Source of the DNA: Anaerolineae bacterium
GTDB taxonomy: Bacteria > Chloroflexota > Anaerolineae > B4-G1 > DUEL01
DNA: 36,349 nt
Direction: 5' to 3'
Assembly: GCA_034434635.1 (NCBI GenBank)
Contig: DAOTYX010000130.1
Location: 1 to 36,349, forward strand
Shown: in pieces, positions 1 through 36,349 of the stretch
How positions within the stretch are numbered: the stretch's first letter is position 1
Layout: each line of letters begins with the position of its first letter
Position numbers and translations under genes: made by a program
Notes under the pieces: model-generated
Seen by the model: the letters and a program-made list of their open reading frames with translations, nothing else
Told to the model about the DNA's origin: nothing
Databases searched by the model: none

Positions 1-384
<384 letters not shown>

Positions 385-385
385 C

Positions 386-1318
386 GTGGACTGGGTCACG
401 CAGGCTCTGGCCGGCGACCGGCGCGCGCTGGCCCGGCTGATCTCGTTCGTTGAGGACGATGGCCCGCAGGCGCACCGTGCGCTCGCCCTGCTCCACCCTC
501 ACTCCGGCCACGCCCACATCATCGGCGTCACCGGCGCGCCCGGTACCGGCAAGTCCACGCTGGTCAACGAACTGGCCAAAGGGCTACGCGCCCGGGGGCA
601 TACGGTTGGCATCGTCGCGGTGGATCCGACCAGCCCGTTCACCGGCGGGGCGCTCTTGGGCGATCGGGTGCGCATGCGGGACCTGGCCGGCGATCCCGGC
701 ATCTTCATCCGCAGCATGGCCACGCGCGGCAGCCTGGGAGGGTTGGCCCAGGCCACCGGCGACGTGGTCAAGGTCCTGGACGCCGTCGGCTTTGCCGTGG
801 TGCTGGTGGAGACGGTCGGCGTGGGCCAGGCGGAGGTGGACATCGCCCGCACCGCCCACACCACGGTGGTGGTCGAAGCGCCGGGATTGGGGGACGAGGT
901 GCAGGCGCTCAAGGCGGGTCTCCTGGAGATCGCCGACTTGCTGGTGGTGAACAAGGCCGACCGGCCCGGTGCGGCGCAGACGGCGCGGGCGCTGGAGGCG
1001 ATGCTCGACCTGGGCCGTAGCGACAACGGCTGGCGACCGCCGGTGTTGCAGACGGTGGCGCTGGATGGCACCGGGGTGGACGCGGCGTTGGAGGCCATTG
1101 CCGCCCACCGCGCCTACCTGCAAGAGAGCGGCCAGTGGGCGCGGCGGGAGCGCGAACGGGCACGTGCCGACCTGCTGCGGGTGCTGGAGCGGGAATTGCT
1201 CCACCGGCTGCGCGCGCGGGCAGGTGAGGATGTGCTGGAACATTGGGTGGAGCGCGTGGCTGCCCGCCAGGTGGACGTCTATACGGCGGCAGCAGCGTTG
1301 TTGGACGGTTTGCCGTGA
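386..1318 (+). CDS. meaB: Methylmalonyl-CoA mutase-associated G-protein chaperone (MeaB/ArgK family GTPase).
   Basis: GTG start 2 nt after the upstream stop. P-loop GVTGAPGTGKSTL, the switch region, and NKAD (the G4 motif). About 310 aa, typical for MeaB. The gene sits directly downstream of the MCM B12 domain. Confidence 0.85.
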   Translation: MDWVTQALAGDRRALARLISFVEDDGPQAHRALALLHPHSGHAHIIGVTGAPGTGKSTLVNELAKGLRARGHTVGIVAVDPTSPFTGGALLGDRVRMRDLAGDPGIFIRSMATRGSLGGLAQATGDVVKVLDAVGFAVVLVETVGVGQAEVDIARTAHTTVVVEAPGLGDEVQALKAGLLEIADLLVVNKADRPGAAQTARALEAMLDLGRSDNGWRPPVLQTVALDGTGVDAALEAIAAHRAYLQESGQWARRERERARADLLRVLERELLHRLRARAGEDVLEHWVERVAARQVDVYTAAAALLDGLP

Positions 1319-1395
1319 GGAGAGAGACGCCCGGGACACACGTCATCGCTGAACCTGCTGCCGATCAGGCCTCCCCTTCGGGCCGGACAGAGGGG

Positions 1396-2034
1396 ATGCT
1401 GCGCCTGTTGCTGATCCGCCACGGCCGCTCGGAGATGAACGCCCAGGGGCGCATCCAGGGCTGGCTGGATTCGCCGCTGGATGACCTGGGGCGGGCCCAG
1501 GCGCACGCCGTGGCCCGGCGTCTGCAATGCGAAGGGCCTGCCGTCCTCTACGCCAGCGACCTGCGTCGGGCGTGGGAGACGGCGCAGATCATCGGCCAGG
1601 TGCTCGACATCCCCCTCATACCTGATGCCCGATTGCGTGAGCGGAACCTGGGGGACATCGCCGGCCTCTCCGGCGAGGAGATTCGGGATCGCTTTCCAGA
1701 CATGGTGCGCGAATGGGAGAGCAGCCAGCGCATGCGCTCAGCGCCGGGGGGAGAGCAACCCGCCGATTTCTGGGCCCGCGTCGTCGCCGCCTTCGACGAG
1801 ATCGTGGGCCGGCATCCGCAGGGCGTGGTGGGCGTGGTCACCCACGGCGGCGTCCTCGCCACCTACATGAGCCATCTGATGGGGCTGGAGGTAGGGCGGT
1901 GGGGCCTGCTGTCCTTCAACAACGGCTCCCTCAGCGCTGTGGAGTTCACGGGGAAGGGCGCGCGCATCCGCTGGGTCAATGACTGCTGCCATCTGGACGG
2001 CGTGGCGCCCCCTTCGGCCGCAGGCCCGGCCTGA
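1396..2034 (+). CDS. Histidine phosphatase family protein (phosphoglycerate-mutase-like; possibly a CobC-like alpha-ribazole phosphatase).
   Basis: LLLIRHGRSEMN is the RHG catalytic motif. About 213 aa. The ATG at 1396 is preferred over the ORF-track start at 1243, which overlaps meaB and encodes a low-complexity N-terminus. Confidence 0.7.
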   Translation: MLRLLLIRHGRSEMNAQGRIQGWLDSPLDDLGRAQAHAVARRLQCEGPAVLYASDLRRAWETAQIIGQVLDIPLIPDARLRERNLGDIAGLSGEEIRDRFPDMVREWESSQRMRSAPGGEQPADFWARVVAAFDEIVGRHPQGVVGVVTHGGVLATYMSHLMGLEVGRWGLLSFNNGSLSAVEFTGKGARIRWVNDCCHLDGVAPPSAAGPA

Positions 2035-2070
2035 GGTGAGGGAGTGGCAGAGTTCGAGTGGGGGGAAGAG

Positions 2071-3024
2071 ATGCACGGGATGATCAAACTGTTCGGTGGC
2101 ACTGGCTGTCCAGACCTGGCGGAGGAGATCAGCCGCTACCTGGATGTGCCGCTCTCGGGGCGTGACATCATTCGCTTCCCCAACGAGAATATCTTCGTCC
2201 GCCTTCACGAGAGCGTGCGCGGTCAAGACGTCTTCCTGATCCAGACTACCGCCTCGCCGGTCAATGAGAACATCATGGAGCTGCTGATCTTCCTGGACGC
2301 CCTGCGGCGCGCTTCGCCTGACCGCATCACCGTTGTGGTACCCTATCTGGCCTATGGCCGGTCGGACAAGAAGGACCAGCCGCGCGTGCCCATCACTGCC
2401 CGGCTGGTCGCCGACCTGATCACCACCGCTGGCGCCGATCGGTACATCACCCTCGACCTGCACGCCGATCAGATTCAGGGCTTCTTCAGCATCCCCGGCG
2501 ACGCGTTGACCGCCTTCTCGATCTTCGCCGACTACCTTAAGGCCAAGCAACTGGATGAGGCAGTGGTTGTGGCCGCCGACCTGGGCTTCGCCAAGAAGGC
2601 GCGCAACCTGGCGGAGGAACTGGAACTGCCGCTGGCGGTGATCGAGAAACGGCGCGTGGGGCGGGAGACCGAAGCGCTCACCCTGGTCGGTGATGTCGAG
2701 GGTCAGGATGCGATCATCGTGGATGATGAGGTGGACACGGCTGGTTCCATCGTCAACGCCGTGCGGGTAGTTCGGGAAGGAGGCGCGCGCGACGTCTACC
2801 TGTGCTTTGCCCACGCTGTCTTCTCGCCACCGGCGGCAGAGCGGCTGCGGAGTCTGGCATTGAGGGAGATCATCACCAGCAACTCCATCCCGGTGGCGCC
2901 GGAGAACCGCATGCCCAACCTCACCGTGCTGTCGGTCGCTCCGTTGTTAGGGGAAGTCATCCGTCGCGTTCACGAGGGGAGCAGCGTGGGGGAGGTCTTC
3001 CGCCGCTATCACCGTTATCGCTGA
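2071..3024 (+). CDS. prs: Ribose-phosphate pyrophosphokinase (PRPP synthetase).
   Basis: Conserved motifs: IKLFGG...PDLAEEI, VVPYLAYGRSDKKD, DLHADQIQGFF, and the PRPP-binding loop IIVDDEVDTAGS. The ATG at 2071 follows a GGGGGAAGAG Shine-Dalgarno-like sequence; GTG 2044 is an alternative start. Confidence 0.9.
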   Translation: MHGMIKLFGGTGCPDLAEEISRYLDVPLSGRDIIRFPNENIFVRLHESVRGQDVFLIQTTASPVNENIMELLIFLDALRRASPDRITVVVPYLAYGRSDKKDQPRVPITARLVADLITTAGADRYITLDLHADQIQGFFSIPGDALTAFSIFADYLKAKQLDEAVVVAADLGFAKKARNLAEELELPLAVIEKRRVGRETEALTLVGDVEGQDAIIVDDEVDTAGSIVNAVRVVREGGARDVYLCFAHAVFSPPAAERLRSLALREIITSNSIPVAPENRMPNLTVLSVAPLLGEVIRRVHEGSSVGEVFRRYHRYR

Positions 3025-3031
3025 TGGCGGA

Positions 3032-3517
3032 TCAGGCCTGGTCGCTCTCGCGCTTGCTCAGGTAGTGGATGCCGGGATCGATCTCGACATATCCCGCCTG
3101 TCGGAAGAGGGCCAGTGAAGCGGGATTGTCACTTTCCACCAGCGCGGCGATGACCGTCATGCCCTGGGCGCGCAGGGTCTCCTCTGCGGCCTGCACCAGT
3201 CGCCGACCCCACCCCTGACGGCGGAAGTCGGGATCCACCACCAGCCGGTTGATCCAGCCCTTGCGGCTGTCGTGTGTGGCGACGACCGCGCCGATCAATC
3301 GGCCCTCCAGTTCCAGCCCCAGGATTGTCTGCACGCCGCTCTGGAGTTGACGGGCCAGCGCCTCGCGGCTGTCTCGACCGTTGGGGCGCAGCGAGTGCAG
3401 CCCTGCCCGTTGCCACAGGGCCATGAGACGGTCGTAGTCTTCCAGGCCAAGCGTGCGAATGTGCGGCTCTCCCAAACCCTTCCCCCAGTCGTCGGACTTC
3501 CGATGCCTGGAAGACAT
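3032..3517 (-). CDS. GNAT family N-acetyltransferase.
   Basis: The acetyl-CoA-binding motif RRQGWGRRLV (Q/RxxGxG/A) lies inside an approximately 160-aa protein. The ATG at 3517 is preceded by GGGAAG. It is convergent with prs. Confidence 0.75.
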   Translation of the reverse strand: MSSRHRKSDDWGKGLGEPHIRTLGLEDYDRLMALWQRAGLHSLRPNGRDSREALARQLQSGVQTILGLELEGRLIGAVVATHDSRKGWINRLVVDPDFRRQGWGRRLVQAAEETLRAQGMTVIAALVESDNPASLALFRQAGYVEIDPGIHYLSKRESDQA

Positions 3518-3565
3518 TGATGGTCTTCCCTTACTGTGTTGATCGAAGACTGCGCCCAAAACGGC

Positions 3566-3650
3566 CGAAGAGAGTCAGCGGATTTAGCAGATGAAGCGGA
3601 TTTGTCTACAGAAATCCGCTGAATCTGCTCAATCTGCTGACCGATTCCTC
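3566..3650. repeat. Copy 1 of a composite palindromic repeat element built from 9-mer units GCAGATTNA / GCGGATTTN.
   Basis: tcagcggatttagcagatgaagcggattt-gtctaca-gaaatccgctgaatctgctcaatctgctgac. Three 9-mers sit on each arm in inverted orientation. The copy lies in the intergenic region between the GNAT start and the mreB stop. Confidence 0.7.
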
Positions 3651-3721
3651 GCTTTTGGCACTCTGAACCAGGAACAACACTCAAGAGGGAGACTACCAAG
3701 ACATCGGAAGCCTGGAAATCC

Positions 3722-4732
3722 TCATGCGTCCATATCCGGCACGCTGCGGCGCAGGATGTTGTACTCCGCCAGCGCCCGTCCGGCCCCGATGGCGACGCAG
3801 GCCATGGGCGCGTCCGCCACCCAGGCGGGCACGCCGGTCTCCTGGGTGATCAGTTCGTCCATCCGGCGCAGCAGCGAGGTGCCGCCGGCCAAAGCGATGC
3901 CGCGCTCGATGATGTCGGAGGAGAGTTCCGGCGGCGTGCGTTCCAGCACCGCCTTGACAACGCTCACGATCGCCGCCAGCGGCTCGGCCAGCGCCTCCGT
4001 GACCTCGTCGGAGGAGATCTGGACGGTGCGTGGAAGCCCCGCCACCTGGTCGCGGCCCTGGATTTCCATCTTGAGGGGCGGGTCGAGCGGCAGCGCGCTG
4101 CCGATACGGATCTTCACGTCCTCGGCGGTGGGCTGGCCGATGATCAGGTTGTACTTGCGGCGCACGTAGGAGATGATTGCCTCGTCGAGGCGGATGCCGC
4201 CCACGCGCACGGAGTGGGCCGTGACGATGCCGTTCATGGCGATCACGGCGGCCTCGCTGGCCCCGCCGCCCAGGTCCACCACCATATTGCCTGAAGGCGT
4301 GCCGACGGGCAGGCCGGCGCCCAGGGCGGCGGCGAGCGGCTCGGGGATGAGGTGGGCGCGGCCAGCGCCGGCGTCCAATGCCGCCTCACGCACCGCCCGC
4401 CGCTCCACACTGGTCACGCCGTAGGGGACGCTGATCATCACCCGTGGCTTGAAGAAGCGCGAGGAGCCGCCAACCTTGTGCAGGAAGTAACTGAGCATCC
4501 GCTCAGTGACCATGTAGTCGGCGATGACGCCGTCGCGCAGGGGGCGGATCACCTCGAAGGCCCCGGGGGTGCGTCCAAGCATCGCCCGCGCCTCCTCGCC
4601 CACCGCGACGATCTTGTCCTCCTCCACCGATATGGCGACCACCGAGGGCTCCTGCAGCACCACCCCCTTGCCGCGCACATAGACGAGCACGTTGACCGTG
4701 CCCAGGTCAATTCCGATTTCTTTGGTCAGCAA
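3722..4732 (-). CDS. mreB: Rod shape-determining protein MreB.
   Basis: [18 protein letters not shown] is the actin-fold phosphate-1 motif; [15 protein letters not shown] is phosphate-2. About 337 aa. A TTG start at 4732 is preceded by GGGAGG, so it is preferred over the upstream GTG (4786), which would overlap atpC. Confidence 0.9.
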
Positions 4733-4760
4733 GGCGACCTCCCAGAGATGGGCCAGCGGG

Positions 4761-5198
4761 TCAGCGATCCGCTGATTCGCCAGCACGCTGATCCGGCCGA
4801 TAAGGGCGGCGGCCCACGCGCAGGCGCACCTGAGCGCGGTGGAGCGCCTGCAGGGCAGCGATCCGCTCCTGCGGCGGCGGTTCCCTGGTCAACAACTCCT
4901 CCGCCTCCCGGCGGGCCCGCTCCGCCCGCATGATGTCAATATCCTCAGCCCGCTCTGCCACATCGGCCAGCACGATGACCCGGTCGGGCAACACCTGCAT
5001 GTACCCGCCGTGGATGGCGAAGGTCAGCTCTTCCTCCCCCTGGTGGGCCACCAGCACCCCTTCTGCCAGCACGGTGACCAGTGGGGCGTGGCGGGGCAGG
5101 ATGCCCATCTGTCCCTCCGCTCCGGGGGCCAGGACCCTGTCCACCTCGCCGGTGAACAGTTCCCGCTCTGGCGTGACGACGTCCAGACGCAGTTTCAT
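4761..5198 (-). CDS. atpC: F1 ATP synthase epsilon subunit.
   Basis: [40 protein letters not shown] is a canonical epsilon N-terminus. ATG preceded by GGGGGAG, directly after the atpD stop. Confidence 0.85.
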
Positions 5199-5206
5199 CG
5201 CTCCCC

Positions 5207-6670
<1,464 letters not shown>

Positions 6671-6702
6671 CTATAGATGTGCCACATCCGTTCTTTGAAG
6701 CC

Positions 6703-6864
6703 TCAATCGTCGTCGAAAAAGGCCAGGATGTCTATGTCACTGCCAGCGCGAGCCTGGCCGCGGGCAAGGGAACCGAAGAGGATGAGCCGCCGCGCGCCCA
6801 TCTCCCGCAATTGGGCGACGACCTGCTCCAGGGCCTCCTCCAGCCGCGTCTTGTCCGCTTTCAC
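6703..6864 (-). CDS. Small ORF (53 aa) encoding a minimal nucleotidyltransferase (MNT / Pol-beta superfamily) motif; a possible truncated toxin-antitoxin MNT remnant.
   Basis: Hand translation of the minus strand gives MKADKTRLEEALEQVVAQLREMGARRLILFGSLARGQARAGSDIDILAFFDDD*. The hG[GS]x9DhDh signature (LFGSLARGQARAGSDIDIL) is present. The GTG start overlaps the atpG TGA stop (GTGA). The ORF is absent from the supplied track because it is under 60 aa. Confidence 0.4.
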   Translation of the reverse strand: MKADKTRLEEALEQVVAQLREMGARRLILFGSLARGQARAGSDIDILAFFDDD

Positions 6865-7772
6865 GCTTCAGCCCCCCGTGTCTGCTGTAGCGCCTCCGCC
6901 CCGCCGGCGATGTCCAGCAGTTCGCGGGTGATGGCCTGCTGCCGGGCCTTGTTGCGCATCAGGGTCAGATCGCGCAGCAGGTCCTCGGCGTTGTCGGTGG
7001 CGTTGCGCATGGCCATGCGCCGGGCGGCATGCTCGCTGGCCGAAGCCTCCAGGGCGGCCTGATAGACCTGCAGGGTTGTGAAGCGAGGAAGGACGGCCTC
7101 CAGGACCGACGTCGGGTCGGGCTCGTAGATGTAGTCGGGGGCCCCCACCGGGCGCATGTCCACGACGTACTTGCTCACCGCCTGCTCCTCCAGTTTCGAC
7201 GGGTGCAGTGGCAGCAGGCGGCGAATCACCGGTCGTTGCTGCAGCAGGTTGACGAACTCGGTATGCGCCAGGAAGACCTCGTCGGCGCGGCCTTCCAGGA
7301 ACTCCTCGATCGCTGTGCGGGCGATGGCGGAGACGTCGGCCAGGGAAGGGACAGCGGGCAGGCCGGGGAAGGTGGCCAGGATGTCGGCGCGCGCCCGCCA
7401 CAGGATGTCCCGCCCCCGCCGTCCAACGACGATGTAGCGGGTGGGCACGGACAGTTGCGCCGCGAATTCAGTGGCCGCGCGCACCACGTTCTGGTTGTAA
7501 GCCCCACACAACCCGCGGTCGCTGGCGAAAAGGAGGATCGCCACCGCGCGCACCGGTTCCCGGTGGATGAGCAAGGGGTGGAGCGGTGTCCCCGACACGC
7601 TGGACAGGTTGACGATCACCTCCCAGGCGCGATGGGCGTAGGCGCGGGTGCGCATCACGGCTACCTGGGCTTTCTGAACCTTCGAGGCGGAGACCGCCTC
7701 CAGGGCGCGGGTGACCTGGGAGAGGTTGTGTACGCTGCGGATGCGTCGGCGAATCTCGCGAAGCGTCTCCAC
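6861..7772 (-). CDS. atpG: F1 ATP synthase gamma subunit.
   Basis: METLREIRRRIRSVHNLSQVTRALEAVSASK is the canonical gamma N-terminus. About 303 aa, 4 nt downstream of atpA. Confidence 0.9.
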   Translation of the reverse strand: METLREIRRRIRSVHNLSQVTRALEAVSASKVQKAQVAVMRTRAYAHRAWEVIVNLSSVSGTPLHPLLIHREPVRAVAILLFASDRGLCGAYNQNVVRAATEFAAQLSVPTRYIVVGRRGRDILWRARADILATFPGLPAVPSLADVSAIARTAIEEFLEGRADEVFLAHTEFVNLLQQRPVIRRLLPLHPSKLEEQAVSKYVVDMRPVGAPDYIYEPDPTSVLEAVLPRFTTLQVYQAALEASASEHAARRMAMRNATDNAEDLLRDLTLMRNKARQQAITRELLDIAGGAEALQQTRGAEA

Positions 7773-7776
7773 GGCT

Positions 7777-9438
7777 CTACTCCGGCCTCCACTGGGCGAA
7801 GAAGTCGGTCAGCGCTGCTTTCAACGCCTCTTCGGTTTCGGTGGTCAGCGCCTTTCGAGCGGCGATATCAGCGCCGATCTCCGGGTGCTGATAGCGCATG
7901 TAATCCAGCAGCGCCTGCTCCGCCTCGCGCATGCGCGCTACCGGCACCCGATCGCAGAAGCCCTTGGTGCCGGCGTAGATGATGATCACCTGCTCCTCCA
8001 ACGGCACCGGCGCGTACTGCGGCTGCTTGAGGATTTCCGTCAGCCGCCGCCCGCGGTCCAGCTGCCGTTGCGTGGACTCGTCCAGGTCGGAGCCGAACTG
8101 GGCGAAGGCGGCCAGTTCCTGGAAGCGGGCCATATCCAACCGCAACCCGCCGGCCACCTGCTTCATCGCCTTCGTCTGCGCGTCACCGCCGACGCGGGAG
8201 ACGGAGATGCCGACGTTGATCGCCGGGCGGATGCCGGCGTTGAACAGATCGCCCTCCAGGTAGATCTGTCCGTCGGTGATGGAGATGACGTTGGTGGGGA
8301 TATAGGCGGTCACGTCCCCCAGCAGCGTCTCCACGATGGGCAGGGCGGTCAGGCTGCCGCCGGTGCCCGGCTTCTTGCGCATCTCGTACTCGTCACCCAG
8401 TTCTTTGAGCCGGGCGGCGGCTCGTTCGGCCCCCAACACCCCGCCATAGACCTGCCCATCCACTCCCTCGGTGACATCGGGCGGAGCGTCCTTACGAACA
8501 AGGATATAGCCGTTGGCCATCCGTGCCGCCCGCTCCAACAGGCGGGAGTGCAGGTAGAAGATGTCGCCGGGGTAGGCCTCCCGTCCCGGCGGACGGCGCA
8601 GCAGCAGGCTCACCTGTCGGTAGGCCCAGGCGTGCTTCGAAAGGTCGTCGTAGACCACCAGGGCATCCTTCCCGCGGTGCATGAACGCCTCGCCGATGGC
8701 GCAGCCGGCATAGGGGGCGATGTACTGCAACGCCGCTGGCTCGGAGGCGGAGGCGACGACGACCACGGTGTGCTCCATCGCACCATACCGCTCCAGCGTG
8801 GCCACCACCTGGCGCACCTGGCCCCGCTTCTGGCCGATGGCGACGTAGATGCAGATGAGGTCCTTGCCCCGCTGGTTGATGATCGTGTCAATGGCGATGG
8901 CCGTCTTGCCGGTCTGCCGGTCGCCGATGATCAACTCGCGCTGCCCCCGCCCGATGGGGATCATCGCGTCAATGGCCTTGATGCCGGTCTGCACCGGCGT
9001 GTCCACGTTCTGCCGCTCGACGACGCCGGGGGCGATTTGCTCGATGGCGCGGTACTCTTCGCTGAGGATTGGCCCCTTGCCATCCACCGGGCGGCCCAGC
9101 GCGTCCACCACGCGGCCCAGCAGGGCCTCTCCCACCGGCACGGAGACGATGCGCCCGGTGCGGCGTACCAGGTCGCCCTCGTTGATGCCGCCATACTCGC
9201 CCAGGATGATGACGCCGACCTCATCCGCCTCCAGGTCGAAGGCCATCCCCAGCGTGCCGGAGGGGAAAGAGACCAGTTCGCTCATCTGTACCGTGGAGAG
9301 GCCGGAGACGCGAGCGATCCCGTCACCCACCTCGGTCACCGTCCCCACATCCTCGGCGGAGACGGCGGGCTGAAACTGCTCGATGCGTTGCTGCAGAAAG
9401 GCGGCGATCTGTTCCATCTGCTTGCGGTCGGTCGTCAT
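7777..9438 (-). CDS. atpA: F1 ATP synthase alpha subunit.
   Basis: Walker A GDRQTGKT, plus conserved alpha blocks. The ATG at 9438 is preceded by GGGGGGAGAAAG. Confidence 0.95.
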
Positions 9439-9480
9439 TCTCTTTCTCCCCCCGGTAGGTATCGCCGATCACACGGGTGC

Positions 9481-10545
9481 TCAAGGCGCGAGGCTGGCGA
9501 CGGTCGGCGCGTCCAGTTTCTCCACCACGGCGAAGAGGAGTTGCAGCGCGCGATCGTAGTCGTCGCGGTGGAGGATGGCGGCGTGGCTGTGGATATGGCG
9601 CGCCGGCACGCCGATGACGACGGTGGGCACGCCGGCGCTGTGGAGATGAATTTGCGCTCCGTCGGTGGCCCCGCCGACCATCGCGGAGAGTTGCAGCGGG
9701 ATACCCAACGCTTGCGCCGTCTCGATGACCAGATCGCGCAGGCGCAGGTTAGGGATCATGCGCGCGTCCATCAGGAGCAGGCTGGGGCCGCCGCCCAGTT
9801 TCACTGCCGACTCCTCTGGCTTGATGCCGGGCACGTCGCCGCAGATGTCCGACTCCAGGATGATGGCCACATCGGGGTTGACGATCTCGGCGCTGGTCTT
9901 CGCCCCGCGGGTGCCCACTTCCTCCATCACCGTGGCGACGCCGTACAGGATGTTGGGATGGGGTTTCTGGGCGAAGTGGCGCAGCACCTCGATCATCATC
10001 GCCACGCCGATGCGGTCGTCGAAGGCCTTGCTCAGGTAAGACTTGCCGTTGGCCAGCACCTGGAATGAGGAGGCCGGCACCACCGGGTCACCCAGGCGCA
10101 CGCCGGCAGCCTCTACCTCCTCTTTCGAGGTCGCGCCGATGTCAATGTACATGTCCTTCTTCTCCACCACCTTGTTCCGCTCTTCCGTCGGCAACAGGTG
10201 GGGGGGCTTGGCCCCGATCACGCCGACCCGGTCACCCAGATGGGTCTTGACGATTACCCGCTGGCCCAGGAGCACCTGGTCCCACCACCCGCCCAGAGGG
10301 AGGAAGCGCAGGAACCCCTCCTTGGTGATGTGATGGACCATGAAGCCGATCTCATCCATATGGCCGGCCAGCATCACGCGCGGACCGCTCGTCCCCAGGC
10401 GGCAGATCAGGCTGCCGATGTGGTCCTGTTCAATCGTGCCCAGCGGCTCCAGATAGCGACGGACCAGTGCGCGCACTTCCGTCTCGTATCCTGGCACGCC
10501 ATGGGCTTCGGTCAGTTCCTGCAAGAACTGCTCAGTCTGATCCAT
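9481..10545 (-). CDS. M42 family metallo-aminopeptidase (glutamyl aminopeptidase, FrvX/YsdC-like).
   Basis: The HMDEIG metal-binding motif, the overall length (354 aa), and the conserved C-terminal HxH/D blocks typical of the M42 family. Confidence 0.8.
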   Translation of the reverse strand: MDQTEQFLQELTEAHGVPGYETEVRALVRRYLEPLGTIEQDHIGSLICRLGTSGPRVMLAGHMDEIGFMVHHITKEGFLRFLPLGGWWDQVLLGQRVIVKTHLGDRVGVIGAKPPHLLPTEERNKVVEKKDMYIDIGATSKEEVEAAGVRLGDPVVPASSFQVLANGKSYLSKAFDDRIGVAMMIEVLRHFAQKPHPNILYGVATVMEEVGTRGAKTSAEIVNPDVAIILESDICGDVPGIKPEESAVKLGGGPSLLLMDARMIPNLRLRDLVIETAQALGIPLQLSAMVGGATDGAQIHLHSAGVPTVVIGVPARHIHSHAAILHRDDYDRALQLLFAVVEKLDAPTVASLAP

Positions 10546-10669
10546 GACTTATCTCCTCAGTGTGCGTCCACAAAAGCAAAGTCGTGCCTGTCGCCACGAA
10601 TCTCACGAATCGGCACGAAGGGTTCGCGAGAAAACGCTGCGCACGACGCCGCGACAGGCAAGCATTACC

Positions 10670-10698
10670 GGACGGGGGGATGATACACGATTTTGACC
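10670..10698 (-). promoter_or_regulatory. Candidate sigma70-type promoter for the peptidase (and possibly downstream atp) transcript, read on the minus strand.
   Basis: Reverse complement reads TGGACA, a 17-nt spacer, then TATCAT. This places a roughly 115-nt leader containing a 9-bp long-range inverted repeat (GCCTGTCGC...GCGACAGGC). Confidence 0.3.
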
Positions 10699-10709
10699 GA
10701 TTTGTCCAG

Positions 10710-12311
10710 TCACGGGAAAATGACCTGCCCCTCTATTTCCGCCCACTCCTCCGGGCTGACCCAGGGAGTGACCGTGCCGTCGGCGTTGCGCTGGCCCACG
10801 ACGCGATAGCCGATGGTCCAGCCATCGCCGCGCAGGATGGGCAGCAGGACGTACTCTTGCAGTCGCTCGTCATGGAGGTCAATGACGTAGAGCGGATGTT
10901 CCGCCAGGTGCGGCTCCGCCTCTTCCCAGCGCAGGTAGCCCGGCGGTGGGCCGGGTGGATCCAACCCCGGCAGGTAGACGACGCTCATCTCCGGCACGCG
11001 GTTCTCCGCCCAGGAGACATAGCGCAGCGCCCAGGACTGGACGAACCCGTCGGTGGGCAGCGGCGGGGTGAGCAGCCAGGCTCCCGGCTCCATCTGCGCC
11101 AGCAGGTCGCGCGCCCAGGCGTGCCAGGTGGTGTTCTGGCTCTGGTCCACCAGCGGCAGGTTGTTGAACGCCGTCGCCAGCAACAACCCCGCCAGCGCCA
11201 GCGCGACCAGGCCCAGGGCGGCGGACCGTGCGGGCCGCGGCCAGCGGGCCATCCCGTGGGACAGCGTTGCCCATACCTCCCCCAGTCCCACCCCGATGAG
11301 CGGCGCGGTGAGGATGTAGACCGGGTGCATGAAGTCCGCCCAGTCCACCACGTCGTAACTGACGACGAAGAACCACTCCCCGATCAGCCCCAAGAGAAAG
11401 GTCACGCCCAGACGGGTGCGCTGACGCAGCAGGTTCCACAACCCCACGGCTCCCAGTCCCACCCCCAGCGGCCAGAACTGCAGCATCAACTGATAGCCGG
11501 AGTCGGCCCAGCGCTGCAGGTAGTAGCGCGGCTGGACGCCGAAGGCGATGCCCCACCATTCGCGCCCGGTCAGGAAAGCGGGCACCTCGGCCCAGGTGGA
11601 CGGGCAGTAGTTGCAGAAGCGCGGCTGTTGGAAGGCGCGCAGGGGGACGTAGAGGTATTGCGCCGCGGCGGCCAGGACGATCAGCGCGGTCAGCGCCAGG
11701 TTGCGCGGGCGGGTGAGCATGCGGGGATCGGTGGTCAGCACCGCCCACAGCCACATCGGCAAGAGGACGATCGCCGGGGCGTTGACGCCGAAGTTCAGCG
11801 CGTAGAGCGCCGCGCTGAGGAAGTAGAAAGCGGGATGGCGGCTCTCCATCCAGGTGACCAGCGCCAATAGCGTGGCAGCGATGAGCGTCCCGTTGAGGGG
11901 GTAGAGTTCGCTGTAGAGCGCCTGATACCAGAACCGCACGGCGAAGGCCAGCGTCAGCGCGCTGAACAGCGCCAGCAGGGTGCGCCGGGTGAGACGGTAG
12001 GTGATTCGCCCCACCAGCACGACCGTGACCACCGAGCAGAGGGCACAGAACAGGTTGAGCCGATAGGCCGGGTTGTTGATGGGCAGGAGGACGAACAACC
12101 GCCCCAGGAAGGTGAACAGCGGATACCCCGGCGGATGAGAGACACCCATCACCAGGGTGGTGAGCTGGTACTCGATGGAGTCCAGGTAAGGGCCGACGCC
12201 GGGGTGGAGGGTGCGGACGTAGAGCGCCGCCGCGATCGCCCCGGCCAGCAGCGCCGCCAGCCAGGAGGCCCGCGAACCGTCGAACGACCAGGCTTTGGTA
12301 GAGGGTCGCAT
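10710..12311 (-). CDS. Large polytopic membrane protein of the GT-C glycosyltransferase fold (DUF2723 / ArnT / PMT-like).
   Basis: At least ten predicted transmembrane helices. The first loop carries YLDSIEY (a DE-type motif), and there is a C-terminal soluble domain. The ATG at 12311 is preferred; the track's TTG at 12347 is an alternative. Confidence 0.6.
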   Translation of the reverse strand: MRPSTKAWSFDGSRASWLAALLAGAIAAALYVRTLHPGVGPYLDSIEYQLTTLVMGVSHPPGYPLFTFLGRLFVLLPINNPAYRLNLFCALCSVVTVVLVGRITYRLTRRTLLALFSALTLAFAVRFWYQALYSELYPLNGTLIAATLLALVTWMESRHPAFYFLSAALYALNFGVNAPAIVLLPMWLWAVLTTDPRMLTRPRNLALTALIVLAAAAQYLYVPLRAFQQPRFCNYCPSTWAEVPAFLTGREWWGIAFGVQPRYYLQRWADSGYQLMLQFWPLGVGLGAVGLWNLLRQRTRLGVTFLLGLIGEWFFVVSYDVVDWADFMHPVYILTAPLIGVGLGEVWATLSHGMARWPRPARSAALGLVALALAGLLLATAFNNLPLVDQSQNTTWHAWARDLLAQMEPGAWLLTPPLPTDGFVQSWALRYVSWAENRVPEMSVVYLPGLDPPGPPPGYLRWEEAEPHLAEHPLYVIDLHDERLQEYVLLPILRGDGWTIGYRVVGQRNADGTVTPWVSPEEWAEIEGQVIFP

Positions 12312-12349
12312 AGGGTGGATTATCGCACAGAGTGGGCGGGGAAGCAACC

Positions 12350-12372
12350 CGTGAGGTGAGGTGAGTGAGGTG
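12350..12372. repeat. (GTGAG)n pentanucleotide microsatellite, about six units.
   Basis: Reads gtgag gtgag gtgag tgag gtgag gtgag gtgac. It abuts the 22-bp hairpin at 12370-12418. Confidence 0.8.
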
Positions 12373-12418
12373 AGGTGAGGTGACAGTCACCTGGAAGGTG
12401 ACTGTCACCTCACCTCAC
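12370..12418 (-). terminator. Perfect 22-bp stem / 5-nt loop hairpin immediately after the SPFH gene stop. Probably a U-tract-less terminator or an mRNA-stabilising hairpin.
   Basis: GTGAGGTGAGGTGACAGTCACC - tggaa - GGTGACTGTCACCTCACCTCAC. It begins 2 nt after the stop codon at 12421-12423. No T-run follows on the transcribed strand. Confidence 0.4.
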
Positions 12419-12420
12419 GT

Positions 12421-13311
12421 CTATTCCCTGCGCGGGGCCAGCGGCCCCAGCAGGCTGGCGAACTCCAGCGGGAAGATGAACTTGGTCGCCGGACTCTCCC
12501 CCAGCCGCTTGAGCGTCTCCAGGTATTGCAGGGTCATCGTGTTGGGATCCACCTGCTGGGCGATGCCGTAGATGTGCTGCAACGCCACGGCGTACCCCTC
12601 AGCGCGCAGCGCCTGGGCGGCTCGCTCGCCCTCGGCGCGCAGGATGTTGGCCTGCTTCTCGCCTTCGGCCTGCAGGATGCTGGCTTGCTTCTGTCCCTCG
12701 GCCACCTTGATCGCTGCCTCGCGCTGCCCGTCCGCCTCGGTGACCATCGCCCGGCGGTTCCGCTCCGCCGACATCTGGCGGTTCATCGCTGCCTGGATCT
12801 CCTTCGGCGGCTCGATCTCGCGGATCTCCACACTGGTCACCTTGACGCCCCAGCGCTCGGTCACCTCGTCCAGTTTGACCCGCAGCACCTGGTTGATGTG
12901 CTCCCGCTGGGCCAGCACGTCGTCCAGCATGATGTCGCCGATCACCGCGCGCAGGGTGGTGGTGGCGATGCCGATCGAGGCGCGGCGGAAGTCCCCGACC
13001 TGCAAGACACTGCTTTCAGGATCCACCACCTTCCAGTAGATGAGGAAATCAACGCCGATGGGCGCGTTGTCTTTGGTGATGCTGGTCTGGTGAGGGATCT
13101 CCAGAAACTGCTCCCGCAGGTCGGCCTGCACCGCACGGTCAATGAAGGGGATGAGGATGACCAGCCCCGGCCCCTTAGCCCCGATGCAGCGGCCCAGGCG
13201 GAAGACAACCAGCCGTTCGTACTCCCGCACGATGCGGATCATCGAGAAGAGGAGGATGAGGAAGACGATGGCGACGAAGCCCAGGATGAAGAACAGAGCA
13301 ACCCATTCCAT
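12421..13311 (-). CDS. SPFH / band-7 (stomatin-prohibitin-like, slipin) family protein.
   Basis: N-terminal transmembrane helix, then the SPFH core (RIVREYERLVVFRLGR...ITKDNAPIGVDFLIYWKVVDP) and a coiled-coil AEGEKQA-repeat C-terminus. ATG preceded by AGGAGGA. Confidence 0.85.
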   Translation of the reverse strand: MEWVALFFILGFVAIVFLILLFSMIRIVREYERLVVFRLGRCIGAKGPGLVILIPFIDRAVQADLREQFLEIPHQTSITKDNAPIGVDFLIYWKVVDPESSVLQVGDFRRASIGIATTTLRAVIGDIMLDDVLAQREHINQVLRVKLDEVTERWGVKVTSVEIREIEPPKEIQAAMNRQMSAERNRRAMVTEADGQREAAIKVAEGQKQASILQAEGEKQANILRAEGERAAQALRAEGYAVALQHIYGIAQQVDPNTMTLQYLETLKRLGESPATKFIFPLEFASLLGPLAPRRE

Positions 13312-13338
13312 TTTGTCCTCCTGTCTGTTGTTCCCTGC

Positions 13339-13950
13339 CTACAACGGCGTGACGCGCAGGCGCACGCCCTCCACGGCCACCACGCGCACCGGCGTGCCGA
13401 CGGGGATGGGGGTGTCTGCCACGGCTGTCCACAGTTCACTGCGCACCTGCACCGTGCCCACCGGGTCAATGGCCGACGTGACGACCCCCTCCGCGCCGAC
13501 GATGGTCTGCGGGTCGGTCTTGACGGCCAGCCGTTGGGCACGCACGGCCGCGTTGAGGGCGAAGCCGAAGAAGGCGAAGGTAGCCAGGGTCACCCCGCCG
13601 ATCACCCAGGGGGAGAGGGCCACGCCCGTGCCGGGGCGGAACAGCAGGAGCGACCCCACCGCCAGCCCCAGCGCCGCGCCGACCCCCAACCCGGTGCTTT
13701 GGAGTTTGAGGTCGGCCACGAACAGGCCCATGGAGACCAGCATCAGGGCCAGGCCGATCAGGTTGACCGGCAGCCGCACCAGTCCCAGCACGGCCAGGAG
13801 CAGGCAGATGATCGCCGCGGCTTCCGGGAAGCCGGTGCCGGGCACCGTCCATGCCGCCGCTGCCGCCCACAACCCCAACAGCAGGAGCACGTAGGCGACG
13901 TTAGGGTTGACCAACAGCCCTTGCAGGAAAGCCAGCCATTCACCGTTCAT
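13339..13950 (-). CDS. NfeD family membrane protein, the SPFH partner (YuaF-like, with a C-terminal OB-fold).
   Basis: Multi-transmembrane N-terminus plus a C-terminal beta domain (TVQVRSELWTAV...GTPVRVVAVEGVRLRV). It lies directly upstream of the SPFH gene in the classic NfeD-stomatin operon arrangement. ATG preceded by AGGGGG. Confidence 0.8.
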   Translation of the reverse strand: MNGEWLAFLQGLLVNPNVAYVLLLLGLWAAAAAWTVPGTGFPEAAAIICLLLAVLGLVRLPVNLIGLALMLVSMGLFVADLKLQSTGLGVGAALGLAVGSLLLFRPGTGVALSPWVIGGVTLATFAFFGFALNAAVRAQRLAVKTDPQTIVGAEGVVTSAIDPVGTVQVRSELWTAVADTPIPVGTPVRVVAVEGVRLRVTPL

Positions 13951-14043
13951 GCCGCCCCCTGATCGCTACTCAAGCGCCATCCTCATCCTACCACGGTCAG
14001 GCCACCCTGTCCCGATACCCGACTGACGACAACCTGACGGCTG

Positions 14044-14088
14044 CGGACGACAGACCACGGACGATGGACCACGGACCACGGACGACGG
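14044..14088. repeat. Degenerate tandem repeats of ACCACGGAC(GA), 3-4 units, in the nfeD upstream region.
   Basis: Reads cggacgacagaccacggacgatggaccacggaccacggacgacgg. Confidence 0.6.
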
Positions 14089-14112
14089 TGAGACATAGGG
14101 ACAACCCCGCTG

Positions 14113-14140
14113 CCATTGGTCATTGGTCATTGACCATTGC
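14113..14140. repeat. Tandem heptamer repeats (CATTGGT x2, CATTGAC, CATTG) overlapping the 3' end of the regulator gene.
   Basis: Reads ccattggtcattggtcattgaccattgc. The stop codon of the AAA-wHTH gene (14127-14129) lies inside the array. Confidence 0.6.
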
Positions 14141-15449
14141 TCTGCAACCGGTAGCCGCGCCCGCGAACGGTAAGCAGGTAACGCGGATTGGCGGGGTCCT
14201 GCTCGATCTTGGCCCGCAGTCGGCTGACCAGCTTCTCGATGCGGGCATCGTCCACCTCGTCAATGAACTTCTCCCCCCAGACAGCCTCGACCAGGGTGAA
14301 CCTGTCACACAGTTTGTCCTTGCGCTCGATCAGGAAGCGCAGCAGCCGGTACTCCAGGTCGGTGAGCGGGGGGGCCTGGCGTCCGTCCACGTAGACCTCG
14401 CCGGAGTCAGCGTCCAGCCAGACGCCGGGGGGCAGGTCGGCGCGGCGCTGACCATGTCGGCGGATGAAGGCGGCGAAGGCGGCGCCGAACAGGTGCCCCT
14501 GCTCATCGGTCAGGCCGAGGCTGGTCAGACGCTCCCTGGCTGCCTGGCCCACCGGCTCTCTCTCCACCAGTCCCTGGAGAGCGGCGCGCTCGGCGGCGGT
14601 GAGCTGCCCCCACAGCCGGCCGCACTCGCGACGGGTGGCCTCGTCGCCCGGCAGCGCCTCTGCAACCAGACGGGTGCCCATGCTGGCGTAGGTTTCCGGG
14701 GCGACGGCGCGTGCCCGCAGCAGCAACCGGGTGACCGCGCCGAGCAGTCCAGGGTGGCCGCCAGCCTGCTCGACGACGAAGTTCACCTCTTCCTCGCTCA
14801 GCGTGGTCCCTGCCACGGCAGCGACCTGCCGCACCCGTTCTGCGCTCCAGGCTTCGGCCAGCATCCCCAGCCTGCAGGTGTGGTCAGCGAAGAGTTCGCG
14901 GAACTCGGCGGTCTCTGCGTCGTCACGCAACTCATCCAGCGGGCGCTCCACGCCCACCACGTAGACCAGCGCTGGTCGGTAGCGGTCGCGCAACGCGCGC
15001 AGGTTGAGGAAGGTCCGTCCCTCCAGCGCGGCGAACGGCTCGTCGAACTCGTCCAACACCAGCACGACAGGGTGGCTCACCCCTTCGCACAGCCCTTCTA
15101 TCCCCTCGATGAAGCCCAGAGGGATGGCAAAAGGGTTGCTGGGTTCGACCACCTGACGGTAGGCGTGTTCCAGCCGTTCCGTCACGGGGGCCGGGGCAGC
15201 GGGCGGGCGGAAGTGGGCGCGGACTGCGCGCAGCACGGCTTCGTAGAAGCCCTGTTCGGAGAGATCGAGCATGCGGTTGCAGTCCACGTACACCCGCCAG
15301 GCGGCTCCCTCGCTCGCTTCGGGGGTGCAGAGGGCGCGCAGCAGGGTGGACTTGCCGGTGTTGCTGAGGCCGCTCAGGGCACAGCACATGCCATCCTGCA
15401 AGTAGCCCTGCAGGATGGTCATTTTGTGAGGATGGGGAAGGACTTCCAT
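14127..15449 (-). CDS. Transcriptional regulator with an N-terminal P-loop NTPase (AAA-type) domain fused to a C-terminal OmpR/PhoB-type winged-helix DNA-binding domain.
   Basis: Walker A GLSNTGKSTLL and a Walker B-like VLVLDEFDE. The C-terminus (LTDLEYRLLRFLIERKDKLCDRFTLVEAVWGE...IEKLVSRLRAKIE...LLTVRGRGYRL) is a textbook trans_reg_C wing. ATG 15449 is preferred; 15422 and 15569 are alternatives. Confidence 0.7.
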   Translation of the reverse strand: MEVLPHPHKMTILQGYLQDGMCCALSGLSNTGKSTLLRALCTPEASEGAAWRVYVDCNRMLDLSEQGFYEAVLRAVRAHFRPPAAPAPVTERLEHAYRQVVEPSNPFAIPLGFIEGIEGLCEGVSHPVVLVLDEFDEPFAALEGRTFLNLRALRDRYRPALVYVVGVERPLDELRDDAETAEFRELFADHTCRLGMLAEAWSAERVRQVAAVAGTTLSEEEVNFVVEQAGGHPGLLGAVTRLLLRARAVAPETYASMGTRLVAEALPGDEATRRECGRLWGQLTAAERAALQGLVEREPVGQAARERLTSLGLTDEQGHLFGAAFAAFIRRHGQRRADLPPGVWLDADSGEVYVDGRQAPPLTDLEYRLLRFLIERKDKLCDRFTLVEAVWGEKFIDEVDDARIEKLVSRLRAKIEQDPANPRYLLTVRGRGYRLQSNGQ

Positions 15450-15620
15450 AGCCTTTCTGCTCTGTGGCTCTTTGTCTCTGCCACTGCTCACCCTCCCGCA
15501 GATTGCTTTCGAACCTGCGAGAGGGTACAGGTTGATTGCCCCATCTGCGGATAAGAGCGACGCCAACACAGGGCCCGTGGGCCACCGTGTTGGCGTCTTC
15601 CGGTTCTCCTGGCGCGGAGT

Positions 15621-16196
15621 TCAGTGGGCGGTCCGTGCCCGTCGTGCGGCGACCAGTATGATCAGCAGCGCCCCGGCGATGACCATGGCGGCGAAGGGGG
15701 CAACGCCCGTCTGTGAGACCTCGGAAGGCGCATGCGCAGCCGCAGAGAGGGTGGGGGTTGGCGAGCCCACGGCTCTAGGGATGGTCGTGGGGGTCGCTCC
15801 GCCGCTGGGAGTGGCCACCTCTCGCGGCGTGCCCAATCCGGTGGGGGTCGCCTCTGGAGTGGGAGGAACCGTGGGGGGCGGCTGGGTCGGTGTCAGGGTC
15901 GGAGGGACGGTGGGAGGGAGAGTGGGGGGGACCTCCGTGGTCACAGCCACGGCAGCGGCGGTCGCCGTGGCAGCAATGTCCACAGCCGTTGTCGATGTGG
16001 GAGGCACCTGCGCCGCGCGCCCGCGGTTGCCCAGGATGCCGCTGAAGGCGACCACCCACACGCAGAAGGCCACAACGCCGATCAGCAGCAACCCGCCCAT
16101 CGCTGCCACCAGAATGATAAACAGGCGGTTCTGCCCCTCGCCCCCTCCTCCTTCCTCTTCTTCCTCCAACTCCTCCATCTCCAGGTCCACGTTCAT
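15621..16196 (-). CDS. Membrane protein with an acidic cytoplasmic N-terminus, one transmembrane helix, a long Pro/Thr-rich linker, and a C-terminal hydrophobic segment plus RRAR tail (sorting-signal-like).
   Basis: ATG preceded by a perfect AAGGAGGTG. The N-terminus MNVDLEMEELEEEEE is followed by a transmembrane segment, (PPT)n, and a C-terminus EVSQTGVAPFAAMVIAGALLIILVAARRARTAH*. It is the last gene of the 8-gene operon. Confidence 0.65.
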   Translation of the reverse strand: MNVDLEMEELEEEEEGGGGEGQNRLFIILVAAMGGLLLIGVVAFCVWVVAFSGILGNRGRAAQVPPTSTTAVDIAATATAAAVAVTTEVPPTLPPTVPPTLTPTQPPPTVPPTPEATPTGLGTPREVATPSGGATPTTIPRAVGSPTPTLSAAAHAPSEVSQTGVAPFAAMVIAGALLIILVAARRARTAH

Positions 16197-16289
16197 CCTT
16201 CACCTCCTTGAACGGGTACGTTGGTGACCACGTGCTCACCCCTCAGCCCTTACCGCAGGTTTTGAAACCCCTGGGAGGGTGGCTGAGCC

Positions 16290-17354
16290 TCAACGCAGGA
16301 TCTCCAGGTTGACCAGCGGGATGGTCATTATCTGCTCGTCGTCGTCTCTCTTCACCCTGGCGGCCGCCATCTGTGCGCCGCTGGCGGTGCGCGCCCAACT
16401 CGGGAAAGCCACCACGACGCCGGTGATGCCCAGGTAGGGAGCGCGCACACCCCGCACGACGTCTCCCACCTTCAGCTCCAGGTTTGCGTCTGGCAGGGCT
16501 TCCGCTGCGCCTTCTGCCGGCAGCGGCACAATCACCTCTGGTCGGACAACCTCCCAACCGGTCCGGAAACGGGCGTCCAGGGTAGCCTCGCGGCCGTCGT
16601 GGGCCATCAGCAGGTGGTGGATACGGGGGCACATCGGCGCGTCGCCGAGCGCCTCGGTAACGACGATCGGGAAGGCCATCTCTTCGGCAGCGGTCAGGGC
16701 GTCGGGGGAGAGGCCGCCGGTGATGATGCCGCGCACCTGCATCTCGACGGCCTTCTCCAGCGCGTCTTTGTCGAGCCAGCCACCGCCGATGAGCACTGTG
16801 CCCCGGCACGTGGCGTCAATAGACCTGCCGCGCAGGGGTTTGTCGCGCTCCTTGATCAACACCTTCAGCACGCCCGACCCCTCTTTGCCGTTGCCCCAGG
16901 CGCCCTGTATCAGCGCCCCGTGGGTGCGGATCACCACCCCCCAGCCTGCCACTACCCGTGAGATGGTGCCGTAGAGATTGGCGCGCAGTTCGAACTCTTG
17001 AGGAGGGGCTTCGATGAGCAGCCAGCCGCCACCGCCGTCGGTCACTACCCCATCTATCGGTGCGCGGCAGACCCGTTTGTTGGGCCAGCGGACGGCGGCA
17101 AGTACCTGGCCGCGCTTCACTTTCTGGCCACTCTTGACCTTGAGGGCCTTGCCCACGGCGGCAGGAGACAGGCCCAGCACGCGGGCGACGTTGACAACAC
17201 GCCGGTCCATAGGAAGATTGGCCTGGCCGATCACCTGGATCGGCTCGACCCTTTCCCCTTCGCGGACGAGGATCTCGCCGGCTACCGGCAGCACCCGCTC
17301 GCGCTGGATGACGGTCAGCGGGGTGGCGATTGTCTGCGGCAGGTAGACCTTCAC
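16290..17354 (-). CDS. Hypothetical protein with biotin/lipoyl-like barrel-sandwich-hybrid segment(s).
   Basis: GTG at 17354 preceded by GGGAGGA, 2 nt after the ASKHA gene stop. AGEILVREGERVEPIQVIGQ and VKSGQKVKRGQVLAAV...APIDGVV match the G.x.V.eGd.V..Gq.L pattern. No family assignment is possible by eye. Confidence 0.55.
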   Translation of the reverse strand: MKVYLPQTIATPLTVIQRERVLPVAGEILVREGERVEPIQVIGQANLPMDRRVVNVARVLGLSPAAVGKALKVKSGQKVKRGQVLAAVRWPNKRVCRAPIDGVVTDGGGGWLLIEAPPQEFELRANLYGTISRVVAGWGVVIRTHGALIQGAWGNGKEGSGVLKVLIKERDKPLRGRSIDATCRGTVLIGGGWLDKDALEKAVEMQVRGIITGGLSPDALTAAEEMAFPIVVTEALGDAPMCPRIHHLLMAHDGREATLDARFRTGWEVVRPEVIVPLPAEGAAEALPDANLELKVGDVVRGVRAPYLGITGVVVAFPSWARTASGAQMAAARVKRDDDEQIMTIPLVNLEILR

Positions 17355-17356
17355 GG

Positions 17357-19117
17357 CTATCCTCCCACGTCCCAAAGCCACTGCTGGATCTGTTTCTGAC
17401 GCCTGGATGGCTCCTGCGGCAGTTCGAGCGGCCGGCCGCGCGCGTCAATGATCAGCCCCGCCAGCCCGCCGCGCACACGGCGGCGGCCTCCCTTCCCAGA
17501 CCCGCCAAGTCCGACGTCGAACCGGCCGCGCGGGCGCAGTTCGAGCACTGCCTCTTGACCCGGCGGCAGGGGGAGCACCTCCAGAGAGCCGTAGGGCACC
17601 TCCACATCCAGCATGCCCCCCTGTTCGTACTGCACGCGCACGCGCAACACCACCTCGCCCTTTCGGGCCTCGCCCACCGGCGTGACGACCGTCGCCAGGT
17701 TGACGATACAGCCGCTGTCCAATATCTCCACAGCCGCCAGCGGCTTCAGCCGGGCCACTCCACCCAATGCCGGGGCCAGGCCATGCAGGTCCAACAACAC
17801 GGTACTTATGCCGATGGGTTGGATCGCGTCCAGGGCCAACAGGACTGCCTGCCCAGGCCGTGGAGCGCCGGCCAGCAAGCCACCGCTGAGCAGGATCGGG
17901 TCCAGCAGCGGCGTGAGGTGCGGGTAGAGTTGGGCCTTCCCGGGCTGCCAGGAACGTTGGGCTGTGCGCAGTGTCTCACGGATCGCCTCGCGGGCTACGG
18001 CCTGGGCCAGCCACAGTTCCTGAGGCTCCTGCGGCACAGTCCACGGCCGGGCCTCCCAGTTCAGCAGGATGGCCCGCGCCTCGTCCAGTTCCATGGGGAC
18101 TGGTAACCAGCGCAAGATGGACGACGGATCCTTCTCTCCCAGCAGGCGCCGTCCGGCGGAGACCGCCCCCAGATCGCTGCGGACGGTCAGGCCGGGGTGA
18201 CCTGCGAAGGCCGAGGCCACGGTGGTGTGGGCCGCACCCAGGTCAATCCCCAAAGTGCCTTTGGGGGACTCGTCCAGATACCAGACGTAGTGGATGAGTT
18301 GTGAGAAGGCCTTGGCGGTGGGGGTGATGGGAAGGGCGCTCCAGTGGGCCAGGAGTTCGCTGCCCGGCAGTTGTTCCAGTTTCGACTGAGCGTAGAACGA
18401 TTCCAGTTCTGCACGCAATCCGTCCGGGCTTTCCTGGTCGGGCAGGGGGCGCACGTTGTCGGTGACGCGCACTTCGGCCCGATCGCCTACGGTATGGACC
18501 ACGCGCTGGCGGAGAGCGGCGTTGCCGGCAAAGATCAGGCTGGGGCGTTTCTCCTTCTCGATGAGCGCGCAACCCAGCGCGGCGGTCTCCACCAGTTCCA
18601 ACACCGGCAGGGTTGCGCCGCCGTCGCAACCGCCCACGATGCAGATCAGTTCCGGCCGGCTCTCGGCGATCAGGCGGACCTGCTCCTCTTCTGACATCCA
18701 GCCTTGGCTGGGGTCACGGCTGATGACGCCGGCAATGGTGGCGTAAGTGCCGGCCACAGCGTGTTCCGCGCTGACCAGACTGATGTCCCGCACCAGGCCG
18801 GAGAGGAGGACGCGCAGGGGCTGCGCCGCACTGGCCAACACCACCAGGGCGTCCACCCCTATCCCGCTCTGCTCTTCGGGGATGATCAGCTGCCCGCCGA
18901 CCTGCAGGAGCGTGCGTCCGGTGACGTCCTCGATCTGAGCGATGGCGTGCTGGAGGCCCACAGCGACGTCGTACCAGGGCGCATCGGCAGTGGTCGGCGC
19001 CTCGCCGCGGGCGATGAAGCGGTAAGCGCCGCCCACCCGCCCCAGGAGGACGGCCTTGGTCATCACGGCGCCGCAGTCCGCGACCAGGATCGAACCGATA
19101 GGCTGTTCTGTGGCCAT
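17357..19117 (-). CDS. Large actin/Hsp70-fold (ASKHA superfamily) ATPase-like protein, 586 aa, of unknown function.
   Basis: Phosphate-1 motif ILVADCGAVMTKAVLL near the N-terminus and a phosphate-2-like GIDLGAAHTTVASAF about 290 residues later, plus GG-rich adenosine-like motifs. ATG preceded by GGGGAG. Larger than MreB/FtsA/ParM. Confidence 0.6.
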   Translation of the reverse strand: MATEQPIGSILVADCGAVMTKAVLLGRVGGAYRFIARGEAPTTADAPWYDVAVGLQHAIAQIEDVTGRTLLQVGGQLIIPEEQSGIGVDALVVLASAAQPLRVLLSGLVRDISLVSAEHAVAGTYATIAGVISRDPSQGWMSEEEQVRLIAESRPELICIVGGCDGGATLPVLELVETAALGCALIEKEKRPSLIFAGNAALRQRVVHTVGDRAEVRVTDNVRPLPDQESPDGLRAELESFYAQSKLEQLPGSELLAHWSALPITPTAKAFSQLIHYVWYLDESPKGTLGIDLGAAHTTVASAFAGHPGLTVRSDLGAVSAGRRLLGEKDPSSILRWLPVPMELDEARAILLNWEARPWTVPQEPQELWLAQAVAREAIRETLRTAQRSWQPGKAQLYPHLTPLLDPILLSGGLLAGAPRPGQAVLLALDAIQPIGISTVLLDLHGLAPALGGVARLKPLAAVEILDSGCIVNLATVVTPVGEARKGEVVLRVRVQYEQGGMLDVEVPYGSLEVLPLPPGQEAVLELRPRGRFDVGLGGSGKGGRRRVRGGLAGLIIDARGRPLELPQEPSRRQKQIQQWLWDVGG

Positions 19118-19126
19118 CCTTATGGA

Positions 19127-19771
19127 CTATCTCCCCAGAATGTGCAGCAGGCTTTGCAGGCCTTCCAGAATGACGTAGGCCCGGCCGACAAGAACAGAGA
19201 GGCTGGCCGTCAGCGCAGCGGCGAAGGCAGCGCCGAAGGCCACCATCAAGAAGAAGCGGCCCACTGCGCCCAAGACGTTGACCACTTTGGCCGCGACTCC
19301 CTGCAGGCCCTGCCGCCGTCGAAGGGTGAAAGTGAAGGCCAGCAGCGTGCAGACCGTGCCGAGGGCCACCAGGAATCCACCACTTCCTCCGCTGGCGCTG
19401 GCCTGGGGCAGGATGGTGCCCAGCAGCGCTCCTCCCATCGCCACTGCTGCGCCCACGCCGATGAGGAACGCGGTGGCAAAATTGCCCAGGTTGGCCAGAC
19501 GGGGCACGAACTTGAACAGCAGGAACAGGCCCAGCAGCGTGGGCAGGATGAGGGTGTACTGTTGCTGCGGCGTGCCGCTCTGGAACAACGGGACCACGGC
19601 GCGGATCAGCACGGTCGCGACGACGACCGCGACGGCGTAGCCCACGCTGGCGCCCACAAGGAGATGCAGCGCCAGGCGGTAGAGCGGGTTGTCCCTGAGA
19701 AAATAACTCAGGATGAGCACCGTCAGCAAGGCCCCCACGATGCCACCGAGCAGGTCCAATGTTTCCATCAT
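19127..19771 (-). CDS. Polytopic membrane protein (214 aa), unknown function.
   Basis: The ATG ATG at 19771 is preceded by AGGAG and overlaps the upstream gene's TGA (ATGA). 5-6 predicted transmembrane helices. The long N-terminal extension in the ORF track (to 20047) is rejected. Confidence 0.6.
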   Translation of the reverse strand: MMETLDLLGGIVGALLTVLILSYFLRDNPLYRLALHLLVGASVGYAVAVVVATVLIRAVVPLFQSGTPQQQYTLILPTLLGLFLLFKFVPRLANLGNFATAFLIGVGAAVAMGGALLGTILPQASASGGSGGFLVALGTVCTLLAFTFTLRRRQGLQGVAAKVVNVLGAVGRFFLMVAFGAAFAAALTASLSVLVGRAYVILEGLQSLLHILGR

Positions 19772-21945
19772 CGGCTCCTGCCTCTGAGCAAGAAGACCAC
19801 TGCACCGACGATCATCAGTGCTGCGACGACCCCCTGGGTGAGGGTGAGCGACCGCAGGTAGAGCACCACCCGGCCGCTGCTGCTGCCCAGCCGCGCCTCG
19901 TAGGCTGCCGCTCCGGTCAATCCAGTGACCATCCCCCGTAGCGGGGTGCCCGCGCGCAGGTACGGCCGGGCGACCGGTTCGGAGCGGGCACTGATGCCGG
20001 CCAGAAGGGGTCGGCTGGGACTGCGGGCTGCCATCTGCTCCACCCACGCCTGGAGGTCGCCCTGTTGTCCGGCCAACACCACCACCAGGGCGGCGCTTGT
20101 CGCCGCCGGGCTGTCCAGCGCGTCACGGACACCCAGCGTCTGCCCCGGCCAGTAACCCAGGTTGGCCACCTGTGCAGTGCGCTGGGCCGTGGTGATCAGG
20201 CCGGTGGCCTCCAGATCGGCGAGGAGCCGGTTGGCCAGCGTCGTCCCCTCCGGGCGGGTGCTGACGATGGTCACCTGCGCGCCGCGCTGCAGGAGGTGGT
20301 GCAGTACCGGCTCTGCCACCCGATCCATCTCATCTGCCTCGCCGGGATCGTACTCGAAGGCCACCAGGACGGAGGTGCCGGCTCCAACCGTGGCTTCGAT
20401 CTGGTCGAAGACCTGTGACGCTTCGGCAGCCGGCCCGACGACGGCTTGCGGCGCGGGCTGATCGGGCAAGGAGATGCCGAACATCGGGAGGATGACAGCG
20501 GCCAGGAGCAGCAGGCCGATGAAGGCGTGCTGGAGCGACCAGCCGACCTGAGGGCGCGGGCGTTCGGCCTTTCGAGGCGGAGTTGTCGGGCGGGTGAGCA
20601 GTTCCTGCAACAGTTCGGCGCGGGCGATGCTGGCCGCGCTGGCAGCGACAGGAGCGCCCTTCGCGACCGCCCTGGGTATCCTCTCGGCCAGTGGGCTGGC
20701 CGGGAGCGTCCCGCGCAGCCCTTCGAGCAGCCCGGTGGCCTCTGCTGGCTCCTCGGTAGCAGGAGGGGCCTCAGGCGTCGGGCGAAGGGCCTGCATCCAC
20801 TCGGGGATCTCTGCCGGAGCCAACGCCTCCCGTTCTGGACGGGCGGCAGGAGGTGGGGCAGGCAGGCCTTCCTCCTTTGGCCTCAGTTCGAGCAGCCAGG
20901 AGGGGATCTCCCCGGGCTCGATGGGTCCCAACGGCTCCTCTGTCGTGAAGACGGGCGGCGTGGGTTCTGGTCTCTCCCTGGCCTCCGCCTCCATCCTTGC
21001 CAGTCCTGCCTCCATCTCTGTCAGCCAGGGGGGGACCGTGACCTCTTTCGCGGGCGGGGGTGCGGATGGCACGGGCGGGGATGGGGTCTCTATCTGGCGC
21101 AGCCAGTCGGGGATGTCGGTCGGCGCGGCAGCGGGAGCCGCTGTCTCCGGGCCGCGCAACCAATCGGGCACCTCTCCCTCAAACACGAACGGGGAGGGCC
21201 CGGCAGGGGTTGTCGGCTCGCCGGTCTCCTGCAGTTCACGCAACCAGTCCGGCACGCCAGCCTCTTCGGCGGGGGCAGAGGGCTTCGGCGGTGCAGCGCG
21301 GACTTCGGCTTCGCCTGACGGGGGAGCCGGTTCGGCCGGCGCAGCCGGCCTGCCGGTCCCCTGAAGGTCGCGCAGCCAATCAGGGATTTCCACTTCCTCC
21401 AGCGGCGGGGTTGGGGGAACGGGAGCAGCGGGTGGTGGTGGCGCTCCCGCGCGCAACTCACGCAACCAGTCGGGGAGGTCGCTCTCTGCGGCTGGGGCGG
21501 GGGGAGGAGGCGGAGGCGGCTGTTCATCCGCGGGTGCCAGTAACCCACCAAGCCAGTCGGGGACTGAGGTGGGCTCGGCCTCTTCGGGCGAGGGGGTTGA
21601 AGGCGTGGTGGCCTTCTCTTCGCCCATCGTGGAGCGCAGGTCACTCAACCAATCGGGCTCGGCGGCAGGGGAAGGCCCCCCTTCCTCGAGGGGAATGGTG
21701 GGCAGGGAAAGGCTCCGCAGGGACGGCCTGGTTGGCGAGGTTTCACCCTCCTCATGCTCATCCGCTGGTGCGGCCGAGAGCGGCGTGAGGCGGGCGCCGC
21801 ACCGATCACAGAAGACATTGGCGGTGATGTTCACCGCCCCGCACATCGGGCAACGTAGCCCTGTCTGTGGCAGAGTTGCGCCGCACTCCCGGCAGAAACG
21901 GCTCCCCTCGGGGTTGTCGGCTCCACACTTCGGGCAAGAGATCAT
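19768..21945 (-). CDS. Double zinc-ribbon membrane protein with a tandem PDWLR(E/D)L repeat region, a transmembrane helix, a roughly 240-aa C-terminal domain and a terminal transmembrane helix.
   Basis: N-terminus CPKCG...CRECG...CPMCG...CDRCG (two CxxC-x(n)-CxxC ribbons). About ten repeats of the type (V/I)PDWLRELQ separated by Pro/Ala-rich spacers. Transmembrane segment HAFIGLLLLAAVILPMFGI, and a final segment VVAALMIVGAVVFLLRGRSR. ATG preceded by GAGGCTGG. Confidence 0.7.
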   Translation of the reverse strand: MISCPKCGADNPEGSRFCRECGATLPQTGLRCPMCGAVNITANVFCDRCGARLTPLSAAPADEHEEGETSPTRPSLRSLSLPTIPLEEGGPSPAAEPDWLSDLRSTMGEEKATTPSTPSPEEAEPTSVPDWLGGLLAPADEQPPPPPPPAPAAESDLPDWLRELRAGAPPPPAAPVPPTPPLEEVEIPDWLRDLQGTGRPAAPAEPAPPSGEAEVRAAPPKPSAPAEEAGVPDWLRELQETGEPTTPAGPSPFVFEGEVPDWLRGPETAAPAAAPTDIPDWLRQIETPSPPVPSAPPPAKEVTVPPWLTEMEAGLARMEAEARERPEPTPPVFTTEEPLGPIEPGEIPSWLLELRPKEEGLPAPPPAARPEREALAPAEIPEWMQALRPTPEAPPATEEPAEATGLLEGLRGTLPASPLAERIPRAVAKGAPVAASAASIARAELLQELLTRPTTPPRKAERPRPQVGWSLQHAFIGLLLLAAVILPMFGISLPDQPAPQAVVGPAAEASQVFDQIEATVGAGTSVLVAFEYDPGEADEMDRVAEPVLHHLLQRGAQVTIVSTRPEGTTLANRLLADLEATGLITTAQRTAQVANLGYWPGQTLGVRDALDSPAATSAALVVVLAGQQGDLQAWVEQMAARSPSRPLLAGISARSEPVARPYLRAGTPLRGMVTGLTGAAAYEARLGSSSGRVVLYLRSLTLTQGVVAALMIVGAVVFLLRGRSR

Positions 21946-21957
21946 CGCCAGCCTCGA

Positions 21958-22602
21958 CTACACGTCGCTGTGGGGGCGGTCCATACCGATAAGGATGCGC
22001 ACACCCATGACCAACGTCCCCAGTCCCACGCCGATCAGCAGCCCACGCATGCCGGGCAGGGCGAGCGTCTCCACCCACCAGGCGCGCAGGTGAGTCAACG
22101 GCACGGCCAGCGGTTCCGGCAGAGGGGCCGTGCCGACGAGCACTACCAGGGCGCTGGCGAGGAAGGGGAGCACCCACAGGTTCCGTCTTCCGCGCACCAG
22201 ACGGAAGGCGGCCAGCGCCAGGGCGAAGGCCACCAGCGCAGCGGCCCCGGCCTGGAGGGGCAGGAGGACGAACCCGAACCACCAGTCACTCAGCCGACGG
22301 AGGAGGTCCAGGTTGACCAGCAAGCCAGCGCCGGTTACGAGCAGGGAGACGAGAGCCGCCAGCAGGAGCGCCAGGCTGTTCAGTCGTGCCCCAAACCCCT
22401 GTTTCCGGCCCGCCAGACGAAGGAAATGCACCTGGAGCACGTTGAGAAAGCCCAGCAGCAGAGCAAAGGCGGCCACGATCGCTGCCCAGCGCACCATCAA
22501 CACCGTCAGTTCCTGATAGGGGGTCAGGTACCCGGTAAGGGTTAGCACGGCGGCGGCGATGGCGATGATCATGGGCAAGATCTGCTTGGTCAGGCGTTCC
22601 AT
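21958..22602 (-). CDS. Polytopic membrane protein (214 aa), unknown function.
   Basis: ATG preceded by GGGGAG immediately after the upstream TAG stop. About six hydrophobic helices. Confidence 0.6.
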   Translation of the reverse strand: MERLTKQILPMIIAIAAAVLTLTGYLTPYQELTVLMVRWAAIVAAFALLLGFLNVLQVHFLRLAGRKQGFGARLNSLALLLAALVSLLVTGAGLLVNLDLLRRLSDWWFGFVLLPLQAGAAALVAFALALAAFRLVRGRRNLWVLPFLASALVVLVGTAPLPEPLAVPLTHLRAWWVETLALPGMRGLLIGVGLGTLVMGVRILIGMDRPHSDV

Positions 22603-22611
22603 CGGGCTCCC

Positions 22612-23382
22612 CTAGAAAAGACGAACCCCCAAGGCGGCCAGGATGAGGAGTGCTACCAGCAGGAAACGCAGCACGTCCTGTGTGCTCAGGCTGGCCAGGT
22701 ATTCTGGTCGGGCCGTCAGTCTGGCGCCGGCGGCGTAGAGCTCTTCCCCGATGGCCAGCGTCGCATCGGTGGGGTAGAGCGCACCGAGAGCGCGCAGTTG
22801 ATCGGTTGCAGCCTCCTGGGTCAGCCCTTTCTTTTCGCCCGCAGCGGCCAGCAACACTGCCTCTTCGGCGAACGCTCCGGCGAGCAGGTTGCCGGTGATC
22901 GGTTCGTGGCTCAGGCTGTCCGCTGCGCCCAGGGCATATACCACGGGCGAGGGGGCGACGAAGCGGACCGAGGTGGGCTGGTAGCGTTCGGGGATGCCGG
23001 CGCGCGCGCAGGCGCGACGCAGGACGTCCTGAGCCAGCGGGAGGAGGGTGGCATCGCCCACGGTAACGACGGGAGGGGTTCCGTAGAGCACCGCGGGTTT
23101 GGCGATGGCCTCGAGGGCCTGCAAACCGGCCAGAGAGGTGATCGTGCGCTCTCCGCCGATGCCCCCGGAGCCCAGAGCCACGTGAAGCGAAGCGCCCTGC
23201 TCGGCGGCAAGTCCCAGTTGTGTGGGCAGCGCGTCGAAGGCGGGGATCGGGCGGACATACGGACGGCGGCCACGGCGGGCGCGCGCGGCCAGGAACACCA
23301 ACAACAGCACGGTGATGACCAGCATCAGGAGGGCTGCCAGCATGCGCCCGCTGAAGGCGGCGTTACCCGTCGGATTGATCAT
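22612..23382 (-). CDS. Membrane-anchored protein (256 aa) with N- and C-terminal transmembrane helices, unknown function.
   Basis: Its ATG overlaps the upstream stop (ATGA). N-terminal transmembrane helix followed by RARRGRR, then a soluble domain and a terminal transmembrane helix. Confidence 0.55.
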   Translation of the reverse strand: MINPTGNAAFSGRMLAALLMLVITVLLLVFLAARARRGRRPYVRPIPAFDALPTQLGLAAEQGASLHVALGSGGIGGERTITSLAGLQALEAIAKPAVLYGTPPVVTVGDATLLPLAQDVLRRACARAGIPERYQPTSVRFVAPSPVVYALGAADSLSHEPITGNLLAGAFAEEAVLLAAAGEKKGLTQEAATDQLRALGALYPTDATLAIGEELYAAGARLTARPEYLASLSTQDVLRFLLVALLILAALGVRLF

Positions 23383-23651
23383 TCCCTGGCTCCTCCCGTG
23401 ACGGTCTCTTCCAGCAATCGGTTGACCTGGGCGGGGTCATCCAGCCACCCGGCCATCTGGCGCAGGGGGCCCTGTCCCATCTGACCGGCCAGGAGCGGCT
23501 CGCCCAGCAGGAGCACCTGACTCGCCAGTGGGCCGAAGGCGCGGGCCAGTTCGAGGAGAGGGAGGAGCACCGGCATCAGTCCCGCTGCCTGCATCCGCTG
23601 TGCCCATATTTCGATAGGCGAAACGGCCTGACCCTCGTTCATCTTACGCAT
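23379..23651 (-). CDS. Small protein (about 90 aa), first gene of the operon. The start is uncertain: ATG 23651, ATG 23642 and GTG 23702 are all possible.
   Basis: The ORF is translationally coupled (ATGA) to the next gene. The promoter -10 TATACT abuts ATG 23651, suggesting a leaderless or near-leaderless mRNA. Confidence 0.4.
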   Translation of the reverse strand: MRKMNEGQAVSPIEIWAQRMQAAGLMPVLLPLLELARAFGPLASQVLLLGEPLLAGQMGQGPLRQMAGWLDDPAQVNRLLEETVTGGARE

Positions 23652-23680
23652 AGTATACAGACAAGTGGCAGTTTTGCCAA
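23652..23680 (-). promoter_or_regulatory. Near-consensus sigma70 promoter (P1) for the 8-gene operon.
   Basis: The minus strand reads TTGGCA, a 17-nt spacer, then TATACT, immediately followed by ATG. Confidence 0.5.
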
Positions 23681-23840
23681 ATGCCGGTAACTGCCTTCCC
23701 ACGCCGACGGAAGTCGCCCGCTTGGGGCCTTCGGCCTGCGGTCAGTGCAGGCCGGCCGCAGGCGCCCAGAAAGGCCGATTTCCAATCGGCACACGGCGGC
23801 AGGCAGCCGGGTGGGTGATGACGTTTTGCCTATGCTGCAT

Positions 23841-23869
23841 AGTATAGCAAACTGGGCCGAAGATGCAAA
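23841..23869 (-). promoter_or_regulatory. Second near-consensus promoter (P2), about 190 bp upstream of P1.
   Basis: The minus strand reads TTTGCA, a 17-nt spacer, then TATACT ATG. The motif gcatagtata recurs in both promoters. Confidence 0.4.
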
Positions 23870-23935
23870 ATGCTGTCTCTGTGACGGCCTCTCATTGAGC
23901 GTTGTTCACGGCACGGAGAGTCGAATGCGGGGAAT

Positions 23936-24010
23936 CTGTCGGCAGATTGAGCAGATTCAGCGGATTCGCAGCGGCATGTATCCGCCCGATCCGCTGAATC
24001 TGCTGGCCCT
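23936..24010. repeat. Copy 2 of the same element, in opposite orientation.
   Basis: gcagattgagcagattcagcggattcg-cagcggcatgtatccgcc-cgatccgctgaatctgctgg. It shares at least 24 identical nt (cagattgagcagattcagcggatt) with the reverse complement of copy 1. It is intergenic, upstream of the operon promoters. Confidence 0.7.
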
Positions 24011-24048
24011 ATACCCCCTCATCGCTTTAGCGGGAGGTCACTCCCGCT

Positions 24049-24945
24049 CTACTCGATGCGGAAGGTCGCCTGGATCTGCCGAAGGAGCGGTGAAAGGCCC
24101 TCCCCTGCCGCCCGCAGCCGCAGCAGGTAGAGCCAGCGGTCATTCCCCTGCACCACCAGCGCCTCCGCCACACCCTGGGGCCAGCGCTCGCTGAAGCGGA
24201 AGCCCCGCGCGGTATTCCACTCCACTGGCTCCACTGCCAGCCGCTCGACTGCTGTGTTGGGTGGCAGGGTGGCTTCCAGGAACATGCTCGCCGTGTCCAG
24301 GTGCAGTGGCTTGGCCGGGCCGGGCGCCCACCACAGTTCCACGGTCTCTTCGTCGCGGCTCCATACCCGCCCGCCGGCAACTTCGTCGCCGCTCTGCTGC
24401 ACCTCCCCGAAGGCCTGGGGGATGGCAAGGCTCACGCCGCTGCGCACCTTGCCGCTCAGGTCGCGCAACGGCAGTGACAAGGGTTGGAACGTCAGCACCC
24501 GCTCACCACGGATCGTCTCCCTGGTCTGGACGAAGACCGTGAGCCACCAGTCTCCTGGTTGGGGGAAAAGGGGCAGGTAGAGAAGGGTCGGAGCCGTGTA
24601 GGTGTCCCCCTCTCCCCGAAGCAGGTCGGAGGACCAGTATTGGTGATGGCGGGGGTCGCTCACCCGCACCCAGACGCGGGCCCCGGGGTCGCGCTGGGCT
24701 AGCCCTGGCAGGTCGGCGGCGATGGGCACGCCCTCCAGTGCCGAGACCGCTGCCGGGAAGTGCAAGGTCAGCGGGATGGGGGGGATGGGGGTGGGGGTCG
24801 GAGTGGGTCGGGGCGTCGCCGTGGGCGCAGGGGGGAGCGTGGGCGAAGGGGGTGCCGTCGCACATCCGGCGCAGACAAGAGCGGTCAGGGCAGCGCAGGC
24901 CAGGAGCCATGGGGAGAGACGGTGGGGAAAGCGGCGCACGCTCAA
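24049..24945 (-). CDS. Putative lipoprotein with a Pro/Thr-rich linker, unknown function.
   Basis: TTG/GTG start overlapping the hflX stop. N-terminus MSVRRFPHRLSPWLLACAALTALVCAGC (signal peptide plus lipobox-like Cys), then a PTPTP linker. Confidence 0.55.
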   Translation of the reverse strand: MSVRRFPHRLSPWLLACAALTALVCAGCATAPPSPTLPPAPTATPRPTPTPTPIPPIPLTLHFPAAVSALEGVPIAADLPGLAQRDPGARVWVRVSDPRHHQYWSSDLLRGEGDTYTAPTLLYLPLFPQPGDWWLTVFVQTRETIRGERVLTFQPLSLPLRDLSGKVRSGVSLAIPQAFGEVQQSGDEVAGGRVWSRDEETVELWWAPGPAKPLHLDTASMFLEATLPPNTAVERLAVEPVEWNTARGFRFSERWPQGVAEALVVQGNDRWLYLLRLRAAGEGLSPLLRQIQATFRIE

Positions 24946-26216
24946 ACCTCCTCTTGCGGCCGGGTCAACAGGCCGATCATCCGGCGCGGCACCCGTCCGA
25001 CGATACGCGTACCCCGTGCGGTATGCGCTTCTCGCTCCACCGCGCCATGCTCATGGATCATCTGCACCAAGTCGCCCCGCTCGAAGGGGAGCAGCACGTC
25101 CACCGGCACCATCTCTTGCTCCAGCACCTCCTCGATGCGGCCCAGCAACAGGGGGATACCGTACCCTTCCAGCGCCGAGATGGCCACGCTGTTGGGGAAG
25201 TCGGTCAGCATGGCGGTAACCGCCTGGGGGTCAGGCAGGCGATCCACCTTGTTGAGCGCCGTCACCACCGGGCGGTCCGTCGCGCCGATCTCTGTCAGCG
25301 TCTCCATTACCGCGCGGGCCTGGCTCCGTGCGTGTGGGTGGGTGATGTCCACGACGTGGAGCAGGAGGTCGGCCTCAGATACCTCCTCCAGCGTGGCGCG
25401 GAAGGCGGCCACGAGTTGGGTGGGGAGTTTCTGGATGAAGCCGACGGTGTCGGTGAAGAGCGCAGCCCGTCCGCCGGGCAGGCGCACGCGGCGGGTGGTG
25501 GGGTCGAGTGTGGCGAAGAGTTTGTCCTCCACCAGGACACCGGCGTCGGAGAGGGTATTGAGCAGGGTGGACTTGCCGGCGTTGGTATAGCCGACGATGG
25601 CGACGACGGGGATGCCCTCACGGCGGCGCCGGGCGCGGTACTGGCTGCGGTGGGCGCGCACCTTCTCCAGTTCCGCTTCCAGGTGGGCGATGCGGCGGCG
25701 GATGACCCTGCGATCGGTTTCCAGTTGGGTTTCACCGGGACCGCGCAGACCCACGCCGCCGGTTGCCCCGCCGGCCCGCCCGCCCGCCTGACGAGCCAGG
25801 TGGGTCCAGGCGCGGGTCAGGCGGGGCAGACGGTAGCGGTACTGCGCCAGTTCCACCTGGAGCGCCCCCTCGCGGGTTTGGGCGTGCTGGGCGAAGATGT
25901 CCAGGATGAGCGCGGTACGGTCGAGCAGTTTGACCCCGTCGCCCAGCGCTTTCTCTATCTCGCGCTGGTGGCGTGGCGACAGTTCGTCGTCGAAGATGAC
26001 CACGTCAGCGGCGGTCTCAGCGACCCGCTCGACCAGTTCCTCGACTTTGCCGGCGCCGATGAAGGTGGCCGGGTGAGGCCGATCCAGCCGCTGTTCGATC
26101 TGTCCGACCACCTCGATGCCGGCGGTGCTGGCCAGTTGGGCCAGTTCCTCCAGCGAGGCCGCCAACGACCAGTCGCCGTCTGGCGAGGCGCTGGCTTCTT
26201 TCAGTTCCACTCCCAC
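24942..26216 (-). CDS. hflX: GTPase HflX.
   Basis: HflX N-domain, then the G-domain G1 GYTNAGKST, G3 DTVGF, and G4 NKVD. About 424 aa. GTG start. Confidence 0.85.
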   Translation of the reverse strand: MGVELKEASASPDGDWSLAASLEELAQLASTAGIEVVGQIEQRLDRPHPATFIGAGKVEELVERVAETAADVVIFDDELSPRHQREIEKALGDGVKLLDRTALILDIFAQHAQTREGALQVELAQYRYRLPRLTRAWTHLARQAGGRAGGATGGVGLRGPGETQLETDRRVIRRRIAHLEAELEKVRAHRSQYRARRRREGIPVVAIVGYTNAGKSTLLNTLSDAGVLVEDKLFATLDPTTRRVRLPGGRAALFTDTVGFIQKLPTQLVAAFRATLEEVSEADLLLHVVDITHPHARSQARAVMETLTEIGATDRPVVTALNKVDRLPDPQAVTAMLTDFPNSVAISALEGYGIPLLLGRIEEVLEQEMVPVDVLLPFERGDLVQMIHEHGAVEREAHTARGTRIVGRVPRRMIGLLTRPQEEV

Positions 26217-26286
26217 CAGGACAGCCCGTTCCTGGGGGAGTGCAGTGGGTGCTGCAGGTCTACCGATCGTTCACCTCCGTGGAGGT

Positions 26287-26604
26287 TTAGCCCCATCTCC
26301 CGCCCCGGTTCGATCTGCGGGGCCCTCCTCCTCTGCTTCCGCCTCTCCTCTCGCCGCCCTCGGTGCGCGGTCGGGCCTCGTTGACCCGCAACTCGCGTCC
26401 CTTCAGAGGCTTTCCGTTCAGGCCGGCGATCGCCGCCTGCGCCTCGGTGTTCGACGGCATCTCCACGAAGCCGAAGCCTCGCGATTCGCCGCTGAACTTG
26501 TCCTTGATGATGGAGACGGAAGCGACCTGCCCATAGGCGGCAAAGGCCTCGCGCAGGTCCGCCTCGGTCACGTTGAACGACAGATTGCCTACGTAGATGT
26601 TCAC
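26287..26604 (-). CDS. RRM-type RNA-binding protein with a Gly/Arg-rich tail.
   Basis: RNP-2 IYVGNL and RNP-1 RGFGFVEM. C-terminus RGGSRGGGPRRSNRGG. The GTG start is preceded by AAGGAG directly after the dinG stop. Confidence 0.85.
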   Translation of the reverse strand: MNIYVGNLSFNVTEADLREAFAAYGQVASVSIIKDKFSGESRGFGFVEMPSNTEAQAAIAGLNGKPLKGRELRVNEARPRTEGGERRGGSRGGGPRRSNRGGRWG

Positions 26605-29490
26605 CTATTTCTCCTTGTACTGCTCTGGAAATTGCTCGACTGGCCACGACTGCGCCAGCCAGTCTGCGGCAGCAGACGGCAGCCCGGTCAGCGGCCCACG
26701 GCGGATTGTCGGTCCGGGCAGGGAAGTCAGGAACACCTGCCCGTAAGATTTGCTCACCAGCCGCCGGTCGAAGACGGCGACCACTCCGCGGTCGCTGCGG
26801 CTGCGGATGAGCCGCCCGAACCCCTGGAGGAAGAGCAACACGGCCTCGGGCACAGTGTACTCGTTGAACGCGTCGTCGAAGGTTTCCGAGCGGGCAGCGA
26901 CGATAGGGTCGCTGGGAACGCTGAAAGGTAGTTTGGTGATGACCAGGCAACTCAACGCCTGGCCTGGCACGTCCACGCCTTCCCAGAAACTGCGCGTGCC
27001 CAGAAGCACCGCCTGCTCGGTAGTGCGGAAGTTCTCCAGCAACTGGTTGCGCGAGAGGCCATGCCCCTGGGCGTAGACGGTGATGCCGGCCTGGGCCAAC
27101 GGCGCAGTGATCGCGCGAGCCGTGGTGCGGAGCTGGTTGTAGGAAGTGAATAGCGCCAGGGCTCGGCCGCGCGTGGCGCGAAACAGCGCCACCAGGCCCT
27201 GCTCCACCATCCGTTGGTAGCCTTGCTCATTCGGTTCGGGAATGTCGTCCACGATGTAGAGCAGGGTGGAATTGCGGAAATCGAACGGCGAATCCACTGC
27301 CACTTCTTCGGCGTCCCAGGCGTGCAACCTCTGGCGCAGGTAGTCGAAAGTGCCGGCAGTGCGCAGGGTGGCTGAAGTGAGGATGACGGATTCTTTCTTG
27401 TGGAAAAGGTGCGCTTCGACCAGCGGCCCGACGTGCAACGGCGCCGCGTGCAGGGATAGGGGGGTCGTCCCCGGCCCCCGCTCCAGCCAGTAGATGGTGG
27501 CGGCATGCGGCTGGGTGACGAAGGTGTTGAGGTGATCGTGGACCTCGGCCAGTCGGCGGGCCAGGCCCAGGAGTTGAGCCTCCAGGTCGTCGGCTTTCTT
27601 CAGGCCCAGGGAGGCCAGGTCGGAGAGGCCACCGGCCAGCCGCTCCAGGCTGTCGGCGACGGCGGCCAGCGGGTCGGCCGCGTCGTCCCAGGCTATCTCC
27701 ACGCTGTCCCAGGCAGGTTGAGCCCGCTGGGCCCCGGTCACACGCAGCACGCTGGCATACTGGCTCTGCTGGCTCTCCTGCTCCTCGGCAGTGAACTGTT
27801 CCAGGCGCTCGAAGAAGTTGTCGAGGGCGCGGGCGGCGCGCTCGGCGGCGTGCGCTGTCTGGCGGGCGAACTCCGTCACCTTGCCCAGCACCGCGTCGTC
27901 GAGACGCGCTGCCCGACAGCGGGCCACCACTTCGCCCAGCAGGCCGGTGAAGGGGGCGGCGCCGTGGACTGGAACCCGTCCCTCCTGTCGCCCGGCCTCA
28001 TCCAGCAGACGGTGAAGCGATGTGCGGTCCGTGCTGAAGGAGAGGCCACTGGTAGTGGCCGCTTCCAGATGATGGGCCTCATCCACGATCAGGTAGCGAT
28101 AGTCCGGCAGGGCGCGGTTCTGCACGGCCACGTCGGCCAGCAGCAGGGCGTGGTTGACGATGATCAGGTGGGCCGCCTCCGCCGCCTGTCGGGCGCGGTA
28201 GAAGAAGCAGGAGCCACGGTGAAAATGAGCGCAGCGCTCCGGGTCGCAGCCGTCGAAGTCCGCCGACAGGTCCCGCCAGACCGCCTGCTCGGCAGCGGTC
28301 GGCAGGAAGAGCCGGTCGCCGTCGCCGTCTATGGTGTGGGGCAGCCAGACCAGAACGCGGGCCAGGACGTCCATCACCTGCGCCGAGGATGGCCCGGTGC
28401 GCCGCAGGGTGTCCAGACGGGCCGGGCAGAGGTAGTGGGAGCGCCCCTTGAGCACCGCTGCCGAGAAGTCCAACCCCAGCGTGCGCGCCAGGTCGGGCAG
28501 GTCCTTGTGGTACAACTGCTCCTGCAGGTTGATGGTGTTGGTGGAGATGACCACCCGTTCGGAATTCTGGATCGCCCAGTGGACGGCGGGGATCAGGTAG
28601 GCCAGTGACTTACCGACGCCGGTGGGAGCCTCGACGAGCAGGTGGCGTCCCTCGTTGAGCGCGCGGGCCACCTGGCGTAGCATCTCCACCTGCTGGGGGC
28701 GGTGCTCATAGCCAGGGAAGCGACGGGCGAAGGGACCTCCTTTTTCGAGATAAGCCGCCAGCGCTTCCGGGTCTACTGGCCGATGCTCTTCCTCCGGCTC
28801 CAGCGGTATGGAGAGGGTGGGGGGAACCAACACCGGCGCACCCTCCTCGCGTCCGTACTTGGCGGCCAGCTGCGCGCCGATGGTACCGGAGAAGCCCCCC
28901 TGGGAGAGCCGACGCAGCGCCTGACGGAAGAAACTTGCCGCCGGCCAGTTCACCCGCTCGCCCAGGCGCACCAGTTCCTCCAGAAGCGAGGCGGGAAGGG
29001 CCTGGGCCCGCTCGAACAGGGCCAGGAAGAGCCGATGGGTGGTGTGCGCATCATCGAGGGCGCGGTGCGCTCCGGTCGGAGAGAGATTGAACAACGCGGC
29101 CAGTTCACCCAGGCTGTAGCGACGGGCATCAGGGGCCAAAACAGTCGCCAGGCTGAAGGTGTCCAGGACCCCGTTGGAGCCCAGAGAGGAACTGTGTTGC
29201 AGGAACCCCAGGTCGAAGCGGACGTTGTGGCCGACCAGTACACAATCGCCGATAAAGCGCACCAGGCGCGGCAGCACTTCTGGCAATCGTGGGGCGCCTG
29301 CCACGTCGTCATCGGTGATACCGGTCAGGGCAACGATGTCAGGGGGGAGGCGACGTCCGGGGTTGACCAGCGTGCCGAACTCGCCCAGCACCTGCTCGTC
29401 GCGGAACTTCACCGCGCCGATCTCGATGATGGCGTCCCGCTCGCTGTCCAGACCGGTCGTCTCCAGGTCTAGGGCAACGTAGACCGGCAA
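26605..29490 (-). CDS. dinG: Bifunctional 3'-5' exonuclease / ATP-dependent DNA helicase DinG: a DnaQ-like DEDDh exonuclease N-domain fused to a DinG/Rad3-family helicase.
   Basis: Exonuclease motifs VALDLETTGL (exo I), VGHNVRFDLGFL (exo II) and HRALDDA (exo III). Helicase Walker A APTGVGKS and DEAH box (IVDEAHHL). 961 aa. The TTG start is preceded by AAAGGAG. Confidence 0.85.
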   Translation of the reverse strand: MPVYVALDLETTGLDSERDAIIEIGAVKFRDEQVLGEFGTLVNPGRRLPPDIVALTGITDDDVAGAPRLPEVLPRLVRFIGDCVLVGHNVRFDLGFLQHSSSLGSNGVLDTFSLATVLAPDARRYSLGELAALFNLSPTGAHRALDDAHTTHRLFLALFERAQALPASLLEELVRLGERVNWPAASFFRQALRRLSQGGFSGTIGAQLAAKYGREEGAPVLVPPTLSIPLEPEEEHRPVDPEALAAYLEKGGPFARRFPGYEHRPQQVEMLRQVARALNEGRHLLVEAPTGVGKSLAYLIPAVHWAIQNSERVVISTNTINLQEQLYHKDLPDLARTLGLDFSAAVLKGRSHYLCPARLDTLRRTGPSSAQVMDVLARVLVWLPHTIDGDGDRLFLPTAAEQAVWRDLSADFDGCDPERCAHFHRGSCFFYRARQAAEAAHLIIVNHALLLADVAVQNRALPDYRYLIVDEAHHLEAATTSGLSFSTDRTSLHRLLDEAGRQEGRVPVHGAAPFTGLLGEVVARCRAARLDDAVLGKVTEFARQTAHAAERAARALDNFFERLEQFTAEEQESQQSQYASVLRVTGAQRAQPAWDSVEIAWDDAADPLAAVADSLERLAGGLSDLASLGLKKADDLEAQLLGLARRLAEVHDHLNTFVTQPHAATIYWLERGPGTTPLSLHAAPLHVGPLVEAHLFHKKESVILTSATLRTAGTFDYLRQRLHAWDAEEVAVDSPFDFRNSTLLYIVDDIPEPNEQGYQRMVEQGLVALFRATRGRALALFTSYNQLRTTARAITAPLAQAGITVYAQGHGLSRNQLLENFRTTEQAVLLGTRSFWEGVDVPGQALSCLVITKLPFSVPSDPIVAARSETFDDAFNEYTVPEAVLLFLQGFGRLIRSRSDRGVVAVFDRRLVSKSYGQVFLTSLPGPTIRRGPLTGLPSAAADWLAQSWPVEQFPEQYKEK

Positions 29491-29613
29491 GTTATCGCTC
29501 CTTTCGAGGGAATCTCAACCTGCGCTCCGTCTCCTGCGCGTCTCCGTGTTGCGCCGCTGACTGAGGGGAGGCTGGGGGGGCCGGCGGGCAGTGGGGCAGG
29601 CTTGCAGAGGGAG

Positions 29614-29619
29614 ATTATA
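29614..29619 (-). promoter_or_regulatory. Candidate -10 box (TATAAT) for dinG. No convincing -35 is seen.
   Basis: The minus strand reads GGGTATAAT, about 120 nt upstream of the dinG start codon. Confidence 0.25.
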
Positions 29620-29680
29620 CCCCGGAAAGCCAAAAGAGGCCAGAGGCTACTGTGGGCCGATGCCCTTGTGGCTGAGGGGT

Positions 29681-30073
29681 TCAGCCTTCGCCGTTGAGCC
29701 ACGCTTGCAGCCGTTGCCAGAGTGAGGGGGAGGTTGGCGATGCTGGTGGGGCGGCGGGGGTGGGTGTGGCGGCGGAGGGGGTTAACGGCACAGAGAGGAC
29801 GACCTCGCCAGGCCGTGCCCAGCCCAGATGGACGCGGGCCCACTTTTCGGCGGACTCGGTCAGCGAGGTGCCGCTTTGTTGGTCCAGCAGCGAGGCGTGA
29901 TGCTCCTCGGCGCTGGCAAGGAGGGGCTGCAGCGCTGCCTCGGTGGCGCGGATCTTTTCCAGGCGGACCTCCAGTTGCCAGATGCCATGGACCAGGCTGG
30001 CGATGATGGCCAGTCCAACCACAGCGATCACGGCCATTGCCCAGACCTCGCGGCTGATCTGTACGGGCTTCAT
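29681..30073 (-). CDS. Small membrane-anchored coiled-coil protein, FtsB/DivIC-like (septum formation initiator family). Tentative.
   Basis: N-terminal transmembrane helix (WAMAVIAVVGLAIIASLV), then a heptad-like region (LEVRLEKIRATEAALQPLL) and a Pro/Thr-rich tail. ATG preceded by AGGAGGAG. Confidence 0.45.
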   Translation of the reverse strand: MKPVQISREVWAMAVIAVVGLAIIASLVHGIWQLEVRLEKIRATEAALQPLLASAEEHHASLLDQQSGTSLTESAEKWARVHLGWARPGEVVLSVPLTPSAATPTPAAPPASPTSPSLWQRLQAWLNGEG

Positions 30074-30095
30074 CCTCTCACTCCTCCTGTATTAT

Positions 30096-30123
30096 ATGAT
30101 ACTGATAATCGCTGTTTCGTCAA
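30096..30123 (-). promoter_or_regulatory. Strong candidate promoter for the FtsB-like gene.
   Basis: The minus strand reads TTGACG, a 16-nt spacer, then TATCATATAAT, then AGGAGGAG ATG. Confidence 0.45.
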
Positions 30124-30159
30124 GAGAGAGTGCCTCTGAGGTGTGTCCCAATTTTGTCG

Positions 30160-30193
30160 GGCTGGCCGCTTTGTAGGACAACTGCTCGCAGTT
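30160..30193. promoter_or_regulatory. Perfect 15-bp inverted repeat with a 4-nt spacer: TTTGTAGGACAACTG-ctcg-CAGTTGTCCTACAAA. A candidate operator, or a hairpin.
   Basis: It lies about 40 bp upstream of the -35 box of the ftsB-like promoter and is flanked by CTGGCC on both sides. Confidence 0.4.
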
Positions 30194-30220
30194 GTCCTAC
30201 AAACCTGGCCAGGCCTTTCT

Positions 30221-30500
30221 CCGGTGGGCGGGGCATCGAGATGCCGCCCCTACGGCGTCGGCGGGCGGGACGTCCCGATGCGTTGGCGGGGCGGCATAAG
30301 GGTGCCGCCCTGCGGTATACCCCGTAGCCGACGCATCCCTATGCGTCGGCGGGCGGCACGGGGGTGCCGCCCCTACGGTGTCGACGGGTCCTGGAGAGGG
30401 GCGGGGGGCGGCCCCTGGCAATGGTGTTGGCAGCGATGGGGGCCGCCCCCTCCTCTCGTGACGGGGAAGCCGGTTGCGGGCGGGCAGGTCACGCAGGCAG
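30221..30500. repeat. Array of at least four degenerate GC-rich hairpin repeat units (period about 60-70 nt) in an ORF-free region.
   Basis: Units of the form GGGCGGCA-loop-TGCCGCCCCTACGGyGTCGrCGGG recur at about 30227, 30290, 30350 and 30420. There are additional palindromes GGGACGTCCC and CCGACGCAT-ccct-ATGCGTCGG. Repeats are not identical and spacing is not regular. Confidence 0.5.
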
Positions 30501-31142
30501 CGATGAGGCAGCGATGTCGCGCGGACGCTCCCTACCCGCAGGCCAGCAACTCTCCCCGTCCCTGCAGACTGCGCCCGATGACAGGTCAGCCGTTGGCGCA
30601 TCCTCCCTGCATCGGGTCGCCTGACAGGCGGTGGCATGTGTGCGTTGTGGCTGTCATTATGCCTCCTTGAGTTTGGTTCAGCCTCCCACTTGAGCGCTGG
30701 CGGTTTCGAAGGCCGTCTTCTCGCAACGCCCGGGCGGAGGGCTGCTGCTATTTGAAACGCAGTATACGGGATGCCTATACACCAAACTATACTCAGAGAG
30801 GGTGGGGCGATTGCCTATGATTTCATAGGCATAATGGGATGGGCGAGGTCAGGCCGCGGTTTTGCCTGTCCTCGGATAGGCTCTAAGTTACAAACAATTG
30901 TAGACTGAGGCGGGTGGTACATTTCCTAAAACAATATACAATCACCACGGGCAGGTCCCCTGTAGCACAGGCAATTAGCCTGTCCTGCTCGAAGAGGGCT
31001 CTCGGCGGGTCTGTGACCTGCTGAACGTCGGCCACAGACCGGCATTGAGCAATGGCGGCAGTAACAATATGCAGTCATGCCTGACTGGCAGGTTTTCGAA
31101 CTGCAGGCGCGCGTTTCAACGTTCCTACATCGTGAGGGTGCT

Positions 31143-31952
31143 ATGCCGATACCGCTTTCGCTGGCTCCCTACCTGCGGGGTGGGGGTATCGTCCTGCTGA
31201 GCGCCTCCATCGTCTCCCTGGTGATCAGTATCCTCTGTTTTCATCGCGCTCGTGTTGACACGTATTATTTCCTGCGCGAGAATGCCCGGCGCGCTGGCCT
31301 GCGCTGGCTCAGCGTCAGCCTGCCGCTGGTGGTCCTGGGGTTGGTGGCGCTCTTCCTGCCAGTGGGCCCGTCGGCAACCCCGCCGCTCACCGCCGCGCCA
31401 TCCCCCACGCTCTCGCCGACCGCTCTGGTTAGCCCTTCGGCTGTGCCCACCCGCGCGCCCACAGCCACCCCGCGCCCCTCGGCCACCCCGCCCCCCCGCC
31501 CGACGGCCACCCCTTCGCCCAGCCCGACGCCCACGCCATTCTACCCCCTGCCTGAAGGAGCCTCTGTCCGACTGCCAGGTGCTACTCCCGCCGGGCCTGA
31601 GGCGCAGATCGTCCTGCGCACCTTCGCCCTGGGTGAGGCGGCAGGCCAACCGGTCTCGCCTGGCACGACCTTCCCGGCGGGGGACTACCGCGTCTATCTC
31701 TTCTTCGACTATAGCGGGATGGAACCCGGCATTACCTGGACCTACGGCTGGTATCGGGAGGGGGAGTATATGGACGGCAACACCTGCCCGTGGGGGACGA
31801 CACGGGCGGACTGTCCGCACGTTGGCCGGCGGGCAGGCAGCACGTATCTCTTCTACCGTCGGCCTGAGGGGTATGATCCAGGGGTCTACGCGGTGCGCAT
31901 CTGGATCGAGGACCGGTTGCAGGGGACGCTGGAGTTCAGCGTCACCGAATAG
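31143..31952 (+). CDS. Membrane protein with two transmembrane helices, a Pro/Thr-rich linker and a roughly 130-aa C-terminal domain of unknown function.
   Basis: The ATG at 31143 is preceded by GAGGGTG. Transmembrane helices GIVLLSASIVSLVISILCF and LSVSLPLVVLGLVALFL, then a (PTxTP)n linker. Confidence 0.55.
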   Translation: MPIPLSLAPYLRGGGIVLLSASIVSLVISILCFHRARVDTYYFLRENARRAGLRWLSVSLPLVVLGLVALFLPVGPSATPPLTAAPSPTLSPTALVSPSAVPTRAPTATPRPSATPPPRPTATPSPSPTPTPFYPLPEGASVRLPGATPAGPEAQIVLRTFALGEAAGQPVSPGTTFPAGDYRVYLFFDYSGMEPGITWTYGWYREGEYMDGNTCPWGTTRADCPHVGRRAGSTYLFYRRPEGYDPGVYAVRIWIEDRLQGTLEFSVTE

Positions 31953-31963
31953 GTGCCAGAGGT

Positions 31964-31988
31964 GCCAGGCACCTCAGAGGTGCCTGGC
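31964..31988. terminator. 11-bp stem hairpin between convergent genes: a possible bidirectional terminator without a U-tract.
   Basis: CCAGGCACCTC-aga-GAGGTGCCTGG, between the stop at 31952 (+) and the stop at 32000 (-). Confidence 0.3.
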
Positions 31989-31999
31989 GACCTCCCTCC

Positions 32000-32659
32000 T
32001 CACAGACACGCCAACAGCACCAGGACGGAGACCGCTGGCACGGTCAGGTTGTCGGTGCCCCAGGGGGAGAGCGCCTCGGCGACGGCAGCGGCTGCCGCCG
32101 TGGCCCAGGCTACCGGCAGGGCGGACCAGCCGGCAAACGGGCTGGCGGGGAGGAGGGCCAGCGGGAGCACGGTAGCAGCCCAGGCGACGACGAAGAAGGC
32201 CAGCGAGCCCTCCAGCGAGCGGGCGCTGCCCAGGAGACGGTAGGTGTGCCGGCCCCAACGGCGGCCCACCACCGCGGCCAACGCGTCCCCCCAGGTCATC
32301 GGCATCAACGCTGCCACCAGCAGCGGCCGCTGCGCCCACAGCAGCCAGGTGAGGATGGAGAAGGAGATGGGGAAGTAGATCGTGCCCAGTTTCCCGCGCT
32401 CGCTCAACTCCATCCCCTTGAAGGTCCCTTTCCAGTAGGAGAAGGTGTTGATGAAGATGAATGAGATGGGAGGGATGAGGGCCATCCAGCGATTGGTGAA
32501 CAGGAGGAGGATGTAGGCGGTCATGCCAGCAGCGATGTGGACGACCTTGCGGGTGAAGTCCACCGGGTAACCCTGCCGGCGGCGCAGCCACTCCGCCACG
32601 CCGAGCGCGGCGAAGAGGTAGAGATAGGAGAGGAGGAGGACGGGGAAATCTCTGGTCAT
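32000..32659 (-). CDS. CTP-transferase-1 (CdsA / phosphatidate cytidylyltransferase) family membrane protein, possibly a polyprenol/dolichol-kinase-like enzyme.
   Basis: Multi-transmembrane protein. WGDALAAVVGRRWGRHTY matches the CdsA-family signature (S/G)D.(G/A)A..(V/F)G+.(F/W)G+H. At 219 aa it is shorter than canonical CdsA. ATG preceded by GAGAGGCGAG. Confidence 0.5.
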   Translation of the reverse strand: MTRDFPVLLLSYLYLFAALGVAEWLRRRQGYPVDFTRKVVHIAAGMTAYILLLFTNRWMALIPPISFIFINTFSYWKGTFKGMELSERGKLGTIYFPISFSILTWLLWAQRPLLVAALMPMTWGDALAAVVGRRWGRHTYRLLGSARSLEGSLAFFVVAWAATVLPLALLPASPFAGWSALPVAWATAAAAAVAEALSPWGTDNLTVPAVSVLVLLACL

Positions 32660-32736
32660 CTACTCGCCTCTCAATAAGACTTGGCCTGCCCTCGCCGCGT
32701 CACAGACCTGGCAGGGACTCTTGACTCACTACCCCT

Positions 32737-33729
32737 TCACGCACAGGCTCTCAAGAGGGCCACGGGGTAGACGTAGTCGTCAGGAGGGGCAGTCCCCCAT
32801 CCTCCGATAATCCGCGCATCCACCTTGACAAAGCGAACCATCGGCGGAGTGCTGTTTTCGCGCACGAAGTATCCGAGGTCTGTGCCTGACGCATCCTGGC
32901 GGGCGTAGTATAGCCATAGATTGCCGCTCCCTGCCGGGCTGCGCAGCAGCAGGCGGTCATCATCCCTGGCCCGCAACCAGGTGCGGTCCGCAGGGGGAAT
33001 CTCAAGGATGTGGTAATTCCCCTTGCAGAGGGTGACAGCCCCCCCTTCAGGCAGGGCGTCTACCTCGAAGGTGCGCCCTTCGAGCATGACCCGAGAGACC
33101 AGCACCGGCTCGTCGCGGATATCAAAGTCCGCCACGTAAGCGGGAGGGGCGCTGCTGCCGATGGCGCGGCCAGGCACGACCATCGTCGTGTACAACCCTC
33201 CCTGGTCTTCAGGTTCGGTCAGGGACTCGATGAGTTGGCCGATCCATCCCTTTAATCGTTCGCACTCCCCCGCCTCAGTATTGGCAGCCTTCTGGGTCCA
33301 GAAATCACGCGCGTTCCCGAACCGTCTGCCGGCGTCCTCATACCGATCGAGGGCCTCCGTTTTCTCGCCGAGCAAATGATGAATGAGGGCCAGGTTATAT
33401 TGAGCGACGGCCTCGTTGTGTTGCTGCGCCTGGCTGTGTTGGCGTTGGAGGATATCGGCGGCTGCTTTCGCACAGTCGAGCGCTGGCCCCAATCTGCCCA
33501 TCTCACGGTAGATGTCGCACAGGCAGATGAAAGCCGCAGCGTGTTCGAGACGGCCTGTCGTCTCGCGCCGGAAGCCGCCCAGCAGTTCTTGAGCGATGCG
33601 CTCGGCTTCGCGCAGGTTCCCCTTCTGACGGGCTGTCCTCACGCGCCCCAGCAGCCGACGGGCGGAGCCAGGCATGTTGTCATCCCGGAACAGGTTGGAT
33701 GGCATCAGATCTTCCGTCAGGTAGATCAT
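32737..33729 (-). CDS. TPR-like repeat protein, unknown function.
   Basis: Its ATG overlaps the upstream TGA (ATGA). Helical repeat region (LREAERIAQELL...AAFICLCDIYREMGRLGPALDCAKAA...AQYNLALIHHLLGEKTEALDRYEDAGRRFG), then a beta-rich C-terminus. Confidence 0.5.
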   Translation of the reverse strand: MIYLTEDLMPSNLFRDDNMPGSARRLLGRVRTARQKGNLREAERIAQELLGGFRRETTGRLEHAAAFICLCDIYREMGRLGPALDCAKAAADILQRQHSQAQQHNEAVAQYNLALIHHLLGEKTEALDRYEDAGRRFGNARDFWTQKAANTEAGECERLKGWIGQLIESLTEPEDQGGLYTTMVVPGRAIGSSAPPAYVADFDIRDEPVLVSRVMLEGRTFEVDALPEGGAVTLCKGNYHILEIPPADRTWLRARDDDRLLLRSPAGSGNLWLYYARQDASGTDLGYFVRENSTPPMVRFVKVDARIIGGWGTAPPDDYVYPVALLRACA

Positions 33730-35078
33730 CTCGCCTCCTTCGCCGGCTCGCCTTCCGAGGCCTTCTCGCCTGGGAGCATCTTCTCCTGCCCCAGCGCGTC
33801 CTGGAGCCGTTTGAGGGTCTGTATCGCTTCCGGCGGCATGTAGGCCCGCAGGTATGGGTCGAAGGACATCCAGCGCAGCGCCTGGACGAAGCGGGTGGCC
33901 AGCAGGTAGGTGCGGAGCTCGCCCTCCGTATTCACCACCGACTGGAGGGCCTCAGTCAGCGTGATCAACATCTCCGCCTGGGCCTGGGCCTGGGCCGTCT
34001 CCAGGCGCATGATCTCCGCCTCCCCTTCCAGCCGTGTCGTCAACGCCTGCGCCTCCCAGTCCGCCTGCCAGGCCTCGATCCACTGGCGGGGCACCCGATC
34101 GTCCTCCCCGGCGTGGCCCGGCTCTTTTGCCTTCTCGCCCCGTCTGACCCAGATTTCTCCCAGATCCACGCTGATGATCTTGGCCCCGACCCGTTCGGCC
34201 TTCTGCCGCAACTCCTCCTCCAGCCGTCGGCGGATGATCTCCCGTGGCGGATCAGCGCCCTGGCGGGCGGGGGCGAGCAGCCAGTCCAGCATGTACTCGG
34301 CCAGGATGTCGCGCAGTGTCCCCTCGGTGAAGCCGATCACCACTCGTCCCGCCCAGTCCATCGGCCATTTGTCCCAACCCGGGTCGCGCACCCAACGGCT
34401 GGTGGCGGCGCGCAGGACCGCCTCCGCTGTGTACGGGTAGGGCTCTTCATCTGTGGGCTGTTTGTTCTGCACACGTCCGTGTTCGTCCGTGAAGCGGTCA
34501 TCAATCTTGAAACTGATGTCCGCCTCGCAGACGACGGGGATGCCCTCCCGTGTCATCGCGCTGACCTCGTAGACCCAGCGTTGGGGTTTCAGGTCCACGA
34601 TCTCCCAGACCTTCTCAAACGGCTCCAGTGTGGGGAAGCCCCGTCCCAGCACGCGATGGAGCCGACCGCATCGTTCGGTGACGACGGCGCTATCGTTATA
34701 GATGACCAGCGCACCGGGCCCGCCGACTTTATGCAGGACGCTGTCTTTCCCTACGGCAATCTTGCCCTCTTTGATGAGCAGGAATGGGCCAAACTCACAG
34801 GAGCCGAACAGCAGGCGGCTCAGGAAGCCAAAAGCATCGTCTCTGTTCTTGATCTTGTAGAGTTCACAAAGGAAACGGGAGATGAATGAGGGGACCGCAA
34901 CCAGCGCTATAAGGACGGGTAACATAACCCATATGGTGCGCAGGGCATGCGGGAAGGGGTCCAGCGGCACACGGTTGGTCACCCACAGGCCGAGGATGAC
35001 GGTCACTGCCACTGGTGGAAACAGCACCAGGAGCAGCCGCGTGAAGTGTCGGATAAGCCTCCTCAGAAGCGAAGCCAT
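33726..35078 (-). CDS. Membrane-anchored SPFH/band-7-like protein (divergent, flotillin-like). Tentative.
   Basis: The ATG at 35078 is preceded by GGGAAGAGGG; the ORF-track start at 35369 encodes a low-complexity Arg/Gly/Pro extension and is rejected. Transmembrane N-terminus, then GGPGALVIYNDSAVVTER...VDLKPQRW..MTREGIPVVCEADISFKI, resembling the SPFH core (GPG...DLRxQ...TxDG..V.V...F+I). Coiled-coil C-terminus with AQAQAQAEM. Confidence 0.5.
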   Translation of the reverse strand: MASLLRRLIRHFTRLLLVLFPPVAVTVILGLWVTNRVPLDPFPHALRTIWVMLPVLIALVAVPSFISRFLCELYKIKNRDDAFGFLSRLLFGSCEFGPFLLIKEGKIAVGKDSVLHKVGGPGALVIYNDSAVVTERCGRLHRVLGRGFPTLEPFEKVWEIVDLKPQRWVYEVSAMTREGIPVVCEADISFKIDDRFTDEHGRVQNKQPTDEEPYPYTAEAVLRAATSRWVRDPGWDKWPMDWAGRVVIGFTEGTLRDILAEYMLDWLLAPARQGADPPREIIRRRLEEELRQKAERVGAKIISVDLGEIWVRRGEKAKEPGHAGEDDRVPRQWIEAWQADWEAQALTTRLEGEAEIMRLETAQAQAQAEMLITLTEALQSVVNTEGELRTYLLATRFVQALRWMSFDPYLRAYMPPEAIQTLKRLQDALGQEKMLPGEKASEGEPAKEAR

Positions 35079-35092
35079 TTTGGCCCTCTTCC

Positions 35093-36349
35093 CTACTTTT
35101 GTTCCTCGCGCAGGCGGCGGAAATCCTGCGCCGTCTCGCGCGGCAGGTAGCGCCGCAGTCCCGGCTGCAGGGCGATCTCCTCCAGGATGCGCAGGAACTC
35201 GGGGACGATCTTCTCTGGCGTGAGCACCGCGCCCGGTGTATCTATATCCGCCAGCCGTGCGCCCAGCCTCAGGATCAGATCGGCCTGCGCCTGCGCGCGG
35301 GCATGCTCGATGCGACGCAGCCGCTCGGTCTGCGCCTTCGCCTGCTTCAGCAGCGTCCGTCGGACCCACTCTGCCCGCCAGGTGCGGATGCGCTGTTCCA
35401 GCACCTCTTCATTCGCCGGTTTCAGGTCACTGATGCCGCCCGCGCCGGGGACGCGCTGAATGCCCAGCGGCAGCAACTCTCGATCGAGCCCCTCCAGAAA
35501 CTCCCGGGCGATACGGCGACGGGGAGGTTCTGGCTGTCGTTGATGCGGGTCGTACAGGTCATCGAAACGGTAACGGGAGAGGACATCTTGCATCACCCGC
35601 GTGCCGAGGAGCGTCGGTAAGTCATCCCATGCCACTTGTCCCAACTCTTTCTCTGTTGCTACTCGCGGGTGCTCGATCTTCTGACTCAGTACGGCCTTGC
35701 GGGCATCCCGGGGGCGATAAGGCAGGGGCTCACCCAGCCGTGGCTCCTGGCCGCCGCGGTGGATCTGGAAGGGGGCGAAGAACAGTACCTTGACCTGGAT
35801 GCCGTCCTGGGTCAGCCCGTTGACGATCGCGGTGCGCAGTTGGGGCCGCAGGTCGAGCGTGCGCAGAGGGCGGTCGCCGAAGCCGGTGAAGATGACCCCC
35901 GGCCCCTGCACTCCCTTGAACTTGATCCCATCGGAGATAGCGATAGCGTGATCGCAATCGCAGATGATGAAGCCTGGCCCAAAGTTGAACTGGCTGAAAG
36001 GGTTACCCGGGATGCGCTCGTCTAATTTGTCTTCCTCGTGAGGTTCATCGGTGAGGACATAACAGGGGTAGTTGGCGATAAAATCATCCAGGCTCTCGAA
36101 GGTGGCTTTGGATGGGAAAACGGTCAGCAGGTAGTCCAACAAAAACCTGAAGACCTTCCACCTTTCTCCGCCCGGCTTGCACACCGGCAGCAAGAAACCG
36201 GAGACGTAGCAGAGCTCTCCCAGGAGGCACAGCGCACCCAGAACGAGGGCGAGGAGCACGGAGCCGGATTCCGTCTTCCTGACCACCGTCACGATAGCCC
36301 AGATGATCCAACTCAGGCCAGCCACCCAGGTGACGACCCGGCCGGCCCG
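35093..36349 (-). CDS. Paralogous SPFH/band-7-like membrane protein. The 5' end extends beyond the window.
   Basis: The frame stays open to the window edge. It has the same architecture as the downstream gene (GPGFIICDCDHAIAISDG...DLRPQLRTAIVNGLTQDGIQVKVLFFAPFQI; C-terminal RAQAQADLI). The stop lies 15 nt before the next gene's ATG. Confidence 0.5.
   Translation of the reverse strand, partial: RAGRVVTWVAGLSWIIWAIVTVVRKTESGSVLLALVLGALCLLGELCYVSGFLLPVCKPGGERWKVFRFLLDYLLTVFPSKATFESLDDFIANYPCYVLTDEPHEEDKLDERIPGNPFSQFNFGPGFIICDCDHAIAISDGIKFKGVQGPGVIFTGFGDRPLRTLDLRPQLRTAIVNGLTQDGIQVKVLFFAPFQIHRGGQEPRLGEPLPYRPRDARKAVLSQKIEHPRVATEKELGQVAWDDLPTLLGTRVMQDVLSRYRFDDLYDPHQRQPEPPRRRIAREFLEGLDRELLPLGIQRVPGAGGISDLKPANEEVLEQRIRTWRAEWVRRTLLKQAKAQTERLRRIEHARAQAQADLILRLGARLADIDTPGAVLTPEKIVPEFLRILEEIALQPGLRRYLPRETAQDFRRLREEQK

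Follow-up and report, generated by a model that had tools for sequence, protein, structure and literature searches.

Gene content and conservation of the locus

The window analysed here, positions 1 to 36,349 of contig DAOTYX010000130.1 of an Anaerolineae bacterium, carries eight co-directional open reading frames, g1–g8, which run on the minus strand from about 23651/23702 down to 15621 (Table 1), as a sequence-only reading of the same DNA had described. That reading had put all gaps between −4 and 12 nt. From g1 to g8 they are −4, 9, 12, −4, 9, 2 and 93 nt, and the range hence fails at g7–g8. Two of its three ATGA overlaps lie inside the operon (23382/23379 at g1/g2 and 19771/19768 at g4/g5), while the third, at 33729, comes from a TPR/SPFH gene pair that has nothing to do with it.

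Table 1. Features of the locus (window coordinates)
Feature	Position	Strand	Basis or remark
P1, sigma-70-like promoter TTTGCA-17-TATACT, TG before −10	23841..23869	-	consensus scan
P2, sigma-70-like promoter TTGGCA-17-TATACT	23652..23680	-	consensus scan
g1, small conserved protein	23379..23651	-	90 aa from ATG 23651
g2, DUF6754 protein, 256 aa	22612..23382	-	Pfam PF20539, E 5.3e-37
g3, 6-TM membrane protein, 214 aa	21958..22602	-	TM prediction
g4, scaffold protein, 725 aa (whole gene)	19768..21945	-	orthologues ~600 to 2774 aa
g4 aa 1-53, double zinc ribbon (two CxxC-CxxC), cytoplasmic	21787..21945	-	Pfam profiles
g4 aa 94-390, disordered Pro/Ala/Glu-rich tail, 10x E-[LIV]-P-D-W-L-x-[ED]-L	20776..21666	-	
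g4 aa 497-698, extracytoplasmic domain between two TM helices	19852..20457	-	~200 aa
g5, 6-TM membrane protein, 214 aa	19127..19771	-	ATGA overlap with g4
g6, cytoplasmic ASKHA-fold ATPase, 586 aa	17357..19117	-	GlmL/'MutL' family PF13941
g7, cytoplasmic protein, 354 aa	16290..17354	-	barrel-sandwich hybrid, swivelling beta/beta/alpha, KOW (SH3-like)
g8, 191 aa	15621..16196	-	acidic head, TM helix, Pro/Thr-rich linker, LPXTG-like motif, hydrophobic stretch, RR tail
Strong hairpin 3' of g8	15559..15597	-	17-bp stem, one bulge, no U-tract
g9, STAND/AAA_16 NTPase, C-terminal OmpR-type winged helix	14127..15449	-	Pfam

The eight genes are a real operon, whose order is conserved across hundreds of Anaerolineae (Chloroflexota) species. 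A g6 relative is encoded in at least 538 species genomes, and all of those listed are named as Anaerolineae-class. The proposal of a single conserved operon was borne out by the neighbourhood search: g2–g5 stand upstream of g6 in the same order in 48 of the 55 loci with enough flank, and the surrounding genes vary (those flanking the window and the orthologous loci L001 and L087 are not the same). Tight or overlapping junctions are kept as well: in the orthologous loci the g1/g2 junction has a median of −2.5 nt and the g4/g5 junction one of −4 nt. That the products form one co-translated complex, or a machine that the ATPase drives, as the reading also proposed, is an inference from synteny. 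A Thermoflexia lineage (MAG D6793) holds g2–g5, probably g1–g5, and g6–g8 as two unlinked modules, both retained; because these lie at separate loci, co-transcription of all eight genes is not obligatory. Such a split, together with the 93-nt spacer, is what one would cite for genes that are merely adjacent and functionally unrelated. We give this explanation almost no credence, since it is contradicted by the synteny: the order is kept down to 38% identity while the flanks change, the start/stop overlaps are conserved, and both halves are kept together after splitting.

Both tandem promoters were found where they had been predicted, with the predicted consensus matches. In 11 kb the scan returned two promoter-like sites, where shuffled sequence gave 0.7 ± 1.0, and many orthologous loci have a TATACT −10 element ahead of g1, often as TGnTATACT. 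At P2, the −35 element is overlapped by the palindrome TGGCAAAACTGCCA. Because the −10 hexamer of P2 abuts the g1 ATG, g1 is probably read from a leaderless mRNA, with ATG 23642 as its probable start, which gives 87 aa; the frame is open from GTG 23702, and no Shine-Dalgarno sequence precedes the g1 start. Homologues of g1 lie directly upstream of g2 in 33 loci, three of which are copies of the window itself. At the other end, the 81-nt segment around the hairpin folds with −41.4 kcal/mol (z = −4.4; as stable in 0 of 200 shuffles), and the hairpin is likely the 3' end or a stabiliser of the operon transcript. Beyond it, g9 matches Trans_reg_C (E 7e-20), AAA_16 and nSTAND1. About 25 orthologous loci, L001 among them, have it downstream of g8, except that in two of them it lies upstream; L087 lacks it. 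We regard g9 as a putative dedicated regulator of the cluster that often, though not always, adjoins it.

Membrane proteins and the PDWL array of g4

TM prediction upheld the earlier description of g2 as bitopic and of g3 and g5 as polytopic. The TM helices of g2 lie at its two ends with a domain of about 190 aa between them. Across the family, K+R counts rise from 0.4 before its first helix to 4.2 after it; charge-based topology predicts that this domain is probably cytoplasmic (N-out/C-out), and would place the g4 tail and the acidic head of g8 on the same side. The products of g3 and g5 are two different conserved proteins with glycine-rich helices. Profile searches of each protein, as had been suggested, assigned g2 to DUF6754, g4 to DZR and g6 to PF13941, and gave no known family for g1, g3, g5 and the outer domain of g4.

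The description of g4 held for its length, the two zinc ribbons (DZR, E 2.7e-10; Zn_Ribbon_1, E 9.6e-12, two stretches), the roughly ten PDWL motifs and the TM helices (aa 467–496 and 699–724), but its outer domain is shorter than the 240 aa first given. The ten motifs comprise nine of the form [LIVM]PxW[LM] and one EPDWL. Full-length orthologues contain 1 to 45 copies at a median spacing of 36 aa, and the logo drawn from 527 instances reads E-[LIV]-P-D-W-L. The linker around them is otherwise unconserved and 22% Pro, the array shows no tandem repeat at the DNA level, and no other ORF in the window or the orthologous loci contains the motif. These traits are those of a short linear motif under selection. 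Invariant residues of the outer domain are Y, E, P, W-x-E-Q, Y and G.

The layout of g4 recalls RodZ, which works with MreB, and GltJ of Myxococcus gliding. Both are bitopic: a small cytoplasmic N-terminal domain (HTH in RodZ, zinc ribbon in GltJ) is followed by a Pro-rich linker, a single TM helix and an outer domain, and they connect the envelope with an actin-fold or motility ATPase system. However, no homology was detected, g4 adds a second TM helix at its C-terminus and the PDWL array to this plan, and elsewhere the window encodes a canonical MreB.

The two 6-TM proteins also invite another explanation, an ATP-energised transporter or exporter in which g3 and g5, with g2 and g4, form the conduit for an envelope component or a solute, g6–g7 act as an unconventional ASKHA energising or gating unit, and g8 and the g4 outer domain act outside the membrane. 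The glycine-rich helices would suit this, as would the tight coupling of the membrane genes to the ATPase gene and the glycosyltransferase and sulfotransferase genes that lie directly downstream of the cluster in L001. We nevertheless consider a transporter unlikely. Neither g3 nor g5 matches any transporter or other family in Pfam, NCBIfam or the PDB (25 orthologues each), the glycosyltransferase neighbourhood is not conserved at the other inspected loci, and the peptide array would be left unexplained. To our knowledge, no transporter uses an ASKHA ATPase.

The ATPase g6 and its partner g7

A set of mainly membrane proteins plus a cytoplasmic ASKHA ATPase was confirmed, and g6 does carry the DCGAVMTK motif. 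It is not the new, unusually large actin/Hsp70 type that had been supposed, but a full-length match to PF13941 (E 4e-54) that has a flavodoxin-like insertion and is extended at its C-terminus by a beta domain of about 115 aa. This highly conserved extra domain lies outside the 450-position Pfam model and contains the invariant motif IIDARGRPL and, as a nearly invariant tail, QWLWDVGG. Across orders g6 is 55–71% identical, and its three ASKHA phosphate/adenosine motifs are all invariant.

The only sequence family containing g6 is that of the B12-enzyme reactivases GlmL/MutL (more loosely DdrA and EutA); since its ASKHA motifs are intact, ATP-driven conformational work on a partner is plausible here too. 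Orthologues are named 'glutamate mutase L' at NCBI, and a MeaB gene lies 16 kb away. One could thus read g6 as glutamate mutase accessory protein L, a chaperone that reactivates a B12-dependent mutase, with the membrane genes as unrelated neighbours. The context largely refutes this and makes it very improbable: g6 reaches only 49–65 bits against the curated GlmL, Or-4 and TIGR01319 models, whose cutoffs are 204–600 bits, no mutase subunit gene lies near the cluster in the window or in any inspected locus, and g6 stands between g5 and g7, in a membrane-protein context, in all 80 loci whose flank allows a call. The added C-terminal domain is a further difference. The label is a mislabel; g6 is a member of the GlmL/MutL family, not a GlmL orthologue.

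The only soluble cytoplasmic products of the operon are g6 and g7. The start of g7 lies 2 nt past the g6 stop with GGGAGGA in front, which suggests that the two are translationally coupled. The barrel-sandwich assignment of g7 stood for one such domain only; swivelling beta/beta/alpha and KOW domains follow it.

With the PilM-PilN(-PilO) proteins of type IV pili the cluster shares a peripheral ASKHA ATP-binding protein encoded with bitopic membrane proteins and, putatively, the tethering of that protein to the membrane through a short cytoplasmic stretch of a partner. It differs in that no PilM_2, PilN or PilO family match was found in it, in that pilin, secretin and PilB/T ATPase genes are absent, in the two additional domains of g6, and in the 1 to 45 copies of the putative docking peptide where PilN has one.

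The C-terminal peptide of FtsZ follows the pattern [DE]-[IV]-P-x-[FY]-[LM], which the g4 logo resembles. The cluster might then be an accessory of division or elongation, in which the array mimics this peptide and tethers or titrates FtsZ-tail binders, or in which g6 is an FtsA-like membrane anchor in the septa of multicellular filaments. The short, invariant WLW-containing helix at the end of g6 could bind the membrane as the membrane-targeting helix of FtsA does, g8 may provide a link to the cell wall, and the cluster is limited to a class of filamentous bacteria. We find this explanation distinctly improbable. No Pfam FtsA, SHS2 or PilM match was obtained for g6, which is GlmL-family by sequence, and no division genes lie in or beside the cluster at any inspected locus. 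Moreover, the aromatic residue of the g4 motif is Trp, and the motifs are carried by a membrane protein and not by a tubulin homologue. A standard FtsZ-based system has been reported for Litorilinea, a relative within the Caldilineae (bioRxiv 10.1101/2025.08.19.671072), so nothing is missing there for the cluster to replace.

A probable wall link and a possible envelope role

For g8 the acidic head, the Pro/Thr-rich stretch and the C-terminal hydrophobic stretch with its RR tail were as described, whereas the sorting motif in the window is VSQTG. The LPXTG reading comes from the orthologues, which end in [LVMI]PxTG (a perfect LPxTG in some orders), a hydrophobic stretch and an Arg-rich RRLR tail, like sortase-anchored surface proteins. 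These differ from g8 at the N-terminus, where a highly acidic head and a long TM helix take the place of a standard cleavable signal peptide, so that mature g8 would be both membrane-embedded and wall-linked; its Pro/Thr linker carries no functional passenger domain. The only match to GltJ, one of g8, was rejected as low-complexity (E 0.0034; 16.5 bits where the cutoff is 450).

The gene set of an ATPase plus membrane proteins fits no described system. This agrees with the sequence-only reading, which could name none: searches of Pfam, NCBIfam, PADLOC, PHROGs, PDB sequences and folds and the literature gave no match, and no paper or curated model describing g1–g8 was found in them.

As an explanation of the whole we tentatively favour a vertically inherited, class-wide Anaerolineae operon that encodes a membrane platform and a cytoplasmic ATPase unit with a role in envelope assembly or morphogenesis. 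The genes with their conserved order, the fold and family assignments, the motif array and the charge-based topologies are observed; we infer every contact between the proteins, which way energy is coupled and what the operon does in the cell. The platform would consist of g1, g2, g3, g5 and the scaffold g4, and the ATPase unit of g6 and g7. The multivalent PDWL array on the g4 tail may concentrate g6–g7 at the membrane, much as FtsA reads the tails of FtsZ and FtsN or PilM the N-terminus of PilN, with either the ASKHA domain of g6 or the SH3-like KOW barrel of g7 as the possible reader of the peptide. By turning over ATP, g6 would remodel or gate the membrane proteins. Finally, g8 would be held in the membrane by its N-terminal helix while a sortase probably joins its C-terminus to peptidoglycan, and could thereby fasten the assembly to the cell wall.

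Several points speak against this explanation. By sequence g6 belongs with GlmL-type chaperones and not with cytoskeletal proteins, g8 lacks a normal signal peptide and its VSQTG motif deviates from LPXTG, the organism also has a canonical MreB, and a transporter would be an equally good reading of g3 and g5. If the envelope explanation is right, the most likely role of the operon would be a housekeeping one, in the envelope assembly or morphogenesis of the filamentous monoderm Anaerolineae.

An operon inherited as a unit

Eight consecutive minus-strand open reading frames, g1 to g8, run from about 23700 to 15621, as the sequence-only reading had described, and public gene calls place the same eight on identical contigs. 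The claim that all gaps lie between -4 and 12 nt holds for six of the seven junctions (-4, 9, 12, -4, 9 and 2 nt), but the g7-g8 spacer measures 93 nt. Two of the three ATGA overlaps that had been assigned to the operon are indeed inside it; the third lies outside it, where the 547-aa SPFH gene and a TPR gene meet and the stop of the former overlaps the start of the latter (ATGA 33726-33729). The coordinates are collected in the table.

Operon genes, transcript signals and neighbouring features of the window
Feature	Position	Strand	Remarks
g1	23379-23651	minus	90 aa; ORF open from GTG 23702
g2	22612-23382	minus	256 aa
g3	21958-22602	minus	214 aa
g4	19768-21945	minus	725 aa
g5	19127-19771	minus	214 aa
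g6	17357-19117	minus	586 aa
g7	16290-17354	minus	354 aa; GTG start
g8	15621-16196	minus	191 aa
g9	14127-15449	minus	
P1 (distal promoter-like site)	23841-23869		
P2 (proximal promoter-like site)	23652-23680		
Leader of P1 transcripts	23652-23840	minus	about 190 nt
Palindrome	23666-23679		overlaps P2 -35
Hairpin 3' of g8	15559-15597		
TMEM260_N protein gene	10710-12347	minus	533-545 aa
SPFH/Band-7 locus 1	12421-13950	minus	NfeD + Band_7 pair
SPFH/Band-7 locus 2	32737-35369	minus	SPFH/TPR pair
296-aa protein and hflX genes	24049-24939, 24942-26216	minus	
RRM_1 protein gene	26287-26604	minus	105 aa
mreB	3722-4786		PF06723 MreB_Mbl, E 3e-134
meaB-type gene	386-1318		

It is firmly established that the eight form a unit both in inheritance and in arrangement. 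The open reading frames of orthologous loci were searched with the window proteins, and in 48 of the 55 loci having at least 6 kb upstream of g6, the genes g2, g3, g4 and g5 precede it with order and strand kept. The set is partial in two loci, in one of which (L073) a giant g4 places g2-g3 beyond range, and missing in five. Wherever sequence exists g7 follows g6, with g8 after it in most loci, and g6 is flanked by g5 and/or g7 in all 80 genome loci whose flank permits a call. The g1/g2 and g4/g5 junctions overlap across loci (medians -2.5 and -4 nt), and a longer spacer regularly separates g7 from g8 (median 64 nt). The flanking genes are wholly different among the window, L001 and L087, the last lying on a 5.37-Mb contig and encoding a g2 only 39% identical to that of the window. 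The neighbourhood comparison, with a conserved cluster in changing surroundings, thus bears out the view that the genes belong together. An operon of chance neighbours, unrelated genes that happen to adjoin, is contradicted by this synteny and deserves practically no credence.

Relatives of g6 number in the hundreds; they are full-length, 55-71% identical and all from Anaerolineae or Chloroflexota metagenome genomes. With one genome scanned per species, at least 538 species encode one, and the best 80 of these carry names such as Anaerolineae, Anaerolineales, Thermoflexales/Thermoflexia, Caldilineaceae or Chloroflexota. The five loci without g2-g5 upstream of g6 (L009, L010, L012, L016 and L021) are related to one another, and L009 is named Thermoflexales. 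In this group an M42 peptidase gene precedes g6-g7-g8, and in L010 the trio is placed behind unrelated housekeeping genes. A Thermoflexia MAG (L085) carries g2-g3-g4-g5 on a separate locus, with ybeY and a diacylglycerol kinase gene next in line (g2 is D6793_02515, g7 is D6793_05115). The split thus defines two modules: g6-g8, and a membrane module that comprises g2-g5 in this genome and g1-g5 in the others. Both are kept in the genome even when unlinked.

The tandem promoter-like sites reported upstream of g1, P1 and P2, were both found in place; a promoter scan gave two sites in 11 kb vs 0.7 +/- 1.0 in shuffles, and many divergent orthologous loci have a TATACT -10 element (often TGnTATACT) shortly before g1. 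A GGAGG-like sequence stands before each of g2, g3, g5, g7 and g8, and none was found upstream of g1. The P2 -10 hexamer abuts the g1 ATG, so that the P2 transcript would begin near 23645 with practically no leader, and translation would start at ATG 23642. Transcripts from P1 would carry a leader that folds moderately better than shuffles (z = -2.4); neither the P1-P2 leader nor any other part gave an Rfam match at gathering thresholds. The string TATACTATGC is common to P1 and P2, the palindrome TGGCAAAACTGCCA could be an operator, and GGCAAAAC is also present after the P1 -10. The operon transcript likely ends at the strong hairpin 3' of g8, whose surrounding 81-nt segment folds at -41.4 kcal/mol (z = -4.4). 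A structured element in the 93-nt g7-g8 spacer was rejected, as its fold does not surpass that of shuffles (z = 0.0).

Past the hairpin lies g9, a STAND/AAA_16 NTPase that ends in an OmpR-type winged helix. It stands just downstream of the cluster in about 25 orthologous loci, not in all, and probably serves as its dedicated regulator. The window further encodes, some 3 kb past g9, a GT-C-type protein with a TMEM260_N domain, a family related to protein O-mannosyltransferases; g8 and other Pro/Thr-rich envelope proteins could be its glycosylation substrates, and its adjacency to the cluster is not conserved in other loci. Upstream of the operon lies hflX, and almost without a gap after it comes the gene of a 296-aa protein that has a lipoprotein-like N-terminus (LVCAGC) and belongs to no known family; the pair is not kept beside the cluster in other genomes. 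The RRM_1 RNA-binding protein gene lies between hflX and a 961-aa RNase T/DEAD-helicase (DinG-like) gene.

The ATPase g6 and its partner g7

Of the eight products, g6 and g7 are soluble and translationally coupled, and the other six are membrane or membrane-associated proteins; this, too, is firmly established. The 586-aa g6 matches Pfam PF13941 (MutL/GlmL) with 184.4 bits (cutoff 27, E 4e-54) over profile positions 1-448 of 450, and its closest relative by descent is GlmL. Many of its orthologues are named 'glutamate mutase L' at NCBI. That they really serve this enzyme is scarcely credible, since g6 falls far below the curated cutoffs (NF040745 GlmL, 59.7 vs 475 bits; NF040744 Or-4, 65.2 vs 600; TIGR01319, 49.1 vs 204), and no B12-dependent mutase gene (glmS/glmE, ornithine aminomutase) adjoins it in the window, L001, L002, L010, L085 or L087. 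Scores and gene context together mark the name as an over-annotation spread from the Pfam family name. A canonical MreB and a MeaB-type G-protein that chaperones methylmalonyl-CoA mutase are encoded in the window as well, so that besides g6 there are an ordinary actin homologue and a B12-mutase chaperone; between these two genes and the cluster lie those for ATP synthase alpha, gamma and beta.

At E <= 0.1, hmmscan of g6 returned PF13941 only, with no match to FtsA, SHS2_FTSA, PilM_2, MreB_Mbl or StbA/ParM. The AF2 model (pLDDT 79, pTM 0.85) shows an ASKHA core and a flavodoxin-like domain as an insertion, with a beta domain on the C-terminal side and a helix at the very end. Foldseek matches it to hydantoinase-type enzymes, Hsp70s, PilM and FtsA, a mixture that speaks for similarity to the ASKHA fold in general and to no solved protein in particular; a PDB sequence-profile search, which found no solved homologue for g6, for g2 or for the C-terminal domain of g4, agrees. 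Residues D14, G16, T20, K21, D292, G294, T298, G412 and G413 vary little or not at all. With the phosphate-1, phosphate-2 and adenosine motifs invariant, g6 probably hydrolyses ATP; fold and motifs are common to the whole superfamily and do not discriminate the class of g6. An extra C-terminal region of about 115 aa contains the invariant strings IIDARGRPL and QWLWDVGG.

The three-domain g7 is modelled at pLDDT 90. Its family comprises 985 clusters at E <= 1e-30 in a library of 1.84 billion proteins, mostly of about 355 aa among the 150 listed, and against PDB profiles it gave only a KOW domain and weak barrel-sandwich matches.

Membrane proteins, peptide array and putative wall signal

The g2 protein belongs to DUF6754 (PF20539, 127.8 bits vs a gathering cutoff of 27, E 5e-37), a family for which we found no described function; literature searches on DUF6754, PF13941, the PDWL motif of g4 or the cluster returned nothing relevant. 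Lys+Arg counts in the g2 family average 0.4 before and 4.2 after the first helix, and 1.8 before and 0.3 after the last, an asymmetry that probably places the domain of about 190 aa in the cytoplasm, clamped by two helices. Both g3 and g5 are proteins with six transmembrane helices and have no detectable relatives in Pfam, NCBIfam or PDB, scans of 25 orthologues each included; the Pfam scans of these orthologues and of 25 of the g4 C-terminal domain gave scattered noise only. A paralogous relation of g3 to g5, or of g2 to the similarly built C-terminal part of g4 (helix, domain, helix), was ruled out by BLASTP and local hhalign (no relation, probability <1%). One may regard g3 and g5 as the conduit of an unconventional transporter or exporter. 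This we consider unlikely, because no transporter family was found and because the peptide array of g4 would stay unexplained.

This array follows the double zinc ribbon at the N-terminus of g4 and occupies about 400 Pro/Ala/Glu-rich residues with ten copies of the motif. Behind it come a transmembrane helix, a domain of about 200 aa that probably lies outside the membrane and has no known relative that we could find, and a second transmembrane helix. The logo from 527 orthologue instances reads E-[LIV]-P-D-W-L-x-[ED]-L (an example 12-mer is EEIPDWLRELQA), and full-length proteins of about 600 to 2774 aa hold 1 to 45 copies at a median spacing of 36 aa. Two giant g4 proteins of 2662 and 2774 aa (L073 and L080, from Anaerolineae/Anaerolineales) have 44-45 copies vs ten in the window. 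No DNA-level tandem repeat was found in g4, which argues against a recent expansion, and the motif is absent from the other open reading frames of the window and the loci. Judged by these sequence patterns, its behaviour is that of a short linear motif under selection within a disordered tail.

FtsA binds the C-terminal peptide of FtsZ, [DE]-[IV]-P-x-[FY]-[LM]-[RK], a pattern that the PDWL motif seems to resemble; no ftsZ gene whose tail could be compared is present in the window or the 87 loci. The idea that the cluster replaces a missing divisome started from the possibility that Anaerolineae lack FtsZ. The Caldilineae relative Litorilinea, however, is reported with an ordinary FtsZ-based system (bioRxiv 10.1101/2025.08.19.671072), and the idea was dropped. 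The same report weighs against an otherwise attractive reading in which the cluster is a division or elongation accessory that mimics FtsZ tails. Since, in addition, no division gene ever adjoins the cluster in the loci examined and a canonical MreB is encoded in the window, we hold this reading to be quite improbable.

The g8 protein opens with a strongly acidic head and a conserved QNRTF, behind which come a transmembrane helix, a Pro/Thr-rich linker and a signal at the C-terminus. Its orthologues average 8.2 Asp+Glu in the 25 residues before the long helix, and charge counts gave no positively charged n-region of a cleavable Sec signal peptide. The orthologue signal is [LVMI]PxTG(I/V)G or PxQTG, followed by about 20 hydrophobic residues and RRLR (mean of 3.4 Lys+Arg after the last helix). 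Several Anaerolineales (L068, L071, L077, L079 and L083) have a perfect LPxTG, and the window motif is VSQTG.

A possible working principle and its meaning

Comparison with known systems gave no assignment. Pfam and NCBIfam place g1-g8 in no named operon, in line with the sequence-only reading. No pilin/pseudopilin, PilB/GspE-type ATPase, PilC/GspF, PilN/O or GspL/M family in Pfam or NCBIfam is matched by g1-g9, and no type IV pilus, Tad or type II secretion family appeared among the 25 orthologues each of g3, g5 and the g4 C-terminal domain. A defence system or prophage was rejected: for g1-g8 no PADLOC match was found, and the only PHROGs matches are those of the g4 zinc ribbons. The neighbouring g9 has a weak PADLOC match (E 0.0072) and one PHROGs match via its winged-helix region. 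The strong class-wide conservation, together with the negative outcome for defence and phage genes, points to a housekeeping role in the envelope or in morphogenesis, not an accessory one. Every named system fails at least one defining feature tested on g1-g9, and from the family searches we rate the cluster as apparently outside every described kind; its parts may yet link to known families by profile-profile or complex comparison.

The closest working analogies are PilM-PilN, FtsA with FtsZ/FtsN, and RodZ-MreB, in each of which an actin-fold protein sits on a bitopic membrane partner. FtsA and PilM polymerise on the membrane and are among the ASKHA proteins that hold partner peptides, namely the FtsZ or FtsN tail and the PilN N-terminus. 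SH3-like barrels, the fold in which g7 ends, often read proline-containing peptides. As the only cytoplasmic products encoded with g4, g6 and g7 are the sole operon candidates for reading its peptides. On these analogies, the g4 tail would be a multivalent docking array that concentrates g6-g7 at a platform made of g1-g5. ATP turnover by the chaperone-type g6 would then remodel the platform, and g8, with its N-terminal helix in the membrane and probably linked by sortase to peptidoglycan, would tie the assembly to the wall.

That the conserved operon encodes products acting together at the membrane we consider very likely. The proposal that g4 recruits g6-g7 and g8 rivets the assembly to the wall is tentative, and the two taken together make a reading that we would put somewhat short of an even chance. 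Equally tentative is the wider picture of an envelope-spanning machine universal to Anaerolineae. In it a GlmL-type chaperone ATPase, diverted from B12-enzyme repair, would dock on an expandable row of 1-45 FtsZ-tail-like peptides and work mechanically on a membrane complex that g8, anchored at both ends by its transmembrane helix and LPXTG signal, would rivet covalently to peptidoglycan. What the sequence-only reading observed is largely correct and its interpretation reasonable, but as a machine the cluster is unproven. It makes a solid and clearly bounded lead whose parts can be tested, but it does not demonstrate a new mechanism. These parts are a motif copy number that varies 45-fold, a two-protein cytoplasmic ATPase unit and a candidate for a protein fixed both in the membrane and to the wall.

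Sludge, sediments, hot springs and the subsurface abound in filamentous Anaerolineae, whose cell biology has, to our knowledge, received hardly any study. This class-wide operon is explained by no described system, and its distribution, together with an ATPase that is 55-71% identical across orders, likely reflects a core cellular task. The analysis gives a genomic context to DUF6754 and to four proteins without a family, and it corrects a widespread annotation, as the label 'glutamate mutase L' carried by hundreds of genomes points falsely to B12 metabolism. If the docking model is true, the design known from FtsA and PilM, with an actin-fold protein seated on a peptide, would have arisen here independently, from a chaperone-type ASKHA ATPase. 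Should the products indeed form an envelope machine, a novel principle would link ATP hydrolysis in the cytoplasm to the wall in monoderm filamentous bacteria; it might serve, for instance, septal junctions, the patterning of sheath or wall, or motility on surfaces.

Follow-up and report, generated by a model that had tools for sequence, protein, structure and literature searches.

An uncultured Anaerolineae bacterium (assembly GCA_034434635.1, contig DAOTYX010000130.1) carries a stretch of about 1 kb between two genes, within the 36,349 nt of DNA analyzed here (the window), and the question was what this stretch consists of. The gap at 30074-31142 comprises 1,069 nt without a called gene, and three independent assemblies of this species agree in having no gene call between 30073 and 31143. 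Its only ORFs are rich in Arg, Pro and Gly and gave no match in Pfam, in agreement with the original prediction, which had found no credible ORF in this island. A structured non-coding RNA, a degenerate cluster of repeat elements and a complex regulatory region had been put forward as candidates. REPs are short GC-rich DNA palindromes with the tetranucleotide GTAG at one end, and a terminal GTAG/CTAC tag characterizes the REP elements on which RAYT transposases act. The second candidate was supported by our analysis, since the palindromes are GTAG-tagged, of the REP type and arranged in a BIME-like manner (PMC3733652). The segment 30170-30460 is likely to be a BIME-like cluster of GTAG-tagged REP elements, and the remaining gap ordinary promoter and spacer DNA. 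The features are as follows:

29681-30073, minus strand: flanking gene at the left border, encoding an ftsB/divIC-like protein of 130 aa that passes the membrane once; every same-species contig has this call.
30096-30123, minus strand: predicted sigma-70-type promoter of the ftsB-like gene, TTGACG-16-TATCAT, a 10/12 match and the best of the region.
30170-30203, no strand: P0, a perfect 16+2+16 palindrome, TTT-GTAG-GACAACTGC-TC-GCAGTTGTC-CTAC-AAA.
30228-30253, minus strand: R1, an imperfect REP-type hairpin, GCGGGGCA-TCGAGA-TGCCGCCC, with a CTAC tag (GTAG on the minus strand).
30254-30288, no strand: spacer with the palindrome GGGACGTCCC (30267-30276) and GATGCGTTGGC, the latter a degenerate half of an S-type hairpin.
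30289-30315, minus strand: R2, hairpin GGGCGGCA-TAAGGG-TGCCGCCC, with the degenerate tag CTGC.
30324-30350, plus strand: S1, GTAG-tagged hairpin GCCGACGCAT-CCCT-ATGCGTCGGC, in the orientation opposite to R.
30351-30376, minus strand: R3, hairpin GGGCGGCAC-GGGG-GTGCCGCCC with a CTAC tag.
30393-30459, no strand: H4, a long GC-rich hairpin with core arms GGGGGCGGCCCC / GGGGCCGCCCCC, a 23-nt loop and no GTAG tag.
30461-30700, no strand: spacer of 66% GC with a mini-ORF and no Pfam or Rfam match.
30701-31142, plus strand: AT-richer segment of 54.5% GC with small palindromes at 30814-30829 and 30998-31050.
31143-31952, plus strand: flanking gene at the right border, encoding a 269-aa membrane protein with a Pro/Thr-rich linker (from the gene calls).

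The GC-rich part, 30170-30460, is made up of short palindromes in mosaic arrangement, almost every one tagged with GTAG/CTAC. R1, R3 and S1 are bordered by the tag, that of R2 (CTGC, or GCAG on the minus strand) fits the GYAG variant, and P0 has it at both ends, inside the stem. Stems measure 8-9 bp in R1-R3, 10 bp in S1 and 16 bp in P0, which is nested in an outer imperfect palindrome at about 30160-30215; since no U tract follows P0 on either strand, it is not an intrinsic terminator. S1 adjoins R3 directly, and the GTAG tags of both face outward. The original prediction had overlooked both the perfect palindrome at 30170-30203 and the tag present on nearly every hairpin. The palindromes that it did report here, GGGACGTCCC (30267-30276) and CCGACGCAT-ccct-ATGCGTCGG (30328-30349), are real, the single GTAG-CCGACGCAT hairpin being oriented opposite to the R hairpins.

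At least four related hairpin units had been described, with a period of about 60-70 nt and the tail CTACGGyGTCGrCGGG after each. Three of them exist (30228, imperfect; 30289; 30351); the fourth, at 30393-30459, is another, longer hairpin that has just GGGCGGC in common with the R units. The tail follows units 1 and 3, and in unit 2 its place is taken by CTGCGG and then the GTAG hairpin of opposite orientation. The three GGGCGGCA-loop-TGCCGCCC hairpins are spaced 61-62 nt apart, and the true repeat period is therefore 123 nt, R3 being a copy of R1 together with the 3' flank of R1. Tandem Repeats Finder reported in the island just an 11-nt GGCAGCGATG doublet, the divergence between the hairpin units being too great for this tool; GGCAGCGATG occurs three times (30429, 30496 and 30507), once inside the H4 loop.

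Hairpin-bearing repeats spaced so evenly (61-62 nt), with an AT-richer segment adjoining GC-rich repeats, could also be expected of a degenerate CRISPR-like array or of a replication origin. The repeats are, however, non-identical (73-86% alike) and the 'spacers' themselves repeat at 123 nt, which bears out the earlier statement that this is not a canonical CRISPR array. DnaA boxes (TTATCCACA-like, up to one mismatch) were absent from the island, the window having 3 versus 2 expected, all elsewhere, and neither dnaA nor dnaN was found, and no cas gene noticed, among the called genes of 21143-39346 with precomputed Pfam matches. The repeat structure and the lack of DnaA boxes in the island effectively refute an array or origin of this kind, to which we assign a negligible probability.

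The occurrence of tagged hairpins at this place exceeded expectation. Searching the window for GGGCGGCA-N6-TGCCGCCC with up to two mismatches gave 7 matches versus 1.3 expected, three of them within 143 nt. Among the perfect hairpins of the window, 3/17 were strictly tagged versus about 0.3 expected (P=0.004), a count that leaves out P0, R1 and R2. Once the 36-kb window was extended by 3 kb, one other GTAG-tagged hairpin, of different sequence, was located at 24029-24052; further copies of R, S or P0 were not present in these 39 kb of host DNA. GTAG-tagged hairpins numbered 10 in 452 kb of Anaerolineae-type loci versus 0-4 for control tetranucleotides.

The same hairpins were also found in other genomes. 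A metagenome scan with the R-type pattern GTAGGGGCGGCAN{4,8}TGCCGCCC gave at least 144 sites in at least 120 contigs; the matches listed fell in about 100 different flank contexts, two or more copies being present in 20 of the contigs. In the 144 listed sites the base before GTAG was a pyrimidine in 91%, the base after the hairpin was G in 78%, and the loop was TATA in 63. Given these skewed flanking bases, the TATA loops and the many contexts, the R-type matches are real repeat families and not chance. The original prediction had noted that hairpin units belonging to a common dispersed REP-type repeat would make this instance unremarkable, and for the motif this proved to be so in many genomes, other Chloroflexota among them. 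No paper reporting the exact repeat strings was found in the literature.

One of these contigs, Ga0315282_10004815 (L115), connects the R hairpin with a transposase. Two inverted R-type copies, at 2995-3020 (plus strand) and 3575-3600 (minus strand), flank a 151-aa ORF that matched Pfam Y1_Tnp (27.4 versus a threshold of 23) and NCBIfam NF047646, REP-associated tyrosine transposase (89 versus 80 bits). This REP-RAYT-REP layout is a REPtron. Its tag and stem, GTAG-GGGCGGCA...TGCCGCCC, are identical to those of the window and flank the RAYT gene in inverted orientation; it differs in the organism and in its longer loops (TTCGAC / TTCCAC), and in that the window has no RAYT. A motif filter for a second RAYT among the 120 listed pattern loci returned L115 only. 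Moreover, two contigs of a single metagenome, L158 and L176, both bear R hairpins like those of the window. These are 62 nt apart in L158, and L176, which belongs to Chloroflexota by its TldD homologues, carries an R+S double hairpin, the same composite as in the window. A relative with a 94% identical TldD, L216, lacks the segment of about 290 nt that bears this composite. Additionally, 32 nt of P0 (30170-30201) are 100% identical in L210/L211, of a different Anaerolineae genus, where the stop codon of an unrelated gene closely precedes them.

Hairpins of the type that flanks a RAYT in L115 might also be the former ends of a larger, eroded mobile element, either a REPtron that has lost its RAYT or an element of the IS200/IS605 type. 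The island is confined to this lineage, its position coincides with a synteny breakpoint, and its interior differs in composition (54.5% GC); the AT-richer part would in that case be the eroded interior. Against such an origin, tblastn with the RAYT of L115 found no RAYT gene in the window, the 10 stop-free fragments of 44-77 aa at 30582-31160 (both strands) gave no Pfam match at E<=1, and plasmid and phage collections gave no match to the island, the right-hand side of which has no matching hairpin set. We therefore hold a decayed element to be unlikely.

The hairpins could alternatively be helices of a structured non-coding RNA or sRNA encoded by the island or by part of it. Folding of the array is much stronger than that of shuffled sequence (z of -6.5 and -7.3 on the two strands), the right half of the island is mildly structured (z of about -3), and about 680 nt have no other assigned role. 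Being palindromes, however, the elements give the same folding signal on either strand. Rfam 15 in gathering mode gave zero matches over the whole window, so that the Infernal/Rfam check proposed with the original prediction returned no family at gathering score; permissive mode on 29900-31300 gave only E >=0.28, to miRNA/sRNA models far under their thresholds, and gathering mode on L213, L009 and L210 gave nothing usable. A tRNA and tmRNA search was equally negative. No good promoter or terminator brackets the region: the scan for intrinsic terminators over 30074-31070 found no terminator-like site and no T run after any hairpin on either strand.

Sequence variation also bears on this question. 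Compared with the same-species contig L001, the island of 1.07 kb has 8 SNPs versus 2 in 5.4 kb of adjacent coding DNA, a density about 20 times higher. Five of the 8 fall at 30581-30700, and one is nonsynonymous in the mini-ORF, which encodes 23 aa (30657 to 30586, minus strand) and has AAGGAGG 4 nt before its ATG. A stem SNP at 30309, C to T, would retain a G-U pair on the plus strand and so speaks for an RNA, but none of the 8 SNPs form compensatory pairs. The number of array copies may also vary: contig L005 goes on after R3 with an extra copy of the 123-nt unit, which sits at the contig end and may be a copy-number difference between co-occurring strains or an assembly artefact. With no Rfam family, strand-equal folding, a high SNP density and no conservation in relatives, we give the structured RNA little credence.

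Several contigs stop inside the array, at 30169, 30203, 30349, 30373 and 30378. These ends were rejected as proof of genome-wide dispersal, since internal repeats of 24-34 nt and perfect palindromes could alone break de Bruijn graphs.

The check for conservation, also proposed earlier, showed that the island is missing from all of the relatives examined. It is not present upstream of the homologous genes in L026, L009 and L209-L212. In L026 and L009 the ftsB-like homologues lie upstream of a DinG-like helicase and the promoter of the ftsB-like gene is kept, with TTGACG/TTGACT-17-TATGAT/TATCAT at the equivalent place, but the palindromes are not. In L209-L212, which represent three relative lineages, a co-directional gene lies about 40-120 nt upstream of the membrane-protein homologue; L212 has only the downstream synteny in common. 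The position of the island is thus a synteny breakpoint. A blastn search of the island gave nothing against 80 loci around DinG homologues (the nearest DinG match in the genome collection being 69-71%) and short REP matches only against all other loci, and tblastn with the neighboring genes of the relatives detected no pseudogene remnant in it. The island is young and weakly constrained.

The flanking genes are divergent, the ftsB-like one on the minus and the membrane-protein one on the plus strand, with the gap between them. The former name is our own reading of the 130-aa sequence, for which a Pfam search gave no match; a GGAGGAG ribosome-binding site follows its predicted promoter. GC content falls from 75% (30221-30460) through 66% (30461-30700) to 54.5% (30701-31142), with a window mean of 66.6%. 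The fall is real, but the segment called 'unusually AT-rich' is unusual in comparison with coding DNA only, as intergenic DNA elsewhere in the window likewise has 50-60% GC. The same segment had been called 'promoter-dense', a description that did not hold: in the consensus scan the gap had a single good site of the sigma-70 type (30123-30096, minus strand), and 30700-31142 gave weak 8/12 matches only, without a strong consensus promoter. Of the two palindromes described there, CCTATGATTTCATAGG (30814-30829) is real and CAATTGTAGACTG is not one, only its CAATTG being palindromic. No match was obtained for 30701-31142 in Rfam, in Pfam in any frame or in plasmid and phage collections. We infer that the membrane-protein gene draws its promoter and 5' leader from this segment. 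A degenerate tandem duplication within 30850-31090 was considered and dropped, its halves being about 45% identical, as estimated from the conserved-column line of the alignment.

Given this position, the palindromes might serve as operators, or be bound by transcription factors or nucleoid proteins, in the control of both divergent genes. The island lies between divergent promoters, P0 precedes the -35 hexamer of the ftsB-like gene by about 47 nt, and the AT-rich palindrome at 30814-30829 and a 15-mer, AACAATATRCARTCA, that occurs twice (30930 and 31063) lie upstream of the membrane-protein gene. The promoter retained in L026 and L009 without the palindromes argues against such control, as do the recurrence of 32 nt of P0, unchanged, behind an unrelated gene of a different genus, that of the R hairpin in about 100 unrelated contexts among the matches listed and beside a RAYT, and an array copy number that may differ between strains. 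A regulatory role of the palindromes is accordingly improbable. The complex regulatory region proposed originally holds only trivially, as the promoters of two divergent genes have to lie in the gap.

The REP cluster proposed here agrees with what has been described for these elements. GTAG REPs, imperfect GC-rich palindromes of about 20-40 bp with stems of 6-13 bp and tag variants such as GYAG and GTRG, among others, are known in Chloroflexi (PMC3733652). The array consists of short GC-rich palindromes with stems of 8-10 bp in R1-R3 and S1 and 16 bp in P0, bearing GTAG or a variant (GTAG/CTAC in R1, R3 and S1, GCAG in R2, within the stem in P0). It is extragenic in the assemblies spanning 30074-31142, and it forms dimers and clusters in alternating orientation that are tandemly reiterated (S1 on the plus strand adjoining R3 on the minus strand; 123-nt period). 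H4, which is untagged, and the approximately 680 nt at 30461-31142 fall outside the REP model. A position between divergent genes is less usual for REPs (PMC3733652), and that of the island counts against the REP reading, as do the absence of other R, S or P0 copies from the 39 kb and that of a RAYT from the window.

One of the closest described counterparts is GTAG-23 of Thermomicrobium roseum, also of Chloroflexi (Di Nocera, De Gregorio & Rocco 2013, PMC3733652), which is alike in its 8-10 bp stems and 2-6 nt loops, terminal GTAG/GYAG, extragenic site and arrangement in blocks at few loci, with dimers tandemly reiterated together with flanking DNA. The T. roseum elements lie inside CCGSSCC(n3,4)GGSSCGG palindromes, whereas here P0 alone is nested and its outer palindrome has another sequence (PMC3733652). 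The BIMEs of E. coli are likewise mosaics of at least two REP types in alternating orientation with short conserved linkers, and their copy number is strain-variable, as it possibly is here (see also PMC2817692). Their sequences are unrelated to the array, and their partners IHF, gyrase and Pol I are not known to apply here; they also lie mostly at gene 3' ends, in contrast to this cluster between divergent genes. S1+R3 and the R+S composite of L176 resemble the REPINs of Pseudomonas fluorescens in being a two-hairpin unit that recurs whole. REPINs are two inverted copies of one REP; here, the two hairpins are unlike in sequence, and the mobility of S1+R3 is putative.

In the mechanism proposed, the hairpins would form on single-stranded DNA and would be recognized by a REP-associated HUH tyrosine transposase (RAYT), which would cut next to GTAG. 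Such cutting would seed copies at new sites, and local tandem duplication would then enlarge the clusters. Three hairpin types are present here: the perfect palindrome P0 (GTAG-GACAACTGC), type S on the plus strand (GTAG-GCCGACGCAT...ATGCGTCGGC) and type R, with three minus-strand copies (GTAG-GGGCGGCA...TGCCGCCC); a 123-nt block is reiterated in tandem within the cluster. The cluster would have inserted where a rearrangement had joined two conserved gene blocks, followed by about 680 nt of weakly constrained spacer, the AT-richer end of which would have to supply the promoter and leader of a membrane-protein gene that would have lost its ancestral upstream neighbor. REPtrons can be missing from some REP-bearing species (PMC3733652). 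The cluster is probably selfish or neutral DNA, and we infer both that it arose in this host through a RAYT and that it serves no selected function.

There is a slim chance that the island is more than passive repeat DNA. A strain-variable REP cluster could serve as a cruciform or topological insulator between two divergent genes, one of them for cell division. The 680 nt could also be the source of a small RNA specific to this lineage or of the 23-aa peptide (30657 to 30586), with an expression controlled by the adjacent hairpins.

These results remove a candidate 'novel structured RNA', and their significance beyond annotation is small. The repeat cluster accounts for the metagenome assembly breaks at this locus, and the spot is now marked as a synteny breakpoint. 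The element GTAG-GGGCGGCA...TGCCGCCC occurs in numerous unrelated metagenomic genomes, at least one of which pairs it with a RAYT, and an uncultured Anaerolineae lineage joins the short list of Chloroflexota with GTAG-tagged REPs.

The window derives from an uncultured representative of the class Anaerolineae (Chloroflexota). Several metagenome assemblies were found to contain contigs near-identical to it (99.4–100% over the aligned parts). In those spanning the gap no gene was called between 30073 and 31143, and the 1,069-nt intergenic gap (30074–31142) is therefore genuine. A search with the DinG-like exonuclease-helicase (26605–29490, minus strand) detected no genome of the same species in the genome collection, the top matches (69–71% amino acid identity) being in Anaerolineae metagenome-assembled genomes. 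The absence of a credible ORF, as originally predicted, was confirmed: the ORFs in the gap encode Arg/Pro/Gly-rich sequence, as GC-rich DNA does when translated, and had no Pfam match.

Features of the gap and its borders
29681–30073, minus strand: putative ftsB/divIC-like membrane-protein gene (130 aa), left border
30170–30203: P0, perfect palindrome, TTT-GTAG-GACAACTGC-TC-GCAGTTGTC-CTAC-AAA
30228–30253, minus strand: R1, hairpin, GTAG-GGGCGGCA-loop-TGCCGCCC
30289–30315, minus strand: R2, hairpin with GCAG in place of GTAG
30324–30350, plus strand: S1, hairpin, GTAG-CCGACGCAT-CCCT-ATGCGTCGG
30351–30376, minus strand: R3, hairpin, GTAG-GGGCGGCA-loop-TGCCGCCC
31143–31952, plus strand: membrane-protein gene (269 aa, Pro/Thr-rich linker), right border

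The predicted hairpin units are real and non-random, since the pattern GGCGGCA-N6-TGCCGCC, with up to two mismatches, matched the window seven times versus 1.3 expected; three of these matches, two of them exact, are located at 30228, 30289 and 30351. Units 1 and 3 have a 3' flank in common (82% identity over 34 nt), but a different sequence follows unit 2. Therefore, the true period is 123 nt, and the predicted spacing of about 60–70 nt describes only its sub-units of 61 and 62 nt. The supposed fourth unit turned out to be a different, longer hairpin (30393–30459), and P0, a perfect 16+2+16 palindrome, had been overlooked.

On one strand or the other, nearly all of the hairpins open with GTAG, and S1 adjoins R3, so both tags point outward. 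The window has 17 distinct perfect hairpins, and 3 of them bear the strict tag (about 0.3 expected, P = 0.004), a count that leaves out P0, R1 and R2. A GTAG at the end of a short, GC-rich stem-loop is what defines the GTAG super-family among repetitive extragenic palindromes (REPs), for which mobilisation by REP-associated tyrosine transposases (RAYTs) has been proposed (PMC3733652, PMC2817692). The sole other GTAG hairpin in the window, GTAG-AGCGGGAG-tgac-CTCCCGCT, is a singleton at 24029–24052 on the minus strand. It extends over the stop codon at the 3' end of the gene at 24049–24939, and its stem sequence is unlike R, S and P0.

Other repeats were also observed in the window. A 72-nt sequence occurs twice in inverted orientation (3613–3684 and 23895–23966, 82% identity), both copies being intergenic and each adjoining a long hairpin with a CAGCAGATT..CAGCGGAT stem. 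This pair suggests a second, small family of dispersed repeats; it had no Rfam match and was absent from the other loci fetched. Additionally, six tandem copies of GTGAG at 12351–12421 adjoin the 3' end of the minus-strand gene at 12421–13311; they lie within a palindrome whose 26-nt arms are 96% complementary.

Elements of the array recur elsewhere. Window-like R hairpins were detected in L158 and L176, two contigs from one metagenome; for L176, named homologues of its TldD protein indicate Chloroflexota. In L158, a pair of R hairpins spaced 62 nt apart lies between convergent genes, and L176 contains an R+S double hairpin as in the window. A relative with a 94% identical TldD (L216) lacks a segment of about 290 nt containing the R+S element, a presence/absence polymorphism. 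Moreover, the 32 nt of P0 at 30170–30201 are 100% identical in L210/L211, just past the point where an unrelated gene stops; their host is another Anaerolineae genus, with a membrane-protein homologue of 48% identity. In 452 kb of Anaerolineae-type loci, ten GTAG-tagged perfect hairpins were counted versus 0–4 for control tetranucleotides. GTAG REPs have been reported in Chloroflexi, and the published description fits the window array (PMC3733652).

A scan of metagenome contigs with the pattern GTAGGGGCGGCAN{4,8}TGCCGCCC detected at least 144 sites on at least 120 contigs. Among the matches listed, about 100 different flank contexts were found, 20 contigs had two or three copies, and several groups of sites shared longer family-specific flanks. 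Features beyond the search pattern were strongly non-random among these 144 listed sites, with a pyrimidine before GTAG in 91%, a G after the hairpin in 78% and a TATA loop at 63 sites. In contig L115, two inverted copies of the hairpin (2995–3020 and 3575–3600) bracket a 151-aa ORF with HUH and Y-I-x-x-N-P motifs, which scored above threshold for Pfam Y1_Tnp (27.4 vs 23 bits) and NCBIfam NF047646 "REP-associated tyrosine transposase" (89 vs 80 bits). This layout is the classical REP-RAYT-REP arrangement, or REPtron. The exact 24-mer GTAGGGGCGGCATATATGCCGCCC was observed as part of two or more longer repeat families, in which the flanks are conserved over about 30 nt or further (L090, L095, L098, L144, L145, L159, L175, L187 and L197; L099, L134, L146, L167, L195, L198 and L205), with as many as three copies in 10 kb; several contigs in these groups carry the label of human-gut metagenome assemblies.

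The island itself is lineage-specific. Upstream of the ftsB-like homologue, L026 has a 130-nt gap and then a co-directional hypE-like gene, and L009 has a different palindromic element. In all three relative lineages fetched, a co-directional gene lies about 40–120 nt ahead of the membrane-protein gene. L212 and the window have downstream genes in common (69% and 35% identity) but differ in those upstream, and the island is therefore at a synteny breakpoint. Compared with the co-occurring strain L001, eight SNPs were found in the 1.07-kb island, none of them compensatory, and two in 5.4 kb of coding DNA on its left. That left flank is almost identical in L001, unlike two patches (32013–32203 and 32742–32941) inside a 219-aa membrane-protein gene and a TPR-protein gene, where SNPs and indels cluster, which hints at inter-strain recombination tracts or hypervariable segments. 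Contig L005 carries a further copy of the 123-nt unit after R3 and ends there, so an assembly artefact is possible. Several contigs end inside the array, which was rejected as a sign of dispersal because the repeats and perfect palindromes within it could on their own fragment assembly graphs.

The original prediction also considered a structured non-coding RNA. The array does fold far better than shuffled sequences, but alike on both strands (z of –6.5 and –7.3), as expected of DNA palindromes, and the right half is mildly structured at most (z about –3). No Rfam family matched the island and no U tract follows any of its hairpins. These results, along with the high density of SNPs and the absence of conservation, speak against a conserved structured RNA.

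The GC content is 75% in the array, 54.5% in the right-hand 442 nt and 66.6% in the window. The predicted compositional flip is thus a real drop, but an ordinary one, since other intergenic stretches have 50–60%. Nor is the gap promoter-dense: its one good sigma-70-type match, TTGACG-16-TATCAT (30123–30096, minus strand), is taken as the probable promoter of the ftsB-like gene, since an equivalent arrangement lies ahead of the homologue in L026 and L009, which represent two other genera. A palindromic element (CCCGCAGGTT-N65-AACCTGCGGG, outer arms GTAACTGC/GCAGTTAC) was observed in L213 (17459–17543), about 2.2 kb past the right end of the window in the same organism, and in L009 (189–274), another Anaerolineae genus. 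The L009 copy lies immediately before the ftsB-like promoter, the relative position that the REP island has in the window; repeats therefore seem to accumulate at this intergenic spot in different lineages.

No similarity to anything was detectable for 30461–31142, ten stop-free fragments spanning 30582–31160 had no Pfam match, and no plasmid or phage match, no remnant of a neighbouring gene or a RAYT in the gap, and no strong promoter consensus in its right part were found. A 23-aa mini-ORF, MTATTHTCHRLSGDPMQGGCANG (30657 to 30586, minus strand), has a strong AAGGAGG site with a 4-nt spacer and one nonsynonymous difference (H9R) in L001, L214 and L215. We interpret this part as a weakly constrained spacer, whose AT-richer end would provide the membrane-protein gene with its promoter and leader; this gene may have lost an ancestral upstream neighbour. 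The 15-mer AACAATATRCARTCA occurs twice upstream of this gene, 133 nt apart (30930–30944 and 31063–31077), the second copy overlapping an alternative ATG at 31077; the pair could be binding sites or a chance match.

The GTAG tag and the recurrence of R, R+S and P0 elsewhere bear out the candidate repeat-element cluster, and, of the six features that define GTAG-REPs and bacterial interspersed mosaic elements (BIMEs), the four that were tested were all found. The GC-rich half of the island is probably a BIME-like cluster of GTAG-tagged REPs, a known repeat type that had not previously been described in this lineage.
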